A stretch of 64,000 nt of DNA from Candidatus Eiseniibacteriota bacterium (lineage in GTDB: Bacteria > Eisenbacteria > RBG-16-71-46 > CAIMUX01), in contig JAWKQE010000005.1 in NCBI GenBank assembly GCA_041390305.1, positions 144,380 through 208,379 of the forward strand, written 5' to 3'. Both the position numbers and the translations under genes were made by a program. Under the pieces are notes generated by a model. The model saw nothing but the letters and a program-made list of their open reading frames with translations. It searched no databases and was not told the origin of the DNA. How positions within the stretch are numbered: position 1 is the stretch's first letter; each line of letters opens with the position of its first letter. Positions 1 through 64,000 of the stretch are shown here, one piece after another.

Positions 1-787
1 CGATGACGGCGAGATCAACGGCTCGTCTCACGAGCGCGTCGCACGGGCCGTCCTGCGCCAGTCCGTCGGCGATCCCGGAAGCGTTGCGTGCGGTACCCCT
101 TGCAGCCAGACCTGATGCTGGGAGGGACGAGGGTTCGGTCGCGGCGTCGTGAGTGACGAGGTGGTCAGCTGCGGGGCGGTCAGCGGCGGAGTCGGCACCG
201 GCGGGGTCGAAGACGATGACATCGGCGGAGCCGGAACTCGAGGAGTCCCTCGGCAGAATCAACGCCGCCCAACGCCGGCTCGCGGCCCACGCGTGCACGA
301 AGTCCCGAACGGAGTGGTTGCGGGCAGGTCCGATCGCGGGGTCGTGATAGGTCACGCCGTCGGAGTTCCAACTCGTCACGACGACGTAGTGGAGCGTCGA
401 GGCGCCGGCATCGATGAGGAGAATGACCGGCCGACCGATTGCGATGTGGTGCTGGATCTGGTCTGGAGTCGCATGCCATGGCCAGGCCTCGTAGCCACGA
501 CTCCGCGCTGCTCGCACCAGGGATTTCGTCGACATTCCCTTCTCACCGGCGTCCAGGGCCGCGTCGAAGCTGGCGGCCGTCACTCCGGGTTCGCCCCAGT
601 AGCGCATCACCATCGCGAGACACGCACCGCCGCAGAGTCTGGGACTCTGCGCAACGTAGGGAACGACAGGACCGCGAGGCGATGGACTCGTCTCGCGGTT
701 CCCGGCCGATGGATTCCCTGCCGCGATGGTCGTGAACGCCAGGGCCAGCACAAGACTGAGCCACTTGCGAGGCGCGAACGGCTCCAC
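1..787 (-). CDS. Peptidase C39-like domain protein, secreted; the gene runs off the window start, so the C-terminus is missing
   Basis: Minus-strand frame from GTG at 787, not listed in the ORF track because it reaches the window edge. N-terminal signal peptide (MEPFAPRKWLSLVLALAFTTIAAG) followed by CGGACLAMVMRYWGEP...HYVVV, matching the Cys/His core of the Peptidase_C39_2 family. Own translation. Confidence 0.55.
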   Translation of the reverse strand, partial: MEPFAPRKWLSLVLALAFTTIAAGNPSAGNRETSPSPRGPVVPYVAQSPRLCGGACLAMVMRYWGEPGVTAASFDAALDAGEKGMSTKSLVRAARSRGYEAWPWHATPDQIQHHIAIGRPVILLIDAGASTLHYVVVTSWNSDGVTYHDPAIGPARNHSVRDFVHAWAASRRWAALILPRDSSSSGSADVIVFDPAGADSAADRPAADHLVTHDAATEPSSLPASGLAARGTARNASGIADGLAQDGPCDALVRRAVDLAVI

Positions 788-790
788 CCG

Positions 791-1163
791 TCAGTCCGTG
801 AGAAGGATGAGAAGGAGAAGGACGATGATGACGGCAGTGGCGGAGATGACGATCGTGTCACCACCCGCGAGTTCGTCATCGAGACCAGCAGACTGGTTCG
901 TCACCTGCTGCAGTTCTTCGCCCGAGAGCGTAGCCGCACGTTCACGGGCGAGCTCCATGTCGATTCCGGCCCGCTGGGCCACCCTTTCCACCTGCGGAGC
1001 TGCGAGGAGACGCAGCCTGTGCGTCGATCGCGCTCTGGACGCTCACGGCGTCGGCGATGTGTGCCTGGTTACCGGCGGCAGCCGGAGAGGGGGTCGCGAT
1101 CGCGGACGCGAACGTGAGGTAGGAGAGCGCAACGGGGACAGCGAGACGTCGAGTGCGAGACAT
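791..1163 (-). CDS. Small secreted/membrane-anchored hypothetical protein; likely a frameshift joining ORFs 942..1163 and 791..991
   Basis: Perfect SD (AGGAGG) 6 nt before the ATG at 1163. Signal peptide MSRTRRLAVPVALSYLTFASAIA. The second frame ends in a hydrophobic anchor (AVIIVLLLLILLTD) just before the next gene. The two frames are coherent only if joined. Confidence 0.3.
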
Positions 1164-1515
1164 GGTTCCTCCTGGATTGCGTGTATGGCTCGATCAGTTC
1201 CGAGTGAGGTAACGCAAGGCCCGTGCCATGCGGAACAGCACGGGAAACACCCAGCCGAAGCCAGGCGGTAAACACCTTGCCCTTAGTCGCTTACGAGTGC
1301 CCCCACCCACACAGGGTGTCTACGCCAGGCATGGATGGGAACGGGGTCGCGCCCGGTGTGGCTTGTAACGAATGCACCGGGTTGTAAGCCGGGATGTGTG
1401 TAGGTCGACGCACACGGCTGCGGCATCCTGCGATGCGCCGGGCAGCCGGCGGTGCTACTCTATTGACGTCAACGCGGCATCCGATCGAACCGCACTCCTC
1501 GAGGGAGGAACGGTC

Positions 1516-4011
1516 ATGAGACGCACCGCCTCCGCTTCCGCCTCCGCCTTCGTTCCCGCCTTCGTCACCGACCTCGGATCCGTCCTCGCTTTCGTCACCC
1601 TGCTGGCCGGGCTCGTGGGAACCGCGCACGCCGACCGTCCCTTCGGTCCGAACGTGGGAGGAATGCTCGTTCTCCACGCAAGCACGTCGACCGAGTACAC
1701 CGCGGACGACGACTACTGCGGTCTCTCCGGACTCACGGATTGCGCAAACGCCGTCGTGCGCTCGGACCAGGCGGAACCCGTCGTGATCCACGCGCTGGCC
1801 GCGTTCTCGCCAGAGCAAGGCTCCCGACTCCAGGCATTGGTGTTTGGGATCGACTACGACGCCAGTGTCGCGCTCGAGAACTGGAAGGTCTGCGGCGACT
1901 TCGAACTCCCGCAGGACCAATGGCCCGAGCCCGGAACGGGGGTCGCGGTCACATGGGCCGATGCGCAGACCGACGAACTCGTCGAAGTCTATTGGTTCGC
2001 GGCCTACTCGGCGTACGAACGACCTGGGCACCTGAACCTCGGACCTCACCCAACGCAGGGCGCATTCTTCGCCGACGATTCCGTCCCGGCCTATCTGGAC
2101 CCGATCGTCGCGTTCGGCTCCTTCGGCTTCTACACCGACGGTTTCGTCGCCTGTCCACTGCAGGAGGGAACCTGCTGTTTCGCCGACGGAAGCTGCCAGG
2201 TGCTCTCGCTCGTGGCATGCGAGGAATCAGACGGAACCTACACGAGCTCCGATCCCAGCTGCGATCCGAACCCTTGCCCAGAGCCGGGCCAGGGTGCGTG
2301 CTGCCTCGTGCTGGGAACGTGCGAGTTCCTCTCGGAAGTGGCTTGCACGATCCGAGACGGGAGTTTCCTCGGGCTCGGCGTCGTCTGTGCGCCGAATCCC
2401 TGTCCCGCTCCTTGTGAGCCGTTCCGCTTGGCCGGGCGGCCGAGCACGACACACCGCGCGCCACGAGTCGATCCGTTCTCCTCCGGCTCGTCCCGACGCC
2501 CACGCGTCGGCCCGAACCGGGGCGGCACGCTCGTCCTCCATCTGGACAGCGAGTTCGTCTACTCCGGAAGCGGCGTCCCCGCTGAGTGTGACTTCGGCAG
2601 CGTCGAGACGTGTCGTGACATCGTCGCTCGTGTCGACCAGGAAGATCCCGTGCTCCTCTACGCCGTCGCACTCTTCCCGGAAGGTTCGGAGCCGCGAGTC
2701 GTAGGCCTGACCTTCGGCATCGACTTCCCGGATTGCGTCCAGCTCCTGGAGTGGGAGACGTGTGGCGACTTCGAGGTCCCGAACAGCGATTGGCCCTCGC
2801 CGGGATCGGGAACCGCCGTCACGTGGTCGACCCCACAAGCGGGCACCGCGATCCCGGTCTACGGGTTCGTGGCGTCCGGCTACGCGGCGGAGCCGGGCGA
2901 GTTCGCGCTCGCGCCGCACCCGACTCACGGAGCTCTCTTCGCGGACGACACGGTCCCCGCGATCCTGGACCCGGTGGCGGAGCTCGGCAGCTTCGGATTC
3001 TTCCGAAGCGGGATCGTTCCCTGTCCGCAGCCACAGGACCCGATCGGCGCGTGCTGTCTCCAGGATGGCACCTGCGAGATTCTTACCGATCCCGCCTGCG
3101 CCGCGGCCGGTGGAGAGTTCGTCGGCGTGAACGTCTCGTGCAATCCGAGCCCGTGCGATCCGCCTGTCGATGGGGCATGTTGCTTCGATGACGGCAGCTG
3201 CCGGGCCCTCGACGAGGAGGAGTGCGCGGCACAAGGCGGGTACTTCCTTGGAGACGCCATCCCCTGCGACCCGAACCCGTGTCCCTCTCCCGAACCGTGC
3301 CCGAACTGGCTCTCGTTCGAGGCCCGAATCGAGCTTCGTCGGCAGGCCATCGAAGCCCGGGAACGCTCGGACGTGCCTCACGCCGCCGAGACGGGCCGCC
3401 GGCAGGGGGCAACCGCCCGCCCGGAGACATCGGGACCGTGTGGAACGCTCTACCTCAACGCGGATGGGACGTACGAGAACGCCTACGCCTGGCAGTACGG
3501 CGGGGTCACGCCGCCCAACTACGGGGCGTTCGCCGAGCGGTACTCCACGACGGACGTGAGACCGTGTGCAATCGTCCTCGACTTGGTCGGAGTCGGCAAC
3601 CAACTCCAGCAGACGATGGATCTCTACGCCTGGGACGCTGCGGACGGCCTTCCGGGCCTGGTCCTCGGAGTCCGAACCGGCGTCGATCCAGGATCCATCG
3701 GGATCTGGCCCGACGTCAGTCGCCACGCCTTCGACTTCGTGAGCGACTGCACGGACGAAACGTTCGTCGGCTATTGGGGGAACTGGCCGGATGCGACTGC
3801 CGGCTGGTACGTCGGAGCGGACCTCGACGGGTTCGGCGGCTGCCCCGTCACCCTCGTCGCGCCCGGAATCGGCTACCCGACTGGATGGCACAACGTCTCG
3901 ATCGTCTGGGGCCCGACCCAGGCGATCGGGATCGGTGGCGAGTTCGTCAAGTGCGGCGCGAGTCCGGTCCGTAGGTCGAGCTGGGGTGAGGTGAAAGCCC
4001 TGTTCCGCTAA
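1516..4011 (+). CDS. Giant secreted Cys-rich-repeat protein, paralog 1 (signal peptide, two ~190-aa 'A' modules, 4 six-Cys ~40-aa repeats, conserved C-terminal domain ending SSWGEVKALFR)
   Basis: Start chosen at the internal ATG 1516 with GGAGG SD (conserved GGTCATGAGACGC start context in all three paralogs). Signal peptide MRRTASASASAFVPAFVTDLGSVLAFVTLLAGLVGTAHA. Repeats GxCC..G.C...C..GG...C.PNPCP. Paralogous to 4296..6650 and 8681..11902. Confidence 0.85.
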   Translation: MRRTASASASAFVPAFVTDLGSVLAFVTLLAGLVGTAHADRPFGPNVGGMLVLHASTSTEYTADDDYCGLSGLTDCANAVVRSDQAEPVVIHALAAFSPEQGSRLQALVFGIDYDASVALENWKVCGDFELPQDQWPEPGTGVAVTWADAQTDELVEVYWFAAYSAYERPGHLNLGPHPTQGAFFADDSVPAYLDPIVAFGSFGFYTDGFVACPLQEGTCCFADGSCQVLSLVACEESDGTYTSSDPSCDPNPCPEPGQGACCLVLGTCEFLSEVACTIRDGSFLGLGVVCAPNPCPAPCEPFRLAGRPSTTHRAPRVDPFSSGSSRRPRVGPNRGGTLVLHLDSEFVYSGSGVPAECDFGSVETCRDIVARVDQEDPVLLYAVALFPEGSEPRVVGLTFGIDFPDCVQLLEWETCGDFEVPNSDWPSPGSGTAVTWSTPQAGTAIPVYGFVASGYAAEPGEFALAPHPTHGALFADDTVPAILDPVAELGSFGFFRSGIVPCPQPQDPIGACCLQDGTCEILTDPACAAAGGEFVGVNVSCNPSPCDPPVDGACCFDDGSCRALDEEECAAQGGYFLGDAIPCDPNPCPSPEPCPNWLSFEARIELRRQAIEARERSDVPHAAETGRRQGATARPETSGPCGTLYLNADGTYENAYAWQYGGVTPPNYGAFAERYSTTDVRPCAIVLDLVGVGNQLQQTMDLYAWDAADGLPGLVLGVRTGVDPGSIGIWPDVSRHAFDFVSDCTDETFVGYWGNWPDATAGWYVGADLDGFGGCPVTLVAPGIGYPTGWHNVSIVWGPTQAIGIGGEFVKCGASPVRRSSWGEVKALFR

Positions 4012-4295
4012 CCGCCGGCTCGATGGCCCTGGGACGCCCGGGATTCTGAGCCCGAATCCACCTCCGGCCGAACCCGGGGCCTGGAACGTCTGCACCGGAC
4101 TGTAAGGCAGCACCAACGGGAGGGTCGCTCGTGGTCCTCCAACCCCAAGCGCAACCGAGTGCGCCCGAGTACATCTTCCTGTGACTTCGGAAACTACATA
4201 CGTCCTTTCACAGTCGCCTCGTCGGTCCGCGGCCGGATTGTGATACCCTCGGCAAGCATCATCCATCCGTAGCCGCCTCTCCGAGGAGGGCCGTC

Positions 4296-6650
4296 ATGAG
4301 ACGCTGCCGATCCGGCTCCGCCTTCGCCTCCGCCTTCGCTTCCGCCTACGTCCCGAAACTCGGCGTTCCCCTTTCGATCGCCCTCGCCGCCGCGGTCGGA
4401 GTCGGCGCCCTGACGACGACCGGACTCGCCGCCGGCGGAGAGGTCAGGCCCGGCGCGGGCACGGGCGAAGGCGCCTGCTGCCTTGCGCTCGGATCGTGTC
4501 AGCTCCTCCCGGAAGCGGACTGCGATGTCGCAGGCGGCAGCTTTCTCGGTTCCGGAATCGAGTGCTCTCCGAATCCGTGTCCGCAGCCTTGCGAGCCGTT
4601 CGACTTGGCCGGGCGTCCCAGCACGACCCATCCGGCACCACCATTCGATCCGTTCCGAAGGGGAGCGTCGGACGGCGAACAGTTCGGACCGAACCGCGGC
4701 GGCACGCTCGTGCTCCATCTCGACCCGGACTTCGTCTATTCAGGCGGTGGCCTTCCCGACTGCGAGAGCGCAGGCCTCCAGTCATGCGGTGACGTCGTCG
4801 CACGGGCGGATGTCGAGGGACCCGTGCTGATCTACGCCCTGGCTCTCTTTCCCGAGGGCGCATCGCCACGCCTGACGGGAGTGACCTTCGGAATCGACTT
4901 CCCGAGCTGTGTGCAACTCCTCGAGTGGTCGACCTGCGCCGATTTCGAGATCGCGGATCCCGATTGGCCGACCCCTGGATCGGGAACCGCCGTCGCCTGG
5001 ACGACTCCACAGACGACCCTCGCGGTGCCTGTCTATCAGTTCGCCGCCTCGGGGTACGCTGCCGAGCCCGGAGAACTCGCGATCACTCCGCACCAGGATC
5101 AAGGCACTTGGTTCGCGGACGACAGCGTCCCCGCGATCCTCGATCCAATCGAAGGGCTCGGGAGCTTTGGATTCTTCCGAAGCGGCGTGGTTCCTTGTCC
5201 TCATGTCGGGGCCTGCTGCTTCCGCGACGGGACCTGCCGCGTAGTCACCGCCTCCGATTGCGATGCGGTCGGCGGAGAGTCGTTCGAGCTCGACATGTCC
5301 TGTTCTCCGAATCCCTGTCCGCAGCCGGCGCTGGGTGCCTGCTGTCTCGGAGAGGGAGCCTGCTCCGTGTTGACGTTCGACCAGTGCACCGCGAGCGGGG
5401 GCAGTTACGAGGGAGACGACACGGTGTGCAGCCCGAACCCCTGCCCACAACTCGGAGCCTGCTGCCTCTACGGCGGAAGCTGCATCATCGCAATGGAAGC
5501 GGACTGCGACGGCACGTTCCAAGGGGATGACACGAGTTGCGACCCCAACCCGTGTCCGATCTGGGGGGCTTGCTGCTTCCCGAGCGGAAGCTGCAGCTTC
5601 ACCACCTACTGGACCTGCGGATACTACGATGGAACGTTCCAGGGGCAAGGAACCGAGTGCAGCCCCAACCCGTGTCCACAACCGACAGGCGCGTGCTGCA
5701 TCGGCGAGACCTGTCAGGTCCTCTTGAGATTGGATTGCACCGCCGCCGGTGGCGAGTGGCTTGGTGCGGACTATCCATGTGACCCGAACCCGTGCCTCGA
5801 CCCCGCAGGCGCCTGCTGCTTCGCCGACGGCTCGTGTCTGTTCATCACGGAGTCGGATTGCGAGGCGCAGTTCGGACGGTACTTGTTGGACGCCTACCCG
5901 TGTGACCCGAACCCATGTCCTGTGGGCGGTGGAGACTGCGGATTCCATCTCTCATACGAAAGCCGAGTGGATCTCCGCCGTCAGGTACTCGATGCGCGCC
6001 GGCGCACCGACGTCCTCCCCGCCGTGGAAACCGGCCGCGGGGTGGGTTCCACGCTGGAATCGGGAACGGCGGGGTCCTGCGGATGGATCAAGTTCAACGC
6101 GGACCGAACGTACGAGAACTCCTACGCATGGCAGTACGGAGGCGTCGTGCCGCCGATGTATGGGGCGTTCGTGGAGATCTACGACTCCTATCGGGAGACG
6201 CCGTGCGCGATCGTCCTCGACCTGACTCAGACGGGAGGCGATGCCGGCCAGACGCTGGACCTCTACGCCTGGAGCATTGTCGCGGGTCTGCCGGGGCAAG
6301 TGCTCGGGATCCGAACTGGAGTCGATCCTGGCCCAATCGCGACCTGGCCGTCCGTCAGCGAGCACGTTCTGGAGTTCTCGAGCGACTGCGCCGATTCGAT
6401 GTTCCTCGGCTTCTGGGGAAACTGGCCGGGTGGACCCAGCGGATGGTTCGTGGGCGCCGACCTCGATGGTTTCGGTGGCTGCCCGATGACCAACATAGCT
6501 CCGGGCATCGGCTATCCGACGGGCTGGCAGAACGTGTCGATCGTCTGGGGCCCGACCCAAGCGATCGGAATCGGCGGGGAGTTCATCGAATGCGGCCCGG
6601 TTCCGGTCCAGGAATCGAGTTGGGGCAAGGTGAAAGCGCTCTTCCGGTAG
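4296..6650 (+). CDS. Giant secreted Cys-rich-repeat protein, paralog 2 (one 'A' module, 7 Cys-rich repeats, C-terminal domain ending SSWGKVKALFR)
   Basis: GAGGAGGG SD before the ATG. N-terminus MRRCRSGSAFASAFASAY... followed by a hydrophobic core. Shares the PCPQPCEPFDLAGRPST linker, the A module and the ~300-aa C-terminal domain with paralogs 1 and 3. Confidence 0.85.
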   Translation: MRRCRSGSAFASAFASAYVPKLGVPLSIALAAAVGVGALTTTGLAAGGEVRPGAGTGEGACCLALGSCQLLPEADCDVAGGSFLGSGIECSPNPCPQPCEPFDLAGRPSTTHPAPPFDPFRRGASDGEQFGPNRGGTLVLHLDPDFVYSGGGLPDCESAGLQSCGDVVARADVEGPVLIYALALFPEGASPRLTGVTFGIDFPSCVQLLEWSTCADFEIADPDWPTPGSGTAVAWTTPQTTLAVPVYQFAASGYAAEPGELAITPHQDQGTWFADDSVPAILDPIEGLGSFGFFRSGVVPCPHVGACCFRDGTCRVVTASDCDAVGGESFELDMSCSPNPCPQPALGACCLGEGACSVLTFDQCTASGGSYEGDDTVCSPNPCPQLGACCLYGGSCIIAMEADCDGTFQGDDTSCDPNPCPIWGACCFPSGSCSFTTYWTCGYYDGTFQGQGTECSPNPCPQPTGACCIGETCQVLLRLDCTAAGGEWLGADYPCDPNPCLDPAGACCFADGSCLFITESDCEAQFGRYLLDAYPCDPNPCPVGGGDCGFHLSYESRVDLRRQVLDARRRTDVLPAVETGRGVGSTLESGTAGSCGWIKFNADRTYENSYAWQYGGVVPPMYGAFVEIYDSYRETPCAIVLDLTQTGGDAGQTLDLYAWSIVAGLPGQVLGIRTGVDPGPIATWPSVSEHVLEFSSDCADSMFLGFWGNWPGGPSGWFVGADLDGFGGCPMTNIAPGIGYPTGWQNVSIVWGPTQAIGIGGEFIECGPVPVQESSWGKVKALFR

Positions 6651-6872
6651 GGCACGGGATCCGGCACCCGCGGGGTGGTGGGCTCCCAGGGCGTGAAACG
6701 GATGGGCGCAGGCAGGGCTGCGCAGAACGGCCAATCCTGCTCCCATCGCAGTCACGACGAATTCGCGGACCTATCGCGCCGAGCGCCGATGAGTTCCGGC
6801 CGCCACACCAGTCCAACGGGTAGTTGGTGGGCTCTCGCCCACGATCCACCGTCAGCTACTCAGGAGGACCCC

Positions 6873-7313
6873 TTGTCCAGCGTCAGCACATACCTCAACT
6901 TCAACGGCAACACCGCAGAGGCGTTCGATTTCTACAAGTCGGTTTTCGGAACGGAGTTCGCCGGCCCCATGATGCGCATGTCGGACCTTCCCCCGATGGA
7001 AGGCATGCCGCCGGTCGCCGAAGCCGACAAGAACATGGTCATGCACGTGGCGCTCCCCATCCTGGGCGGCCACATGCTCATGGGCACCGACACGAGCGAG
7101 AGCTGCGGGGGTCGGATTGCCAACTTCGGCAACAACGTCCACATCAGTCTCCAGCCGGATACCCGCCAGGAGACCGAGCGCCTCTTCTCGGCCCTCGGCG
7201 ATGGAGGCACGGTCACCATGCCGCTCGCGGACATGTTCTGGGGGGACTACTTCGGTTCCCTGACCGACAGGTTCGGCGTCCACTGGATGTTCAACTGCGG
7301 CGAGAAGAAGTGA
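6873..7313 (+). CDS. VOC (glyoxalase/PhnB-like) family protein
   Basis: TTG start with AGGAGG SD. Motif STYLNFNGNTAEAFDFYKSVFG...MFWGDYFGSLTDRFGVHWMF is typical of PhnB-like / 3-demethylubiquinone-9 methyltransferase-like VOC proteins. Confidence 0.7.
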   Translation: MSSVSTYLNFNGNTAEAFDFYKSVFGTEFAGPMMRMSDLPPMEGMPPVAEADKNMVMHVALPILGGHMLMGTDTSESCGGRIANFGNNVHISLQPDTRQETERLFSALGDGGTVTMPLADMFWGDYFGSLTDRFGVHWMFNCGEKK

Positions 7314-7442
7314 TCCCGTAGCGGAGTCTGCGTTGCGGGCGCGGACGGGTCGATCCGTGGGCGGTCCGTTCGCGATCCGCTGGCGCTCCGGGATGCGACT
7401 TCCCGGGCCGAACCGAGCTCGGCCCCCGGCGCGTTCGTGCTC

Positions 7443-7485
7443 GGATCGTAGGAGCCGTGGGCGGCAGGTCCGCCCGCGGCTCTTC
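7443..7485 (+). terminator. Possible rho-independent terminator (GC hairpin + CTCTTCCCTTTC) in the convergent intergenic region
   Basis: GCCGTGGGCGGCAGGTCCGCCCGCGGC hairpin followed by a T-rich tract, between the convergent VOC and PP2C genes. Confidence 0.25.
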
Positions 7486-7489
7486 CCTT

Positions 7490-8557
7490 TCAGGAGAAGG
7501 TGCAGACGAGGACGGTGACGTCGTCCTCGACCATTCCGCGTGCACGTTCCGTGGCGAGATCGGGCAGTGCCTCACAGATCCGGTCCGGATCCGCACTCCT
7601 CGTCTCGTGCGCGCATCGAGCGATGGCGTCACTCGAGAGACCGTCACTCTCCGCGTCCATGGCAACATCCTGGAGTCCGTCGCTGAAGAGCACGAGGCGA
7701 TCGCCCGCACTCCAGGCCACCGTCTGCGGGACGTGTGGCACGCCGTCGAGCATTCCGACCGGGAGGCCTGCGGAGGCCAGTTCCTCATACGAACCGTCCG
7801 CGTGGATCAGGAGTCCGGCAGGGTGTCCCGCATTGACCGCGGTCAGGGTCTCCGTCTCCGTGTCGATCGAGACGAGAAGCAGGGTCGCGAACTCTCCTGG
7901 GCCCGTGTCGGCCACGAGTACGCGGTTCAGTTCGCCGACGATCTGGGCCGGCTCCAGGTGCTGTCGCGCGAGAAGATGGAACTGGGACCGAAGCCCCGCC
8001 ATGAGAAGCGCTGCCGGCACTCCCTTTCCGGCGACATCGATCACGAGGAGGAGAGGGCGACCATTCGCGTCCAGTGTCACGTCCCAGTAGTCGCCGCCGA
8101 TGACCCGTGCCGGGCGGGTGTGCCCGGCACAGGAGAAGCGCGGGCCCTGCGGAACCGATGTCGGAAAGAGTCCGGCCTGGATGCGGGACGCAACGGCCAG
8201 CTCGCCTTCGCGATCCCTGCGTTCGAGGAGCAGGTAGCTCACGACGAAGTCGTACAGCACGAAGAGGAAGACCAGGTTCCCCGCCATGAAGAGGGCGGTC
8301 CGCGTCTCGAGGCCGAGTGCGCCGCCGAAAATTCCGATCGCGATCCCCCAGACTGCCCACGCGAGAAGGAAGGCCCACCGAACACGGGGCCGCAGCCACT
8401 GCGTGGCCCCGAGCCCGGTGAGACTCGCCTTGGCGGCGGCCTTGACGTAAGCGCGGTTGAGACTCAACGTCCGATCTCCCCCTTGGAACCGGCCCGTACC
8501 GTTCGGCCCACGGAAGCTGGGTCCGCCGAGGGTACGCGACCCAGCAGCGGCGTCCAT
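7490..8557 (-). CDS. Membrane-anchored PP2C-type Ser/Thr phosphatase (SpoIIE/RsbU family)
   Basis: Internal ATG chosen at 8557 (MDAAAG...). Upstream part of the track ORF overlaps the paralog-3 leader and looks like a shadow ORF. Three predicted TM segments, then a GGDYWD...DVAGKG...FSDG PP2C catalytic signature. Confidence 0.7.
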   Translation of the reverse strand: MDAAAGSRTLGGPSFRGPNGTGRFQGGDRTLSLNRAYVKAAAKASLTGLGATQWLRPRVRWAFLLAWAVWGIAIGIFGGALGLETRTALFMAGNLVFLFVLYDFVVSYLLLERRDREGELAVASRIQAGLFPTSVPQGPRFSCAGHTRPARVIGGDYWDVTLDANGRPLLLVIDVAGKGVPAALLMAGLRSQFHLLARQHLEPAQIVGELNRVLVADTGPGEFATLLLVSIDTETETLTAVNAGHPAGLLIHADGSYEELASAGLPVGMLDGVPHVPQTVAWSAGDRLVLFSDGLQDVAMDAESDGLSSDAIARCAHETRSADPDRICEALPDLATERARGMVEDDVTVLVCTFS

Positions 8558-8680
8558 CCCCGACTTTCGAAACGGTGATGGCCGCTCGGCCCTCCTTCCG
8601 TGAGCAGCAGCGGTCCGGGTGCTAACATTGAAGACGTTCTCGCGCACCTGCCCCCAAACCGCTACCTGGGAGGATCGGTC

Positions 8681-11600
8681 ATGAGACGCTCCACTCCCGC
8701 CTTCGCCTCCAACTTCGCTTCTACGTTCGTGTCCCTCACCTTCGTCATCCTGCTCTGTGCCGGACTCGCCTCCCCACCGGACGTCCTCGGCTGGGGTGGA
8801 CCGAACGAAGGAGGGACCTTGATCCTCCACGCCGACACGGGGACGGTGTACACGGAGGACGGTGAGTACTGCGGCCTTTCCGGACTCGCCGACTGCGGCA
8901 GTGCCGAGGTCCGGGTCGAACAGGCCGAGCCGGTCGTCGCACACGTCCTCGCCGCTTTCTTCCCCGGCTCGGGCCCGCGCCTTTCCGGCCTCGTCTTCGG
9001 CATCGACTATCCGGCGAACATCGTTCTACTCGGCCACGGGGCGTGCGGCGATTTCGAACTCCCGCAGGACGACTGGCCCGCGTCTGGAAGTGGAACCGCT
9101 GTGACCTTCGCCGAGGCCCAGACCGACGATCTCGTCGAGGTCTACTGGTTCGCGGCCTACTCCGAGTACGCGCAACCGGGTCGCCTGGAACTGGGTGCCC
9201 ATCCGACCCAGGGTGGGCTGTTCGCCGACGACTCCATCCCAGGCTACCTCGATCCGATCGCCGGCTTCGGCGCGCTCGGCTTCTCCACCGACGGGACTCT
9301 CGTCTGCCCGGCCTCCCCCGGCGCCTGCTGCTTTGGCGACGGTAGCTGCGAACTCCTCCGTCAGGATCCATGCGAGGTTCTGGAACACGGCACCTGGTAC
9401 CCGGACGTCACGTGCGATCCGAACCCGTGCCCTCCACCTCAGTACGGTGCGTGCTGCTTCGAGAGCGGAAACTGTCAGTTCACACTCGAAGAAGCCTGCG
9501 GAACGGCGGGCGGAACATGGTTCGTGGACGTTCCCTGTGATCCCAACCCCTGTCCACGCCCACCCGAGGGTGCGTGCTGCTACGACAACGGTAGCTGCGT
9601 CGTCCGCACGGCCTACGAGTGCGAGGACACCTACGGCACGTACCAGGGCGACGAGACGTCGTGCGACCCGAACCAGTGTCCACAACCGGAAGGTGCGTGC
9701 TGCTTCCCGAGCGGAGAGTGTGAAGTCCTCACCCCGGACGAGTGTGACGGCGCCGGCGGCGGCTACCAGGGCAACGGCACGCTCTGCGAACCGAACCCGT
9801 GCACGGTAGAGACCGAAGGCGCGTGCTGCCTGACCCTCGGATCGTGCGAGTTCCTTCCGGAGTCGGTGTGCGGTACGGAAGGCGGCGCGTTCCTCGGCGT
9901 CGGAACTCTCTGTTCCCCGAATCCGTGTCCACAGCCGTGCGAACCGTTCGATCTGGCCGGACGCCCGAGCACCAGCCTTCCGCGACCAGGCGTCGATCCG
10001 TTCCGGACCGGCACCCGGCGTGACGATCAGATCGGTCCGAACGCAGGAGGCGTTCTCGTCCTCCATCTCGGCCCTGCCCTCGCCTACTCGGAGGACGGAT
10101 TCCGCACGGACTGTGACCTGGGCGGCGGCATCGATGGATGCGAGGACATCATCGCCCGCACAGACCAGGAGGAACCGGTCCTCGTCTACGCGGTCGCACT
10201 CTTCCCGACCACCTCGGCACCCCGCCTCCTCGGGCTCACGTTCGGGATCGACTTCCCCGACTGTGTGCAGCTCCTGGAATGGGAGTCGTGCGGAGACTTC
10301 GAGATCGCGGACGACGACTGGCCGTCGCCCGGGTCTGGAACCGCGATGACTTGGACGGCGCCACAGAGGGACTTCGCCGTTCCGGTCTACAGGTTCGTCG
10401 CGTCGGGACTCGCGGCGGAACCGGGTGAACTCGCACTCGCCCCTCATCCGACGCAGGGCGCGGTCTTCGCGGACGACAGCGTCCCCTCGATCCTCGACCC
10501 GATCGCCTCGCTCGGGAGCTTCGGCTTCTTCCGCGACGGAGTCGTCCCGTGTCCGCAACCGCAGGAAGCCATCGGCGCGTGCTGCTTCGACGACGGCACC
10601 TGCCGCATCCTCACCATCCCGGGATGCAGCGACGCGGGCGGGGATTTCTTCGGCGTCAATGTCGCGTGCACCCCCAACCCATGTCCGCAACCGCCCGAGG
10701 GTGCGTGCTGCCATGCGGACGGAGTCTGCAGAGTCCTGACGCTCAGCGACTGCACATCGAGCGGCGGTGGCTACCTCGGAAACGATACGACGTGCGATCC
10801 CAACCCCTGTCCACAACCGGGCGCGTGCTGCTTCCCGAGCGGCAACTGCTCGATCCTCCAGGAGTCCGACTGCGGCGTCCACGGCGGAACCTTCCAGGGC
10901 GACAACACGACCTGCTCCCCCAATCCCTGTCCGCAGCCGACCGGAGCCTGCTGCATCGGCGAGACGTGCGAAGTCCTGACCGCGGGCGACTGCTCGAGTT
11001 CGGGCGGCTCCTGGTTCGGTGCCGACTATCCATGCGACCCGAACCCATGCCTCGAAGGCGTCGGCGCGTGCTGCTTCTCCGACGGCTCCTGCCGCTACCT
11101 CAGCGAGTCCGAGTGCGCAGACGAAGGCGGAAGCTATCTGGCCGATCAGGTCCCGTGTGACCCGAACCCCTGTCCTACCGGTGGAGAGGGATGCCCGGGC
11201 TGGATGCCGTTCGAGACCCGGATGGAGCTCCGGAGGCAGGGAATCGAGGCACGGGCACACTCCGATGTGCCGTACGCCACGGAGACTGGACGCGCGTCCG
11301 GAAGGACGAGCGGGCTCGGGACGACGGGAAGCTGCGGAACGCTCTACTTCAACGCCGATGGCACCTACGAGAACGGGTACGCCTGGCAGTACGGCGGCGT
11401 CGAGCCTCCGATGTACGGCGCATTCTCGGAGTGGTACTCCGCGGCGAGTCTGAAGGTATGCGCGGTCGTACTCGACCTCACGACGACCGGCGAACCTGCG
11501 GCGACCATGGACCTCTACGTCTGGGGCAACGACCATGGCTATCCCGGCGTCGTCCTCGGACTCCGGACCGGTGTCGACCCGGGCGCGATCGCGTTCTGGC

Positions 11601-11902
11601 CATCGGTGAGTCGTCACTCCTTCGCGATCTACGCCGACTGCGCCGACGAACACTTCGTCGGATACTGGGGAAACTGGCCGGGCAGTTACCCCAGCTGGTA
11701 TGTCGGCGCCGACCTGGACGGCTTCGGCGGGTGTCCACTCACGAACATCGCGCCCGGAATCGGCTACCCGACCGGATGGCAGAACGTGTCGGTGGTCTGG
11801 GGGCCGACGCAGGCCATCGGCATCGGCGCGGAGTTCGAGGAGTGCGGCACGATCCCCGTACAGGAGTCGAGCTGGGGGAAGGTGAAAGCGCTCTTCCGCT
11901 AG
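8681..11902 (+). CDS. Giant secreted Cys-rich-repeat protein, paralog 3 (two 'A' modules, 10 Cys-rich repeats, C-terminal domain ending SSWGKVKALFR)
   Basis: Internal ATG 8681 with GGGAGG SD and the same GGTCATGAGACGC context. N-terminus MRRSTPAFASNFASTFVSLTFVILLCAGLASP. Architecture collinear with paralog 1 but with more repeats. Confidence 0.85.
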   Translation: MRRSTPAFASNFASTFVSLTFVILLCAGLASPPDVLGWGGPNEGGTLILHADTGTVYTEDGEYCGLSGLADCGSAEVRVEQAEPVVAHVLAAFFPGSGPRLSGLVFGIDYPANIVLLGHGACGDFELPQDDWPASGSGTAVTFAEAQTDDLVEVYWFAAYSEYAQPGRLELGAHPTQGGLFADDSIPGYLDPIAGFGALGFSTDGTLVCPASPGACCFGDGSCELLRQDPCEVLEHGTWYPDVTCDPNPCPPPQYGACCFESGNCQFTLEEACGTAGGTWFVDVPCDPNPCPRPPEGACCYDNGSCVVRTAYECEDTYGTYQGDETSCDPNQCPQPEGACCFPSGECEVLTPDECDGAGGGYQGNGTLCEPNPCTVETEGACCLTLGSCEFLPESVCGTEGGAFLGVGTLCSPNPCPQPCEPFDLAGRPSTSLPRPGVDPFRTGTRRDDQIGPNAGGVLVLHLGPALAYSEDGFRTDCDLGGGIDGCEDIIARTDQEEPVLVYAVALFPTTSAPRLLGLTFGIDFPDCVQLLEWESCGDFEIADDDWPSPGSGTAMTWTAPQRDFAVPVYRFVASGLAAEPGELALAPHPTQGAVFADDSVPSILDPIASLGSFGFFRDGVVPCPQPQEAIGACCFDDGTCRILTIPGCSDAGGDFFGVNVACTPNPCPQPPEGACCHADGVCRVLTLSDCTSSGGGYLGNDTTCDPNPCPQPGACCFPSGNCSILQESDCGVHGGTFQGDNTTCSPNPCPQPTGACCIGETCEVLTAGDCSSSGGSWFGADYPCDPNPCLEGVGACCFSDGSCRYLSESECADEGGSYLADQVPCDPNPCPTGGEGCPGWMPFETRMELRRQGIEARAHSDVPYATETGRASGRTSGLGTTGSCGTLYFNADGTYENGYAWQYGGVEPPMYGAFSEWYSAASLKVCAVVLDLTTTGEPAATMDLYVWGNDHGYPGVVLGLRTGVDPGAIAFWPSVSRHSFAIYADCADEHFVGYWGNWPGSYPSWYVGADLDGFGGCPLTNIAPGIGYPTGWQNVSVVWGPTQAIGIGAEFEECGTIPVQESSWGKVKALFR

Positions 11903-11978
11903 GGGCGCAGATCACGACTCATTGCCGAACGTCTCGCCGCGCACCTCCGGGCGGAGGATTGGTGGGACGTTCGGAATC

Positions 11979-12008
11979 TCTATGAACCCCGCCTCCGGAG
12001 TTCATAGA
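11979..12008 (+). terminator. Hairpin (9-bp stem TCTATGAAC/GTTCATAGA) downstream of paralog 3; possible terminator
   Basis: Inverted repeat read directly from the sequence. A second small hairpin CCTCCGggcGGAGG lies at 11944-11958. Only a weak T-tract follows. Confidence 0.3.
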
Positions 12009-12199
12009 AACTCTGAACTCGGGCCACACCGACGGTTGGAACCGCTTCGAAACCCTCGCGCCGTCCGAACCTGACGTAGGCAACGGGCCCTGGCGACTCT
12101 ACCTTCATGGAGCCAGTTGGGTCAGATTCGAAAGATGGACGGCGTCGACGGAGTGCAGCCCTCCGCCGACGCCGCGCTATCGAGATCGGGGGGGGAATC

Positions 12200-13706
12200 G
12201 ATGCGCGGTAGCCGCCGCTCGCTTCTGTTCGTGCTCTTTGCGACTCTGCTCGTCAGTTGCTCCGATGACGACCACCCGGTCACGCCGACCCCGACGGATC
12301 CCTACCCTGTTCCCGAAGGCGCCAACGTCGTCCTCCAGTGGAACTCCGCCGCCCTCCAGGCCATCCGCGACGCGAAGCCGGGGCCGCCCCAGGCGGCGCG
12401 ATCCCTCGCGGTCGTGCACACCGCGATCTACGACGCCTGGGCCGCGTTCGACGATGTCGCCGTCGGCACCCGGTATGTCGACGCCCTCCGTCGTCCGGCC
12501 GAGGAGCGCACGGAAGGGAGAAAGGCGGCCGCGATCAGCTACGCCGCGTTCCGCGCGCTCTCCGATCAGTTCCCTTCCGAGGCTCCCGAGTTCGAGGCTC
12601 TCCTCGAGACCCTCGGCTACGACCCGAACGAGAGGACGACGGACCGAACCCTCCCGGAGGGGATCGGGAACGTCGCGGCGGCGGCCGTGCTCGCCTTCCG
12701 GCACGGGGATGGCTCGAACCAACTCGGCACGCTCTCGAACGGCGTCCCGTACGGCGACTACACGAACTACGTAGCGAAGAACCCGCCGATCCGCGTGACC
12801 GAACCGTCCAGCCTGGACGACATGCCGTTTCCCGGCTCGTGGCAGCCGCTCATCTTCACGAACCAGGCAGGGCAGGAGGTGACTCCGGCCTTCATCGCCC
12901 CCCATTGGTGGAACGTCGTTCCGTTCGCGATGACGAGCCCGTCCCAGTTCCGCCCGGCACCGCCGTCTGCCGTCGACAGCGAGGTGTTCCGCCGCGAGGT
13001 GAACCAACTCATCGAGATGAGCGCGAACCTCACGGACGAGCAGAAGTGCATCGCGGAGTACTGGGCAGACGGCCCGAACTCCGAACTCCCCCCGGGACAC
13101 TTCGATCTCTTCGGCCAGTTCGTCTCGCAGCGCGACGCACACACCCTCGACGACGATGCGAAGATGTTCTTCGCCCTCACCAACGCCGTCTTCGACGCGG
13201 GAATCGCGGCGTGGGATGCCAAGCGGTACTACGACTACTGTCGGCCGGTGAGCGCGATCCGGCACATGTACCACGGGCAGACGATCCGGGCCTGGGCCGG
13301 CGCCGGACTCGGCACGCAGGACATCTCCGGCGAGACGTGGAAGCCCTACCAGCCGGACTACTTCCCCACGCCACCGTTCCCCGAGTACGTCTCCGGCCAC
13401 AGCACGTTCAGCGCGGCCGCCGCGGAGGTGCTCCGGTCCTTCACGGGAAGTGACCAGCTGGGATTCCAGGCCCACTTCCCCGCCGGATCCCTTCGCGCCG
13501 AGCCGGGAGTCGCGCCGTCGGTCGACGTCACGCTCGATCTCGCTACGTTCACGGACGCTGCGGACCAGGCCGGCATTTCGCGCAGGTACGGCGGCATCCA
13601 CTTCGAAGAGGGCGACCTCCGGGCGAGAGCGATGGGTCGCAACTGCGGCGTGGTCGCCTGGCAGAAGGCGCAGTCGTACTTCGACGGCTCCGCCACTCGG
13701 CCCTGA
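12200..13706 (+). CDS. Vanadium-dependent haloperoxidase / PAP2-superfamily acid phosphatase-like lipoprotein
   Basis: Lipoprotein signal MRGSRRSLLFVLFATLLVSC. PAP2 / V-haloperoxidase active-site motifs K..RYYDYCRPVSAIR, SGHSTFS and SRRYGGIHFEED. Confidence 0.7.
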
Positions 13707-13820
13707 GCACCTGCCCCGAGCTCGCGTGAAGCCCAGAGCCGCGGCACCCACTCGCCGCAGGCTCCGGGCGCCCGGGCAAGCCACTCCCCTGGGGACCGTG
13801 GCTTGCCCGGCGGGGCCTCC

Positions 13821-14984
13821 TCAGCGCAGCCGGACCACTCGGGAATCGGCGCTTCCGTCCGCGGTCGCGACACGAACGTAGTACACGCCGTCCGCAACGC
13901 TCCTCCCCATAGCGTCCGCGCCGTCCCACTCGAGGACGACATCGCCCGTCGCAGAACTCCCGGAGAGCGTACGGAGCAGACGCCCGGCGGCGTCACAGAT
14001 CGAGACGACCGCACTCCCCGTCACGGACGAGAGCTCGACCCGCGTCTTCTCGCGAAACGGGTTCGGCACGAGCGAGACTCGACCGGACCAGGGCTGGGCC
14101 GCTCCCTCCTTCACGTCCGCGGGATCGCCCAGGAGAACGCGACGCACGAGATTCTGCGACTGGAACCAGAGCGTCCTTCCGTCCTTCGAGAGTGCGAGGC
14201 CGTTCGGAGAGTCGATGAGTGCGGACTCAGCGGGCCCGTCCGTCGTTCCGGGCACACCGGTTCCCGCCAACGTGGTGTAGGTGCCGTCGACGGTCGAGAC
14301 GCGATAGATCTGGTGCGTGTCGAGCCCGGCCACGTAGAGGAAGCCGCTCCGGTAGTCGATGTACCCGGTCTTCGTTCCCGGGAGAGTCACGAGCACGGAT
14401 TCGTTCCCCGCAGGATCCACCTTCGTGATCGTGGGCGTGAGGAAGCTCGCGACGTAGACGTTCCCCGCCTCGTCCAGAGCGATCCCGTCGGGCGCTACGA
14501 TCGTCGATCCGTCCGCCACGACCGTTCGGTCACCGGAGACGGTATCGATCCGGATGAGCTGTCCCAGGTTGTAGCTCGCGGCGTAGAGCGTCTGCTCGTC
14601 CGGCGTGAACACGAGTCCGGTCGGCGTCACGATTCCGGTCGCGAACACCGAGATCGTGCCGTCGGCCGCGATGCGGTGGATGTGGTTCGCATTGAAGCAG
14701 GAGACGTAGTAGTCGCCGTTCGCGGCCACCGCTCCCCCGAGCGGAAACTGGAAGCCCGATCCGATCTCGGTGAGCGTCCCGTCGAGGTCGAGACGAAAGA
14801 CCAGATCTCCGGCCGGGTGACTCGGAAGGAACAGATTCTCGTTCGGCCCTACGGAGATGTCCTCGAACCGTGCGGGCATCTCGGCGAACGTCTCGACGGT
14901 GGCCGCACGGGTTGGAGTGGAAGTGAAGAGCGAGGCCAGCCCGAGAACCGGGACAAGGCGCACGGCACGACGACCGACATGCAT
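13821..14984 (-). CDS. NHL/SMP-30-like beta-propeller protein with FlgD-like/T9SS-type C-terminal sorting domain
   Basis: Internal ATG 14984 with GGAGG SD. Signal peptide MHVGRRAVRLVPVLGLASLFTSTPTRA. Repeated YV(A/S) propeller blades. C-terminal ...GVYYVRVATADGSADSRVVRLR. Confidence 0.65.
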   Translation of the reverse strand: MHVGRRAVRLVPVLGLASLFTSTPTRAATVETFAEMPARFEDISVGPNENLFLPSHPAGDLVFRLDLDGTLTEIGSGFQFPLGGAVAANGDYYVSCFNANHIHRIAADGTISVFATGIVTPTGLVFTPDEQTLYAASYNLGQLIRIDTVSGDRTVVADGSTIVAPDGIALDEAGNVYVASFLTPTITKVDPAGNESVLVTLPGTKTGYIDYRSGFLYVAGLDTHQIYRVSTVDGTYTTLAGTGVPGTTDGPAESALIDSPNGLALSKDGRTLWFQSQNLVRRVLLGDPADVKEGAAQPWSGRVSLVPNPFREKTRVELSSVTGSAVVSICDAAGRLLRTLSGSSATGDVVLEWDGADAMGRSVADGVYYVRVATADGSADSRVVRLR

Positions 14985-15101
14985 GGTTCGACCTCCGATC
15001 ACCCGGATCGAACCCTGAGCCCCGACGCCCCGCGTGAGGTGCGTCGTGCGCGTGAGTCTCTCCGGCGACCCAATGGGTGGGTCCACCCCGGCAGGACCAC
15101 G

Positions 15102-16280
15102 CTAGCGGGGCGGGCGGCGCACCGGCTTTGGAGATCGTTCGAATTCGGCGGCGCACGCCCGCGTCAGGGCACTGAGCAGCCGGACGGAGTCGTCATCGAC
15201 GGCGCGCTGGGAAACGCGCGACGGAGGCTCGTCGAACCACTCGCGGAAGGACGCGCTGAAGTGGCTACCATCCGAGAAACCGAGCCCGAGGGCAAGGTCG
15301 GTAAGGCTTCCTCGGTACTCGGGAAGCCGGTCGTAGGCCGTCCGCAGGCGGAGCTCCCGTACGAACTCGTGGACCGTCTGCCCCGTCATCCGGCGAAAGA
15401 CTACACAGAAGTGGGCCGGAGCCACGCCGACGGCGCGGGCGATCTCGGCGAGCCGGAGCGGCCGCGAGAGGTGCGCCCCGATGTACTCCTTCGCCTCCTC
15501 CACGACCTCCCGATGATACCGCGTCGTCGAGGCCTTGCTCGGCCGCGTCGTCGAGGCCTTGCTCGGCCGCGTCGTCGAGGCCTTGCTCGGCCGCGTCGTC
15601 GAGGCCTTGCTCGGCCTCGTCGTGTGGAGGCCTTGATACGCCGTCGCGAGCAGGTGACGGAGCAGCAGGACACCGGTCTCTTCTACGACGAGCGGGTCGG
15701 GCTCGTCGGCCGAGGCCGCATAGTCGAGGAGGAGGCGATGGATCCGGAACGCCGGTGTGTCGAGCGCAATGCCGACGGCGGGAAACGGAGCCGCCTCACG
15801 GTCCGACGCTGCCGGATCCCAAGCCGACGCTACCTCTCTCACGAGCGTCGGATCGAAGGCGAGGAAGTCGTTGGCCAGGTCCGCGCGGTACCGAGGATCC
15901 CGACGGAAGGGCGTGCCCGGATTGATCAGCAGTGCCCCCGCGACCGAGGCGAAGAGCCGCTCTCCCGGCTCGAGGAGGTCGATGACGTACGAACGCCGGG
16001 GGAAGGAGAGCGTGGCCCAGGACGCCGTGCGCGCATCGCTGCCCCAGAGCGGAGACCAGTGCGCCGTCTCGACGACGCCCAGGCGCACCAGTGGAGTCGT
16101 GCACAGTGTTTCTTGGACGACGCCGTCGCAGCCGGGGGGAAGGGCTTCGGTCCAGGCTGAGGTGTCGGCGTGCGCGCTGGTACGGGGGAGATCATATGTC
16201 TGCCCGTAGCCTTTGACGCGAGTGCCAGCGCGAGGTCGGCGACGCGCGGGACGTGCGGGATTCGGAGCGCCATCAGGCAC
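15102..16280 (-). CDS. AraC-family transcriptional regulator containing an in-frame (TTRPSKAS)x4 tandem repeat; start uncertain
   Basis: C-terminal HTH_AraC (LAEIARAVGVAPAHFCVVFRRMTGQTVHEFVRELRLRTAYDRL...FSDGSHFSASFREWF). A 24-bp DNA repeat x4 at 15523-15618 encodes the linker. Confidence 0.7.
   Translation of the reverse strand: MPDGAPNPARPARRRPRAGTRVKGYGQTYDLPRTSAHADTSAWTEALPPGCDGVVQETLCTTPLVRLGVVETAHWSPLWGSDARTASWATLSFPRRSYVIDLLEPGERLFASVAGALLINPGTPFRRDPRYRADLANDFLAFDPTLVREVASAWDPAASDREAAPFPAVGIALDTPAFRIHRLLLDYAASADEPDPLVVEETGVLLLRHLLATAYQGLHTTRPSKASTTRPSKASTTRPSKASTTRPSKASTTRYHREVVEEAKEYIGAHLSRPLRLAEIARAVGVAPAHFCVVFRRMTGQTVHEFVRELRLRTAYDRLPEYRGSLTDLALGLGFSDGSHFSASFREWFDEPPSRVSQRAVDDDSVRLLSALTRACAAEFERSPKPVRRPPR
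15523..15642. repeat. 24-bp direct tandem repeat x4 (+ degenerate 5th) GTCGTCGAGGCCTTGCTCGGCCGC inside the AraC regulator CDS
   Basis: Seen directly in the sequence. Units 1-3 are perfect, unit 4 has one mismatch. In frame, encoding TTRPSKAS repeats. Confidence 0.95.
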
Positions 16281-16330
16281 GGATCGGTATCTCCTCGATG
16301 AACCCCGGCAGGGAGTCCATCATACCGCAT

Positions 16331-16360
16331 CCGAGTCCGAGTCCGAGTCCGAGTCCGAGT
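16331..16360. repeat. (CCGAGT)5 hexanucleotide microsatellite in the AraC promoter / lipoprotein 3' intergenic region
   Basis: Seen directly in the sequence. Confidence 0.95.
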
Positions 16361-16412
16361 CCGGACCAGCGGCACCTGTCCCTGGTTCGCACGAACAGGA
16401 ACTCTGCCACTC

Positions 16413-17036
16413 CTACTGAGCGCTGAGCTGGCATCGACCCGTCGCGTCCCTGCGGAAGTCGACCGACCAGATGTGGCGCCCGGGAGCGACCGGCACGTCG
16501 TCCAAACCCAGGTCGCAACCGGCACCCCAGGACCATCCGGTCACGAAGAGCTGGAGGACGTTCGGCACGTCGGTCGCAACTTCGATCTCGTAGGTACCGT
16601 TGATGGGCGTCTCGATGGAGACGGCCATGAACTGGTCGTAGTCGAAGTTCCTGGGACCACCGAACTCCTGCCCGTAGCTGCGCGCAGTGTTGGGAATCTC
16701 GTGGACGGCATCGGTATCGAGACGGCCAAACGGGTCGCTGACCTCGACCGTCGTCATGCTCTTCGAGGCAGACACCTGGAAGACGAGCCGGTCGCCCTCC
16801 GTGGGCTGGGCTTCGTCAGCCGGCCCTTCGTCTCCCGGCCTCGTGAGGTCCATGGTGGAAAGCGCCCGGTCCGGAACCGGAAACGTCGCGTCCGAAGTGC
16901 GAGGCATGTCGTCCGAAATGGGAGGCATCCAGTCGGGGATGGAGGGTACCGACTCCGACGAGGAGTGCGAGGAGGTCGCACATCCCCAGAACGGGGCGGA
17001 AACGGTCAGGACGAGAACGATGCCTCGCATCCCCAT
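16413..17036 (-). CDS. Hypothetical lipoprotein
   Basis: Internal ATG 17036 (MGMRGIVLVLTVSAPFWGC lipobox). Upstream portion of the track ORF runs through a degenerate repeat array and is R-rich. Confidence 0.5.
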   Translation of the reverse strand: MGMRGIVLVLTVSAPFWGCATSSHSSSESVPSIPDWMPPISDDMPRTSDATFPVPDRALSTMDLTRPGDEGPADEAQPTEGDRLVFQVSASKSMTTVEVSDPFGRLDTDAVHEIPNTARSYGQEFGGPRNFDYDQFMAVSIETPINGTYEIEVATDVPNVLQLFVTGWSWGAGCDLGLDDVPVAPGRHIWSVDFRRDATGRCQLSAQ

Positions 17037-17189
17037 GACTGCGGCAGCCTCCCAACCTGCGGCGGAGAACTCGTACGTACGGCACTGCGGACGCCGCGCC
17101 TCGAAACGCGAGTGTACCTGCCTGTTCGCAATCCGGCGAGAGGCGCGGTCACGTCGCGGCCAACGCTCCCGATGTGCGCAAGGGCGGTG

Positions 17190-17590
17190 TCCGAGGTGCG
17201 CCACGCGGGGGGAAATCCAGCAAACGTCGTGTCCCAAGTGCGCCATGCGGCGGGACGTCCGGCGCGCACCATATCCCAGGTGCGCCATGCCGCGGGACGT
17301 CCGGCGCGCACTACATCCCAAGTGCGTAGAACGTCCCGACAATCTGCGCGCGCCGTATCCCGACCGCGCGCGGCCTCCCGCGCTCGAGCGTGCTCCGTAT
17401 CCCAAGGACGACATGCCTCCCGTACTTTCGCGCGCGGCGGATCCGACGTGCGCGAAGCGGCGGGAAACTCCGCGGGAACAAGGTCCCACCTGCGACTTGC
17501 GGCGGGAAACCCGGCGCGCCGATTGGACCACCCGGGATGTGCGGCGGGACAGCTCTCCGGTCGCTCAGCGCACCTTGGACATGGGGAGGG
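17190..17590. repeat. Array of about 9-10 degenerate 42-43 bp direct tandem repeats (core GTCCCARGTGCGCCATGCSGCGGGACGTCCGGCGCGCAC)
   Basis: Units recognisable at about 17195, 17232, 17275, 17318, 17361, 17402, 17445, 17488 and 17530. No unique spacers, so not a CRISPR array. Adjacent, progressively decaying copies. Confidence 0.8.
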
Positions 17591-17892
17591 TAGACTCGGC
17601 GCGCGGCATGTCGCGAGTGGGACACGCATTCTGCTTCTCGTCGCGCACCTTGGCACGATCGGGACCCCGGCGCCACCGGTCCGCGCGCCACTCGGACCCC
17701 CGCCCCACAAGTGGCACTCCGACCGCTCGGACCAGATCGGAAAGAAAACACAAACGCGCATGTATCCGACAGCGTCGCGCACGCCCATTGAGTCAGCCCT
17801 CTCCCTCTTGTGAATGGACGCGAGTCTCGATCGAACGATGGAGACAAAGGGTCGCCTCTACTTCGTGCTGGACGGACAAACAGAACCAGAGA

Positions 17893-18456
17893 ATGGAGCA
17901 TGCCATGTTCGGGAATCGAAGCATTCGAAACGTTGGACTCATGTCGCTGGTACCGGTCGCCGCGAAGGCGCTCGCACGGCCCCTCGGACACCTGCGGACT
18001 TCCGGCACGTGGATTCTTCCACTTGTCGCCCTCTCGCTCGTCACCGTCGTCGGCTGTTCCGATTCGGGTGGCTCGCCCACTGAGGCATCCCTACAGCACG
18101 ACTCGATTCTGGACGTCTCCGATCCTGGATCGATCGATTCGCCGGATCAGGCCGTGCCCGTACCGGAGACCATCGGGCAAACCTGCACTCTCACATTCGG
18201 AAACGGCTGCAAAGCCGACGTCACCTGCAAGATCATCCCGACTCCGGTTGGAGCCGAGTGCGCGAGGAAGTGGGTCAAGGTGACCGTCAAGTTCACGTGC
18301 GGGGCCACGTGCGATGCCGAGTTCGAGGTCTGCGGAGAGCAGACGAATGCCCTCGAGTTCTGGTGCAACGGCCACAAGTATTCACTCAACACCACTTCCA
18401 CGTGGCTCGGCCAGGCGAATGGAACCTCAGCCTGTGACAACCTGAGCATCTCATAG
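17893..18456 (+). CDS. Small Cys-rich (10 Cys) lipoprotein, hypothetical; start uncertain (ATG 17893 or 17905)
   Basis: Hydrophobic leader ...WILPLVALSLVTVVGCSDSGG (lipobox), then a Cys-rich C-terminal half. Same frame as the upstream repeat array, but the signal peptide argues for a separate gene. Confidence 0.45.
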   Translation: MEHAMFGNRSIRNVGLMSLVPVAAKALARPLGHLRTSGTWILPLVALSLVTVVGCSDSGGSPTEASLQHDSILDVSDPGSIDSPDQAVPVPETIGQTCTLTFGNGCKADVTCKIIPTPVGAECARKWVKVTVKFTCGATCDAEFEVCGEQTNALEFWCNGHKYSLNTTSTWLGQANGTSACDNLSIS

Positions 18457-18470
18457 GCGGGACAGGTCTC

Positions 18471-18506
18471 GGTGACAACGGGGACCCACCATGTCCCATT
18501 GTCACC
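18471..18506 (+). terminator. Imperfect hairpin (GGTGACAACGGGGAC...GTCCCATTGTCACC) directly after the stop codon; possible bidirectional terminator between convergent genes
   Basis: Inverted repeat seen in the sequence. No clear U-tract. Confidence 0.3.
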
Positions 18507-18715
18507 AGTACATGGACGCTGCGCAGCCGGAGTCCGCTCCATCCAGACGCACAAGGACAGCGGGCGGCCCGTCGTCGAGACGGACCGCCCGCTTCCTCTG
18601 ACGTGGCTCGGACGTCGAGAGCCGGTGAGTTCGGGACCGGACACTCAGTGGGACGTGAGCCCACCGACATCCAACGTGGATGCAGACGCACATCCGTGTT
18701 GGATGTCCCGGCCGG

Positions 18716-20659
18716 TCATCCCATCGACTTGTGCTTCTCCGTGAGCTGCTCGACGATCGCCGGATCGGCCAGTGTCGAGATGTCACCCAGCCCTTCGTAC
18801 TCCGCCGCGGCGATCTTGCGGAGGATGCGCCGCATGATCTTTCCGCTTCGGGTCTTGGGGAGACCCGGAGTGATGAGGATCTGGTCCGGAGTCGCGACCG
18901 GTCCGATGACGTGGCGGACCTGCTCCTTGAGTGCACCGATGATTTCGCCTTCGGGCTGCCCCATCCCCTCCGCGGTGAGGATGACGTAGGCGAAGATGCC
19001 CTGGCCCTTGATGTCGTGCGGGAACCCGACGACCGCGGCTTCGGCCACCATCTCGTGCTCGACGAGCGCGGACTCGACCTCGGCCGTTCCCATCCGGTGA
19101 CCGCTGACGTTGAGGACGTCGTCGACTCGGCCCGTGATCCAGTAGTAGCCGTCCTCGTCTCTCCGGCAGCCGTCTCCCGTGAAGTAGTAGCCGGGATACG
19201 TGGTGAAGTAAGTCTCACCGAACCTCTGATGGTCCCCGTAGATCGTGCGGGCCTGGCCGGGCCACGACTGCGCGAGGCAGAGGTTGCCGCGGACGTTGTT
19301 CCCCTCCAGCACCTGTCCTTCCGCGTCCATCAGGATCGGCTTGACGCCGAAGAACGGGAGCGTGGCGGAACCGGGCTTACAGTCCGTGACGCCGGGGAGC
19401 GGGCTGATGAGGATGCCGCCGGTCTCCGTCTGCCACCAGGTGTCAACGACGGAACAGCGACCGTCGCCCACGACGTCGTGGTACCAGCGCCAGACTTCGG
19501 GGTTGATCGGTTCTCCCACCGTTCCGAGGATGCGGAGCGAGCGACGCGAGTACTGCTTCACCCACTGATCGCCCTCGCGCGCGATGGCACGGATCGCGGT
19601 CGGCGCGGTGTAGAAGATGTTGATGCCGAGGTCGTCGACGAGGCGCCAGTAGCGACCGGCGTCGGGGTAGGTCGGGATGGACTCGAACATCACCGTCGTC
19701 GCCCCGTTGCAGAGTGGGCCGTAGAGGATGTAGCTGTGGCCCGTGATCCATCCGATGTCGGCCACGCAGGCGTAGATGTCCCCGTCGTGGTAGTCGAAGA
19801 CCATCCGGTGGGTGAACGACGCGTAGAGTAGATACCCGGCGGTGGTATGGAGCACACCCTTGGGTTTTCCGGTCGAGCCGGACGTATAGAGGATGAAGAG
19901 AGCGTCCTCGGAGTGCATCCACTCCGCCGGGCAGGTCGCGCGCTGCCGCTTCATCTCTTCGTCGAGCCAGTAGTCACGCCCCGGCTTCATCTTGACGTCG
20001 GTGGCGGTACGGCGTGCCACGAGAACGGTCGAGACTCGGTCGATACCTTCGACCGCATCGTCGACGATGTGCTTGAGACGCAGCGGTTTTCCCCCACGCA
20101 CACCTTCGTTGGCGGTGATCACGATCTTGGAACCGGCATCGAGGATCCGATCCCGCAGCGACTCGGAGCTGAATCCGCCGAAGACGACGGAGTGGATGGC
20201 GCCGATCCGTGCGCACGCGAGCATGACGTACGCGAGTTCCGGAATCATCGGCATGTAGATGCAGACGGTGTCCCCGCGACGCACACCGTGATACTTGAGG
20301 ACGTTCGCGACCCGACCGACGTGGCGATGGAGCTCCCGGTACGTGATGTACTCGTACTCACCCGGCTCGTCCTTCGCCCAGATGATGGCGGTCTTGTTCG
20401 CCTTCTCTTCGAGATGTCGGTCGACGCAGTTGAAGCAGGCGTTGAGGCGCCCACCGTCGAACCAGCTGAACTCGACCTCGTGGTAGTCCATCTCGACGAC
20501 GGAGTCCCAGACCTCGAACCAGTCGAGGCTGTCCGCCTGGTCCCCCCAGAACCACTCCGGATGATCGAGCGACAGTCGATAGAGACGCTCGTACTCCTCC
20601 TTGCTCGAGATGTGCGCACGGGTTCTCAGGTGTTCTTTGGGCGGATAGAGGTCGGACAT
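18716..20659 (-). CDS. acs: Acetyl-CoA synthetase (AMP-forming)
   Basis: Full-length match to Acs architecture ([14 protein letters not shown]-binding motif, ...[16 protein letters not shown]-terminus). Second ATG chosen (MSDLYPP) because of a GGAGGA SD. Confidence 0.9.
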
Positions 20660-20992
20660 GAGGTCCTCCATCGGTCAGGCTGGCTTGTGACGGGGAGCTG
20701 ACCGCCAGGTGGACGGTCCGCCAAACGCTGCGTCACGGAGTCTGCCAGCTCAAGCCTCTTTCTGCAATCCGCGGGGCATGCGGGAAACCCGCTATGCCGT
20801 GAGGGGCGGCGCCGCCCCCCGTTGTCGGTCCCGACACCAGCCGGTCCCCTCGCGTCGCCGTTTGTGGCAGATTCTTGGTATCTCGTCACCGGCCGGAACT
20901 GCCCTACGCTCCACCGGTTCCAAGATATCGGCGCCCGCGGGTCAGGAAGGTCCCCGCACCGCGGTCGTCCCAACCCAAGCGAGAGGCCTCTC

Positions 20993-22066
20993 TTGAGACG
21001 AAGCCCCCACGAGCGGGCATGGGGCCGGTGGACACCGGCACTGCTCCTCACGCTGCTCCTCCATCTGGGGGCGGCTTGGGGGTTCCTGCGTTTCGACCTC
21101 CTGGGTGCGGACGATCTCCCGGAAAAGCCGCCGGAGTTCGTGGAAGTCGTGTTCGAGCAGCCGGAGGAGCCGGCGCCGGATCGGGCCGAGGCCTTTACCG
21201 AACTCCCCGAGGACCGCGCGGACGAGCCCGCGGAGCAGCCGGACTTCCTCAGCAACGTCGACAGCCGGGCGCGGGACCTCACCCCCGGAGGAGAGGACCG
21301 TCTGGCCCGCCAGGACGGCCGGACCGAGTTCCCCCAGGTCGCGATGGAGACGGGGCAGCCCTCCCCACCTTCCGATCCAACACCGCCGGTGCCTCGAACC
21401 GAGGACATGGACCCGGTGGATCCGGATGAGTCGCGGGAAAGCGAAGCGGAAGAGGCCAGAGAGGACGAAGCCCGAGAGAAGGAGACGCTGGCGCAGGAGT
21501 CTCCTCCGCCTCTCGAAGAGGACGTCGTGCTCCGGTCACGCGAACCGGACCCGTGGGCGGCGTTCCGCCGCACGTCCGTTCAGGCCCCGAGTCCCAGGCC
21601 CGAGTCCCCGGCATCCGTCCCCCAGGCCGGCGGCCCGAGCGACCTCGCGCAGGACGCGATGTCGTCCCCCGACGCGAATGCCGAACTCCTCGGCGACATC
21701 TCGCTCAACACGCGCGAGTGGGAGTGGGCCCCCTGGCTCCAGGCGTTTCGGCGCGAACTGATGGAGTCGTGGACGGCCCCCCTCGGCTACCACCTCGGAC
21801 TGATCCACGGCTGGACCCTGCTCGAAGTCGTGGTCGCGCCGAGCGGCCAGGTACTCTCGAACCGCGTGATGGACGAGGAAGGCAACGTCGCCTTCCGCGA
21901 GGCGAGCCTCGCCGCGGTCGACCGGTCCGCCCCGTACCTGCCGCTCCCCGACGACTTCCCGGAAGAGACTTTGGTCATCACACTCCGTCTCGACTATCCG
22001 GAGTGGCAGAAAGCTCCTACACCACCGCCGCAGCCGACCTCACAGAGGCGAGGCCGCAGACGATGA
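20993..22066 (+). CDS. TonB-family energy transducer (N-terminal TM, Pro/Glu-rich spacer, TonB C-terminal domain); TTG start
   Basis: TM helix WTPALLLTLLLHLGAAWGFL, acidic/Pro-rich linker, C-terminal TonB-like fold. Immediately upstream of exbB-exbD. Confidence 0.6.
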   Translation: MRRSPHERAWGRWTPALLLTLLLHLGAAWGFLRFDLLGADDLPEKPPEFVEVVFEQPEEPAPDRAEAFTELPEDRADEPAEQPDFLSNVDSRARDLTPGGEDRLARQDGRTEFPQVAMETGQPSPPSDPTPPVPRTEDMDPVDPDESRESEAEEAREDEAREKETLAQESPPPLEEDVVLRSREPDPWAAFRRTSVQAPSPRPESPASVPQAGGPSDLAQDAMSSPDANAELLGDISLNTREWEWAPWLQAFRRELMESWTAPLGYHLGLIHGWTLLEVVVAPSGQVLSNRVMDEEGNVAFREASLAAVDRSAPYLPLPDDFPEETLVITLRLDYPEWQKAPTPPPQPTSQRRGRRR

Positions 22067-22096
22067 CTCTCCCCTGCGAAAGGAAAGGACCGCTTC

Positions 22097-22831
22097 ATGC
22101 TGGAGTTCTTGGACAGAGCCGGACCTCTCATCTATCCGCTCCTGCTCTGTAGTCTCCTCGCTTCCACCATCGCCATCGAGCGGATCCTCGCGCTTCGCCG
22201 GGGCAAGGTGCTGCCGAGGGAGATCATCGAGATCGTGGAAGCGGTGCGCCCCCATCACGACCTATCCATGGCCATCGACGTCTGCCGCCGGAACCCGGGC
22301 GTCTTCGCGGACATCATCCGGATCGGCCTCGAACGCGCCAACGAACCGTGGGAGGTCGTCCGGGATGCCCTCCAGGACGCCGGCAAGCAGAAGACGACGG
22401 TGCTCGAACGTCACCTCGTCTGGCTCCAGACGATCGCACAGGCCGCACCCCTCCTCGGCCTTCTCGGAACCGTCCTCGGCATGATCAAGATGTTCGGCTC
22501 CATCTCCATCGCCGGACTCGGAGATCCTCAGGCCCTCTCCGAAGGGATCAGCGAGGCGATGCTGACGACAGCCGTCGGCCTCGCCATCGGCATTCCCACG
22601 CTGGTGGCGTACAACCTCCTCGCGTCGAAGGCCGAGGACATGATCGCCGAGATCGAAGCCTACGCGACGCAGCTTCTCACGACGTTCCGGCATGCGGAAC
22701 GGGCGAGGACGGCCGGGATCGGTGATGTGGCTGGTGGTGCGTCCAGAGGACGCACCGCCCCGGGCGCCGGCGCAGCAACAGCGAACCCCGTCGACGGTCG
22801 CCACACGTCCTTCGAAGGAGGAACGGCGTGA
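22097..22831 (+). CDS. exbB: ExbB/TolQ/MotA-family proton channel
   Basis: Three TM segments. Motif LLGLLGTVLGMIKMF...AMLTTAVGLAIGIP is typical of ExbB/TolQ. Good SD. Confidence 0.8.
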   Translation: MLEFLDRAGPLIYPLLLCSLLASTIAIERILALRRGKVLPREIIEIVEAVRPHHDLSMAIDVCRRNPGVFADIIRIGLERANEPWEVVRDALQDAGKQKTTVLERHLVWLQTIAQAAPLLGLLGTVLGMIKMFGSISIAGLGDPQALSEGISEAMLTTAVGLAIGIPTLVAYNLLASKAEDMIAEIEAYATQLLTTFRHAERARTAGIGDVAGGASRGRTAPGAGAATANPVDGRHTSFEGGTA

Positions 22832-23280
22832 GCACGCTCGGATTCCGGGAGAGTCGGAAGAACAAGGACGTCACGCTCAACGTGACGTCGCTCATCGACG
22901 TCCTCTTCCTCCTCATCATCTTCTTCATGCTGACGGGCACGTTCAAGCGGGTCGGAGAGCTGAAGCTCGAGCTGCCGAGTTCGTCGACGTCCGAACTGAC
23001 CAAGTCCACCGATCCCAAGAGCGATCTCGAACTCGTGGCGACGGTCGACGGCCGGATCGTGGTCGACGGCACCGTGGTCGCGCCGGAGGAGCTGGGCGCG
23101 AAACTCAGCGAGATCCGGGCCGCGGAGCCGGAACGGCGCGTCGTACTCAAGGCCGAAACGGACGTCGTACACGGACGGGTCGTGTCGCTCCTGGACGCAG
23201 TGAGGAAGGCAGGGTTCCCGGGCGTGTCGATCGGGACGGAGGTGCAGCCGTTCGCTCCGAATCCGCCTCCAACGAACTGA
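22828..23280 (+). CDS. exbD: ExbD/TolR biopolymer transport protein
   Basis: GTG start overlapping the exbB stop, preceded by GAAGGAGG. Motif NVTSLIDVLFLLIIFFM + periplasmic domain is typical of ExbD. Confidence 0.8.
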   Translation: MSTLGFRESRKNKDVTLNVTSLIDVLFLLIIFFMLTGTFKRVGELKLELPSSSTSELTKSTDPKSDLELVATVDGRIVVDGTVVAPEELGAKLSEIRAAEPERRVVLKAETDVVHGRVVSLLDAVRKAGFPGVSIGTEVQPFAPNPPPTN

Positions 23281-23298
23281 GGCTGTTCCCGACGCGTC

Positions 23299-25086
23299 TC
23301 AGTCAGCCTGGCGGCGCATCGATGGGTCCGGCTCGATCTCGAGTGCGGACTGGATCCACTCCCCGGCCGCGATCCTCGCTTCGATGAGGGGATGGCGGAC
23401 GAGGTAGATCATGGCCACGGTGTGACCATTCCCCAACGGCATCTCGACGACCGTCGTCCCGGGTGGGAACGCGGTCTGGTCCGCGTAGAGTTGGCCGTAC
23501 GGGTCGAGATCTCTCAGACGGTAGCCGTCCACCCTCTTCGCCGGAGAACCTTCCTCCGGATGCCCCAGGAGCAGGTGCGCGTTCCTCTTCCGCAGGTAGG
23601 AGACCGGCGCGATCGTCCGATGCCCCGCCCGGTCCGTATAGGGACGGGCCTCTCCCCCGATCCACGGGTCACACAGACCGAGCATGTCGATCGTGTAGAG
23701 CCGACTCTCGTACGGGATCGCTCCGGCCGGTGTGAGCGCGATCCTCACACCGTCCCCGACGCTGCTTCCGCCTTCGCTCCTGCCCTCGCTCTCGCCTTCG
23801 CTCTCGCGGCCGTTTCCGAGCTGTCGCCCGAGCTCTCGACCGATCCGTCGCCACTCCAAAGGAGAGGACGGATCGAGGTGCGACCGGAGCTCCCGCATCG
23901 ACTCCACCCGATCGAAGAACAGAGTCTGTCGGAAGAGCGGGTCGTGAACACCGCCCAGGACCAGAAGCAGGGCCAGCAACGCGACACCCGCACCTCGGGG
24001 GAGTCGGCGAATCGCCCAGGCTACGGCGGTCGCAACGAGCGGAGTGATCGGGACGAATAGACGCAGCTCCATGAAGTCGCCACCGATCCGGATGACGTAG
24101 GCGGTCCAGAGGACGACCGGCGCGACGAGGAGAAGGAGCCCCGCCCGGCCGAGGTCGCCCGAGAACTCACGTCGACGGAACCAGAGCACGGCGGCGACGA
24201 GGATCCAACCAAAGCTCACGAACCAGGCCGTCGCGTAGAGCCCGCCATGCTCGAGCCAGACGGAGACACCGCCGGGCACCTGAGACTTCACGTGGAACGT
24301 GTGGGGAAGCCAGGCGCCGTAGTAGGCGTAACGCCAGAGGGACGAGGCGATCAGCGCGACGCCAGGCAAGAGGAGGACGGAGGCGGCACGACCAAGGCTC
24401 AGCCTGCGCGTCTCATCCGAGGACGTCGCGCGCTCGGTGAGGAGAAGCCAACCACCCGGCGCGAGGAGCAGAGCACTGTCGAGCCTCGCGAGCAGAGTGA
24501 AGGTCGCGACGAGGGACCAGACGTACCTGGCGTTCGTACCCCTCGCGTTGTCGGCGTCGCTTTCTCGCTCCCGGGCCCAGATCCACGCGGCGAGACCGGT
24601 GGAGAGCGTGATTCCCAGCGTCTGCCAACCGGTCTCGAGTCCGCCCGTGGCGAACGCAGCGGACGTCGAGTTCACCGCGACGAGGACCATGGCAACGAGC
24701 GCCGCGCTCGGTCCGATCAATTCACGACCGAGCCGGAGAGTGGCAAGCAGGGTCAGGCCGACCGTGAGCATCCCGGTTCCGTAGACGAACGCGACGGGGT
24801 CGAGGTGGAGCGAATGGGGGATCGCGAGCCAGAGCGTCCAGAGGAGGTTCGTGAACCCCTCGACCCTCTCGCCCGGATTGAAGACGAGCCCGTGTCCTTC
24901 GGCGAGATTCCGTGCGTACCGAAAGCTGATGAATGCGTCGTCCATCACGAAACGGCGGTGCCAGGCGTGGAGGATCCCGAGACAGAGAACGGAGAGCGCG
25001 GCGGCGCGCCAGGTATCGACGCGATCCGTCGATCCCAATGCACGACGTTGGCTAGCCACCCAGGTGCACCACCCGACACGAAGCAT
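23299..25086 (-). CDS. GT-C-type integral membrane glycosyltransferase-like protein (ArnT/PMT-like, >=10 TM); start may be the internal ATG at about 24945
   Basis: N-terminal DDAFISFRYARNLAEGHGLVFNPGERVEGFTNLLW motif, then multiple TM helices and a C-terminal soluble domain. The start overlaps the end of the upstream UvrA-like gene, suggesting co-transcription. Confidence 0.5.
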   Translation of the reverse strand: MLRVGWCTWVASQRRALGSTDRVDTWRAAALSVLCLGILHAWHRRFVMDDAFISFRYARNLAEGHGLVFNPGERVEGFTNLLWTLWLAIPHSLHLDPVAFVYGTGMLTVGLTLLATLRLGRELIGPSAALVAMVLVAVNSTSAAFATGGLETGWQTLGITLSTGLAAWIWARERESDADNARGTNARYVWSLVATFTLLARLDSALLLAPGGWLLLTERATSSDETRRLSLGRAASVLLLPGVALIASSLWRYAYYGAWLPHTFHVKSQVPGGVSVWLEHGGLYATAWFVSFGWILVAAVLWFRRREFSGDLGRAGLLLLVAPVVLWTAYVIRIGGDFMELRLFVPITPLVATAVAWAIRRLPRGAGVALLALLLVLGGVHDPLFRQTLFFDRVESMRELRSHLDPSSPLEWRRIGRELGRQLGNGRESEGESEGRSEGGSSVGDGVRIALTPAGAIPYESRLYTIDMLGLCDPWIGGEARPYTDRAGHRTIAPVSYLRKRNAHLLLGHPEEGSPAKRVDGYRLRDLDPYGQLYADQTAFPPGTTVVEMPLGNGHTVAMIYLVRHPLIEARIAAGEWIQSALEIEPDPSMRRQAD

Positions 25087-28000
25087 CGATCAGGGCCCGT
25101 CGATGATCCGCGATCACGACGAGATCTCCGCGGGTACAGAGCTCGCCGAGCGCCGAGACCAGCCGCTCGAGGTCGGCGGGGTGTTGCCCGGCACCTGGCT
25201 CGTCGAAGAGGTGGAGTGCAGGCGAGCCGCGATCCATGAGGCTCTGCGCCAAACCGAGGCGCTGCACTTCCCCACCGGACAGGGTCCGGACTTCCCGACC
25301 GAGCGCGAGATGACCGAGTCCCGCGCGAACGAGCGCGTCGAGTCCCGCTCTCAACGACTTCGCGCTGTCCGGAAGTCGCGAAGCGAGAGACGTCGCCGGC
25401 TGGTCCAGGAACTCCGACGGATCGAGGCCGTCCCATCGCACCGCGAGCGGTTCCGGCCGGTACCGTCGCCCCTCACAGACCGGGCAGGGCAGATCCAGGT
25501 CGGCCATGAAATCCATCGCCACGCGCTCGTGACCCGTCCCTCCGCAGGCCGGGCACCGACCCTTCGGGCTGTGGAAGCTGAAGGCCTGGGCCGGCAGATC
25601 GCTTGCTCCGGCTGCCGCGTGATAGAAGCGTTGAAACGGAGTCATGAGGCCGAGGGCGGTGAGAACGGAACCGGCGCGCAGGGTTGTCGCCCGTCCGTGG
25701 ATGGAGCGGAAGTGAGTGAGTGCGTCGACGGGTTCGATCGCATCGCATCCGGCTGGGGTGCCGGCTCGGAACGACGCCTCGATCACGTCGAAGAGCAAAG
25801 TGCTCTTCCCCGAACCGGATGGTCCGACGATCGAGACGAGTCCGGAGCGCGGCAGGTCGAGGTCGAGCCCGCGAATCGGCCCGGCATCGATGCCTCGGAA
25901 GCGGACCCTGGGAGTGTCAGTCGCCCGGGCATCTGTTTGGGCGTCGGCACGGGCGTCCACTTGTGCATCTGTTTGGGCATCCGTTTGGGCGTCTGCTCGG
26001 GCGTCCACTTGGATATCTGCCTGGCCGTCTGCTCGCGGGCTGCGGGTCGGCTTCGTCGGCTCGTCGGATAACACCTCCTCCGGCGCGCCCTCCGCTACGA
26101 TCCGGCCCCCGTCCGGCCCGGCGCCGGGGCCGAGTTCGATCAGGTGGTCGGCCGCGCGCAGTACATCTCGGTCGTGTTCCACCACGACGACGGTGTTGCC
26201 TTCGTCACACAATCCGCGAAGCGCTGCGATGAGCACTCGCGTCTCCCGAGGCTGGAGCCCTGCGCTGGGCTCGTCGAGGACGATCGTGGCACCGGAGAGT
26301 TCCGCGCGGAGCACCGCGGCCAGGCGGACGCGCTGACGCTCCCCGGACGAGAGCGCATCCGTGTATCGGCCGAGAGGAAGGTGCCCGAGACCGAGCCTTT
26401 CGAGGTCGGCGAGTCTCGCCCGGATCTCGGGGACGAGAGATCGGATCGCAGCATGCGCACTCGCGCCCACGGCGTCATCACCGAGTCGGACCAGTTCGCC
26501 GAGGAACGCGAGGAGATCCGTCATTGGAAGCAGCAGCAGCTCGGGAAGTGTGCGCGCCCTCACGGACGTGGGGTCGCTCGTACCTCCGAGGGTCACGGCG
26601 CGCGCATCGACACCGAGCCCTGAGCCCGTGCACTTGGGGCACGGCGACGGAACGAGCGGCGCGCTCCATGCCGCAGCGTTCTTGTGACCCGCCCGCTTCC
26701 GCGCCTCCGACTCGGTGAGCGCGAGGAACCCGGACCACTTCGACTGGAACTGGTGCGCGCCGTCTCCCTCCCGTTTGTCCGCGCCGAACTCCCAGGAAAC
26801 TTGGAAGACACGCTCCCCAGCTCCCTCCAGTGCCACTCGACGCACCCACGCCGGTAGGTCACGCCACGGTGCGGACAGGTCGACGCCTGCCTCGGATACC
26901 CGCAAGGCGGGACCTCCGCCCTCTTCTCGCGGCCCGTCTCCCGGCTCCGCCGCCAGCGCAAACAACGCGGCACGCAGGGTCGCAACGTATCGTCCTTCCG
27001 GCTCGGAGAAGAACTCGCCCGGCTTCGTTCCGGCCAGCGCTCCTCGGAGGAGGGAGCGCTCGGGAGACGTGACGAGTCGGTCTGGATCACAGAGTTCGAG
27101 GACGCCGCGTCCGTGACATGCGGGACACGCGCCCAGGGCGCGGTCGGAACTGAAGTGTTCGGCCGTGAGCCCACAAGGAGTGCCGTCTCGTTTCCCTGCG
27201 CGCGCGAAGAGGAGACGAAGTGTGGGACCGACTCCGCTCTGGGTCGCCACGGTCGATCGTGCGCCTCCACCGTGCTCACCCTGACGGAGGCTGAGCGTCG
27301 GCCCGAGACCGCGCGCGGCCTCGAGACGTGGACGCGGCATCCGCCGCACCTGCCGCCGCACCTCGAACGGGAGGCTCTCCGCGAATCGCTGCCACGCTTC
27401 CGCCGCGAGCGTCCCGAATGCGAGGGAACTCTTGCCACTTCCCGACACGCCACAGATGCCGGTCAGCTTTCCGCGCGGGATTCGGACGTCGATCCCCTGG
27501 AGGTTGTTCGTCGAGACTCCGGCGAGATGGATCTCGGATGGAGCCGAGGGGAGCGGGCGGGCCGAAGCGATCGTGCGCGCGTCCGCCCCCACCCTGCCCC
27601 AGTCCACCTCCGGGTCCCGCCGAATCGCACCGTCCTCGAGTTCGACGAGAACGTCTGCCGCCGCCCAGAGGTGACGATGGTGCGAGATCGCGACGACGGT
27701 GTGCCCGGCCTCGATGAGCCGGTCGAGCGCCCTGATGAGCAACGCGAGATCGGTCGGATGGAGTCCCCGGTCCGGCTCGTCGAGGAGCAGGAGTGTGGGA
27801 GCCGCATCGGTCGTTCCGAGCAGCGTCGCAAGCTTGACGCGCTGCGACTCCCCGCGACTGAGCTGGCCTGAGGGCTGGCCGAGCGAGACGTACCCGAGCC
27901 CGAGGTCGTCCATGGCGCGGCAGAGGTTCGCGACCCTGCGATCGTCCGCGAAGAACGACACCGCGTCGCGCACCGTGAGCGCGAGCACCTCGGCGATCGT

Positions 28001-29887
28001 CTTCCCCCCGAGACGCGGGACCAGTACAGCGGGGGCGTAGCGTCCTCCGCCACACTCCGGGCAGAGGATCTCCGCGTCCTCGACGAGATGGAGGCCGACG
28101 CGGATCACGCCCAGCCCCTCGCACGCCGGGCAGCGTCCTTCCTTGTTGTTGAACGAGAAGTGTCCTGGGCCGAACCCGAGCCGCTTCGCGTCCGGACTGT
28201 CCGCGAAGCTCTTACGCACGAGGTCGAAGAGACCGGACCAGGTCGCGGGCGTGCTCCGTGAGGTGCGTCCGATCGGACGCGCATCGAGGGCCCGCACGGT
28301 TGTGGAGAGTTCGCCCAGATCGAGCGATGCGAAGGGACCGCCCGGCGCGCCGGTCAGTGCGGGCAGGAGCGTCCCGAAGACGAGTGAGCTCTTTCCCGCA
28401 CCGGACGGACCGATGACGACGTTCAGCGCACCGAGTTCGACCGTGAAGTCGTCGCCCTCGAGGTTGTGGAGGGTCGCGCCACGCAGCGTCAACTGTCCGC
28501 CGCTTGGTCGGCGGATCGCCTTGGGGGTCGGCGGCGGGCCGAGCGGATCCAGGGACGGCTCGCCGGCAGGGAGAACGCGCCCCCCTTCCGGCCCCGCACC
28601 TGGACCCAAGCGAACGATCCGATCCGCGTGCCGCACCATGTCGGGATCGTGCTCGACGACGATGAGCGTGTTCCCGAGCGCTCTGAGTTCGCTCAGCACC
28701 GCGCGCATCCCCTCCTGCGCGCTCGGGTGGAGCCCGAGTGTCGGTTCATCGAACGCGAAGAGCGTGCCGGAGAGTCCAGCGGTGAGTTGCGCGACGAGAC
28801 CGAGTCGCTGCGCTTCTCCCCCGGAGAGGGTCGTACTCTCACGGCCCAGGGAGAGGTGACCGAGACCGAGTCGGATCATCCGGTCGAGGCGCGCGTCGAT
28901 CTCGGGACGGAGTGCCTGCAGGACTTCGTGCGGCGGCAACTGATCCAGCGATGGCATGAGCCCCTGGACGGGAAGCGCGAGCAGCTCGGGCAGACGGATC
29001 GTCCCGATCATGGCCTCGCGACCGGGACGCGAGAGGCGCGAGCCCGCACACACCGTGCATGGAACGGAGCGCACGAAGCGGAGCACGTTCGGATTCCGGT
29101 TCCGCTTCAGCGTCTCCTCGATCACGGGGACGAGACCGCGGTAGTAGCCCTCCTCGCGGGGCCGGGCCGTGATCCCCTCCCACTTCATCCGCGACTCGAT
29201 CGGATGCTTCCCGAACGGCACCTGGAGGGCAGTCGTCCCGAAGAAGATGACATTCCGCTGCTCGTCCGTCAGCTCCCGCCACGGAGTGTGGACATCGAAC
29301 CCATGAGCCTCGCAGATCGTCTCCATCACATCGAGCGTGACCTGACTGTAGACGGTGTATCCGTTCTTCAGCGTCGGGACGAGGGCGCCATCTCTCAGGC
29401 TCTTACCCGCGTCCGCGACGAGGAGTTCGGGATCGACCCGATCCTCGACTCCGATCCCGCCGCAGGACTCACATGCACCGACAGGATGATTGAAACTGAA
29501 GTGACTCCGCGTGAGCGACGCACCTTCCGGATCCACCGCGCAACGTGCGTACGCGAGGCGAAGGAGGTCGAGCACACCGGTCATGGTCCCGACCGTCGAC
29601 CGGAGGTTGGCGGTGAACGCGCGCTCCCCGAGCGCGATCGCGGCCGGCAGACCCGTGAGCTCCCGCACGGAGGCACGGCCCAGCTTTCCGAAGTACTGCC
29701 GCGCCCGGGGAGACAGTGTTCCGAGGAACCGGCACTGGCCTTCACGGACCAGGGTTCCGAAGACGAGTGACGTCTTCCCCGAGCCAGACGGGCCGACGAC
29801 GGCGATCCACTCGCCGTGGGGAAGATTGAGGTCGATGCCCTGGAGGTTGTGCTCGGTGGCGCCTCGGAGTCTCAGGATGCCGGACAT
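25052..29887 (-). CDS. Tandemly duplicated (single-chain double) UvrA-like ABC ATPase, 1611 aa with four nucleotide-binding modules
   Basis: Four Walker A sites (GPSGSGKTSLVFGTL, GPSGAGKSSLVFGTL, GVSGSGKSSLAFGTL, GPSGSGKSTLLFDVI). Four ABC signature / Walker B pairs. UvrA-type Zn-finger Cys pairs. Acidic DAQT/DARA low-complexity linker. Confidence 0.8.
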   Translation of the reverse strand: MSGILRLRGATEHNLQGIDLNLPHGEWIAVVGPSGSGKTSLVFGTLVREGQCRFLGTLSPRARQYFGKLGRASVRELTGLPAAIALGERAFTANLRSTVGTMTGVLDLLRLAYARCAVDPEGASLTRSHFSFNHPVGACESCGGIGVEDRVDPELLVADAGKSLRDGALVPTLKNGYTVYSQVTLDVMETICEAHGFDVHTPWRELTDEQRNVIFFGTTALQVPFGKHPIESRMKWEGITARPREEGYYRGLVPVIEETLKRNRNPNVLRFVRSVPCTVCAGSRLSRPGREAMIGTIRLPELLALPVQGLMPSLDQLPPHEVLQALRPEIDARLDRMIRLGLGHLSLGRESTTLSGGEAQRLGLVAQLTAGLSGTLFAFDEPTLGLHPSAQEGMRAVLSELRALGNTLIVVEHDPDMVRHADRIVRLGPGAGPEGGRVLPAGEPSLDPLGPPPTPKAIRRPSGGQLTLRGATLHNLEGDDFTVELGALNVVIGPSGAGKSSLVFGTLLPALTGAPGGPFASLDLGELSTTVRALDARPIGRTSRSTPATWSGLFDLVRKSFADSPDAKRLGFGPGHFSFNNKEGRCPACEGLGVIRVGLHLVEDAEILCPECGGGRYAPAVLVPRLGGKTIAEVLALTVRDAVSFFADDRRVANLCRAMDDLGLGYVSLGQPSGQLSRGESQRVKLATLLGTTDAAPTLLLLDEPDRGLHPTDLALLIRALDRLIEAGHTVVAISHHRHLWAAADVLVELEDGAIRRDPEVDWGRVGADARTIASARPLPSAPSEIHLAGVSTNNLQGIDVRIPRGKLTGICGVSGSGKSSLAFGTLAAEAWQRFAESLPFEVRRQVRRMPRPRLEAARGLGPTLSLRQGEHGGGARSTVATQSGVGPTLRLLFARAGKRDGTPCGLTAEHFSSDRALGACPACHGRGVLELCDPDRLVTSPERSLLRGALAGTKPGEFFSEPEGRYVATLRAALFALAAEPGDGPREEGGGPALRVSEAGVDLSAPWRDLPAWVRRVALEGAGERVFQVSWEFGADKREGDGAHQFQSKWSGFLALTESEARKRAGHKNAAAWSAPLVPSPCPKCTGSGLGVDARAVTLGGTSDPTSVRARTLPELLLLPMTDLLAFLGELVRLGDDAVGASAHAAIRSLVPEIRARLADLERLGLGHLPLGRYTDALSSGERQRVRLAAVLRAELSGATIVLDEPSAGLQPRETRVLIAALRGLCDEGNTVVVVEHDRDVLRAADHLIELGPGAGPDGGRIVAEGAPEEVLSDEPTKPTRSPRADGQADIQVDARADAQTDAQTDAQVDARADAQTDARATDTPRVRFRGIDAGPIRGLDLDLPRSGLVSIVGPSGSGKSTLLFDVIEASFRAGTPAGCDAIEPVDALTHFRSIHGRATTLRAGSVLTALGLMTPFQRFYHAAAGASDLPAQAFSFHSPKGRCPACGGTGHERVAMDFMADLDLPCPVCEGRRYRPEPLAVRWDGLDPSEFLDQPATSLASRLPDSAKSLRAGLDALVRAGLGHLALGREVRTLSGGEVQRLGLAQSLMDRGSPALHLFDEPGAGQHPADLERLVSALGELCTRGDLVVIADHRRALIDASCRVVHLGG
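25931..26026. repeat. Degenerate 12-nt tandem repeat (about x8, ...TTGGGCGTC) within the double-UvrA CDS, encoding a (DAQT/DARA)n linker
   Basis: Seen directly in the sequence. Confidence 0.8.
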
Positions 29888-30014
29888 GCGGGGACTCTAG
29901 CTGCTCGGGTGACCGCGATCCTCCCCAGATTCGCCTTGGGATGAGGCCCGAGTCCGACCGACGTGGCATACTCACTACCATCCACTCAGGGGCCACAAAG
30001 AAGAGGAATCGACC

Positions 30015-30383
30015 ATGGAACTCGGAGCATTCTCGGTCAGCCTGGCCGTCAAGGACTTGGAAGCGTCGCGTACCTTCTACGCAGCATTCGGATTCGAGGT
30101 GGTGGGCGGGGACGCCGCGCAGAACTGGCTCATCCTCCGAAACGGAAACCACACGATCGGTCTGTTCCAGGGCATGTTCGAGCAGAACATCCTCACCTTC
30201 AATCCGGGCTGGAACGCACAGGCGGAGCCGCTGGACTCCTTCACGGACGTCCGGGAGATCGCGAGGGACCTCGAGGCGAAGGGGATCACTCTCGTGCAGA
30301 AGAACCTCGACGGAACGGGGCCCGGCAGCCTCGTCGTCCTCGACCCGGATGGGAACCCGGTCCTGATCGACCAGCACGTGTAG
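30015..30383 (+). CDS. VOC/glyoxalase-family protein
   Basis: Strong SD (AAGAGGAA). 122 aa with a glyoxalase/bleomycin-resistance-like beta-alpha-beta-beta-beta pattern ([17 protein letters not shown]...GFEVV). Confidence 0.7.
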
Positions 30384-30512
30384 CAGACTCGTTCGGGGCC
30401 ATGCAGATCGACAGGGACTCCCGGCCGCGGACCGTGATACTCTCTCCCCCTCGGTGAGTCCCCCCTCTCCTGGTAGTTCCCTCGTGCCCTGATCTCCAGC
30501 CAGGAGGCACTC

Positions 30513-31145
30513 ATGAACCTGAAACCGGCCTTCGCATCCGTTCACCGTTCGTTACCCACACTCACCGCCGCCATCGCCGTGCCCATCGCCCTTCTCGGAT
30601 TGGTCCAATCCTCGGCGATCGCCGACTGGAGCATCCCTGATCCAGCCCTCTGCTCGGTCTCACCGTGCGACGAGCTCGACGGCCTGGTTCTCACTCCAGA
30701 CAGCCCTCATCCGCAACCTGCGAGCCGGGTCGAAGTGGTGGTCAGGAACGACGGCAACTCGCCGATTCCGCATGCGTCTGTGGCAGTGGAGATAGTGAGC
30801 CCCAATCTCTTGTGCCCAACCGCGATACTCACGGAGCATGCCGACCACGACGGCCATGTATCCCTGGTCTTGGCGGGGGGTGGTTGCATCTCGGACGTCA
30901 GTCTGGCCACGGTCATCAAAGCGAACGGCATCACGATCCGCCACTACCGGAACGTGAAGAGCCCGGACTTCGACGGCAGTGGCGGAGATCTCAAGGTCGA
31001 CATCGCCGATCTGGTCGCGTTCTCGGGCGAGTTTCTCGGCACGTCGGCTCCGGGTTGTCACGACTATGACAACTCCGGCACGACGGATCTCGGAGACCTC
31101 ATCATCTTCGCGCCGACGTTCACGGACGCCAGCCACTGCCCGTAG
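30513..31145 (+). CDS. Small secreted protein with two C-terminal dockerin/EF-hand-like Ca-binding repeats, tandem paralog 1 of 3
   Basis: AGGAGG SD. Signal peptide MNLKPAFASVHRSLPTLTAAIAVPIALLGL. Motifs DFDGSGGDLKVDIADLVAF and DYDNSGTTDLGDLIIF. Ends in HCP. Confidence 0.75.
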   Translation: MNLKPAFASVHRSLPTLTAAIAVPIALLGLVQSSAIADWSIPDPALCSVSPCDELDGLVLTPDSPHPQPASRVEVVVRNDGNSPIPHASVAVEIVSPNLLCPTAILTEHADHDGHVSLVLAGGGCISDVSLATVIKANGITIRHYRNVKSPDFDGSGGDLKVDIADLVAFSGEFLGTSAPGCHDYDNSGTTDLGDLIIFAPTFTDASHCP

Positions 31146-31319
31146 CCGAGGACGGCAATTCTCGTGCGGGATCGGTTGGAACTTGTCTGCCGAAGAGGCT
31201 GAGCGGAACACTCCGGGTCGAAAGTGCTTTCCGCGCGTCCCGTCTGATATGCTCTCCATTGGTAGGTCCCCCTCTCGTGGAAGCCACCCAGCGTCCTGAT
31301 CTCCAGCCAGGAGGCACTG

Positions 31320-32000
31320 ATGAACCTGAAACCAGCCTTCGCATCCGCAAGAGTCTCGCTTCCCGCTCTCCTCATCACCCTGACCTCGACCCTTGCTCTT
31401 CTTGGATCGGCCCCGTCGGCTCGCGCAGACAACCTCGTGGACGGAGTGAGCATCGTTCCCGCAGGTTCGCCGGTATTGACGACCAACATCCCGGATCCAG
31501 CCAGCTCCTCGGTCACTCCGTGTGATGAGCTGGGCGGGGTCGTCCTGTCACCCAACGTCCCGAGTCCGCTCACGGCGACGCAGATCCAGATCGTGGTCCG
31601 GAACGTCGCAATGGCCCCGATCATCGACGCTGCGATCGAAGTTCGGTTTCACACTCCAGAACTCGTCTGCCCGAACGCCGTACTCACGGGGATGACGGAC
31701 TCCTCGGGACGCCTTTCGCTGACTCTGGCCGGTGGCGGTTGCCAAACGGACGAGTTCTTCGGCTGTGTCGTCAGGGCGAACGGCGTGACGATCCGGAACT
31801 TCAGCAACGTGAAGAGCCCGGACTTCGATGGTGCCGGTGGAGACCACAAGGTCGACATCGCCGACCTCGTCGCATTCTCGGCAGAGTTTCTCGGAACCTC
31901 GGCTCCGGACTGTCACGACTATGACAACACCGGTACGACGGACCTCGGGGATCTGATCATGTTCGCGCCGGCGTTCACGGACGCCAGCCACTGCCCGTAG
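31320..32000 (+). CDS. Small secreted dockerin-like-repeat protein, tandem paralog 2 of 3
   Basis: Near-identical upstream region and N-terminus (MNLKPAFASARVSLP...). Same two D-x-D-G/N-x-G...DL repeats. Ends in HCP. Confidence 0.75.
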   Translation: MNLKPAFASARVSLPALLITLTSTLALLGSAPSARADNLVDGVSIVPAGSPVLTTNIPDPASSSVTPCDELGGVVLSPNVPSPLTATQIQIVVRNVAMAPIIDAAIEVRFHTPELVCPNAVLTGMTDSSGRLSLTLAGGGCQTDEFFGCVVRANGVTIRNFSNVKSPDFDGAGGDHKVDIADLVAFSAEFLGTSAPDCHDYDNTGTTDLGDLIMFAPAFTDASHCP

Positions 32001-32153
32001 GCGGAGCGGCTTGCCGTTCCGCAGCCCCTGATCGCGATTCGTGACGGGGGTCAACACGGCTTGGCTTGTTCCGTGTGTGGGCATTCGCCATCCGGGCGGT
32101 GCCCGCTCCCCAAACCCCTTGGGCCCGGGTGCAGCCGGGCTCTTGGAGGAAGA

Positions 32154-32778
32154 CATGAAGTCCCACTCGTGGTTCCTGCCTCCGCGCTCTCGTTCTGTCG
32201 TCCCTGGAGTACTTCTGGTCGGAGTTCTCCTCGCACCGACCCTCGCGGCCGCCGATACGGCTCCCGCTCCGGAGCGCTGTACGGTCACACCGTGCGACGG
32301 CCTCGGCGGCGTCGTGCTGGTTCCCGACCTGCCGTCCGTCGCTCCGGCGTCCGACATCGTCGTCACCCTACGAAACGACGCCAACGCCCCGCTCCCCGCA
32401 TGGGAAGTGAGTTGCACCTTCACGGCAGGGACCCTGTGCCCGAGTGCGGTGCTGACGGGCGTGACCGATGCCAATGGCCAGGTCGCGTTCCGTTTCACCG
32501 GCGGGGGCTGTGGCCAGGGGGCCGTCGTGGCCCGCATCGACGCGTCGAACCTCACGCCCATCTACAACGTCCGCACCTTCGACGTCGTGAAGAGCCCGGA
32601 CTTCGACGGCGCGGGCGCAGACGGAGTCGTCAATGTCGCGGATCTCGTCGTCTTCTCGGGGGAGTTCCTCGGAACGTCCCCGGCAGATTGTCACGACTAC
32701 GACAACTCCGGCGCGACGGACCTGGGCGACCTCATCATCATGTCGCCCGCGTTCGTGAACCAGGTGCGATGCCAGTGA
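32154..32778 (+). CDS. Small secreted dockerin-like-repeat protein, tandem paralog 3 of 3 (more diverged)
   Basis: Internal ATG 32154 with GGAGGAAGAC SD. Signal peptide MKSHSWFLPPRSRSVVPGVLLVGVLLAPTLAAA. Motifs DFDGAGADGVVNVADLVVF and DYDNSGATDLGDLIIM. Confidence 0.7.
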
Positions 32779-32893
32779 GTCCATCCGGCCGTTCCTCGAC
32801 TCACGGGCAGCCGTGAGTCGAGGCATCGGATCCCGGACCACCGCACGTTGCACTCCGGGAGGGAACCGGATTGGATCGGTCCGCCTCCACCGC

Positions 32894-33229
32894 CTACCGC
32901 TGACACATTCTCCAGATGACCAGCGCCACTCCGACGACGTACGCGGTCCCACAGACTGGGAAGATCTGGTCGGCCATCCAGCGGGGCAGGAAGATGTCCG
33001 TCACGGCGCCGCGCTCCGCCCCCTGACGTTCGGCCAGAATCGTGAGCGGACAGGTGCCACGGAAGGCGGCCAGGACGAGGGATTCAACGAGGAGAGCACC
33101 CGCGGCGGCCCAGGTCCAGGAGGTGACCCGGTTCGCCACGCCGGCAAAGAGAACGAAGAGCACGCAGAAGCTGAGCGCAAAGCAGATCAACGTGTGAAGG
33201 AACTTGATCTGAAAGATCGTGATCCTCAT
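32894..33229 (-). CDS. DUF2784-like small integral membrane protein
   Basis: Internal ATG 33229. MRITIFQIKFLHTLICFALSFCVLFVLFAG...CPLTILAERQ pattern resembles the DUF2784 family. Confidence 0.5.
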   Translation of the reverse strand: MRITIFQIKFLHTLICFALSFCVLFVLFAGVANRVTSWTWAAAGALLVESLVLAAFRGTCPLTILAERQGAERGAVTDIFLPRWMADQIFPVCGTAYVVGVALVIWRMCQR

Positions 33230-33258
33230 GTTCGCGCCCCCCGCCGGCCGAGTACCGA

Positions 33259-33690
33259 TCAGGAATCCTGACTCAGGATCGCCGCGGTCTTCTCGAGCTC
33301 GTCCAGGAGCGCGAGCGCACCCCTTCCCGACATGGAGAACGGATCGAGCTTCGGCTTCTCGGAGAAGCGGAGCACGGTGCTGAGGTTCACCTTCGAGAGG
33401 TCCACCCGCCCCATCCGCCAACAGGAGAAGCGGCGCTCCCCGATCTCCTCGTAGTGGAGCAGCGTGCATTCTTCGTGACGCGTATCCTGCACGATCTTGT
33501 TGTAGAGCGCGTTCACTTCCTCCCGGCCTCCCTCGAGGAGCTGAAGAAAGACGCCGTCTCCACTCGTGCAGAGAACTCCCGTGATCCCAAGCCGTTCGTT
33601 CTTCTCCCGAGACTTGGTCAGGATCGACGCAATGACTTCCGCCTCGACCGGCCCCTTCGCGCGACTCGCATAGAGCAGACTCACCAACAC
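33259..33690 (-). CDS. BLUF-domain (blue-light sensing using FAD) photoreceptor
   Basis: GTG start with GGGGAGGGGA SD. BLUF signature YxLxYASRA...ILTKSREKNERLGITGVL...FLQLLEGGREEVNALYNKIVQDTRH. Confidence 0.8.
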   Translation of the reverse strand: MLVSLLYASRAKGPVEAEVIASILTKSREKNERLGITGVLCTSGDGVFLQLLEGGREEVNALYNKIVQDTRHEECTLLHYEEIGERRFSCWRMGRVDLSKVNLSTVLRFSEKPKLDPFSMSGRGALALLDELEKTAAILSQDS

Positions 33691-33707
33691 GACATCCCCT
33701 CCCCTGG

Positions 33708-34484
33708 TTAGCGGCTCTCGCCCGAAAGGAGCGAGAGGAACTCTCTACGAAGGTGCGTATTCTTGAGGAACGCGCCTCGCATTATGCTGTTCGTCATCTT
33801 GGAATCCATGTCCTTCACGCCGCGCCACTGCATGCAGTAATGGTCCGCCTTCATCACGATGGCCAGCCCGTCGGGCTGCATCTTCTCCTGGAGGAGCTTG
33901 GCGAGCTGGGCCATCGCCTCCTCCTGGATCTGCGGCCGCGTCATGATCCACTCGACGAGACGGGCGTACTTCGAGAGCCCGATGAGGGCAGAGTGTTCGT
34001 TCGGAAGCACGCCGACCCAGACCTGCCCGATGATCGGGCAGAGATGGTGGGAGCACGCGCTCCGCACCGTCACCGGCCCCACGATCATGAGCTCGTTGAG
34101 GCGGGAAACGTTGGGGAACTCAGTGACGGGAGGCTCCGGCATGTAGCGCCCGCGGAACACCTCCTTGACGAACATCTTCGCGACCCGACGGGCGGTGTCC
34201 CGTGTGTTGTGGTCGTTCTCGGTGTCGATGACGAGCGCGCGGAGGACGTCCCGCATCTTCACCTCGACCTCCGCCTGGATCTCGTCCACCTCCCCTTCCT
34301 CGAGGAAGGAGCTGATGTTGTCGTTCGCGTAGAATCGACGCCCGGCGCGGAGGAGCCGGTTCCGGATCCGGTCGGCGGCCGGAGTTCCAGAATCGAAGGA
34401 ACCGGAAGGCTCGATTCCTTCCTTCTTCTGTCGTGGATTGGAGTTGGTGTCCATCCGGGACTCCGGACCTGGACCATCGTTCAT
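33708..34484 (-). CDS. folE: GTP cyclohydrolase I
   Basis: Motifs HNTRDTARRVAKMF, GPVTVRSACSHHLCPIIG and IVMKADHYCMQWRGV are diagnostic of FolE. Confidence 0.85.
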   Translation of the reverse strand: MNDGPGPESRMDTNSNPRQKKEGIEPSGSFDSGTPAADRIRNRLLRAGRRFYANDNISSFLEEGEVDEIQAEVEVKMRDVLRALVIDTENDHNTRDTARRVAKMFVKEVFRGRYMPEPPVTEFPNVSRLNELMIVGPVTVRSACSHHLCPIIGQVWVGVLPNEHSALIGLSKYARLVEWIMTRPQIQEEAMAQLAKLLQEKMQPDGLAIVMKADHYCMQWRGVKDMDSKMTNSIMRGAFLKNTHLRREFLSLLSGESR

Positions 34485-34674
34485 GAGTCGCTACCCTTCC
34501 CTTCCTGCGGACGAAGCCCAGGGCATTCTAGCAGCTCGCCGTGGGCATGTGTCGCGTTCGGACGGGGAGGGCGTTTGCCGCCGCGCGGTCGTGCGGAAGG
34601 GAGCGTCCCCGGAGGCGGGAAGCTTCGCGCCGTCCGCTGGGCCATCGACGACGCCGGTCGGGTACACTTCTCAG

Positions 34675-35295
34675 GTGACCGAACCCAAGACAGATCCGGC
34701 TCTGACCCGAGCCCTCGGCACCACCGTCGAGCTCCTGACCGCGATCCGCGGCGGTGACGAGGCCGCTCTCCACCGACTGGTCGAGATCTATCGTCCGCTC
34801 CTCGAGAGATGGGCTCGGGGACGCCTTCCCGGAACCGCGCGAGGGCTCGTCGAGACGAGTGACCTCGTGCAGCTGGCCTTCGTGCGCGTGCTCGCGAGAA
34901 TCGATCAGATCGATGCCCAGCGCCCGGGCGCACTCCTTGCCTATCTACGGCGAACGATCGTGAATCAGATGAGGAACGAGATCCGGAACGCGTCCCGACG
35001 ACCGATCCCTTCGACATCCGTCGAAGGGATCATGGACGTCGCGGCCCGATCGGACACGACCCTCTCACCACTCGACGAAGCGATCGGCGCCGAAACCGTC
35101 GACCGATACGAGGACGCGCTCTCCCAACTCCCCGAAGCGCAACAGATCGCCGTCATCCTCCGGATCGAGTTCGGGTGCGGACACGGCGAGATCGCGGAGG
35201 CAATCGGCAGCCCGAGCGCAAACGCGGCCCGCATGGTCGTGTCCCGCGCACTGGTCAAGATGGCCGAGCTCATGGATCCCGGCCCCCAAGCCTGA
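34675..35295 (+). CDS. ECF-type RNA polymerase sigma-70 factor; start uncertain (GTG 34675 proposed; the first ATG at 34483 overlaps the divergent folE start)
   Basis: Sigma-70 region 2 (LVQLAFVRVLARIDQ...LLAYLRRTIVNQMRNEIR) and region 4 (LSQLPEAQQIAVILRIEFGCGHGEIAEAIG...ARMVVSRALVKMAE). Confidence 0.7.
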   Translation: MTEPKTDPALTRALGTTVELLTAIRGGDEAALHRLVEIYRPLLERWARGRLPGTARGLVETSDLVQLAFVRVLARIDQIDAQRPGALLAYLRRTIVNQMRNEIRNASRRPIPSTSVEGIMDVAARSDTTLSPLDEAIGAETVDRYEDALSQLPEAQQIAVILRIEFGCGHGEIAEAIGSPSANAARMVVSRALVKMAELMDPGPQA

Positions 35296-35457
35296 GATTC
35301 TTCGAATCCGCGTGACACCCCACGGGGCGATCTCGCGCGTTTACGGGCAACCCCGACGGCGAGACTCTCTGCCAAACTCGCGAACCCGACTCCCGTAGCC
35401 AGCGCGTCCCCCGCCGGCCCGGGCCGATCGACCGTGTTCGCTGGAAGGAGCCGAACC

Positions 35458-37608
35458 GTGGCTCACGATCGCTCTAGGCCTCGCGTCGCACGGAGACTGT
35501 TCACGAATCCTGTCCCGGCCTCGCCGACATTCCGCAGACGCTCACGTTCCTGGCTCACGAACGCGGCCCTGATCGCTGCCTGGATCGGTGCCCCTCTCTG
35601 CGTGGGCGAGGCCGGGGCGGCCCCCTCTCCGCCGCTTCGGGGAACGGCCAGTCTCCACTTCCACCTGGACCAACTCGCCGTCCTGGATCTCGCAGTCACC
35701 GACGTCGTCGAGAGTGGAGAGCGTGACGGGCGGCTCCACCCGACCGAGGAACCGCTCTGGACGTTTTCCGTCGCGGTCGGAAGTGAGTTCGACCTGGCGG
35801 GGACAACTCGAGCCCGGATCGACGTAAACGCGCTCAGCGCCGACCTCTCCCACGAAGGAGGCTTCGCCATCCGCGACCTCGCGACCGGCGACCTGCTCCC
35901 CTTCCGGCCGTTCCAACTCGCGTGCGATGCGGGATCGAGCGAACTCAGCCTGATCGGCTCGGACGGAGCGGCGCGGCTCCGCCTCGATCACGCGCGCATT
36001 CTCGGGAGCTCTCCGGCGCACGGACACAAGACCGTCCGCATTCTCGACTTCGACCTGCGCATGACACGCTCCGCGGCTCTCTCCCTCCAGCGCCCCGATC
36101 TGGAGGACGCGCTCATCGGAACCGGGCAGTGGATTCTGGACCTCGAGTCCATGGACGCGTCGGAGGAGATCTCCGGGCTGCAAACCCGCGCGGATCAGGA
36201 CCCATCCACCCTCCGCACTTCGATCTCGACCACCGGCTGCACGACCGACGGAAAGCTCGCGGAGCTCTACCAGCCGGCGACGTTCGGGAGGATCGGCTCC
36301 TTCCCCGACGGCGAGACCTCGCTCGCCCTGGCGACGACGATCTGCAACATCGGCGACTGTTCCATCCCCTGGAACGCGCCGATGAACGAGGCGCATCCCG
36401 GCGTAGCCATGCAACTCTATCGTCTCGCGGACGGGAAGTTCGAGCAGATCGGCCTCAGCGACGTGAAGCACGGCTACTTCCCCTTGGGACTCGACGGATG
36501 CGGAAACCTCTGTACCGACCTCCCGAACGACCTCGGCATCGGATGCCAGGACACGTACGGTGCGTCGAGCAACGCGGATCGCCTCTGGCTCGCTCCCCGG
36601 GACGAGTGGTCGGGCTTCCTTGGAACGTGGGAGTGCACCGGAAGCCACTTCGCGGGCGGCGAGCCGGACTGCGTACGCCGCCACGACAGCTCCGGGCACG
36701 ATCCGGTGGAGCATCGTCTTCGGGTACGCGACGCCGATCTGATCGACCCGACCGACTCCTACTTCATCGAGGCGATGTACATCGTCGCGGGGGACGTCGA
36801 TCGCTTCGACAACTACGGCCACCGTCCGATCACGTTCGTCCGCACGGGAGACGACTACACATTCAGCGTGGGGAGTGGATTCTCGGCGACCGAAGGCCCG
36901 GCACTCCAGGCCTGGGGACCTGAGCTCCACTGGGGAACGTTCCCGGGAGAAGGCAACCTGCTCCTCGGCTACTCCGTCACGAACATCGGCGGCGGCCAGT
37001 ACCAGTACGAGTACGCGCTCCAGAACCTCGACTCCGATCTCGGCGTGAAGAGCTTCCGGGTTCCGATCGGAAGCGGAGCACTGAGCGGAATCGGCTTCCA
37101 CGACCCGAACGGAGACGAGCTCGACGACTGGACGGCCACCGTCGACGGCAACGAGCTGATCTGGGAAACGGAGACGAACCCGATCCGGTGGGGAAACCTC
37201 TACAACTTCCGCTTCGTTTCCCCGGAACCCGGAGTTCCCGGCCTCATCTCCTGTGCTTCCTTCGTCGGCGCATCGACTGCAACGATAGAAGCGCTCGTTC
37301 CCGGCGACGTGTCTTCGGTCCCCTCGACCCGCGTCGACTTCGCCCTCGAGATCAGACCGAACCCGACCGCGCACGCGAGCCGGATCGAGTTCAGCCTGCC
37401 CCGCACCGCAGACGTCGGTCTCGATGTGTACGACAGCGCGGGCCGACTGGTTCGCCGGCTCGTCGCGGGACCGCTGTCCGCCGGTGTTCACCGCCTGGTG
37501 TGGGACGGCACGGACGACCGTGGTCTGGACGTCGGCTCCGGAGTCTACTACTGCCGACTCGGAGCGGACGGAGAAGCCGCGATCCGTACGGTGCGCCGAG
37601 TTCGGTAG
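35458..37608 (+). CDS. Large secreted hypothetical protein with FlgD-like/T9SS-type C-terminal domain
   Basis: GTG start with GGAAGGAG SD. N-terminal TM/signal (LTNAALIAAWIGAPLCVGEA). C-terminal ...GSGVYYCRLGADGEAAIRTVRRVR. Directly downstream of the ECF sigma factor. Confidence 0.6.
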   Translation: MAHDRSRPRVARRLFTNPVPASPTFRRRSRSWLTNAALIAAWIGAPLCVGEAGAAPSPPLRGTASLHFHLDQLAVLDLAVTDVVESGERDGRLHPTEEPLWTFSVAVGSEFDLAGTTRARIDVNALSADLSHEGGFAIRDLATGDLLPFRPFQLACDAGSSELSLIGSDGAARLRLDHARILGSSPAHGHKTVRILDFDLRMTRSAALSLQRPDLEDALIGTGQWILDLESMDASEEISGLQTRADQDPSTLRTSISTTGCTTDGKLAELYQPATFGRIGSFPDGETSLALATTICNIGDCSIPWNAPMNEAHPGVAMQLYRLADGKFEQIGLSDVKHGYFPLGLDGCGNLCTDLPNDLGIGCQDTYGASSNADRLWLAPRDEWSGFLGTWECTGSHFAGGEPDCVRRHDSSGHDPVEHRLRVRDADLIDPTDSYFIEAMYIVAGDVDRFDNYGHRPITFVRTGDDYTFSVGSGFSATEGPALQAWGPELHWGTFPGEGNLLLGYSVTNIGGGQYQYEYALQNLDSDLGVKSFRVPIGSGALSGIGFHDPNGDELDDWTATVDGNELIWETETNPIRWGNLYNFRFVSPEPGVPGLISCASFVGASTATIEALVPGDVSSVPSTRVDFALEIRPNPTAHASRIEFSLPRTADVGLDVYDSAGRLVRRLVAGPLSAGVHRLVWDGTDDRGLDVGSGVYYCRLGADGEAAIRTVRRVR

Positions 37609-37648
37609 CCCTCGGGGTTCGCCACACGAAGGACTGAGCCGCAGGCGG

Positions 37649-37690
37649 GCGCCGCCCCATGCCGCGCCGGCCCGCGGCATGGGGCGGCGC
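37649..37690 (+). terminator. Perfect 18-bp GC-rich stem-loop (GCGCCGCCCCATGCCGCG-ccggcc-CGCGGCATGGGGCGGCGC); likely transcription terminator or protein-binding palindrome
   Basis: Seen directly in the sequence, 40 nt after the stop of the upstream CDS. No U-tract. Confidence 0.45.
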
Positions 37691-37771
37691 GTGAAACGAC
37701 ACACGCGCCGCGTCCCCCCTTCCCAGGACCGTCTCCTTACCGGACAATGCACGGGTCAGGAGAAACACACC

Positions 37772-38680
37772 ATGCAATGCACCGTGCACTATGTCCATGA
37801 GCCGCTGGCGTACATCGACATCGGCCCCCACGTCTTCCCCACGGAGAAGTACGACCTGATCGCGGAAGCGCTCCGCCGAGATCTGGGCGTCGAGAAGGCG
37901 CGGATCCATGGTTGGGAAGCGCTCACCGAGGCAGACCTCGCCCGCGTCCACACACCGCAGTATCTGTCCGACCTGTACCACGCACGCATCTCCCCTGCCA
38001 CGGAGTCGAGCGAACTCCCGGTCACCCAGACGATCATCCAGGGGTTTCAGCGGATGGCCGGAGGAAGCCTCGCCGCGGCTCGACTCGCACGTCGCCACGG
38101 TGTCGGCTTCCATGTGGGAGGAGGGTTTCACCACGCGTTCGCGGACCACGCAGAGGGGTTCTGCTACGTCCACGACATGGCGATCGCGATCGAGCATCTG
38201 CGCGTCAAGGAAGGCCTGGGGCGCGTGCTCTTCGTCGACGTGGACGTCCACCAGGGCAACGGGACCGCCGCCATCTATGCGAACGACCACGAGACCTTCA
38301 CGTACTCGATCCACCAGGAGAACAACTACCCGGTGAAGGAGACGAGTGACCTCGACCGGGGGCTCGACGACGGGATCGGGGACGAGGAGTACCTGGCCTG
38401 CCTCCGCGAGGATCTCGAGAGGATCGACCAGTCCTTCGCACCAGAGCTCGTCTGCTATGTCGCCGGCGTGGATCCGCACATGGATGACATGCTCGGCGGA
38501 CTCGCGCTCACGGAGAGCGGGATCCTGGAGCGGGATCGTCTCGTCCTCTCGCGCTTCGTCGGCCGGGGCATCTCCGTCGCGGTCTTCCTCGCCGGCGGCT
38601 ACTCGCCGAGCCCGGAACAGACCGCCCGCCTCCATGTCGGAACGGCGAGAGCGGCGGAGGAGGCCTGCCGAGTCAGGTAA
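37772..38680 (+). CDS. Histone deacetylase-family (HDAC / AcuC-like) deacetylase
   Basis: Internal ATG 37772 with AGGAGA SD. HDAC signatures GGGFHHAFADHAEGFCYVHD and DVDVHQGNGT. Confidence 0.8.
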   Translation: MQCTVHYVHEPLAYIDIGPHVFPTEKYDLIAEALRRDLGVEKARIHGWEALTEADLARVHTPQYLSDLYHARISPATESSELPVTQTIIQGFQRMAGGSLAAARLARRHGVGFHVGGGFHHAFADHAEGFCYVHDMAIAIEHLRVKEGLGRVLFVDVDVHQGNGTAAIYANDHETFTYSIHQENNYPVKETSDLDRGLDDGIGDEEYLACLREDLERIDQSFAPELVCYVAGVDPHMDDMLGGLALTESGILERDRLVLSRFVGRGISVAVFLAGGYSPSPEQTARLHVGTARAAEEACRVR

Positions 38681-38825
38681 GGAGCGCAGGCGCCGAGACA
38701 TCCACGGAGTTCAGTGAGAGCGATCGTGGGAGAACTGCCGGGTTCGGTGAACGGTACGATCGACTTCGACGCGACCCCGCGCGCTCGGCCGGTGTGAACC
38801 CGACCGAACGCGCGGAACGCGAGAG

Positions 38826-40628
38826 CTATTCGAGAATGACGACGCGCGAGGACGCTGTGCTCGTCTCCGTCCGCGCACGGACGAGATAGATGCCCGCGGG
38901 CAGGGACGCTCCCCGGTCATCGCGCCCATCCCACACCACGGTCTTCGTTCCCGACGGCACGACGGCATCGACCAGGCTGCGCTGGAGACGACCATCGGAC
39001 GAGTACACGTCCACCGAAACCACGCCGGTCACCGGGACGTCGTACTCCAGTGTCACCTGGTCACGGAGCACCGTCGGCACCGCGCGCAGGGATCCCGCAT
39101 TCGGCCCGACCGCAACGTCGTCCACCGCGGACGGAGCGATCGGAACGGTCACGCGGAAGAGTCCTTCCAGCACCACGGTTCCACGCGACGTATCCGAGCT
39201 TCCATCGGCGGAGGAAGCGGCATCCTCCGCGGCCGAGGCGCCTTCGATGCCAAGCGCATCGCAGACCTCGACGGAGAGAGCCTCACCAGGGTCGGTCGAG
39301 AGAACATCACCGCCGTGATCGGGCGCGGCCACCAAAGCCGACCGCCATCCGGTCTGACGGGCGAGCGTGATCGGAATCTCGACATCCGCGGTGAAGTACG
39401 CATCGACCTCGTCCCCGAACCGATCGCCCAGAGTGAGCGAGCTGATTCCGGTGAAGTCCGTGAGACGCGTTCCCGCGTCGACCAGTCCGTCTCCGTCCCA
39501 GTCGACTTCGTCGTTCTCCACGAGCACGATCTGATCGTTGACGATGAGCGCCTCGAGGGCCGCCGTTTCTCCCACGATGTCCCAGACCAGCGCATAGTCT
39601 CCGTCCGCGTTGAGATACCCGCCTTCGATCGCGCCGGTCAGGGTCTCGCCGTCCAGAACATCGCCCTCGCGGAGTACGAGGACACCGTCACGCGCATAGA
39701 ACTCGTCCGTCGCGGTGGAGCCTCCGGCCGTGTTTCCGGTCAGCATCCAGTCACCGCTCTCGGTGATTCCGACGAAGTCGAGGCCCGCCCAGGTCTCGAC
39801 GCCGTCGCCACCGGACTCGACCGGAATCACGACGCCTTCCCGCACGGGTTGACCGTTCGATTCCGCCACCGCGCCGTCGATCCCGATCGCGGTGTCGACC
39901 GAGGACGAGGCGTTGAGTGTCACCTCCGCGACGTAGTGCGTTCCCAAGGACGAGAACCGATAGTCGAAGGAGATGTTCGTGACCGGGACGGGGAGCCCCG
40001 CGAGCATGTCGCCGCTGAAGATGAGCGGAGTGGCGTCGAATCCGTAGAACAGCCCACGGTCGACCGTGGAACCGCCTTGCGTGTCGGTGACCCCACCCAC
40101 CCAGTAGGGCACTCCATCGGCCGTCACTCCGGGGCGACTCCCGAACGACCAGAACCGGTTCGGATCGTTCGGATAGACGTCCTCTTCCACGGCGATCGGA
40201 GCTTGATCCAGCCAGACAGCATCGAGACCGGTAGATCCGCTCACGGTATCCGTGCAGCTCGGGCTGTACGACACCTCCCCGGCATCGCCGATTCCGAAGA
40301 AGCTCTCGAACGACGTCTGGATGTACTGGCCGTAGGCTCCCTCCATGAAGAGGACGCCACCGGCGCCGCCATCTGCAGATCCCCAAACGTAGCTCGTCGT
40401 GTTTCCTCCCAGATCTGCATTGAGAGTGACTGCATAGCCGTCTGCATGGTTGACGGCGGAGTTGCTGAGCGAGGTGATCGTCTCTCCGTCTCCGACGAAT
40501 GGGTCGCCTTCGTGGATCAACGCGCTGGCGACTTGCGCTGCGGCGGGAGAAGGGACGAGAGCACAGGTGAGGGCGATGCCCGTCGCAACGGACGCGAGCG
40601 CACCGCACACTGGACGCAACCTCGGCAT
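38826..40628 (-). CDS. Secreted hypothetical protein with FlgD-like/T9SS-type C-terminal domain
   Basis: CTAGGAGG SD. Signal peptide MPRLRPVCGALASVATGIALTCALVPSPAAA. C-terminal ...AGIYLVRARTETSTASSRVVILE. Confidence 0.6.
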   Translation of the reverse strand: MPRLRPVCGALASVATGIALTCALVPSPAAAQVASALIHEGDPFVGDGETITSLSNSAVNHADGYAVTLNADLGGNTTSYVWGSADGGAGGVLFMEGAYGQYIQTSFESFFGIGDAGEVSYSPSCTDTVSGSTGLDAVWLDQAPIAVEEDVYPNDPNRFWSFGSRPGVTADGVPYWVGGVTDTQGGSTVDRGLFYGFDATPLIFSGDMLAGLPVPVTNISFDYRFSSLGTHYVAEVTLNASSSVDTAIGIDGAVAESNGQPVREGVVIPVESGGDGVETWAGLDFVGITESGDWMLTGNTAGGSTATDEFYARDGVLVLREGDVLDGETLTGAIEGGYLNADGDYALVWDIVGETAALEALIVNDQIVLVENDEVDWDGDGLVDAGTRLTDFTGISSLTLGDRFGDEVDAYFTADVEIPITLARQTGWRSALVAAPDHGGDVLSTDPGEALSVEVCDALGIEGASAAEDAASSADGSSDTSRGTVVLEGLFRVTVPIAPSAVDDVAVGPNAGSLRAVPTVLRDQVTLEYDVPVTGVVSVDVYSSDGRLQRSLVDAVVPSGTKTVVWDGRDDRGASLPAGIYLVRARTETSTASSRVVILE

Positions 40629-40677
40629 GGGGGACCTCCTAGGTTGGGACTTGATGTGCTTTGAAGGCCCCCGGAGC

Positions 40678-41709
40678 TTAGTCCCCTACGGCAGGCCGGA
40701 CAACGCCGGGCGCATCGGAAGACTCGAACCCGATGGTGCGCAACCGTTCACCACCCGCTGCCCCCGCCACCCGACCGACCCTGGACGCGTCGACCACCTC
40801 GATTCGGATCCTGCAGAGCGTCTGGTAGACAGGTAGGTCGTCCCGCATCCACAAGTAGAGCATGTGGATCGTGCCGACCTCCTCGCTACCGAACACATAG
40901 GGTGCGTCGAGTGTGCTCCGCCGAGTCCAGCCGATCCATCCGCCGATCCCGTCGGGATCGCTCGGGGTCATGTCCTCGGGGTCCGCGACGTCGAGGGCGT
41001 AGTTCGTCTCTCCCGGATAGTTTCCGTACCATCCAGCGTCGATCACCCAATCGAGAGTGAACGGAGTGTCTGCCGCGACGCTGACGTCCCAGACACCGGG
41101 CCCGGGACCGAACTGAGTGCTCCCGTACCCCTCGGAACGGACGTCGACGAGCGGCCCGAGGAGGAAGTCCGGTGCGGCGAGGAACGTCACGTAGTTTCGA
41201 TCGTACTCGAGCTCCGGCTCGGGCATGCCCGAAGCGTCGACGGCCCGAACCGCAACCGCGAACTGGTTGACATTGGGGAACGCGTGCCGGAACCCTCTCA
41301 CGTTCGGGCCGACCCGGGTCCACGCAATCGGATCCACCCCCGCCTCGCGGACGACATTCTCACCGGTGAGCAGCTTCTCGAGAATCACTTCCTGAGTATC
41401 GCGGATGAGGTCGATCTCGACGGCCTTGTACTCGAATGCGGAGGGCCGGGCCGGCCCGTTGAGGTCGACTCCTGAATCGAACGCGTCCCACTCCGCGATG
41501 AGATTCGCCGGAGCCTGACGGAGAGAGTTGTCGTGGCTGAAGTTCGGGCGAGTCAGTCGGGCTCGGGGGCCCGCGTCTCGATACGCCTCGACGTTGGGGC
41601 CGAGTGGCGGAGAAGGATCCTCGGAGACGGCGGTACACCCGATCGTCCCCGTGAGGGTGAGGAAAGCCGCGAGGCCGAGAAGACGCCGAAGAGCCTGGAT
41701 CTGAGTCAT
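40678..41709 (-). CDS. Hypothetical lipoprotein
   Basis: Internal ATG 41709 (MTQIQALRRLLGLAAFLTLTGTIGC lipobox). No recognisable domain. Confidence 0.5.
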   Translation of the reverse strand: MTQIQALRRLLGLAAFLTLTGTIGCTAVSEDPSPPLGPNVEAYRDAGPRARLTRPNFSHDNSLRQAPANLIAEWDAFDSGVDLNGPARPSAFEYKAVEIDLIRDTQEVILEKLLTGENVVREAGVDPIAWTRVGPNVRGFRHAFPNVNQFAVAVRAVDASGMPEPELEYDRNYVTFLAAPDFLLGPLVDVRSEGYGSTQFGPGPGVWDVSVAADTPFTLDWVIDAGWYGNYPGETNYALDVADPEDMTPSDPDGIGGWIGWTRRSTLDAPYVFGSEEVGTIHMLYLWMRDDLPVYQTLCRIRIEVVDASRVGRVAGAAGGERLRTIGFESSDAPGVVRPAVGD

Positions 41710-41972
41710 CGTCCATTTCCTTCCAACCCGGCAGAGAGGAAAGGACACGAGACCACCGTTCGCAGCGGAACGACTCCATGCAGCGAGAAGGGGAGAGACG
41801 GCGCCGGAGGAGCTTGGTGGGAACGGTAGACACTCGCCGTGACGATGGCAAGCAATCCGTTTGTACACGATCCACAATGAGGCCGGTATCGGCCGGGAGT
41901 GCTAGACTGCCGGGTTCCAAGGGCCGGTTCGGCCAAGGATGACGAAGTTCCGCATCGAGAGGACGATCAGCT

Positions 41973-44900
41973 TTGAAGAAGAGCGCTCCGGCCTGCCGGA
42001 TCGAAGGCGCGCGCACGCACAATCTCAAGGGCATCAGCTGCCAGATCCCGTTCGGGAAGCTCACCGCGGTTACAGGAGTTTCGGGTTCCGGGAAGTCGAC
42101 CCTCGCGTTCGACGTTCTCTACGCCGAAGGCCAGCGGCGTTTCGTCGACTGCCTTTCGACCTACGCTCGTCAATTCCTCCAGCGGCTCGATCGTCCGGAT
42201 GTCGACCGGATCGGAGAGATCCAGCCGCCGATCGCCCTCAAACAGCAGGTGTCGATCCGGAACGCCCGCTCGACCGTCGGGTCGATCACCGAACTGTCGG
42301 ACCTCCTCCAACTGCTCTTCGCCCACGGAGGAACGCCCCATTGTCCGGCGGACGGGACCGAACTCGTGCTCCACACGGCCGAGAGCGCCGCGGAGGCGCT
42401 GCGATCCCTCGGGGCGGACCGGAAGTTCGTACTCACGGCGCAGGTTCGACTCCCCGCCGGAACGGGCGGGCTCGCTGCCGCAGTCGCGCTCGGATATCAG
42501 GAACAGGGCTACACGCGCATCTATCGAAAGAGCGAAGTCCAGGAGTGGACCGAACCCCATCGAGGGGGAGACTACGACGTCGTGATCGATCGGTTCACGA
42601 CTCGTGCGCTCCCCCGCGCCCGCGCACTGGAAGCGATCGAGGCGGCGTGGAAGCTCGCCGGTGGACGGGCCGACGTCTGGGAACTCGGCGAGGCAGAGCC
42701 GCTCACCTCGCTCACCGAAGGGCTCTCGTGTCCGACCTGCCACGAACGGACCCGTCCTCTGCGTCCGCAGCTCTTCTCCCCCAACTCACCACTCGGCGCG
42801 TGTCCCGAGTGCAACGGGTTCGGGCGGATCGTCGTCCTCGACCGCGACAAGGTCGTGCCGAATGGAAGCCTGAGCCTCGACGAGGGCGCAGTGGTTCCGT
42901 TCGAGACCAAGACGGGACGGCTCTTCCGGAGAGCGATGCTCGCGGAGGCCAAGGCCCGTGGCATTCCGACGAACGTGCCCTTCCGCGACCTCTCCCCGGC
43001 CGAGAAGGACTGGGTTTTCGAGGGGGCGCCGGTCGAACGACGGAAGCGGCCCGCCGCCGGGAAGACAGGCGCAAAGACAGGCGGAAAGGCTGGCGGAAAG
43101 GCCGGCGGAAAGGCCGGCGCACAGGCAGGCGCACGGGCAGGCGCGGACGTGCCTACCCAGGCAGCCATCTCCGCCACAGTTCGGTCCGCGGCGCGGAGGT
43201 ATCGCGGCGTCGAAGGCCTCTTCAAGAAGCTCGAGCGCAAACGGTACCGTCCTCACGTCCGGATCTTCCTCGCGCGGTTCCGGGGATACGAGACGTGCCC
43301 CAAGTGCCGCGGGTCCCGCCTCCATCCGGTCGCGCTCTCGGTGACGATCGGAGGGCTCGACCTCGCACGGATCGAGCAGATGCCGGTCCAGGATCTGCTC
43401 ACGTTTCTGGAACAGCTCGATCTCGGCTCGGCGCGGACCGCACGCGTTCGACTCGTCCTGGACGAAGCGAAGGAGCGGCTCGAGTACCTCACGGAAGTCG
43501 GCCTGGGGTACCTCACGCTCGCGCGCACGGCCCGCACGCTCTCGGGCGGCGAAACCCAGCGGATCCGGCTCGCCTCCGGCCTCGGGACGTCTCTGACCGA
43601 GACGCTCTACGTCCTCGACGAACCAACGGTCGGCCTCCATGCCGCCGACACCGCGCGCATGCTCGAGGTCCTGCGCCAACTCTGCGCGAGCGGGAACACG
43701 GCGGTCGTCGTCGAGCACGACCCAGGGATCGTCCTCCACGCGGATCATCTCATCGTGCTCGGCCCCACGGGCGGAGAAGGCGGCGGTGAGGTCGTCTATG
43801 AAGGAACGACCGACGGATTCGTAATGGAGCATCCGGAGTTCTTCCGCGTGAGTGACGCACTCGGCCGGCTCGGGAGCGAGGAGCACCGGGTGGCAGGCGC
43901 CGACGCGCGCAGCGGACCCGCGTCTGCGATCCGGCTCCGCGACGTCCGGCAGCACAATCTCGAGATCGAAGCACTCGATCTCCCGACCGATCGCCTCGTC
44001 GTGATCACCGGTGTGTCGGGTTCCGGGAAGTCCACGCTCATCGAGGACGTGCTCTATCGGAACGCGCTCCGCCAGTTCGGAAAGCCGGTCGAGGACGTCG
44101 GGCGGGTCGGTGAGCTGACCGGTCTCGACTCGTTCACCGAAGTGCTCCTCGTCTCCCAGAATCCGCTCGGCAGGTCGAGCCGCTCGACACTCGTCAGCTA
44201 CACCGGCCTCCTCGCGCCGGTACGGAAGCGTCTCGCGTCCACCCCACGCGCGAAGGAACTCGGCCTCCGTCCGGGAGACTTCTCCTTCAACGTCCCGGGC
44301 GGACGGTGCGAAACGTGCAAGGGGATGGGCTCGGTCCTTCTCGAAATGCACTTCATGGCCGACGTAGAGGTCACCTGCGAGGTCTGCAAGGGCAGGCGCT
44401 TCCGCGAGGACGTCCTCGAAGTGACGCACGGAGGACGCTCGATCCTCCAGTATCTGGACCTCACCGTGAGCGAGGCCCTGGAGGTGTTCGAAGGCGACCG
44501 CGACGCGGTGCGGCGACTCACGCCTCTCATCGACGTCGGACTCGGCTACCTGCGCCTGGGGCAGAGCACGTCCACTCTCTCCGGCGGAGAAGCCCAGCGT
44601 CTCAAGCTCGCGAGCCTGCTCGCGGAGGGCCAACCGACTGAGAAGCGTCCGGCGAAGAGCACGAAGGCGGCACGCAAGAAGTCACGCTCCGCCAAGAGCC
44701 CGGCGACATCCGCCGGCCGTCGGGTCTTCCTCTTCGATGAACCGACTTCCGGGCTCCACCCACAGGACATCCAGAAGCTGCTCGATGCACTGCGAGGACT
44801 GCTCGCGCTCGGACACGCCGTCGTCGTGGTCGAGCATCAACTCGACTTCATCGCATCCTGTGACTGGATCGTGGACCTGGGACCCGGCGGAGGCGCGGAA

Positions 44901-45113
44901 GGTGGCCGCCTGCTCTACTCGGGCGCGGTTCCGAGAATCCTCGACGTTCCGGGGTCCATCACGGGAAGACTGCTCCGCGAGCAGATCTGTGGACCGGCCT
45001 GCATTGGCGAGCAGGTCGCCGAACGAAGCGACGATGCCCGGCGCCAGAAACGGACGCGCGCCGCTTCCAGGAACAGGAAGAAGGGGTCGACGGAGACCAC
45101 GGCGCCCGCGTGA
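41973..45113 (+). CDS. UvrA-like ABC ATPase paralog (1046 aa) with a Gly/Lys-rich insertion
   Basis: TTG start. Two Walker A sites (GVSGSGKSTLAFDVLYAEGQRRF; GVSGSGKSTLIEDVLY). Two signature motifs (LSGGETQRIRLAS; LSGGEAQRLKLAS). Zn-finger Cys pairs. Insertions GKTGAKTGGKAGGKAGGKAG and KRPAKSTKAARKKSRSAKS. Confidence 0.8.
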   Translation: MKKSAPACRIEGARTHNLKGISCQIPFGKLTAVTGVSGSGKSTLAFDVLYAEGQRRFVDCLSTYARQFLQRLDRPDVDRIGEIQPPIALKQQVSIRNARSTVGSITELSDLLQLLFAHGGTPHCPADGTELVLHTAESAAEALRSLGADRKFVLTAQVRLPAGTGGLAAAVALGYQEQGYTRIYRKSEVQEWTEPHRGGDYDVVIDRFTTRALPRARALEAIEAAWKLAGGRADVWELGEAEPLTSLTEGLSCPTCHERTRPLRPQLFSPNSPLGACPECNGFGRIVVLDRDKVVPNGSLSLDEGAVVPFETKTGRLFRRAMLAEAKARGIPTNVPFRDLSPAEKDWVFEGAPVERRKRPAAGKTGAKTGGKAGGKAGGKAGAQAGARAGADVPTQAAISATVRSAARRYRGVEGLFKKLERKRYRPHVRIFLARFRGYETCPKCRGSRLHPVALSVTIGGLDLARIEQMPVQDLLTFLEQLDLGSARTARVRLVLDEAKERLEYLTEVGLGYLTLARTARTLSGGETQRIRLASGLGTSLTETLYVLDEPTVGLHAADTARMLEVLRQLCASGNTAVVVEHDPGIVLHADHLIVLGPTGGEGGGEVVYEGTTDGFVMEHPEFFRVSDALGRLGSEEHRVAGADARSGPASAIRLRDVRQHNLEIEALDLPTDRLVVITGVSGSGKSTLIEDVLYRNALRQFGKPVEDVGRVGELTGLDSFTEVLLVSQNPLGRSSRSTLVSYTGLLAPVRKRLASTPRAKELGLRPGDFSFNVPGGRCETCKGMGSVLLEMHFMADVEVTCEVCKGRRFREDVLEVTHGGRSILQYLDLTVSEALEVFEGDRDAVRRLTPLIDVGLGYLRLGQSTSTLSGGEAQRLKLASLLAEGQPTEKRPAKSTKAARKKSRSAKSPATSAGRRVFLFDEPTSGLHPQDIQKLLDALRGLLALGHAVVVVEHQLDFIASCDWIVDLGPGGGAEGGRLLYSGAVPRILDVPGSITGRLLREQICGPACIGEQVAERSDDARRQKRTRAASRNRKKGSTETTAPA

Positions 45114-45129
45114 CGGCGCGCGGAAGGGG

Positions 45130-45738
45130 CTACTTCTTCTTTCCCTTGCCGTCGAGGAAGTCCTTCGCGCGCCGCTTCAGCCAGTCCTCCGGCTCTTCCA
45201 TCATCCACACTTCCGGTTCGACGCCGAGAGCGTTCGCGACGCGGCTCGTGTAGTTGACGTAGGAGATGACCTGGGTGGCGACGACGAGCGTCTCGTCGTT
45301 GTTGCCGCCGGCGCGAGCGGCGTCGATGTCTTCCGCGGTCATCTCGCCGGGCTGAAGCGTCAGCTTGAGGGCGTAGTCACAGAGGGAACGGTCGTTTTCT
45401 TCGAGCGCGGCCTTCCGGTAGTCGAGGGTGATCTGCTCGGCGAGCTTCTTGTTTCCGGTCGCCTCGACGTACTCCTTGAAGTACTGGAACGTCGTGTAAT
45501 AGCAGACGTTCGCGTTCCCGACGACCATGCCGAGAATGGCGCGCCGCTCCGGAGTGAGCGCGTTCTTCGTCTTCATAAGGTTGGTGTCGAGGTTGTGGGC
45601 GGCCTGCGTCGACTTCGCGTCGATGCTCGTGGCGCGGATCAGCTCGGAGATCTCGCCATCCCGGGCCATGGACGCATCGAACACCCGCCGAATCGCACCG
45701 GATGCGTTGTCCTCGTTCACCTGCTTCACATAGCTCAT
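45130..45738 (-). CDS. CMD/AhpD-like (peroxidase-related) family protein
   Basis: All-helical, about 200 aa, with a carboxymuconolactone-decarboxylase-like core (ILGMVVGNANVCYYTTFQYF). Family assignment is tentative. Confidence 0.45.
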   Translation of the reverse strand: MSYVKQVNEDNASGAIRRVFDASMARDGEISELIRATSIDAKSTQAAHNLDTNLMKTKNALTPERRAILGMVVGNANVCYYTTFQYFKEYVEATGNKKLAEQITLDYRKAALEENDRSLCDYALKLTLQPGEMTAEDIDAARAGGNNDETLVVATQVISYVNYTSRVANALGVEPEVWMMEEPEDWLKRRAKDFLDGKGKKK

Positions 45739-45810
45739 CCGCTCACCTCCATTGGCCCGCTATTGTCGCGCCCCCGCGCGCGGGCCGCAACCTTGGATCC
45801 CGAGGCCCGG

Positions 45811-47529
45811 TCAGGTGCCAGACGGTGCGGCCGGCTGGCGTCTCAGTCGGGTGTTCCACGCCTTCCCGAGCGGCAGCCAGGGCGTGCCGTCGAAGCCCTC
45901 GACCCGGGACCGAAGTAGATCGATCCGCTGCCGCCGGACGAGATAGGTCACGGCCTGATCCCGCCGGACCTGCTGTTCGAGGAGGCGGGCGAGACGAACG
46001 ACGTCGTCTCCATCGCTCCGATAGGTCTCCCGGATCAGGGAGTCAGCGACAGCGCTCTGGTAGCCCATCCCGTTCCAGCTCCCCCACGAGGCGTAGAGCC
46101 CGGAGAGGTCCAGGGAGAGGGGCGGTTGGAACCCGAGGAGCGCGACCTCGAAGTCGCCGGCGAGGTAGCGCCGCCACACCTCCGGTCCCTCGAGCGGGAT
46201 CGGACGGAGCGCGACCCCGATCCGGGCGAGGTCCTCCTCCAGGTACGTCGCGATCTGCTCCCGCACCTGGTTGTTCCGGTCGTAGATCATGTTGAGGAAG
46301 CGCCGCGGCGGGGCCCCGGGCGGCAGCGGCGTCGGATAGCCGAGTTCGAGGGACGCGGCCAGGATGTCGGGGACCAGAACCGAGTCTCGGTCGGTGAAGA
46401 AGCCGCCGCCGGGGGATGCGTAGGTTTCGTCGCCGATCGCGAAGAGCCGTCCGATCCGGCCCCGATCGATGACGAGATCCGTGGCCCGTCTCAGTTCGGA
46501 CGGCAGCCCGGGAAGCGCAACATTCCAGCAGAGCATTTCGATCGAGCCGATGGCGCCGGCGTAGAGTGCGACGGAACCGTCGTCCCGGGTGCGACGCGCC
46601 ACACCGTCGGCCGAAACGTCGAGCGCGACGTCCGCGTCTCCCCGCAGGACTCGTTCGATCCGGCCCGGATCACCCGGCAGTACGTCCGTCAGGATCCCCT
46701 CGATCTTCGGCTCGGCCGCCCCTTCGGCATCCTTCCGCGCGACGAGACGAAGCTGATCCGACCGCGTCACCGGCTCGAGCCGGAACGGCGCGCCGCGCGG
46801 CGGGACGGGTGTCGGCACACCCGGCTCGGGCTTCAGCGCGCCTGTGGTGAGATCGATCTTCACCTGGGGTAGGACCGGAGCGGTGGCGACCTCGGTCGCA
46901 AGCCACTCCGGGACGCCGGGAACGAACCTCAGGACGACGAGACTGTCCCCCATCACATCGATGGCCCGCAGGATCCGATCCCGGCCGCGCGGGTCCCGCC
47001 GGGCCTGGTCCGCCGCGACCCGACCGGCGGCACCCTGACCGCTCCCGCGCGGTCCCGGGCGGGTGGGAAGGAGGTTCCTCTCCTCGAGGAAGCGGTAGGA
47101 CCGCACGACGTCACCCGCCGAGATCGGCTCGCCGGTACTCCAGCGACGACGCGGGTCGAGGGAGAGGAGGAGAGACCGGTCCTCCGGGTCCCACCTCCAC
47201 GCTCTCGCGAGATCAGGCCGTGCCTTGGGTAGCGCCCGAATCGGACCACCCGACGCACCCATGGCCGCTGGAGATTCGGGCTCCAGACGGAGGAGCGCGG
47301 GATAGAGATACCGCCAGAGCTCGAGGCGGAACGGCCGACGTCCTTCGAGCGGATCGACGGAAGGTGGCACCGGCACGACGACGCGCAACCAGGGCGTCGT
47401 GATCGCCTCGGTCGCGGGATTCTCCGTGTCGACTTCGGTGTCCACTCCCTCACGTCCGCAGGCGTGGAGAACGAGGCTGAGGGCGAGGGCGAAGAGAAGA
47501 CCGATCGAACGAACCGCGGACCGCCTCAC
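45811..47529 (-). CDS. Solute-binding protein family 5-like lipoprotein (orphan ABC-type peptide/nickel SBP homolog); GTG start
   Basis: Lipobox LVLHAC. SBP_bac_5-like motif [20 protein letters not shown]. The start overlaps the aroC stop by 4 nt. Confidence 0.5.
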
Positions 47530-48650
47530 TTCCGTCCGTCCCGCATCCGCTCGACGGCCGCCGTCATCGAGAGCTGCCGGAGCCAGTGGTCGACCAGCAC
47601 GAGGGCCGTCATCGCCTCGACCACAGGCACGGCGCGGGGAAGGACGCACGGATCGTGCCGCCCACGCGCCTCGAGCGTGCGGCGCCGACCTTCACTGTCC
47701 ACCGTTCGCTGCGGTTTCCGGATCGTCGCGGTCGGTTTGAAGGCGACGCGAAAGACGATCGGCTCGCCGTTCGAGATGCCGCCCTGGACGCCTCCCGAGT
47801 GGTTCGTCGTCGTCCCGATCCGCTTCCGGCCGGTCTTCCGATCCGTGCGCGCGACGAACGGATCGTTGTGCTCGGATCCGCGGAGCAGGGTTCCGCCGAA
47901 CCCCGACCCGATCTCGAACCCCTTGCTCGCCGGGATGCTGAGCATCGCCTTGGCGAGGTCCGCCTCCAGTCGATCGAAGACGGGGATTCCGAGTCCGGCC
48001 GGCGTGCCTGTCACGACCGTCTCGACCACTCCGCCGAGCGAATCACCGTCTCGCCGGGCCTGGTCGATCGCGTGGGCCATCTTCTCCGCGGCGTCCTCAT
48101 CCGGACAGCGGACGTCGTTCGCGTCGACCTTCTTCCGGCTGAGACGCTTCGGGTCCGCCGCTTCGATCGACCCGACCTGGCGGACGAAGGAGATGATCGA
48201 GACGCCCTCGGCCAGCCCGAGGATCTTCTCCGCGATCGCGCCCGCAGCCACGCGTCCGACCGTCTCGCGTGCGCTCGACCGTCCGCCTCCCTGCCAGTTG
48301 CGGATCCCGTACTTGGCGTCGTACGTGAAGTCCGCGTGCGACGGCCGGTAGACGTCCTGGAATCCTTCGTAGGCGGAGGGACGGGCATCTTCGTTCTCCA
48401 CCATGAGGAGGATCGGCGTGCCGAGCGTCTTGCCCTCGAAGACACCGGACAGGATCCGGATCGTGTCCGACTCCCGCCGCGGCGTGGTGAGCCGGCTCTG
48501 CCCAGGCCGTCGCCTGTCCAGCTGGGGCTGGATATCCTCTTCGGAGAGAGGCAGCAGCGGAGGACAGCCATCGACGACCACGCCAACGCCACCCCCGTGG
48601 GACTCGCCCCAGGTGGAGATTCTGAACAGAGTGCCGAAAGAAGAACCCAT
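47526..48650 (-). CDS. aroC: Chorismate synthase
   Basis: Motifs [31 protein letters not shown] and [17 protein letters not shown] are diagnostic of AroC. Confidence 0.9.
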
Positions 48651-48791
48651 TGCGGCGAGATGCTATCCCGAGCCGCGAGGAAGTTCCACCGCGATGAGAA
48701 CGGGCTGGAAGTCCGCGCGCGGAGCCCGGCTCCGGGTTAGGATCGTCCTTCGCCCCGGAGACCGAGCCTTTGGGGCAAACGGAGGCACCGA

Positions 48792-50669
48792 GTGGACGCA
48801 AAGGAACGGGCCCTCTTCCGTAGCCAGGGCCTTCTTCGCCTGGACCGGGAACTCGAGGGCATCTCGATCCAGACATCCGACTCCCGATTCTTGAGATCCG
48901 CCCTCCGCACCGTCGCCGAGTGTCTGGAGGCGGACCTCGCCATGCAGGTCGACTACTCCCGGAGCGACATCGCGATCGACGGGAGCTTCCAGGTGGTCCT
49001 CACTCCAGGCGGACAACACCTCCTCGACGAGTCCCGCGGCACGGCATGCAGCGCCATCGGGCTGCGGCCCCACCGGTACACGCGGGCGTTCGAGGCGGCG
49101 GCGGAGCGGATCGTGCTCGGCCGTCCGATCGGCGACGTCCCCCAGTGTCTCCTCGTCGCGGTCATCAACACGGCGAGCCGTCGCACCGGTGCGCTCGGCT
49201 TCGTGCGCCACGGACGCGACTTCTCCAGAGAAGAGCTGCGCTGGCTTCTCGAGGCCGCGGAACGTGTGGAGCATCAGCTCACGGCCCGGGAGCGCGAACG
49301 CGCGCGTCGCCTGCGGGAACGGATCTCCGCCAAGATCTTCTCGGAACTCCGCCCCAAGGACGTCCTCTACCAGACGCTCCATGGACTCAAGAAGCTGTTC
49401 CGCTACGACCACTCGGGCGCCGTCCTCCTCATCGCCCCCGGGGGGGACTCCTGGACGGTGCAGGCGGAGATCGTCACGTGGACGAAGGGGAAGTCGGAAC
49501 GGATCGGCCTCGAACGAACGCTCGATCCCGAAGTCCGCGACTGGCTCGCCCAGCGTCGGCATCCGATCCTCATCGCGGACGGCGCCGTTCACCTGAGTAG
49601 TGGACACGGAAGCGACCGCAGCCTTCCCATACCCGAAGGCCTTCTCCGCTCGATCCTCGAGCCCGACCCGGAAGCGCCGGCCGCGCGGTCCTGCCTCCTC
49701 GGCGTGCTGAGGAGAAAGGACCAGCTCCTCGGAGTGATCCAACTCTTCGGACGCGGCGCGCGCGCATTCACGACGGAAGACGAGCGGACGCTCCTCAAGT
49801 TCCTCCCCCTGGCCGCGGCGACGGTCTACAACTCAGAGCTCTACGCGGCCCAGCACGAACGGATGGTGTCGGCGGAGCGGAAGGTCGGCCTGGGCGAACT
49901 CGCCCGCGCCATCTCGCATGATCTCAACAACGCGTTCGGCGTCTTCCTCCCCCTCCTCCAGACCATGCGGCGCGACATCGAAAGAGCGATGGGGAGCGAG
50001 ACACCGCTCAACGCAGAGCGTCTCAAGGAAGACGTCGACGTCGCACTCCACTACGCAGGCTACAGCGCGCGGATCTTCGAGGGACTCCTCTCCATGGGAC
50101 GCGGACCGACCGAGTCGTTCTCCTGGATCGATCCGAACCCGCTCGTCGAGACGACGCTGGCCATGGTCTCGCCGAGTTTCGAGACGCGGGCGGTGCGCGT
50201 CGAGACGTCACTCGAGCCCGTCCCCCGGATCTGTGCGCGCCGTGGCGAACTCGAACAGCTCTTCCTCAACCTGCTCTACAACGCGCGGGACGCCATGCCG
50301 AACGGCGGCACGCTCCGGTGCGCGACCCATCCCGTCGACGGAGGCGCCACCATCGAGTTCGCCGACACGGGAACGGGAATCTCGGACGAGATCCGGGAGA
50401 AGATCTTCGAGCCGTTCTTCACGACGAAGCGCGAAGGCACCGGCCTCGGCCTCGACATCTGTCGTTCGATCGTGTGGGAGTACGGCGGACGGATCGAGCT
50501 AGCGGGCCACCCCGAAGGCGGAACGATCGCGCGCGTGTGGCTACCCCCGTGTACGGAACGGATTCCGGAAGAGCTGCGGCGGGCTCATGGCGCCCTCATC
50601 CCGGCCGCGGCCGAGTCACGCACGGAACCCACGGTCGGATTCCGTACGAAGGAGAAAACTCCGCGATGA
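48792..50669 (+). CDS. Sensor histidine kinase (GAF-type sensory region + HisKA + HATPase_c)
   Basis: GTG start with GGAGG SD. H-box LGELARAISHDLNNAF. ATPase motifs DTGTGISDEIREKIFEPFFTTK and GTGLGLDICRSIV. Confidence 0.8.
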   Translation: MDAKERALFRSQGLLRLDRELEGISIQTSDSRFLRSALRTVAECLEADLAMQVDYSRSDIAIDGSFQVVLTPGGQHLLDESRGTACSAIGLRPHRYTRAFEAAAERIVLGRPIGDVPQCLLVAVINTASRRTGALGFVRHGRDFSREELRWLLEAAERVEHQLTARERERARRLRERISAKIFSELRPKDVLYQTLHGLKKLFRYDHSGAVLLIAPGGDSWTVQAEIVTWTKGKSERIGLERTLDPEVRDWLAQRRHPILIADGAVHLSSGHGSDRSLPIPEGLLRSILEPDPEAPAARSCLLGVLRRKDQLLGVIQLFGRGARAFTTEDERTLLKFLPLAAATVYNSELYAAQHERMVSAERKVGLGELARAISHDLNNAFGVFLPLLQTMRRDIERAMGSETPLNAERLKEDVDVALHYAGYSARIFEGLLSMGRGPTESFSWIDPNPLVETTLAMVSPSFETRAVRVETSLEPVPRICARRGELEQLFLNLLYNARDAMPNGGTLRCATHPVDGGATIEFADTGTGISDEIREKIFEPFFTTKREGTGLGLDICRSIVWEYGGRIELAGHPEGGTIARVWLPPCTERIPEELRRAHGALIPAAAESRTEPTVGFRTKEKTPR

Positions 50670-51835
50670 CGAAGAGCGACGGACCCGTCCCCCGTCGGCG
50701 TGTGCTGATCGTCGACGACGAGCCCGGCATGCGTTACATGGCGAGGCGGGTCTTCCAGGATCGCTTCGACGTGGTCGAGGCGGAACACGGGGAGGCCGCG
50801 CTCCGGATCCTGGAGGAGCAGTCGTTCCACTTCGCGGTCGTCGACGTGCGGCTCCCCGGCCTCTCCGGGCTCGAGCTCCTCACCCGGATCAAACTGCTGC
50901 GTCCCGAGATCGACGTCATCGTCATGACCGGCAGCTCGGCCGATCCGGACGAGGTCCTCGAAGATTCGATCCGTCGGAAGGCGTTCTTCTTCCTCCGAAA
51001 GCCGTTCCCCGTCTCCGTGCTCGAGACCCTGGCGGACCGGATCGTCGAGATCCAGGCGGCAAGGGAAGCGCTCGACCGACACATGCGACGCCTGGAACGC
51101 GATCTCGAAGCCGCGCGCAAGTTCCAGCGCCGACTCCTCCCGCCTCCCACGTTCGAGGAGTCCGGAGTCCGCATCGTCTCCCATCACGTCGCCTCCGAAC
51201 GCCTGTCCGGCGACTTCTACGACTACTGGCGCCTCCCGGGCGGCGAGGTCGTCGTCCTCATCGCGGACGTGATGGGACACGGGCCCACCGCCGCGATGGC
51301 GACCGGGATCATCAAGTCGCAGCTCCAGCGTTCCCTCGCGGAGCGGCCCGATCCGGCCGAGGCACTCGTCCAGTTGGAGCAGGAGCTAGTGCGCTCCCAG
51401 ATCAACGGCTTCGTGACCGCGTTCCTCCTCGTCTTCGGAACGGACGAGGTCCGGTACTGCGGCGCGGGCCATCCCGCGGTACTTGGGTTCACGAAGTCCG
51501 GGAACGCGTTCGAACTCCAGTCGAACGGAATCCCCGTGAACACAGGGTTCGCGCAGATCGAACGGAGCACACAATCCCATTCGCGCACCCACGGAGATCG
51601 GTTCTTCCTCTTCACCGACGGCTACACCGAAGGAGCGAACGGATCCGACGTCATGTTCGGAGAAGCGACCGAGGACGGCGCGTCCAGTCCGCTCTTCACC
51701 TGCATCGCGACCGAGGTGAGAGAAGACGGTGCGCTCGAGTCCGTGCTCACCGAGGTGGAGCGTGCCTGGGTCGCCCACACCGGAAGCCGGCAGAGCGACG
51801 ACGACCGGGCCGTGATCGGCATCGAGGTCTCCTGA
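50666..51835 (+). CDS. Response regulator receiver fused to a PP2C/SpoIIE-type phosphatase (RsbU-like)
   Basis: ATGA start/stop overlap with the kinase. REC domain (RVLIVDDEPGMRYMARRVF...VVDVRLPGLSGLELL). PP2C motifs GDFYDYW and FLFTDGYTE. Confidence 0.8.
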   Translation: MTKSDGPVPRRRVLIVDDEPGMRYMARRVFQDRFDVVEAEHGEAALRILEEQSFHFAVVDVRLPGLSGLELLTRIKLLRPEIDVIVMTGSSADPDEVLEDSIRRKAFFFLRKPFPVSVLETLADRIVEIQAAREALDRHMRRLERDLEAARKFQRRLLPPPTFEESGVRIVSHHVASERLSGDFYDYWRLPGGEVVVLIADVMGHGPTAAMATGIIKSQLQRSLAERPDPAEALVQLEQELVRSQINGFVTAFLLVFGTDEVRYCGAGHPAVLGFTKSGNAFELQSNGIPVNTGFAQIERSTQSHSRTHGDRFFLFTDGYTEGANGSDVMFGEATEDGASSPLFTCIATEVREDGALESVLTEVERAWVAHTGSRQSDDDRAVIGIEVS

Positions 51836-52237
51836 CGCGGCGGGAGGCGGAGCGGTGAGGCGGGCACCCGGAACGGAAGGTCGGAGTGGGGGCCCGGCGC
51901 GGGAGCTCATCAGCGTGGAGGCTCGACCTGAGGGCTCGACGCGGGGGCTCGACGCGGGGGCTCGAGCCGGAACCTCGAAACGGACGTTGCCCCCAGCGGT
52001 CCACCTGGGACCGCATCTCGGGAACCGTGCGGTACAGTTTCCGACGCGCCCCACCGGTCCCGCTCTCGCCCCGACGCAACTCAACCACCTGCGTCGGCGG
52101 CCCTTAGCACTCGGCACCTCCGGACGGCACACCTGTTGCTCCTCTTCCAGGGAACTGGGCGCACGGGGACCCCTCGAGTGTGCCGCCAGAGACATCCAGA
52201 TCGATGGGATTGGACCCCCAGGGAAAGGAATCACACC

Positions 52238-53245
52238 GTGCGACGCCTACTGACTCTCCCCCGCTCCGCTCGAATTCTCCCCGCAGCCCTCGTCCTCTTC
52301 GGTACGAGCGCGCTGCTCTTCTCCGCGGGTTGTTCCGACTCGAACGACCCCACCACGAGCCCCGACCCGACGAATCAGGAAGAAGAAGCGATCCCGACGA
52401 TCTCGGACGTGCAGAACGAAGTCGCCCTCACCGCGGAACAGGCGGCCGAGGTCGAGCGTGCCCTCAATCAGTGGCGGATCGAGTCCCGGCGCTCCGAGAA
52501 CATGGAAGACGTGCTGCTGGAAGACTCGCCCGCAGTCGCGTTCCTCGCCCGCTCCGCTCAGTCTCTGAACGAAGCGCAGATGGTCGCGCTTCGCGAGATG
52601 GCCGGCCGCGTGGAAGGTGCCCGCGCCGAAGAGTTCCGCCCGGAGCCGGGCGATCGCGCCGCCAGCCTCATCCCCGGAATCCGCGGCCTCTTCCACGGCC
52701 TCGATCTCAGCCGTGAGCAGGTCATCGCAATCCGCGACGCTCTGGCCGCGGCACGGGAAGACGTCTTCGATCTCTGCGAGCAGTATCGCGACGGCCTCCT
52801 CTCCGAAGAGGAGATGATCGCCGCGCGCGCAGAGGTGCGGGTGGAGCTCCAGGCCGCGATCGCGAACATCCTGACCGAGGAGCAGAACGCCGCGCTCGAG
52901 CAGAACAAGCTGAACATCCTCGCCCGTCGTCTCGACCATCTCCTCCAGCGCTTCGACCAGCGGACGGAGATGCGGGTCGGCCACCTCGATGCCCTTCTCG
53001 ACCTCTCGGACGAGCAGGAAGTCGCGATCACGGCCGTCATCGAAGCGGCCAAGCCTTCCATCGTCGCGCTTCTGGAGTCGATCGAGGCAGGTAACCTGAC
53101 CTCGGCCGAGGCGTGGGAAGAGTTCCGCTCGATCCAGGAAGAGACGGCAGCAGGCGTCCGCCTCGAGCTGACCGAAGACCAGATCGGGATCCTCGACGAG
53201 CTGCGCGAGATGCACGAGCCCTGTCGCGGAAACGTCGAACTCTGA
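52238..53245 (+). CDS. LTXXQ-motif (Spy/CpxP-like) periplasmic lipoprotein
   Basis: GTG start. Lipobox LLFSAGC. Multiple LTxEQ / LSxEQ helical repeats (LTAEQAAEV, LSREQVIAI, LTEEQNAALEQ, LSDEQEVAI, LTEDQIGIL). Confidence 0.5.
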   Translation: MRRLLTLPRSARILPAALVLFGTSALLFSAGCSDSNDPTTSPDPTNQEEEAIPTISDVQNEVALTAEQAAEVERALNQWRIESRRSENMEDVLLEDSPAVAFLARSAQSLNEAQMVALREMAGRVEGARAEEFRPEPGDRAASLIPGIRGLFHGLDLSREQVIAIRDALAAAREDVFDLCEQYRDGLLSEEEMIAARAEVRVELQAAIANILTEEQNAALEQNKLNILARRLDHLLQRFDQRTEMRVGHLDALLDLSDEQEVAITAVIEAAKPSIVALLESIEAGNLTSAEAWEEFRSIQEETAAGVRLELTEDQIGILDELREMHEPCRGNVEL

Positions 53246-53447
53246 TCGCCTGAGCAGGGAGCTCGGCAGTCGGACGGATCCGACGCGCTAGAGATCCGCG
53301 CTTCGTGAACACCGGGTACTTCGCGGCCCCCGGTCGATCGAAGCGCGGATCTCTGCATTTGAGCCAGGTCCGCGTCGCTCTATCAGAAGAGCAACACCGT
53401 GCGCCGGACAGAAGCACGGAGTAGAGGCACCTGCCGACTCGCCGAGA

Positions 53448-56212
53448 CTAGCGGAGCAGCACCTTCCGCACCGTCGCGCCGGCCGGCGTCTGCGCCCTCA
53501 GGAAGTAGATCCCGTGCGCTACGTTCGGCATGGCGACACCGAGTTCGTGCGTGCCCGCCGTGAGCTCACGATCGAGCAGGCTCTCGACGCGGCGGCCGCC
53601 CACGTCGAAGAGCCCCACACTCACCCGTCCGGCCACGGGAACCTCGAGCCGGAGAGTGGAGCTGCCCTCGGGTCCGGAGACGGAGAGACTCGCCTTCGGC
53701 AGTGCCGCGAAGTCCGGCGATCCCGTTTCCTGTTCGTCGAGGAACGCCATCTCGAGCGCGTAGTTCTCCGACCCTTCCACGCTGAAGTAGTCCTCGATGT
53801 AGAAGGTCCAGGTCCCTGGTGACGGGCTCTCGATGATCGCCATCTCCGGGCTGTCGATCGTGGCCGCGGGCACGAACTCGCCGCTCGGTCCGAAGATGAA
53901 CAGGTCGAGGTCGTAGGTCGGGAACTCTCTCCAGTCGTGATCCCAGGACAGGCGGACGCCGAGGATGCCGAACCCGGCGGGAACGTCGACTTCATGGATG
54001 GCGGATTCACCGAACCCGAGGCTTCCCGTCGCCGTGTAGTCCGCCGTGATGTCGAGCGGAACGCCCTCCATGCTGAAGCCGAGGCTGGCCGGACTGATGT
54101 TCGAGAACGGAGCGATCACGGTGACGCGTGCCTTGCCGGGCTCCGGGAACTCGTACGTGAAGCCGTCTCCCGGAGTCGCCGGGGACGAGACGAATCGGTA
54201 GTCACCACTCGCGCCACGCTTCGCCGAGTGAACGAGGAGAGCGAGCGCGTCCCCGATGAGCGGGTTCTGGTCCGCTCCGAGCGCCACGTCGTCGATCGTG
54301 AACTCGATCGCGGCCGTGTTCTCCGGAACGTCGACGAAGAAGTCGAAGGTCTCACCCGCGGCGAGCGGCGGCGTCCGGAACGACTGTACGTTCGCGGTCA
54401 GGTCGACTCTCCGAGTGAGGACGTGACGCAGGTCCGCGGGGTCCGCCGACATCGCGCCCGCCTCGAGCTCCGCGAGCGCGGCGGGCAGGTTGATGAATCC
54501 GTAGCCCTGGTCCCGCATGCTGAACGACCGAAGGTCCGAGATCGGGATTGCGCCGTTCCGCAGGGCGTTCGCGACGAAGGGGGCCTCATCCCCGAGCCCG
54601 TTGAGCTTCCCATACGCGGTCACGAGTGCGGCAGCGCCGGCCACGGTCGGAGAGGCCAAGGACGTCCCGACCGCAAATCCGTAGTTCGGCGTGTCCCTCA
54701 ATCCGTCGCCGTTCACGTCCGCGGTCGACGCCGTGAAGACGAGGAATCCCGTCGCCACCACGTCCGGAACGAGACGCCGGTCTGCCGTGAGACCGCGGGA
54801 GCTGAAGTCGCCGACCATCATCTCGTCGTACGGATAGACCAACTGCCCGATTCCGACGGAGCCGAACAGGTAGTCGATGCCCACCCGCGCGTGGAGCGGA
54901 TCGGTCACCGCGCCGACGGCGAGCCCCGTGTGCGCGCTGGCCGGGCTGCCGACGCTCATCAGCACCGGTCCCTCGTTCGATGCGGCGGAAACGACGGTGA
55001 TACCTGCGGCCGTGGCCGCGTCGACGAGGAGGTCGAGCGGATTCCCACCGTCGTTCAGCACGGGACCACTGAGGCTCATGTTGATGACGTCCGTATCGAG
55101 CTCGCCGGTCTTCTTCATCGAGATGACGAGATCGATCGCTTCCGCCACCCGCGCGTCGGGAGCGCTACCGATTCCGTAGGGGAAGACCTTGACCGCGTAG
55201 AGCGACGCTCCCGGCGCCGTCCCCATGAGCGCGATCGCGGCCGTTCCGTCGCCCAGGAACTCGACCGAGCCCGGACTGTTCGCGGCAACGGCGAGAACGA
55301 ACGGATCGTCGGCCGGAAGGACGAGTTCGACATGGCCGGCGACCATGCCGGACACCGCAGTGCCGTGACTGCCGTTCTCGATGGCGTTCCAGTCGAAGGA
55401 GAGACCGTCCGGGATGCTATCCCCGTTGTAGTCCCACGCCTGCTCCTCCGCCTCCGGAACGAGGTTCGTCCCCCCGATCACGTTCCCATCCAGCATCGGA
55501 TGGCCCGGATAGATCCCGCTGTCGATGACGGTGACGATCACACCGTCTCCGTAGTTCGTCTCCTCCCACACGTCGCTCGCGCCGGTCATGTCGTTGTACT
55601 CGGCGAAGGCACGCTTCGCGGAGTGGCGGTCCGGTGACCTGGAAGTGAGCAGTCCGGGATCCGTCGAACTGGGATCGAGCGAGCTGGGGTCGAGCCGCGT
55701 AGGATCGATCGCATCGGAGAGCAGTGACTTGGGATCGAGCGGCGTGCTGCGGAGCGGCCGCGACCGCAGCGGAACGATGCAATCCTCGGGCACGTCACCG
55801 AGATCGAACCGTCCCTCCAGCCCGGGTGGGAACGACGGCGGAAGGATCGCGGGATGGACCAGCGTCTGCCGCCCGACGAAGTCGATCCCGGCGAGACGTC
55901 CCAGATCGCCCAGCGCGTCCGGCGGCACGGTCGCCGACAGGGCCGGGATGTTCTCGAACCGATAGGTCACGATCCGCCGGCAGCTCCGATGGTCCGTGCA
56001 GCCGCCTCGAGGTTGGATCCCATGATCATGACCGGCAACTGCCCCTCAGCCGTCGGTGGGGCGAACGGTGCTGTGGACGCGAAGAACCGAGCGTCCGGTC
56101 CGATACTCGGCCCGGTGTCCGTGTCGGAGACTCTCGACCCGTCCGCCCAGGACGCTGCCGATGTAAGGAGGCCCAGGCCCAGAGCGAGCAGAGTCGTCTT
56201 CAGTGTGCGCAT
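53448..56212 (-). CDS. Subtilisin-like (S8) serine peptidase with FlgD-like/T9SS-type C-terminal domain; apparent -1 frameshift near 55970 separates the signal-peptide ORF (55967..56212) from the catalytic ORF
   Basis: Catalytic triad motifs VIDSGI (Asp), HGTAVSGMVAG (His) and GTSLASPTVAGAAAL (Ser). C-terminal ...GIYFLRAQTPAGATVRKVLLR. An upstream ORF in another frame supplies the signal peptide (MRTLKTTLLALGLGLLTSAASWA) with an AAGGAGGAG SD. Confidence 0.7.
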
Positions 56213-56586
56213 TCCTCGAACTCCTCCTTTGAGATGCGTTGGTAGCAGCCGGCCGTGCTGCCTGCTCCAGGAACGGGCGGCGGAACCCGCGGGGAGAGGT
56301 GCGGATTCCCAGCGAAGGGCCGGCGGTAGTCCTCCTGACGTGACGAATCTAGCAGCCGGAATGTTCACGGGCACGGGAAGTCCATGTGAGCTTCGGATCG
56401 TCGAAACAGGCCCGGTCGCAGATCGGCACGAGCGTGGGTACCCGCGCCGGCACCGGGCATTCACGAGAAAGTCGGGCTGAACTCGACCTTTCAGCCGCTG
56501 GGCACTTGATCACCTTCGCACTGCGATCGAACGCACGACGCATCGACGATGGTCGCAATCTATCCACCGACGGCCTATCCTTCACC

Positions 56587-57192
56587 ATGCTCCTTCTGCT
56601 GATCCTCTCCGCCACACTTCTGCAATGCCAGTCTCCGACGGTCGCTGAAGCTCCGAGCGACATCCACTCGCATCGGATGGTCATGGCTGAATCTGTCTCC
56701 GCGAGCATTCTCTCTCCCGCTGCTCGCGTTGTTTCGACGCATGCAGCGCCACTCATTCAAGAGAGACTTGGATCGCGACCAAGCGAGAATCGTCGGCCTT
56801 TGACGAACCCAATGGAAAGCCCCACGCTCTCCACACACCTGAAGGAGTACCTTCTGGGCTTGGTTCTTGGACTACCATTGACTTTGGTGGTCTGGTTCCT
56901 AGTGCGGGTTGCCAGCGGCCCACCGAGGAGCGTTGGCTGTATCATCCTCATTTCGTTGACCAGTGCATACCTCGGCCTCCGGAACTTGATCCCAAAGATG
57001 CGACTGTCTCAACCTACTTCGCTCGAACGAGAACTCGATGTCACCGATGGGGCGAATGGGGATTTCGGCTTCGCAGATGGCGTCGCGCTACTCCTCCTTT
57101 TGGTGGCGTGGAAGGTCGGCATCGACCTTTGGACAAGTCGACCAGAGGCAAGACCCACTTCCTCGAAGGATCGTGGGGCAGACGACGCGTGA
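56587..57192 (+). CDS. Hypothetical small membrane protein in a lower-GC (~56%) islet; start uncertain
   Basis: MLLLLILSATLLQC leader and two further TM segments. The local GC is clearly below the ~68% of the window. Confidence 0.3.
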   Translation: MLLLLILSATLLQCQSPTVAEAPSDIHSHRMVMAESVSASILSPAARVVSTHAAPLIQERLGSRPSENRRPLTNPMESPTLSTHLKEYLLGLVLGLPLTLVVWFLVRVASGPPRSVGCIILISLTSAYLGLRNLIPKMRLSQPTSLERELDVTDGANGDFGFADGVALLLLLVAWKVGIDLWTSRPEARPTSSKDRGADDA

Positions 57193-57336
57193 ACTCGTGC
57201 CTGAGACAGGGCCGACTCCAAGGCCGGCCGGCATGGGCCGCCTTTCGCCGCCAACACTTCGGGAGCTATACGGATAGCCCGATCCTTGCCGAACTACCGG
57301 ATCACACGCGTTCGGCAAGGATCTCGTGCTGCCCCC

Positions 57337-57732
57337 CTACACTCTCGGTACGAACTTGTACCCGTAGCAGAGGACGCCGGACTCTCCGTCCTGCTGCACC
57401 CTCCGGAACTCGAGCCGAACGGGTGTTCCGACCTCCAGTTCCTCGGGCTCGCAGTCGACGATCTGCGCCGTGATCTTGACGCCGTCGTCGAGCTTGATGA
57501 TCCCGACTGCATACGGGGCTTCGTCGCCGAAGCCGCTCGGCGCGACCCGGATCACGGTGAACGTCTCCACCGTTCCCGTCTTCGCCAGGACCGTCTGCGC
57601 GAACTCCAGTCCTTGGCACTCGCTACACACGAGCCGCGGCGGGAAGAACACCTTTCCGCACGACGTGCACTTGGACGCCTCGTAGCGATACCGCTGGGGG
57701 ATCTCACGCCAGTATCTCGCTGAACCGATCAT
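57337..57732 (-). CDS. DUF35 Zn-ribbon/OB-fold protein (thiolase/HMG-CoA synthase-associated)
   Basis: CxxC...CxxC Zn ribbon (CTSCGKVFFPPRLVCSEC) followed by an OB fold. Canonical partner of the two upstream genes. Confidence 0.75.
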   Translation of the reverse strand: MIGSARYWREIPQRYRYEASKCTSCGKVFFPPRLVCSECQGLEFAQTVLAKTGTVETFTVIRVAPSGFGDEAPYAVGIIKLDDGVKITAQIVDCEPEELEVGTPVRLEFRRVQQDGESGVLCYGYKFVPRV

Positions 57733-57758
57733 CGTTTCCTCCTTCCCAGGGTTCGCGG

Positions 57759-58916
57759 CTACGCGCGTTCCAAGATGTGGATGACGGAACTCGCTCCGGT
57801 CCCGCCCATGTTCTGCGTCAGTCCACGGTGGGCGTCTTTGATCTGACGATCACCGCACGCGCCACGGAGTTGCATCACGGTCTCCCGGATCTGGGCGATG
57901 CCGGTCGCGCCGACGGGGTGGCCCTTGGACTTGAGTCCGCCGGATGGGTTGATCGGGATCCGGCCTCCGAGTGCCGTCGCACCGGACGCCGCGCCCTTTC
58001 CGCCCTGTCCCCGATCGAAGAGGCCGAGCGCTTCGATCACCATGACCTCGGCGATGGTGAAGCAGTCGTGGACCTCACAGAACGAGAGCCCGTCCGGTCC
58101 GCACCCGGCCTGCTTGTAGGCCACCTCCGCGGCGCGAGCGGTCGAACCGATCCAGCAGAGATCCTCCCGGTCGTGGAGAGCGATCGTGTCGGTTGCGGTC
58201 GCAGATGCCGCGACTCTGACGAGCGGTCCGGACTTCATCTTCTTCGCCATGTCGAGAGGGACGACGACGACAGCCGCGGCGCCGTCCGTGATCGGCGAGC
58301 AGTCGAGGATCCGAAGTGGATCCGCCACCTTCACCGACTCCATCACCTGCTTCGCCGTCACCTTCATCGGGAACTGTGCGAGCGGATTGAGAGAACCATG
58401 AGCATGGTTCTTCGCGGCGACCTCCGCGAGCTCTTCCCGCGTCGTCCCGTAGCGATGCATGTGCGCCTTCGCCATCATCGCGTAGAGGCCCGGGAACGTG
58501 ATCCCGTGGTAGCACTCGTACTCCTGGTCGGCCGCCGTCGAGAGTGCGTAGGTCGCGGCGCCGCCGTCGACGTCCGTCATCTTCTCGAGGCCGGTGGCGA
58601 GGACGATGTCGTGGGCCCCGGACGCGACCGCGAGGTAGGCCTGCCGGAACGCGAGCCCTCCGGACGCACAGGCCGATTCGACGCGGGTCGCCGGAATCGG
58701 TCCCATGCCCAGCTGCTCGGCGAGCAGCGGCCCGAGGTGTTCCTGGCCCATGAAGAGCCCGCCGCTCATGCATCCCACGTACATCGCGTCGACATGGTCG
58801 ACCCCGGAGTCGTCGATCGCTTCGAGTGCGGCCTCCGTCCAGATGGTTCTATGGGACTTCTCCCACAGCTCTCCCCACCGGTTCATCCCTACGCCAATCA
58901 CTGCAACATCACGCAT
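57759..58916 (-). CDS. Thiolase-domain protein (SCP-x/archaeal-type acetyl-CoA acetyltransferase)
   Basis: Internal ATG 58916 with GAGGAGG SD. Thiolase motifs ([24 protein letters not shown]-terminal [10 protein letters not shown]...GGTGAS). The upstream track ORF extension is R/S-rich junk. Confidence 0.8.
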
Positions 58917-58926
58917 GATCGCCTCC

Positions 58927-59979
58927 TCAGTCCGCGAGCTTGCGGATCTTGCCGCGGAACTTCGCGTAGGTGCCGTAGTCGATGTAGATCGGCCTGTCCT
59001 CGAGCTGGGCGCGTGTGTGTGGCGCCATGGCCCGCACCTTCTCGATCCGATCGGTGACCCGCCAGATGAAGCCGTCGCTTCCGGAACCCGAGCCGTAGCT
59101 GACCATGAAGATCCGATCGCCCGGCTTCGCGACGTCGAGGATGGCGGTGAGTCCCATGGGCGAAGAGCCGGAGTACGTGTTCCCGAGTGTCGGCGCGAGC
59201 CAGCCCTGCTCCACCTTCTCCTTCGGGAATCCCAACTCCTTGGCCGCACGCATCGGGAACTTCCCGTTCGGCTGGTGGAAGACCGCCCACTGGAAATCCT
59301 CGGGGGTCAGCTTCGCCCGGTCGAGCAGTCCGCGTCCGCAGGAGAGAACGTGCTTGAAGTACGCAGGTTCTCCGGTGAACCGGCCGGCATGACGTGGATA
59401 GAACTGGTACTCACGACGCCAGAAGTCAGGCGTGTCCGTCATGAAGGCATAGGTGTGTTCGCAGACGGCGATGATGTCCTTCGTCCCGAAGACGAAGGCC
59501 GCAGCACCTGCCGAGGCCGAATACTCGAGTGCGTCGCCGGGAGCGCCCTGCGACGTGTCGGCACCGATGCCGAGCGCATACTCCATCTGTCCTGCCTTGA
59601 CGAGGGAGAGCGCGACGAACATGCCTTCACTGCCCGCCTTGCACGCGAACTCGAAGTCGGCGCAGTGGATCTCGGGAGTGGCGCCGAGAGCTTCCGCGAC
59701 GACGGTTCCACTCGGCTTCACCGCGTAAGGATGAGATTCCGAGCCGATGTAGATCGCACCGACCTGCCGGCCGTCGATCCCGGCGCGCTCCAGAGCGTGG
59801 CGCGCGGCCTCCACCGACATCGTGATCGTGTCCTGATCGGGCGTTGGAACGGACTTCTCCCTGAGCATCAGCCCCTTCTCGTAGGCGGGGGCGTCCGCAC
59901 CCCAGACTTTTGCGATCTCCCCGACTTTGATCCGATGGCGCGGCACGTATGCGCCGTACCCGACGATTCCAACGTCCAT
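58927..59979 (-). CDS. Hydroxymethylglutaryl-CoA synthase, archaeal/UPF0219 type
   Basis: Internal ATG 59979 with [29 protein letters not shown]-terminus and condensing-enzyme fold. Confidence 0.8.
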
Positions 59980-60060
59980 GGTCTCCTCCTTCTCGGGGTG
60001 CAGTGTCGATTGCGAAGAACGTGTGTCTGGGGACTGTGCGTGCACAGGACCAGGCGCTAC

Positions 60061-60550
60061 TCAGAACGTCGATCCACGGTTCTTGCCAGCGAGATCGCCT
60101 TCTTTGGGACGCCCGGCTTTCTGGAGGAGCTCGCGCGCGGCAAAAACGACGTTGGGACAAACTTGGAACGTGACCGAGACGGTCTCGAACGGCGCATCGA
60201 GCAGGAACGAGAGCCCGAGTGGGTGCCGCTTCGCGGCCTCGATCAACTCTTCCGGGCAGTGAATGGCGGTCTGCTGTTTGCGGCGGCGCACGGGCAAGTC
60301 GGTTCCCGGCGCGGCCGGTGCGTGCGCGGCGGCACGCCGCTTCGCCCGTCGGAACTCCGCTATGATCGCCGCCCGGCCACTTTCCGACGCCAGGAGGCTC
60401 ACGCGCTTCGACGACGAAGCGGGGATGGACCTCCAGGGTTACGGAGACGCACTCGAGCTCCCCGAGATGGAGGAAGCCAAGTCCGTGAGGGTGCCCCGCG
60501 ACGCGGGCGAGTAGTTCACGGATCTGCGGCGAGAGAGCCTTTGACGCCAT
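60061..60550 (-). CDS. Hypothetical protein with two tandem homologous ~50-aa domains split across two frames (probable frameshift near 60400)
   Basis: ORF-a (MASKALSPQIRELLARVAGHPHGLGFLHLGELECVSVTLEVHPRFVVEARE) and ORF-b (...ELIEAAKRHPLGLSFLLDAPFETVSVTFQVCPNVVFAARE) are protein-level repeats in different frames. Confidence 0.35.
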
Positions 60551-60889
60551 GTTCGGGAACTCCCGGGTCCGGCGTTTTGGAGTCGATTCATGGGCCGAGG
60601 ACAGGTCCATCGAGATCCAGCGATCGTTCCAAGAAGCCACACTACGCCCGGCGCGCGAGTAGGCACAACGACGAACTCCGTGGAAACGGCGGTCGTCCGG
60701 CGCGGTCTATCACACTGTGTAAACAAACATCCGTTGATCAAGTGGATCCGCGTTGATGAAGTCGAATGTGCTACCCTGAGAGTCGTGTTCGATGCTCTCG
60801 GGGCCCGTCTTCTGACTCTCGACGTGCACTGCGTCGATCGGACCGGGATACCGCGCCCGAGCGCGGACGCACCCCCAGGAGGTTCCACC

Positions 60890-61651
60890 ATGAGGAAACG
60901 ACTCGTCTCTGTGCCCGTATCCGTTTCGCTGCCTGTCTCCACGTTCGCCCTCGTCGCCGGTCTTGCACTGCTCTCGGTGCCGAGCGCCCAGGCACAGAAC
61001 TACCACCCGCTCGACGAAGGACTCCACTGGGAGTACGCGAGCACGGTCGACGGTACGATGCACGTGACCATGATGGACGATCGAGACGTCTTCGGCACGG
61101 AAACCCGGATCCGCCTGCAGGAAGAGGAAGCGCAGACCTATGAGAACTACTGGACGTCCGACACGTCCGGGAATCTCTTCCTCCACGGTGCCTACAACTA
61201 CGACGGGTTCGGATTCCTCTTCGATCCGCCGATCCAGCTCGTCTCGGCGCCGCTCTTCCTGGGAAAGGCATGGACGACCGACGGAATCCAGACCTTCGAT
61301 CTGGACGGGAATCCTTCGGGCTCCGAGCCGTTCGACTATCCGATGCGCGTCTACACCGAAGGAACCGAGACGGTCCCGGCGGGGGACTTCTACGGCTATG
61401 GCGTGGGATTCGACTTCGGCGCGACCCTGCGGTTCAGCGCAAACGGGAGCACGTACGACGTCTTTGGACGACGCGTGGAGAACACCGAGGAACGGGGCGG
61501 CTCTGCAACGGATTGGTACGCCGAAAACGTCGGAGTGGTGATCTACTCTGCACTCGCGGACCCGGAGACGGGATTCCGACTCGTCTCCTACGACTCCCCG
61601 GTTCCGGTGCAGCCGATGAGTTGGGGTGTGATCCGGTCGCTCTTCCGCTAG
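60890..61651 (+). CDS. Secreted hypothetical protein ending in the SWGxV(K/R)xLFR C-terminal tag (...PVQPMSWGVIRSLFR)
   Basis: CCAGGAGG SD. Signal peptide MRKRLVSVPVSVSLPVSTFALVAGLALLSVPSAQA. C-terminal 15 aa align with the termini of the three giant paralogs, but the body is unrelated. Confidence 0.7.
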   Translation: MRKRLVSVPVSVSLPVSTFALVAGLALLSVPSAQAQNYHPLDEGLHWEYASTVDGTMHVTMMDDRDVFGTETRIRLQEEEAQTYENYWTSDTSGNLFLHGAYNYDGFGFLFDPPIQLVSAPLFLGKAWTTDGIQTFDLDGNPSGSEPFDYPMRVYTEGTETVPAGDFYGYGVGFDFGATLRFSANGSTYDVFGRRVENTEERGGSATDWYAENVGVVIYSALADPETGFRLVSYDSPVPVQPMSWGVIRSLFR

Positions 61652-61800
61652 CCGCGGGACCACTGGTCCCGGTCGGCGACGTGCTCGGGGCCTGAGGACG
61701 GACGCGGCGCAGATCGTCGCGCTCCCGGGCTCCGGACGAACCCGGCATGCGTCGTTGCTCGTGCCGGGTGCGGGCGGGCCTCTCCCTCCGGTGCGAACAG

Positions 61801-62916
61801 TCAGCGAATCCGCATCAACGTTCCGCTGCTCTCACCGTGCACCGTCCGAGCCAAGAACGGATACGCGCCGCTTGGCAAAGACTCTCCTCGCTCGTTGCGT
61901 CCGTCCCAAAGCAACCCTCCCGCGCCCGGCCCCTCGAGCGTGCGCACGGTTCGCCCCGTGGCGTCGTGGATCGTGACGACGACGTTGCGGGCGTCCCCGA
62001 ACTCCAATCGCGTCCAGGCTCCGAAAGGGTTGGGATGTGCGCTCACCGCGAGCTTTGATACGACCTCACCAGGATCCGGCAGGGCCGACGGATCCGGGCG
62101 GAGCTGGGCGAGGTGTCGTGGTCGTTCGATTCCACCCGAGAGCAGCACTTCGTGGTCACTGCCATCGAGGTTCGCGCTCCATATGACTCCAGAGAGATCA
62201 CTCCCGTAGATCCTGCCCGCAGCGGGATCCAACGCGAGGCCGGACGCACCGGCCATGGTCACGAGCTGGGACTGACCGCCGGAGAGTTCCGAGCGATAGA
62301 CGCCGCCCGACGTCGCGACGTACACGTGGCCCGCCGCGCCATCGATGGCCACGTCCACCGGCGTGGGAAGCCCATCCATGACCACCTCCAGGCCGCTTCC
62401 ATCGTAGTTCATGCGCTCGAGGCGGGTGTTCTGCCCTCCACTCACGTAGACCTTCGCTGCAAACGCGTCGACCGCGACACCACGCGCGTGTCCGGCCAGG
62501 TTCGCGATCTCCACGGCTCCGGTCCCGTCCAGGTTCGCGCGCCAGACCCCACCCGTGGCAACGTTCGTCCAGACGAACATGCCCGCATCCCGATCGAGGG
62601 CCAGGCCGGCGGGGTTGAAGAGATCGGACAGGAGTGGAACCACGTCGGACCCGTCGAGCCGCGCCTCGTACAGCGTCGAGGTCACACCGTCGACCCAGTA
62701 GATCCGATCGGCACCTCGGTCCACGACCAGGCCTTCCGGATAGTCGAGGCCGGAGAGAACGATCTGGCGATCGCTGCCGTCCACGTTCGCCCGTTCGATC
62801 GTCCCGAGCGTCGTATCCGACCAGAACAGCGACACGGAGCCGGCGGCGACGTTCTGGGCGGTGAGGGGCAGGAGGACCAGCGAGAGGAGCACGCGGACAC
62901 CGCGAAGGTCGAGCAT
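61801..62916 (-). CDS. YWTD (LDL-receptor class B)-repeat beta-propeller protein with FlgD-like/T9SS-type C-terminal domain
   Basis: Internal ATG 62916 with GGAGGAGG SD. Signal peptide MLDLRGVRVLLSLVLLPLTAQNVAAG. Propeller blades RIYWVD, MFVWTN, KVYVSG and HVYVAT. C-terminal ...GAYPFLARTVHGESSGTLMRIR. Confidence 0.65.
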   Translation of the reverse strand: MLDLRGVRVLLSLVLLPLTAQNVAAGSVSLFWSDTTLGTIERANVDGSDRQIVLSGLDYPEGLVVDRGADRIYWVDGVTSTLYEARLDGSDVVPLLSDLFNPAGLALDRDAGMFVWTNVATGGVWRANLDGTGAVEIANLAGHARGVAVDAFAAKVYVSGGQNTRLERMNYDGSGLEVVMDGLPTPVDVAIDGAAGHVYVATSGGVYRSELSGGQSQLVTMAGASGLALDPAAGRIYGSDLSGVIWSANLDGSDHEVLLSGGIERPRHLAQLRPDPSALPDPGEVVSKLAVSAHPNPFGAWTRLEFGDARNVVVTIHDATGRTVRTLEGPGAGGLLWDGRNERGESLPSGAYPFLARTVHGESSGTLMRIR

Positions 62917-63134
62917 CGACACCTCCTCCGGAGCGTTCGTGAATCGGTGGTCGGGTCCGAAAGCGTTCCGCACTGGTGGTCGCTGGAAGAGCCGGGTTGA
63001 TACGCGCGCACGGCCCTGCCATCGCGACCGCAGTCACCTCAGCGTCAACGTGTCATCGTCGCCGTCGCGTCGGATTCGACCGGGGACACCATCGTCCGCC
63101 TCGGGCGCCAGCGTCAGCGGCCTCGGCTCCCCCG

Positions 63135-64000
63135 CTATCCGCGCCGGAAGTCGATGAATCCCTGCTCGACGTCGGTTCTCACGAGCCGGACACGCACGCG
63201 GTCGCCGACGTCGAGTCCGTGGGCGCCACCAACGACCATGCCTTCCACGGGCGGATCGAAGATCCGGACCCACGTGCCCTTCTCGGACGCGCCCGTGATG
63301 ACACCTTCGAACTGCTCGCCGATCGACTGCTCGAGGAGGAGCGCCGCCGCGGACTTGCTCACCTGGCGCTCCACCTTCTTCGCCGCGTCTTCCTGCGCCG
63401 TGCAGTGACGCGCGAGCTTGTCGAGCTCGGCCACGGTGTACGTCGGCGACTCCCCGGCCAGAGCCGCCTTGAGGAGGCGCTGCGTGATGAGGTCCGGGTA
63501 GCGCCGGTTCGGCGCGGTCGAGTGGGCGTAATCCTTGACCGCGAGACCGAAGTGTCCTCCGGCGTCCTGTCCGGGCGCTTCGGCGACATACTCCCCCGCG
63601 CCGAGGAGTTTGATGACGCTGAGCGACAGGTCTGGAAAGCGGATCGGATCATCCGCCTCCGCCTCGACCAGGAACTTCTCCAGGGCACGGGGATTCGGCA
63701 CCTCCGGCAGTTCGTAACGAAGGTCGGCCGCAAGCTGGACGATCCGGTCCCAACGCCGAGGAGTCCGGACGACCCGCCGAATCGACGGAAACCCGCGCTT
63801 CTCGAGGAAACGGGCCGTCACGCCGTTCGCCGCGATCATGAAGTCTTCGATCAGGGTACGCGCGCGGGTTCGGTCTCCGACTTCGAGCCCGCTCAGCATC
63901 TCTCCCTCGAACACGGCCTTCGGTTGATCGTGTCGAGGCTCAACGCCCCGCGCTCGTGGCGCCGGTCCTTCATCTTCTGCGCGACCTTGTCCTGCAACCG
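63135..64000 (-). CDS. RNase II/R-family 3'-5' exoribonuclease, C-terminal part (RNB domain end + S1 domain); the gene runs off the window end, so the N-terminus is missing
   Basis: RNB motif HFGLAVKDYAHSTAPNRRYPDLITQR and a C-terminal S1-like segment (GVITGASEKGTWVRI). The frame is open to the window end. Confidence 0.7.
   Translation of the reverse strand, partial: VAGQGRAEDEGPAPRARGVEPRHDQPKAVFEGEMLSGLEVGDRTRARTLIEDFMIAANGVTARFLEKRGFPSIRRVVRTPRRWDRIVQLAADLRYELPEVPNPRALEKFLVEAEADDPIRFPDLSLSVIKLLGAGEYVAEAPGQDAGGHFGLAVKDYAHSTAPNRRYPDLITQRLLKAALAGESPTYTVAELDKLARHCTAQEDAAKKVERQVSKSAAALLLEQSIGEQFEGVITGASEKGTWVRIFDPPVEGMVVGGAHGLDVGDRVRVRLVRTDVEQGFIDFRRG

What the first reader, a model, noticed from the sequence alone, without database searches (positions are those of the whole stretch)
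30513..32778. Tandem triplication of a small dockerin-like secreted protein, with the duplication including the promoter/RBS region
Three consecutive genes encode 210-245 aa secreted proteins. Each carries two D-x-D-G-x-G...D-L Ca-binding-like repeats (DFDGSGGDLKVDIADLVAF / DYDNSGTTDLGDLIIF) resembling dockerin type I / EF-hand loops, and the same C-terminal ...DASHCP ending. Copies 1 and 2 share nearly identical upstream DNA (...TGATCTCCAGCCAGGAGGCACT[C/G]ATGAACCTGAAACC...). Copy 3 is more diverged. Dockerin-like modules usually pair with cohesin-like modules. The repeated 'A' module of the neighbouring giant proteins is a candidate partner, but that is speculation.
Basis: partly seen in the sequence, partly recalled or inferred. 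Interest (0 to 1): 0.6.

Follow-up and report, generated by a model that had tools for sequence, protein, structure and literature searches.

The report
Tandem secreted Ig-plus-dockerin protein genes
Three neighbouring genes in an uncultured Eisenbacteria genome encode small secreted proteins made of a fast-evolving Ig-like domain and a conserved calcium-loop dockerin module; this is a real but fairly ordinary paralog expansion of an uncharacterised surface-protein family.

Summary
Three + strand genes (30513-31145, 31320-32000, 32155-32778) are paralogs (BLASTP E=5e-55 for the most distant pair). Copies 1 and 2 share an ~80-nt leader and start region. Each protein has a signal peptide (AxA|D), an Ig-like beta-sandwich and a 64-aa C-terminal module.

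Single-sequence Pfam finds no Dockerin_1 or EF-hand. A 95-member profile of the module does hit solved dockerins (2y3n_B, E=7e-8). hhalign against PF00404 dockerins gives 97.4%. An AlphaFold model (pLDDT 93.6) has dockerins as its top 22 PDB matches. The closest curated family is NCBIfam NF041540 "GC-type dockerin"; the window copies score below its cutoff.

The Ig+dockerin unit always occurs as a pair. There are 753 cluster representatives, all named ones from Eisenbacteria. It also occurs 2-4 times in large T9SS-tailed proteins. A syntenic relative has two copies, so copy number varies.

No cohesin was found. The "A module" of the neighbouring giant proteins shows no cohesin similarity by sequence. 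It is nevertheless fused to the unit in three proteins, and A-module genes sit next to unit genes in a gene block conserved in at least four genomes.

Binding partner and function remain inferred. Interest is moderate to low.

The parts
30461..30512 (+). Conserved 5' leader of copy 1, with the Shine-Dalgarno GGAGG and an upstream complementary TCTCCTGG
   Evidence: 86% identical to the copy 2 leader. Also conserved upstream of the ortholog in L001. RNAalifold predicts a hairpin pairing TCTCCTGG with CCAGGAGG, but there is no covariation.
30513..31145 (+). Copy 1 CDS, 210 aa. Signal peptide aa 1-37 (AIA|D). Ig-like domain about aa 42-146 (30636-30950). Dockerin-like module aa 147-210 (30951-31142).
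   Evidence: ORF. Family HMM E=1.2e-93. Dockerin-module HMM hit at 30954-31136, E=1.6e-27.
31268..31319 (+). Conserved 5' leader of copy 2
31320..32000 (+). Copy 2 CDS, 226 aa (NCBI locus tag R3E97_05565). Signal peptide aa 1-36 (ARA|D). A 17-aa N-terminal extension shared with the L001 ortholog. Ig-like domain aa 58-162 (31491-31805). Dockerin-like module aa 163-226 (31806-31997).
   Evidence: 100% match to P0001, from a Candidatus Eisenbacteria MAG. AF2 full model: Ig domain pLDDT 80-97. AF2 of the module alone: pLDDT 93.6.
32155..32778 (+). Copy 3 CDS, 207 aa from ATG 32155 (the longer GTG 32041 start is unlikely). Signal peptide aa 1-33 (AAA|D). Ig-like domain from aa 37. Dockerin-like module aa 145-207 (32587-32775).
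   Evidence: GGAGG lies 6 nt before ATG 32155. Weak Big_1 hit, 3.6e-05. Ortholog of L001 8723-9409 with 100% bootstrap. Weak dockerin_GC hit, E=0.024.
1372..11902 (+). Three large secreted proteins (1372-4011, 4296-6650, 8600-11902) carrying the ~185-aa 'A module', GACC Cys-rich repeats and a C-terminal SWGKVKALFR tail. They are possible functional associates of the array, not part of it.
   Evidence: A-module HMM hits E~1e-86. The same module is fused to the Ig+dockerin unit in P0039, P0040 and P0118. A-module genes are adjacent to unit genes in L003/L005/L013/L019, and lie 3-5.5 kb from a unit gene or remnant in L009 and L014.

Best explanation
The three genes encode Sec-exported, disulfide-bonded two-domain proteins. 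Each has a rapidly diverging Ig-like (Big_1/invasin-like) beta-sandwich 'head'. It is followed by a strongly conserved 64-residue dockerin-fold module with two EF-hand-type Ca2+ loops, each followed by a helix.

Most likely mechanism: the Ca2+-loaded dockerin module is a conserved docking or anchoring handle that attaches the variable Ig head to a partner protein in the cell envelope. The tandem paralogs supply alternative heads on the same handle.

The array grew by an old duplication (the copy 1/2 ancestor versus copy 3, shared with a related genome) and a later one (copy 1 versus copy 2) that carried the 5' leader and RBS along.

Shown: gene structure, paralogy, Ig-like fold, dockerin homology and fold, ligand residues at loop positions 1/3/5/9/12, stronger constraint on the dockerin part, obligate Ig+dockerin pairing, and genomic association with A-module proteins.

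Inferred: export, Ca2+ binding, docking, and the identity of the partner. The A-module/GACC-repeat proteins are the only candidate with any support.
For: Paralogy.

Organism and family:
- P0001 is from a Candidatus Eisenbacteria MAG.
- The family has 753 representatives at E<=1e-3, most 190-220 aa.
- All 15 genome loci are MAGs, most titled Candidatus Eisenbacteria and none assigned to another phylum.

Dockerin homology and fold:
- Module profile against PDB: 2y3n_B E=7e-8, plus about 15 other dockerins.
- hhalign against PF00404-carrying dockerins: 97.4%, E=1.2e-11, 52 columns spanning both repeats.
- AF2 of the module: pLDDT 93.6, helices at 18-28 and 47-58.
- Foldseek: top 22 hits are all dockerins, TM 0.50-0.65.
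- NCBIfam dockerin_GC is hit by 78 of 95 modules, best 6.8e-10.

Calcium loops:
- Loop 2 consensus is D-Y-D/N-x-D/N/S-G-x-T/V-D/N-L-x-D.
- Loop 1 is the same with a 3-residue insert.

Conserved handle versus variable head:
- Copy 1 versus copy 2: dN 0.056 in the dockerin part, 0.42 in the Ig part.
- Ortholog pair copy 2 versus L001a: 0.063 versus 0.34.

Obligate pairing: the dockerin HMM finds no modules outside Ig+dockerin units in the window plus 15 loci.

Link to A-module proteins:
- Fusions P0039, P0040 and P0118.
- The block unit-A-A'-phosphodiesterase is conserved in L003, L005, L013 and L019.
Against: - No cohesin-like protein was detected in the window.
- The A module has no detectable similarity to cohesins or to any solved structure by sequence.
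- The window sequences fail the curated thresholds of Pfam Dockerin_1 and NCBIfam dockerin_GC.
- Foldseek E-values for the 64-aa model are not significant on their own (best 0.083).
- In relatives such as P0014 and P0018 the module is internal and repeated 3-4 times between Ig domains. That looks more like a structural repeat than a terminal docking tag.
- The single-unit proteins lack the T9SS-type C-terminal domain that the large relatives carry. In a diderm they could therefore stay in the periplasm.
- In the window itself the A-module genes lie about 19 kb away, not adjacent.
Confidence: 0.4

Rival explanations
1. The dockerin-fold module has no separate partner. It is a Ca2+-stabilised, disulfide-clamped structural cap that forms one rigid unit with the Ig domain. 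It would work like the X-module-dockerin dyad without a cohesin, or like the Ca2+-rigidified Ig repeats of large adhesins. The unit would be an adhesive or spacer building block of surface proteins. The three small genes would be stand-alone versions that bind an external ligand through the Ig domain.
For: - The module never occurs without the Ig domain.
- It is internal and repeated 2-4 times in P0014, P0015, P0018, P0020, P0034 and P0043, which end in T9SS-type sorting domains.
- A conserved Cys pair brackets repeat 2: C36 in 134 of 141 modules, and a C-terminal Cys.
- No cohesin was found.
Against: - Very strong purifying selection on helix surface positions, as well as on the loops, fits an interaction surface.
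- The closest homologs and structures are all cohesin-binding dockerins.
- The conserved linkage and fusion with A-module proteins suggests a specific partner.
Confidence: 0.35
2. The proteins are secreted carbohydrate-binding (lectin or CBM-like) proteins. The beta-sandwich would bind polysaccharide, and the Ca2+ loops would take part in sugar binding.
For: Weak sub-threshold profile hits of the beta-sandwich to CBM2-type xylanase/glucanase binding domains (1exg, 6qfs; E about 0.5) and to CarboxypepD_reg.
Against: - All such hits are non-significant.
- The best Pfam affinities are Big_1 and Invasin_D3.
- Foldseek shows generic Ig-like neighbours.
- No glycoside hydrolases or polysaccharide-utilisation genes lie nearby.
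Confidence: 0.08
3. The similarity is an artefact: spurious ORFs in high-GC DNA, or an assembly-generated repeat.
For: The window is 63-70% GC and full of long spurious ORFs.
Against: - GC3 of 0.77-0.80 in the coding frame.
- dN/dS well below 1.
- Hundreds of homologs.
- Orthologs sit in a syntenic locus of another MAG.
- The copies are only 44-61% identical, so they are not assembly duplicates.
Confidence: 0.01

Closest known systems
NCBIfam NF041540 'dockerin_GC' (GC-type dockerin domain-anchored protein)
   Same: - It is the only curated model that recognises the module. 78 of 95 family modules hit it, best E=6.8e-10, with near full-length coverage (model positions 4-65 of 67).
- The multi-unit relative P0014 scores 61 bits against a cutoff of 29.
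- The module sits at the C-terminus in the window proteins.
   Different: - The window copies score 15 bits or less, below the cutoff; copy 1 gives no hit at all.
- Here the module is always preceded by a specific Ig-like domain.
- In relatives the module can be internal and repeated.
- I found no published description of this NCBIfam family.
Cellulosomal dockerins (Pfam PF00404 Dockerin_1), e.g. the Pseudobacteroides cellulosolvens Cel48 dockerin, PDB 2y3n_B
   Same: - About 60 residues, internally duplicated, each half a 12-residue EF-hand-like loop followed by a helix.
- Acidic or amide residues at loop positions 1, 3, 5, 9 and 12.
- Profile E=7e-8, hhalign 97.4%, TM 0.62-0.65.
   Different: - No PF00404 hit for single sequences.
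- A 3-residue insertion in loop 1.
- A conserved Cys pair.
- Positions 10-11 are L/I-A/G, not the Ser-Thr cohesin-recognition pair that characterises type I dockerins (background knowledge).
- No cellulosome context, no glycoside hydrolases and no detectable cohesin.
- The organism is a diderm of the FCB group, not a Firmicute.
X-module-dockerin (XDoc) dyads of type II/III cohesin-dockerin systems (e.g. 2b59_B, 4u3s_B, 5k39_B)
   Same: - An Ig-like beta-sandwich lies immediately N-terminal to the dockerin and is always present with it.
- XDoc chains are among the structural matches of the module.
   Different: - The Ig domain here shows no sequence or Foldseek similarity to X modules.
- Inter-domain packing could not be assessed.
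- The resemblance is one of architecture only.
Non-cellulosomal cohesin/dockerin proteins of other diderm bacteria (e.g. the proposed 'planctosome' of freshwater Planctomycetes, PMC6461901)
   Same: Dockerin modules on secreted proteins, with no link to cellulose degradation, in an uncultured Gram-negative lineage. The function is only hypothesised.
   Different: In that case both cohesin and dockerin domains were recognised by standard models. Here no cohesin is recognisable and the dockerin is sub-threshold.
Big_1 / invasin-intimin Ig-like domains (PF02369, PF09134)
   Same: - The beta-sandwich gives weak Big_1 hits in 12 of 15 members and Invasin_D3 hits in 5 of 15.
- The Yersinia InvE adhesin is among the Foldseek hits.
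   Different: - All hits are below the gathering thresholds.
- There is no beta-barrel anchor or LysM.
- The domain has its own conserved Cys pattern (CxVTPCD ... LCP ... GGGC).

Membership tests
Dockerin type I (Pfam PF00404) | Match to the Dockerin_1 HMM at or above the gathering score | tested here: not met
   No hit even at E<=10, for the whole proteins or for the C-terminal 63 aa.
Dockerin type I (Pfam PF00404) | Profile-level homology to bona fide dockerins across both repeats | tested here: met
   hmmsearch of the 95-sequence module profile against PDB: 2y3n_B E=7e-8, plus about 15 more dockerins at E 0.002-0.06. hhalign against 4 dockerins, two with precomputed PF00404: probability 97.4%, E=1.2e-11, 52 columns.
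Dockerin type I (Pfam PF00404) | Two tandem segments, each a 12-residue Ca2+ loop followed by an alpha-helix | tested here: met
   The family consensus shows an internal duplication, DGxVdLaDLvxF versus (D/N/S)GxT/VdLxDLiiF. AF2 helices lie at 18-28 and 47-58, directly after the loops.
Dockerin type I (Pfam PF00404) | Asp/Asn ligands at loop positions 1, 3, 5, 9 and 12 | tested here: met
   Loop 2 is canonical (D184, D186, S188, D192, D195 in copy 1). Loop 1 has D152, D154, D159, D163 and D166 only if a 3-residue insertion after position 4 is allowed, as in the hhalign alignment. The geometry was not checked on coordinates.
Dockerin type I (Pfam PF00404) | Dockerin three-dimensional fold | tested here: met
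Dockerin type I (Pfam PF00404) | Ca2+-dependent binding to a cohesin module | not testable with these tools
   No Pfam cohesin match in about 38 proteins scanned from the window. The rest of the genome could not be scanned. No complex prediction was available.
NCBIfam NF041540 dockerin_GC | HMM score at or above the curated cutoff (29 bits) | tested here: not met
   Copy 2 module 14.9 bits, copy 3 15 bits, copy 1 no hit. Relatives pass (P0014 61 bits; best single module E=6.8e-10).
XDoc dyad (type II dockerin plus X module) | Ig-like module directly N-terminal to, and always accompanying, the dockerin | tested here: met
   All 20 intact dockerin-module hits in the window plus 15 loci lie inside Ig+dockerin units; the only other hit is the truncated remnant in L014. 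Most of the listed representatives match from the Ig domain through the dockerin, and the shorter matches are mainly short, apparently truncated sequences.
XDoc dyad (type II dockerin plus X module) | The Ig module is related to X modules | tested here: not met
   There are no X-module chains among the sequence hits or among the top 50 Foldseek hits of the full model.
Big_1 (PF02369) | Match at or above the gathering score (34.9 bits) | tested here: not met
   The best window score is 24.2 bits (copy 3). 12 of 15 members give sub-threshold hits. An Ig-like sandwich is predicted with pLDDT 80-97.
Canonical EF-hand pair (calmodulin-like) | Helix-loop-helix pair fold | tested here: not met
   EF-hand structures align with TM 0.24-0.34 and rmsd above 10 A. 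There are no Pfam EF-hand hits.
Cohesin (PF00963), tested for the 'A module' of the neighbouring giant proteins | Sequence similarity to cohesin models or to solved cohesins | tested here: not met
   No Pfam family for 8 A modules. Profiles of 8 and of 35 A modules against PDB give only chance-level hits, none to a cohesin.
Cohesin (PF00963), tested for the 'A module' of the neighbouring giant proteins | Nine-stranded jelly-roll fold and dockerin binding | not tested
   The structure-prediction quota (2 jobs) was already spent on the unit and the module.

The most novel reading that the evidence does not exclude
Eisenbacteria have a lineage-specific, cohesin-independent docking system. Divergent Ig+dockerin dyads would plug, in a Ca2+-dependent way, into the uncharacterised ~185-aa 'A module' of the abundant Cys-rich secreted proteins that end in the (S/T)WGxIKxxYR tail. 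Together they would assemble a modular cell-surface layer. The tandem paralogs would be interchangeable heads for that scaffold.
Probability: 0.15. Interest if true: 0.65.

Novelty: new variant of a known kind. Interest (0 to 1): 0.35.

Why it matters
Dockerin modules outside cellulosomes are widespread, and almost none has a known partner or function.

This family is large, with 753 representatives at the 50% identity clustering level. It seems confined to one uncultured phylum. It is invisible to Pfam and is annotated only as "hypothetical".

It also comes with a concrete, testable candidate partner family. The A-module proteins are linked to it by gene fusion and by a conserved gene order. 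If the docking idea were confirmed, it would describe how an uncultured soil and sediment phylum builds its surface proteome, and it would add a non-cohesin receptor to dockerin biology.

As it stands, the finding is a well-supported domain annotation plus an ordinary tandem gene expansion.

Tried and rejected
- **Pfam on whole proteins and on the C-terminal 63 aa:** no dockerin or EF-hand hit.
- **First PDB profile search with only 15 full-length sequences:** a marginal dockerin hit, E=0.19. It became significant only with the 95-module profile.
- **Word-indexed homolog search:** found only 13 relatives. The exhaustive search showed the family is far larger.
- **The look-up of encoding contigs for paralogs from the same NCBI MAG (P0007, P0010, P0176):** not on record.
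- **Seeding a dockerin alignment from 2y3n_B:** returned only 2 proteins, so the dockerin profile used for hhalign is thin (4 sequences).
- **A module as cohesin:** no Pfam hit and no PDB sequence similarity with 8- or 35-sequence profiles. Its fold was not tested.
- **Rfam on the locus:** only one sub-threshold chance hit.
- **Promoter and terminator scan:** nothing.
- **Positive selection on the Ig domain:** not supported; dN/dS is 0.2-0.6 and dS is saturated.
- **Order of the copy 1 / copy 2 / L001a split:** unresolved by NJ bootstrap.
- **A link to the nearby ECF sigma factor:** rejected, because it is not conserved in the syntenic locus L001.
- **Literature:** no paper mentions Eisenbacteria together with dockerin, or "GC-type dockerin".
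Full report
**1. Observation.**
The region 30513-32778 holds three consecutive + strand ORFs of 210, 226 and 245 aa. All three have the high-GC3 codon signature of real genes in this 63-70% GC window. The third most likely starts at ATG 32155 (207 aa), which has GGAGG 6 nt upstream.

The proteins align over their whole mature length. Copy 1 and copy 2 are 61% identical, and copy 3 is 44% identical to copy 1. BLASTP of copy 1 against copy 3 gives E=5e-55.

At the DNA level, copies 1 and 2 share an 80-nt stretch (30461-30540 and 31268-31347, 86% identity). It covers about 52 nt of leader, the Shine-Dalgarno sequence and the first 28 coding bases. They also share a 237-nt 3' block at 85% identity. 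The 20-mer ATCTCCAGCCAGGAGGCACT occurs only at these two sites in the window, with 0 expected.

The ...DASHCP ending, however, is shared only by copies 1 and 2.

**2. Organism and family.**
Copy 2 is identical to a hypothetical protein (R3E97_05565) of a Candidatus Eisenbacteria MAG. The word-indexed search found 13 relatives, including three dispersed paralogs from the same MAG.

An exhaustive profile search found 753 cluster representatives at E<=1e-3, of which 81 are at E<=1e-30. Most are 190-220 aa and match from just after the signal peptide to the C-terminus.

A scan of GTDB representative genomes returned 15 loci. All are MAGs: most are titled Candidatus Eisenbacteria, the rest carry no phylum name, and none is assigned elsewhere. 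There are up to 6-7 loci per genome.

**3. Domain anatomy.**
Each window protein begins with a basic and then hydrophobic N-terminus that ends in AxA|D (read from the sequence). This looks like a Sec signal peptide and not a lipobox.

Residues of about 42/58/37 to 146/162/144 are predicted with high confidence (pLDDT 80-97) as a beta-sandwich. The domain gives only sub-threshold Big_1, Invasin_D3 and CarboxypepD_reg hits. Its Foldseek neighbours are generic Ig-like domains: a phage Ig domain, InvE, macroglobulin and MSP.

**4. Is it a dockerin?**
Single-sequence Pfam gives nothing, even at E<=10. I extracted 142 non-redundant modules from the family.

- **Internal duplication.** The consensus is KSPD[WF]DGxx[GA]DGxVdLaDLvxF...C[HA]DYDN[DNS]GxT/VdLxDLiiFaxAF...C.
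- **Calcium loops.** Repeat 2 is a canonical 12-residue loop, with D1, D/N3, D/N/S5, G6, D/N9 and D12. Repeat 1 is the same with three extra residues after position 4.
- **Sequence profile.** A 95-sequence profile of the module alone hits the Pseudobacteroides cellulosolvens dockerin 2y3n_B at E=7e-8. About 15 further solved dockerins follow at E 0.002-0.06.
- **Profile against profile.** hhalign against a small alignment of bona fide dockerins, two of them annotated PF00404, gives 97.4% probability and E=1.2e-11 over 52 columns spanning both repeats.
- **Predicted fold.** AlphaFold2 on the module alignment gives pLDDT 93.6, with helices directly after each loop. The top 22 Foldseek PDB matches are all dockerins (TM 0.50-0.65, rmsd about 3 A). 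Calmodulin-type EF-hand proteins reach only TM 0.24-0.34. The Foldseek E-values (0.083 or higher) are not significant by themselves for so small a domain.
- **Curated family.** NCBIfam NF041540 "GC-type dockerin domain-anchored protein" is hit by 78 of 95 modules (best 6.8e-10). The multi-unit relative P0014 scores 61 bits. The window copies score 15 bits or less against a cutoff of 29.

Conclusion: the module is a divergent dockerin-fold domain and the nearest curated family is dockerin_GC. By curated thresholds the window proteins are not formal members of either model.

Features that are unusual for dockerins (background knowledge of cellulosomal dockerins):
- The loop 1 insertion.
- A conserved Cys pair bracketing repeat 2.
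- No Ser-Thr recognition pair at positions 10-11.

**5. The unit is an obligate pair and a mobile building block.**
The dockerin HMM finds no module outside an Ig+dockerin unit in the window plus 15 loci (about 290 kb). The one exception is a 5'-truncated pseudogene remnant in L014.

The unit occurs 2-4 times in tandem inside large proteins that end in FlgD_ig / T9SS type A sorting domains (P0014, P0015, P0018, P0020, P0034, P0043). It is also fused to other domains in P0031, P0070, P0073, P0114 and P0148.

The arrangement, an Ig-like domain directly before a dockerin, resembles the X-module-dockerin dyad of type II systems. The Ig domain itself shows no similarity to X modules.

**6. Evolution of the array.**
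L001, from the HK-STAS-EISE-1 MAG, is syntenic with the window. The order is UvrA-like (74% aa identity), glyoxalase (80%), then the array, then an unnamed ORF, BLUF (96.5%) and FolE (88%). L001 has two copies, not three.

Copy 3 is orthologous to L001b (100% bootstrap). Copies 1 and 2 form a clade with L001a (84-99%), and the order within that clade is unresolved. So an old duplication predates the split of the two genomes. Copy 1 versus copy 2 is a second event, either lineage-specific or lost in the relative. Tandem pairs also occur in L007 and L015. Nearly identical dispersed copies (97%) occur at two loci of the same MAG contig (L003, L004).

The dockerin part is under much stronger constraint than the Ig part:

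| Pair | dN, dockerin | dN, Ig |
|---|---|---|
| Copy 1 vs copy 2 | 0.056 | 0.42 |
| Copy 2 vs L001a | 0.063 | 0.34 |

dN/dS stays below 1 in both structured domains, so no positive selection is shown.

The ~60-nt leader is conserved between copies 1 and 2 and also upstream of L001a, even though synonymous sites in the coding region are saturated. The leader is therefore itself constrained. RNAalifold predicts a hairpin in which an upstream TCTCCTGG pairs with the CCAGGAGG Shine-Dalgarno region, but nothing covaries.

**7. Partner question.**
No Pfam cohesin match was found in about 38 proteins scanned from the window.

They consist of a signal peptide, one or two copies of a ~185-aa A module, many GACC Cys-rich repeats and a C-terminal SWGKVKALFR tail.

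The A module belongs to a family of at least 193 proteins. The named ones are all from Eisenbacteria, and the family has no Pfam annotation. It shows no similarity to cohesins or to any solved structure, with profiles of 8 or 35 sequences.

There is nevertheless comparative evidence for a functional link:
- **Fusions.** Three independent fusions exist: A+unit in P0039 and P0040, and unit+A+GACC repeats+sorting domain in P0118. P0031 joins a unit to GACC repeats.
- **Conserved gene block.** The same-strand block unit-A-A'-phosphodiesterase is conserved in L003, L005, L013 and L019. L018 has the same block, cut at a contig end.
- **Other neighbours.** A-module genes lie about 3 kb from the unit gene in L009 and about 5.5 kb from the unit remnant in L014.

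Roughly 3 of 11 independent unit neighbourhoods contain an A-module gene within 8 kb. I estimate a few per cent would be expected for a family of about 10 copies per genome. That estimate is rough and was not computed on whole genomes.

In the window the A-module genes are about 19 kb from the array. Two of four A-module loci examined reciprocally have no unit nearby. This is association, not proof of binding.

**8. Mechanism and verdict.**
The best-supported reading (confidence about 0.4) is that these are secreted Ca2+-dependent docking subunits: a variable Ig head on a conserved dockerin handle. Tandem duplication has multiplied them, and A-module proteins are the only supported candidate receptors.

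The main rival (about 0.35) is that the dockerin fold is a partner-less structural cap of a rigid Ig+dockerin building block. Its internal, repeated occurrence in large surface proteins favours this view.

Non-cellulosomal dockerins in diderm bacteria have been proposed before, for example the "planctosome" of freshwater Planctomycetes (PMC6461901). The kind is therefore known. What is new here is:
- A divergent, sub-threshold variant.
- Its obligate Ig partner domain.
- Its link to an unannotated module family.

The tandem triplication itself is ordinary.

Noticed in passing
window 1372-4011, 4296-6650, 8600-11902: Three large secreted proteins built from an unannotated ~185-aa 'A module' (GPNxGGxLVLH...CGDFE...VYWFAAY...FADDSVPxxLDPI...GSFGF), many ~35-aa GACC...PNPCP Cys-rich repeats and a shared C-terminal domain. 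The A-module family has at least 193 members, the named ones all from Eisenbacteria. Most are 290-340 aa, with no Pfam or PDB similarity.
   Followed up: partly
C-termini of the A-module proteins, e.g. window 3979-4008, 6618-6647, 11870-11899; L003 9564-9599: The A-module proteins end in a short, strongly conserved tail, (S/T)WGx(I/V)Kxx(Y/F)R followed by the stop codon. It is seen in most of about 120 family members and looks like an undescribed C-terminal sorting or processing signal.
   Followed up: partly
window 30461-30512 and 31268-31319; L001 about 7950-8000: The ~60-nt leader is conserved between copies 1 and 2 and in the ortholog of another species. It is predicted to fold so that an upstream TCTCCTGG pairs with the Shine-Dalgarno CCAGGAGG. 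This may be a translational control hairpin. There is no covariation and no Rfam match.
   Followed up: partly
window 25052-29887 (-) and 41973-45113 (+): Two UvrA-like ABC ATPase genes. The first is unusually long (1611 aa), with extra ABC/UvrA-type segments and a DAQTDAQ-type low-complexity repeat. It is conserved at 74% identity in the syntenic MAG.
   Followed up: no
window 33259-33690 (-): A stand-alone BLUF blue-light sensor protein (143 aa, Pfam E=1.3e-29), 96.5% identical in the related MAG. It lies next to GTP cyclohydrolase I (33708-34484).
   Followed up: no
window 13821-15086 (-), 35434-37608 (+), 38826-40628 (-), 53448-55970 (-), 61801-62973 (-): Many secreted proteins in the window end in a FlgD_ig-type domain, which relatives show to match the T9SS type A sorting-domain model (TIGR04183). 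The proteins include a subtilase, SGL/NHL beta-propellers and unknowns. The three small Ig+dockerin proteins lack it.
   Followed up: partly
L014 8001-8135: A 5'-truncated remnant of a family member. Only the second half of the dockerin module is left, with stop codons upstream. This indicates gene birth and death in the family.
   Followed up: yes
L003 7953-8525 and L004 7962-8525 (same MAG contig, about 730 kb apart): Two unit genes 97% identical at distant positions in one genome. Only L003 has the A-module neighbours, so this is a recent dispersed duplication of the unit gene alone.
   Followed up: partly
window 12117-13706 (+): A vanadium chloroperoxidase-like / DUF6851 protein lies just downstream of the giant A-module proteins.
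   Followed up: no

What the first reader, a model, noticed from the sequence alone, without database searches (positions are those of the whole stretch)
60890..61651. Shared extreme C-terminal tag S-W-G-x-[VI]-[KR]-x-L-F-R on four otherwise different secreted proteins: candidate new sorting signal
The three giant paralogs end ...PV(R/Q)(R/E)SSWG(E/K)VKALFR. The unrelated 253-aa secreted protein at 60890-61651 ends ...PVPVQPMSWGVIRSLFR. The conservation covers only the last ~15 residues and is modular. Unlike PEP-CTERM or LPXTG-type signals there is no TM helix. It also differs from the FlgD-like/T9SS-type CTD (G.Y..R......RVV.LR) that ends five other proteins in this window (13821-14984, 35458-37608, 38826-40628, 53448-56212, 61801-62916). 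The genome therefore appears to use two distinct C-terminal tags, suggesting two export or anchoring pathways.
Basis: partly seen in the sequence, partly recalled or inferred. Interest (0 to 1): 0.8.

Follow-up and report, generated by a model that had tools for sequence, protein, structure and literature searches.

The report
New C-terminal tag on exported proteins
Four exported proteins in this Eisenbacteria genome end in the same short peptide, which also ends exported proteins of at least 75 unrelated families in related uncultured phyla and replaces the known type IX secretion domain in sister proteins, so it is probably an undescribed protein-sorting or anchoring tag.

Summary
The motif SWGx[VI][KR]xLFR-stop occurs exactly four times in the window, always at an ORF end, against 0.00 expected from shuffles.

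The window comes from a Candidatus Eisenbacteria MAG. A stop-codon-free DNA pattern for the motif hit 119 or more loci in the species-representative genomes. In 110 of 127 matches a stop codon follows immediately (p about 1e-126).

65 of the 69 taxonomically labelled loci belong to FCB-superphylum lineages: Eisenbacteria, Krumholzibacteriota, Fibrobacter-type, Gemmatimonadota, Latescibacterota and Ignavibacteria-type.

141 tail-bearing ORFs fall into 75 unrelated families. Most have signal peptides, and none has a T9SS CTD.

The full motif is P-V-P-[VT]-x3-[ST]-W-G-x-[IVL]-K-x-x-[FY]-R. AlphaFold models it as a detached linker plus a short helix, and its conservation has helical periodicity.

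In paralogue pairs, including one pair within this MAG, the tail and a roughly 100-residue FlgD/T9SS-type CTD replace each other at the same junction.

No Pfam, NCBIfam or PDB entry matches the tail, and I found no paper describing it.

My best reading is a new modular C-terminal sorting or anchoring peptide read by an unidentified envelope receptor. That function is inferred, not shown.

The parts
1516..4011 (+). Giant paralogue 1 (831 aa; R3E97_05475 = P0029). Exported Cys-rich-repeat protein ending in the tail. The mechanical ORF starts at 1372.
   Evidence: No Pfam or NCBIfam hit.
3958..4011 (+). Tail 1: A-S-P-V-R-R-S-S-W-G-E-V-K-A-L-F-R-stop (TAA).
4296..6650 (+). Giant paralogue 2 (784 aa; R3E97_05480 = P0023). 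It has a signal peptide, GACC...CxPNPC repeats and a C-terminal beta-sandwich domain, followed by the tail.
6597..6650 (+). Tail 2: P-V-P-V-Q-E-S-S-W-G-K-V-K-A-L-F-R-stop (TAG).
   Evidence: AlphaFold models a linker plus helix 217-223 of the 225-residue fragment at pLDDT about 50.
8681..11902 (+). Giant paralogue 3 (1073 aa; R3E97_05495 = P0025). The mechanical ORF starts at 8600.
11849..11902 (+). Tail 3: T-I-P-V-Q-E-S-S-W-G-K-V-K-A-L-F-R-stop (TAG).
60890..61651 (+). 253-aa exported protein (R3E97_05685 = P0001). It has a signal peptide and a beta-rich domain (residues 46-234, weakly YmcC/DUF3108-like), followed by the tail.
61598..61651 (+). Tail 4: P-V-P-V-Q-P-M-S-W-G-V-I-R-S-L-F-R-stop (TAG).
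   Evidence: W245 is invariant in 22 homologues down to 25% identity. pLDDT is below 50, with a helix at 245-251.
13821..15086 (-). NHL/SGL beta-propeller protein with a FlgD_ig / T9SS type A CTD. It carries the second, known C-terminal tag.
   Evidence: FlgD_ig E 2e-12; TIGR04183 28.8 bits against a cutoff of 23.
35434..37608 (+). Protein with a FlgD_ig-type CTD.
   Evidence: E 1.1e-12.
38826..40628 (-). Protein with a FlgD_ig-type CTD.
   Evidence: E 3e-6.
53448..55970 (-). Subtilase (Peptidase_S8) with a weak Por_Secre_tail-type CTD.
61801..62973 (-). LDL-receptor-class-B/SGL propeller protein with a FlgD_ig-type CTD. It lies next to the 253-aa tail protein.
   Evidence: E 8.7e-9.

Best explanation
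The tail is a gene-encoded, modular C-terminal targeting peptide of about 17 residues: P-V-P-[VT]-x3-[ST]-W-G-x-[IVL]-K-x-x-[FY]-R-COOH. It is carried by Sec-exported proteins of Eisenbacteria and related FCB-superphylum lineages.

Proposed mechanism. After export and folding, a flexible Pro-rich linker presents a short helix of about two turns. The conserved face of that helix (W0, G1, I/V3, K4, F/Y7, R8) docks into a conserved envelope receptor, which could be a shuttle, a translocon or a transpeptidase. Docking directs or holds the protein at a defined envelope or cell-surface location. The tail is used as an alternative to the roughly 100-residue T9SS type A CTD, so it acts as a second choice of anchor.

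Shown here:
- The motif, its strict C-terminal position and selection acting on the peptide rather than the DNA.
- Modularity across at least 75 families.
- Restriction to FCB lineages.
- Signal peptides on the carriers.
- Mutual exclusivity with the T9SS CTD, and swapping with it in paralogues.
- Absence from curated family libraries.

Inferred: the helical conformation, the existence of a protein receptor, and the sorting or anchoring outcome.
For: Position.
- 110 of 127 genome matches to a pattern without a stop codon are followed immediately by a stop. Another 13 have 1-2 extra residues (p about 1e-126).
- 5 of 6 matches in IMG/VR behave the same way.

Peptide-level selection. Synonymous variation is present at every degenerate codon position, all three stop codons are used, and the 30 nt downstream are unconserved. 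The genomes range from 31 to 75% GC.

Modularity.
- 141 tail ORFs fall into 75 BLAST-unlinked clusters.
- Pfam finds typical exoprotein domains in them: LTD, beta-helix, PMP repeats, NHL/SGL, CBMs, PPC and MAM. It finds no FlgD_ig or Por_Secre_tail.

Export. 120 of 141 have an N-terminal hydrophobic signal region, and 9 of those have a lipobox-like site.

Orthologue conservation. The tail is kept in 22 homologues of the 253-aa protein down to 25% identity. It is also kept in 80 of the best 120 homologues of the giant paralogue.

Swap with the CTD.
- P0023 (tail) and P0091 (same MAG) align over residues 127-764 and 57-694. P0023 then ends in 20 residues of tail, while P0091 continues into about 100 residues of CTD.
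- The adjacent pair in L013 is 67% identical, and there too a tail replaces a FlgD_ig CTD.
- CTD genes occur in 35 of 119 tail loci, but never on a tail ORF.

Structure.
- AlphaFold puts the tail outside the fold, as a linker plus helix, in two unrelated families.
- Conservation periodicity is 8.0 at 100 degrees against 1.7 at 180 degrees.

Specific recognition rather than generic charge or hydrophobicity.
- W is present in 102 of 102 tails and G in 100 of 102.
- K is preferred over R at +4 (93:9), and R over K at +8 (70:6).
- P at -6 keeps a fixed spacing from W in 88 of 102.

An internal copy sits in front of two different hydrolase domains in a MAG labelled Patescibacteria. This suggests the peptide is an autonomous binding module.
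Against: - No receptor, translocon or processing enzyme was found. The window and about 125 neighbourhoods show no recurrent partner gene.
- The location of tail-bearing proteins is unknown.
- The AlphaFold helix has pLDDT of about 50 or lower.
- The hydrophobic moment does not separate helix from strand (0.49 against 0.47; shuffles 0.36 +/- 0.16).
- The logo anchoring required W, [GAS], [VILMT] and [KR], which inflates conservation at those four positions.
50 of the 119 loci carry no taxonomic label.
- I could not do a whole-genome census or phylogenetic profiling.
Confidence: 0.5

Rival explanations
1. The tail is an in-plane amphipathic helix that binds a membrane or LPS surface directly. 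It would be a peripheral anchor like the C-terminal membrane-targeting helices of MinD, FtsA or PBP5, with no protein receptor involved.
For: - The tail is short and C-terminal and follows a flexible linker.
- AlphaFold models a helix.
- Conservation has 100-degree periodicity. W, I/V and F/Y lie on one face, flanked by K and R.
- A few extra C-terminal residues are tolerated.
- From my own knowledge, it resembles the MinD sequence ...GFLKRLF.. and the FtsA sequence ..SWIKRL...
Against: - Known membrane-targeting helices conserve amphipathicity rather than sequence. Here W and G are essentially invariant, K/R preferences are position-specific, and an upstream P-V-P-[VT] element keeps a fixed spacing.
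- The hydrophobic moment is only about 0.8 SD above shuffles.
- One helix of 9 residues with mean hydrophobicity near 0 is a weak anchor.
- Some carriers are already lipoproteins.
Confidence: 0.22
2. The tail is a minimal signal handled by the type IX secretion system itself. It would be read by PorV, SprA or a PorP-like shuttle, as a short-form substitute for the CTD.
For: - The tail occurs in lineages, and even in loci, that also encode FlgD/T9SS-type CTD proteins (35 of 119 loci; 5 CTD proteins in the window).
- It replaces the CTD at the same junction in paralogues.
- Both end in hydrophobic residues followed by a C-terminal basic residue.
Against: - T9SS signals are folded domains. Type A is about 100 residues and forms a 7-strand Ig-like sandwich. 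Type B is 150-235 residues (PMC12618676).
- The tail is 10-17 residues, is modelled as helical, and matches no CTD model.
- No locus labelled as Bacteroidia or Flavobacteriia, the classical T9SS taxa, appeared among the 69 labelled loci. The codon pattern does disfavour low-GC genomes.
- No PorP/SprF-like gene lies next to the tail genes examined.
Confidence: 0.13
3. The tail is a recognition tag for a periplasmic protease, chaperone or PDZ-type sensor. It would serve quality control, regulated turnover or maturation rather than localisation.
For: - It is an extreme C-terminal, exposed, disordered-plus-helix peptide on exported proteins.
- TGA stop codons are depleted in tail genes. That could reflect selection for an exact C-terminus.
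Against: - PDZ and tail-specific-protease ligands normally need a free hydrophobic C-terminus. Here the last residue is Arg, and extensions of 1-8 residues occur.
- A degradation tag would not be expected to substitute for a secretion or anchoring domain or for dockerin-like modules in paralogues.
- It would also not be expected on tandem arrays of abundant exoprotein families.
Confidence: 0.08
4. The tail has no function of its own. It would be a chance match, a remnant of one mobile domain, or a DNA-level element at gene ends that happens to encode the peptide.
For: Three of the four window copies are on paralogues. Many tails follow the same CxPNPC repeat module.
Against: - Shuffles expect 0.00 copies in the window.
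- The association with stop codons has p about 1e-126.
- The carriers fall into 75 unrelated families.
- Synonymous sites vary freely and the downstream DNA is unconserved.
- The tail is conserved in orthologues at 25% identity while flanking residues diverge.
Confidence: 0.02

Closest known systems
T9SS type A C-terminal domain (TIGR04183 / PF18962 Por_Secre_tail; FlgD_ig-like PF13860)
   Same: Both are C-terminal, modular and found on Sec-exported proteins of many families in FCB-superphylum bacteria. They occupy the same junction in paralogues, and both end in hydrophobic residues plus a basic residue.
   Different: The CTD is a folded Ig-like beta-sandwich of about 100 residues. The tail is 10-17 residues, is modelled as a linker plus helix, matches no CTD HMM, and never co-occurs with a CTD on one protein.
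Exosortase, sortase and rhombosortase-type tripartite signals (PEP-CTERM, LPXTG, GlyGly-CTERM, MYXO-CTERM, PGF-CTERM and others)
   Same: Both have a short signature motif near the C-terminus of exported proteins (here P-V-P-[VT]...), end in a basic residue, and sit on many unrelated families.
   Different: The tail has no transmembrane helix after the signature, only 9 residues with a Lys in the middle. It matches no NCBIfam model, and no exosortase- or sortase-like gene was seen nearby.
C-terminal amphipathic membrane-targeting helices (MinD, FtsA, PBP5/6); comparison from my own knowledge
   Same: Both are short terminal helices with an aromatic/aliphatic face flanked by Lys and Arg, placed after a flexible linker.
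   Different: Those helices are degenerate in sequence and mostly cytoplasmic. The tail has invariant W-G, position-specific K/R preferences and a fixed upstream Pro element, and it sits on exported proteins.
Outer-membrane-protein beta-signal
   Same: Both lie at the extreme C-terminus and have an aromatic residue near the end.
   Different: The beta-signal ends in the aromatic residue and alternates hydrophobic residues as a barrel strand. The tail ends in Arg, has helical periodicity, and follows soluble domains.
Dockerin modules
   Same: Both are C-terminal docking modules. Dockerin-like ends alternate with the tail and the CTD in homologues of the giant paralogue family.
   Different: Dockerins are Ca-binding duplicated segments of about 60-70 residues. 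The tail is a single decapeptide helix.

Membership tests
T9SS type A CTD (TIGR04183 / PF18962 / FlgD_ig-like) | Match to the family HMM. | tested here: not met
   The four window proteins give no hit at E<=1. Ten tail peptides give none at E<=10. 134 tail proteins give none. A local CTD HMM hits 0 of 141 tail ORFs.
T9SS type A CTD (TIGR04183 / PF18962 / FlgD_ig-like) | C-terminal folded Ig-like beta-sandwich of about 70-100 residues (PMC12618676). | tested here: not met
   The tail is 10-17 residues. AlphaFold shows a linker plus helix outside the fold. Body alignments end 9-20 residues before the C-terminus.
T9SS type A CTD (TIGR04183 / PF18962 / FlgD_ig-like) | N-terminal Sec signal peptide on the carrier. 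| tested here: met
   All four window proteins have one, as do 120 of 141 tail ORFs by a hydrophobicity heuristic.
T9SS type A CTD (TIGR04183 / PF18962 / FlgD_ig-like) | Secretion depends on the T9SS (SprA, PorV, PorU). | not testable with these tools
   This needs genetics or proteomics in a tail-bearing organism.
T9SS type B CTD (TIGR04131 / PF13585 CHU_C) | HMM match, a domain of 150-235 residues, and often an adjacent PorP/SprF-like shuttle gene. | tested here: not met
   No HMM hit. The length does not fit. No PorP/SprF-like gene lies next to the tail genes in the window or in the arrays examined.
PEP-CTERM, LPXTG, GlyGly-CTERM and other tripartite sorting signals | Signature motif followed by a transmembrane helix of about 20 residues and a basic cluster. 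| tested here: not met
   Only 9 residues follow, with Lys at +4 and mean Eisenberg hydrophobicity of -0.03. No NCBIfam model matches.
Outer-membrane-protein beta-signal | Terminal aromatic residue and alternating (180-degree) hydrophobic pattern as the last strand of a transmembrane barrel. | tested here: not met
   The terminal residue is Arg. Conservation periodicity is 8.0 at 100 degrees against 1.7 at 180 degrees. The carriers are soluble-type domains.
Amphipathic membrane-targeting helix (MinD/FtsA/PBP5-like) | Terminal amphipathic helix. | tested here: inconclusive
   AlphaFold models a helix at low pLDDT. Conservation has helical periodicity. The hydrophobic moment is 0.49 against 0.36 +/- 0.16 for shuffles.
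Amphipathic membrane-targeting helix (MinD/FtsA/PBP5-like) | The sequence is degenerate and only its physico-chemical character is conserved. | tested here: not met
   W 102/102, G 100/102, K:R 93:9 at +4, R:K 70:6 at +8, P(-6) 88/102.
Amphipathic membrane-targeting helix (MinD/FtsA/PBP5-like) | Direct lipid binding. | not testable with these tools
   This needs peptide-liposome or peptide-LPS binding assays.

The most novel reading that the evidence does not exclude
The tail defines a previously unrecognised export or cell-surface anchoring pathway that is independent of T9SS. It would have its own receptor or translocon, be shared by Eisenbacteria, Krumholzibacteriota, Gemmatimonadota, Latescibacterota, Fibrobacterota and Ignavibacteria-type Bacteroidota, and serve hundreds of protein families. 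The same peptide would be copied by other organisms to target lytic enzymes to that receptor, as suggested by the hydrolases in the MAG labelled Patescibacteria.
Probability: 0.3. Interest if true: 0.85.

Novelty: new variant of a known kind. Interest (0 to 1): 0.72.

Why it matters
C-terminal sorting tags such as LPXTG, PEP-CTERM and the T9SS CTD have each led to the discovery of a dedicated envelope machine, and they let cell-surface proteomes be predicted from sequence. This tail marks a large, unannotated class of exported proteins, nearly all labelled hypothetical, in phyla that are almost entirely uncultured. It is short enough to use as a fusion tag.

Its strict conservation makes the question of a partner directly testable. 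Phylogenetic profiling could find co-distributed genes, and structure prediction could screen the peptide against envelope proteins. A simple HMM or regular expression would already improve annotation of thousands of MAG proteins and separate two classes of exoproteins in FCB-superphylum genomes.

Tried and rejected
- Tail-only profile against the 5.8-billion-protein index. It first failed on limits. With a padded alignment it found only 41 candidates and none scored, which cost one capped search.
- Padded alignment A3 against the 1.84-billion representative proteins. The tool used all 42 columns, so the hits were mostly repeats or relatives of the 253-aa protein. It was uninformative as a census.
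- Looking up the source contig through the exact protein. It is not on record, so I could not walk the 251-kb contig or make a whole-genome census.
The pattern I then used fixes K (AAR), L (CTN), F/Y (TWC) and R (CGN), so it under-samples variants and low-GC genomes.
- The Fibrobacter 'basic terminal domain'/FPm-1 as a candidate identity. I rejected it because the literature equates it with the 70-90-residue T9SS CTD (PMC3079729, PMC6851124).
- Literature searches by motif strings, by taxa plus T9SS, by sorting-signal terms and by 'choice-of-anchor'. None found a description of the tail.
- PDB search with the tail profile gave no hit.
- Neighbourhood clustering for a partner gene. It found only common paralogous families (ABC ATPases, sigma-54 regulators, kinases, TPR proteins, ECF sigma factors) and CTD proteins.
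- Hydrophobic moment did not discriminate helix from strand.
- The afdb50 fold library was unavailable.
Full report
**1. The observation**

The window is 66% G+C. Its proteins are identical to entries from an NCBI MAG named Candidatus Eisenbacteria bacterium, locus tags R3E97_05475 to 05685, on a contig of 251,689 bp.

A six-frame scan finds SWGx[VIL][KR]x[LIVM]F[RK] exactly four times, each directly before a stop codon. The four ORFs are 1372-4011, 4296-6650, 8600-11902 and 60890-61651. A looser pattern adds no internal copy. The DNA pattern gives 4 matches against 0.00 expected from shuffles.

All four proteins have signal-peptide-like N-termini. None has a Pfam or NCBIfam hit.

**2. The tail is conserved in orthologues**

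22 homologues of the 253-aa protein, down to 25% identity, all end in [ST]WGx[IVL][KR]xx[FY][RK]. W245 is invariant.

The giant paralogues belong to a family of more than 1000 proteins, mostly from Eisenbacteria. 80 of the best 120 carry the tail or a close variant.

The logo from these two families, where anchoring required only W, [GAS], [VILMT] and [KR], is:

P(-8) V(-7) P(-6) [VT](-5) x x x [ST](-1) W G x [IVL] K x x [FY] R

W lies 9 residues from the C-terminus in 72 of 102 proteins and 10 residues from it in 12. Longer extensions are rare.

**3. The tail is widespread, strictly C-terminal and modular**

I scanned one genome per GTDB species with a DNA pattern for [ST]WGx[VIM]KxL[FY]R that contains no stop codon.

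Of 127 matches:
- 110 are followed at once by a stop codon.
- 13 have one or two extra residues first.
- Three lie in very short ORFs (L010, L033, L066) and look like chance.
- Only L107 has clearly internal copies.

The binomial p is about 1e-126 against a 3/64 expectation.

The record titles label the loci as follows:

| Label | Loci |
|---|---|
| Eisenbacteria | 26 |
| Krumholzibacteri* | 12 |
| Fibrobacter* | 11 |
| Gemmatimonad* | 8 |
| Latescibacter* | 3 |
| Ignavibacteria/Kapabacteria-type | 5 |
| Other | 4 |
| No label | 50 |

No locus is labelled as classical Bacteroidia or Flavobacteriia. The codon pattern does disfavour low-GC genomes, but loci of 31-36% GC were still found.

The same pattern on IMG/VR gave 6 hits. 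Five are C-terminal tails on signal-peptide proteins.

A relaxed regular expression finds 141 tail ORFs of at least 80 aa in these loci. Without their last 20 residues they fall into 75 BLAST-unlinked clusters. Pfam recognises domains in a minority, all typical of exoproteins: Lamin-tail domain, right-handed beta-helix, PMP repeats, NosD, NHL/SGL propellers, CBMs, PPC and MAM.

120 of the 141 have an N-terminal hydrophobic signal region, and 9 of those have a lipobox-like site. Tail genes often sit in tandem arrays of paralogues.

**4. Selection acts on the peptide, not the DNA**

Every degenerate codon position varies. All three stop codons are used. The 30 nt after the stop are unconserved, with a maximum base frequency of 0.44.

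**5. The tail is not part of a known C-terminal domain**

- Tail peptides and whole proteins match no NCBIfam (June 2026) or Pfam model. Those libraries include all curated sorting-domain models.
- No PDB chain matches the tail profile.
- AlphaFold with family alignments models the 253-aa protein as a beta-rich domain, residues 46-234, at pLDDT above 90. The fold is weakly YmcC-like. A low-confidence linker and a helix at 245-251 follow.
- The C-terminal 225 residues of paralogue 2 form a beta-sandwich up to residue 206, then a linker and a helix at 217-223.
- Conservation along the tail has helical periodicity, 8.0 at 100 degrees against 1.7 at 180 degrees. W0, G1, I/V3, K4, F/Y7 and R8 lie on one face, and positions 2, 5 and 6 are variable.

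**6. Relation to the T9SS CTD**

An HMM of the local FlgD-type CTDs finds 46 CTD ORFs in 35 of the 119 loci. All are C-terminal and none is on a tail ORF.

Homologous bodies carry either tag:
- Paralogue 2 (P0023) and R3E97_04180 (P0091, same MAG) align at 39% identity up to ...WGPTQAIGIGGEFI / ...FGSAHALGIGVALV. One then has 20 residues ending in the tail, and the other has about 100 residues of CTD.
- Two adjacent genes in L013 are 67% identical over 181 residues. One ends in the tail, and the other continues into a FlgD_ig CTD.

Other homologues of the giant family end in dockerin-like modules. The tail therefore behaves as one of several interchangeable C-terminal localisation modules.

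By the published definition, T9SS signals are folded domains of about 100 residues (type A) or 150-235 residues (type B) (PMC12618676). The tail is therefore not a member of either class.

The Fibrobacter basic terminal domain is the T9SS CTD, not this tail (PMC6851124).

**7. Mechanism**

The best-supported reading is an autonomous docking peptide. A Pro-rich linker presents a two-turn helix, and the helix's invariant face is read by a conserved envelope protein that sorts or anchors the carrier.

The arguments for a specific receptor rather than generic membrane binding are:
- W and G are invariant.
- Position-specific preferences: K at +4 (93:9 over R) and R at +8 (70:6 over K).
- The upstream P-V-P-[VT] element keeps a fixed spacing.

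The main rival is a direct membrane- or LPS-binding amphipathic helix. A short-form T9SS signal and a protease or PDZ tag are less likely. Chance or a DNA element is excluded.

No partner gene was found in the window or in the neighbourhoods examined. The receptor, and the final location of these proteins, are inferences.

**8. Novelty**

The tail matches no curated family, no solved structure and no paper in the searchable library. Its carriers are annotated as hypothetical proteins.

The general concept of a C-terminal sorting tag is known. This tag has a different architecture, with no transmembrane helix and no folded domain, and a distinct phyletic range. I rate it a new variant of a known kind, with about a 30% chance that it marks a categorically new pathway.

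**9. Limits**

- There is no whole-genome census or phylogenetic profile.
- Taxon labels come from record titles.
- The structural inference rests on low-confidence AlphaFold segments and on conservation periodicity.
- The literature search covers only open-access text.

Noticed in passing
L107 (JBBTRH010000024.1, minus strand; ORFs at about 939-1844 and 3519-4364 of the reverse complement): In a MAG labelled Patescibacteria, two adjacent secreted proteins share an N-terminal module: a signal peptide, a linker and an internal copy of the extended motif (..TAKPA[IV]RSTWGAIKALYR..). Different catalytic domains follow, one of them Peptidase_M23 (E 2.5e-11). These are the only clearly internal copies among the 127 genome hits. 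They may mimic the tail to target lytic enzymes, or the contig may be mis-binned.
   Followed up: partly
Tail ORFs in L002-L120, and the window tails at 4009-4011, 6648-6650, 11900-11902 and 61649-61651: TGA stop codons are depleted in tail genes: 39 of 138, against 106 of 183 in other long high-GC3 ORFs of the same loci (Fisher p 1.5e-7). CTD genes are intermediate at 19 of 46. None of the four window tail genes uses TGA. The cause is unexplained. It could be selection against read-through past the tag, or an expression-level effect.
   Followed up: partly
Window 1516-4011, 4296-6650 and 8681-11902: The giant paralogues contain several Cys-rich repeats of about 40 residues (GACC..G.C.....C...GG.F.G....C.PNPC) and a C-terminal beta-sandwich domain. 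None has a Pfam or NCBIfam model. The family has more than 1000 members, mostly from Eisenbacteria.
   Followed up: partly
Homologues P0047, P0088, P0109, P0115, P0120, P0129 and P0138: A third alternative C-terminal module occurs in the giant-paralogue family. It is a dockerin-like ending (..D.N.DG.V.F.D...F.....C.) in place of the tail or the T9SS CTD.
   Followed up: no
L121-L124 and L126 (IMG/VR contigs): Contigs classified as viral carry signal-peptide proteins ending in the tail, including a metallophosphoesterase-like pair (L122, L123). They could be prophage-flanking host genes, misclassified contigs or phage-encoded envelope-targeted proteins.
   Followed up: no
Window 25052-29887 (-) and 41973-45113 (+): There are two UvrA-like ABC ATPases. 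One is double-sized at 1611 aa, with repeated ABC_tran and UvrA DNA-binding matches.
   Followed up: no
Window 7490-8944 (-): A membrane SpoIIE/PP2C-like phosphatase ORF lies between paralogues 2 and 3. It overlaps the mechanical start of ORF 8600-11902. This fits the later start at 8681 implied by the 1073-aa length of the matching MAG protein P0025.
   Followed up: partly
L001 464-1144 (+): The contig carrying a homologue of the 253-aa protein (P0011) also encodes a second, unrelated tail protein ending ...LTWGKLRTLFR, 9 kb upstream. This is an unselected example of how dense tail genes are.
   Followed up: no
L044 7059-7850 (+): Next to an array of six tail-bearing lipoprotein paralogues, one ORF ends ...EEHDEIKDLYR. 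It keeps IKxLYR but has lost W-G, so it may be a decayed tail.
   Followed up: no
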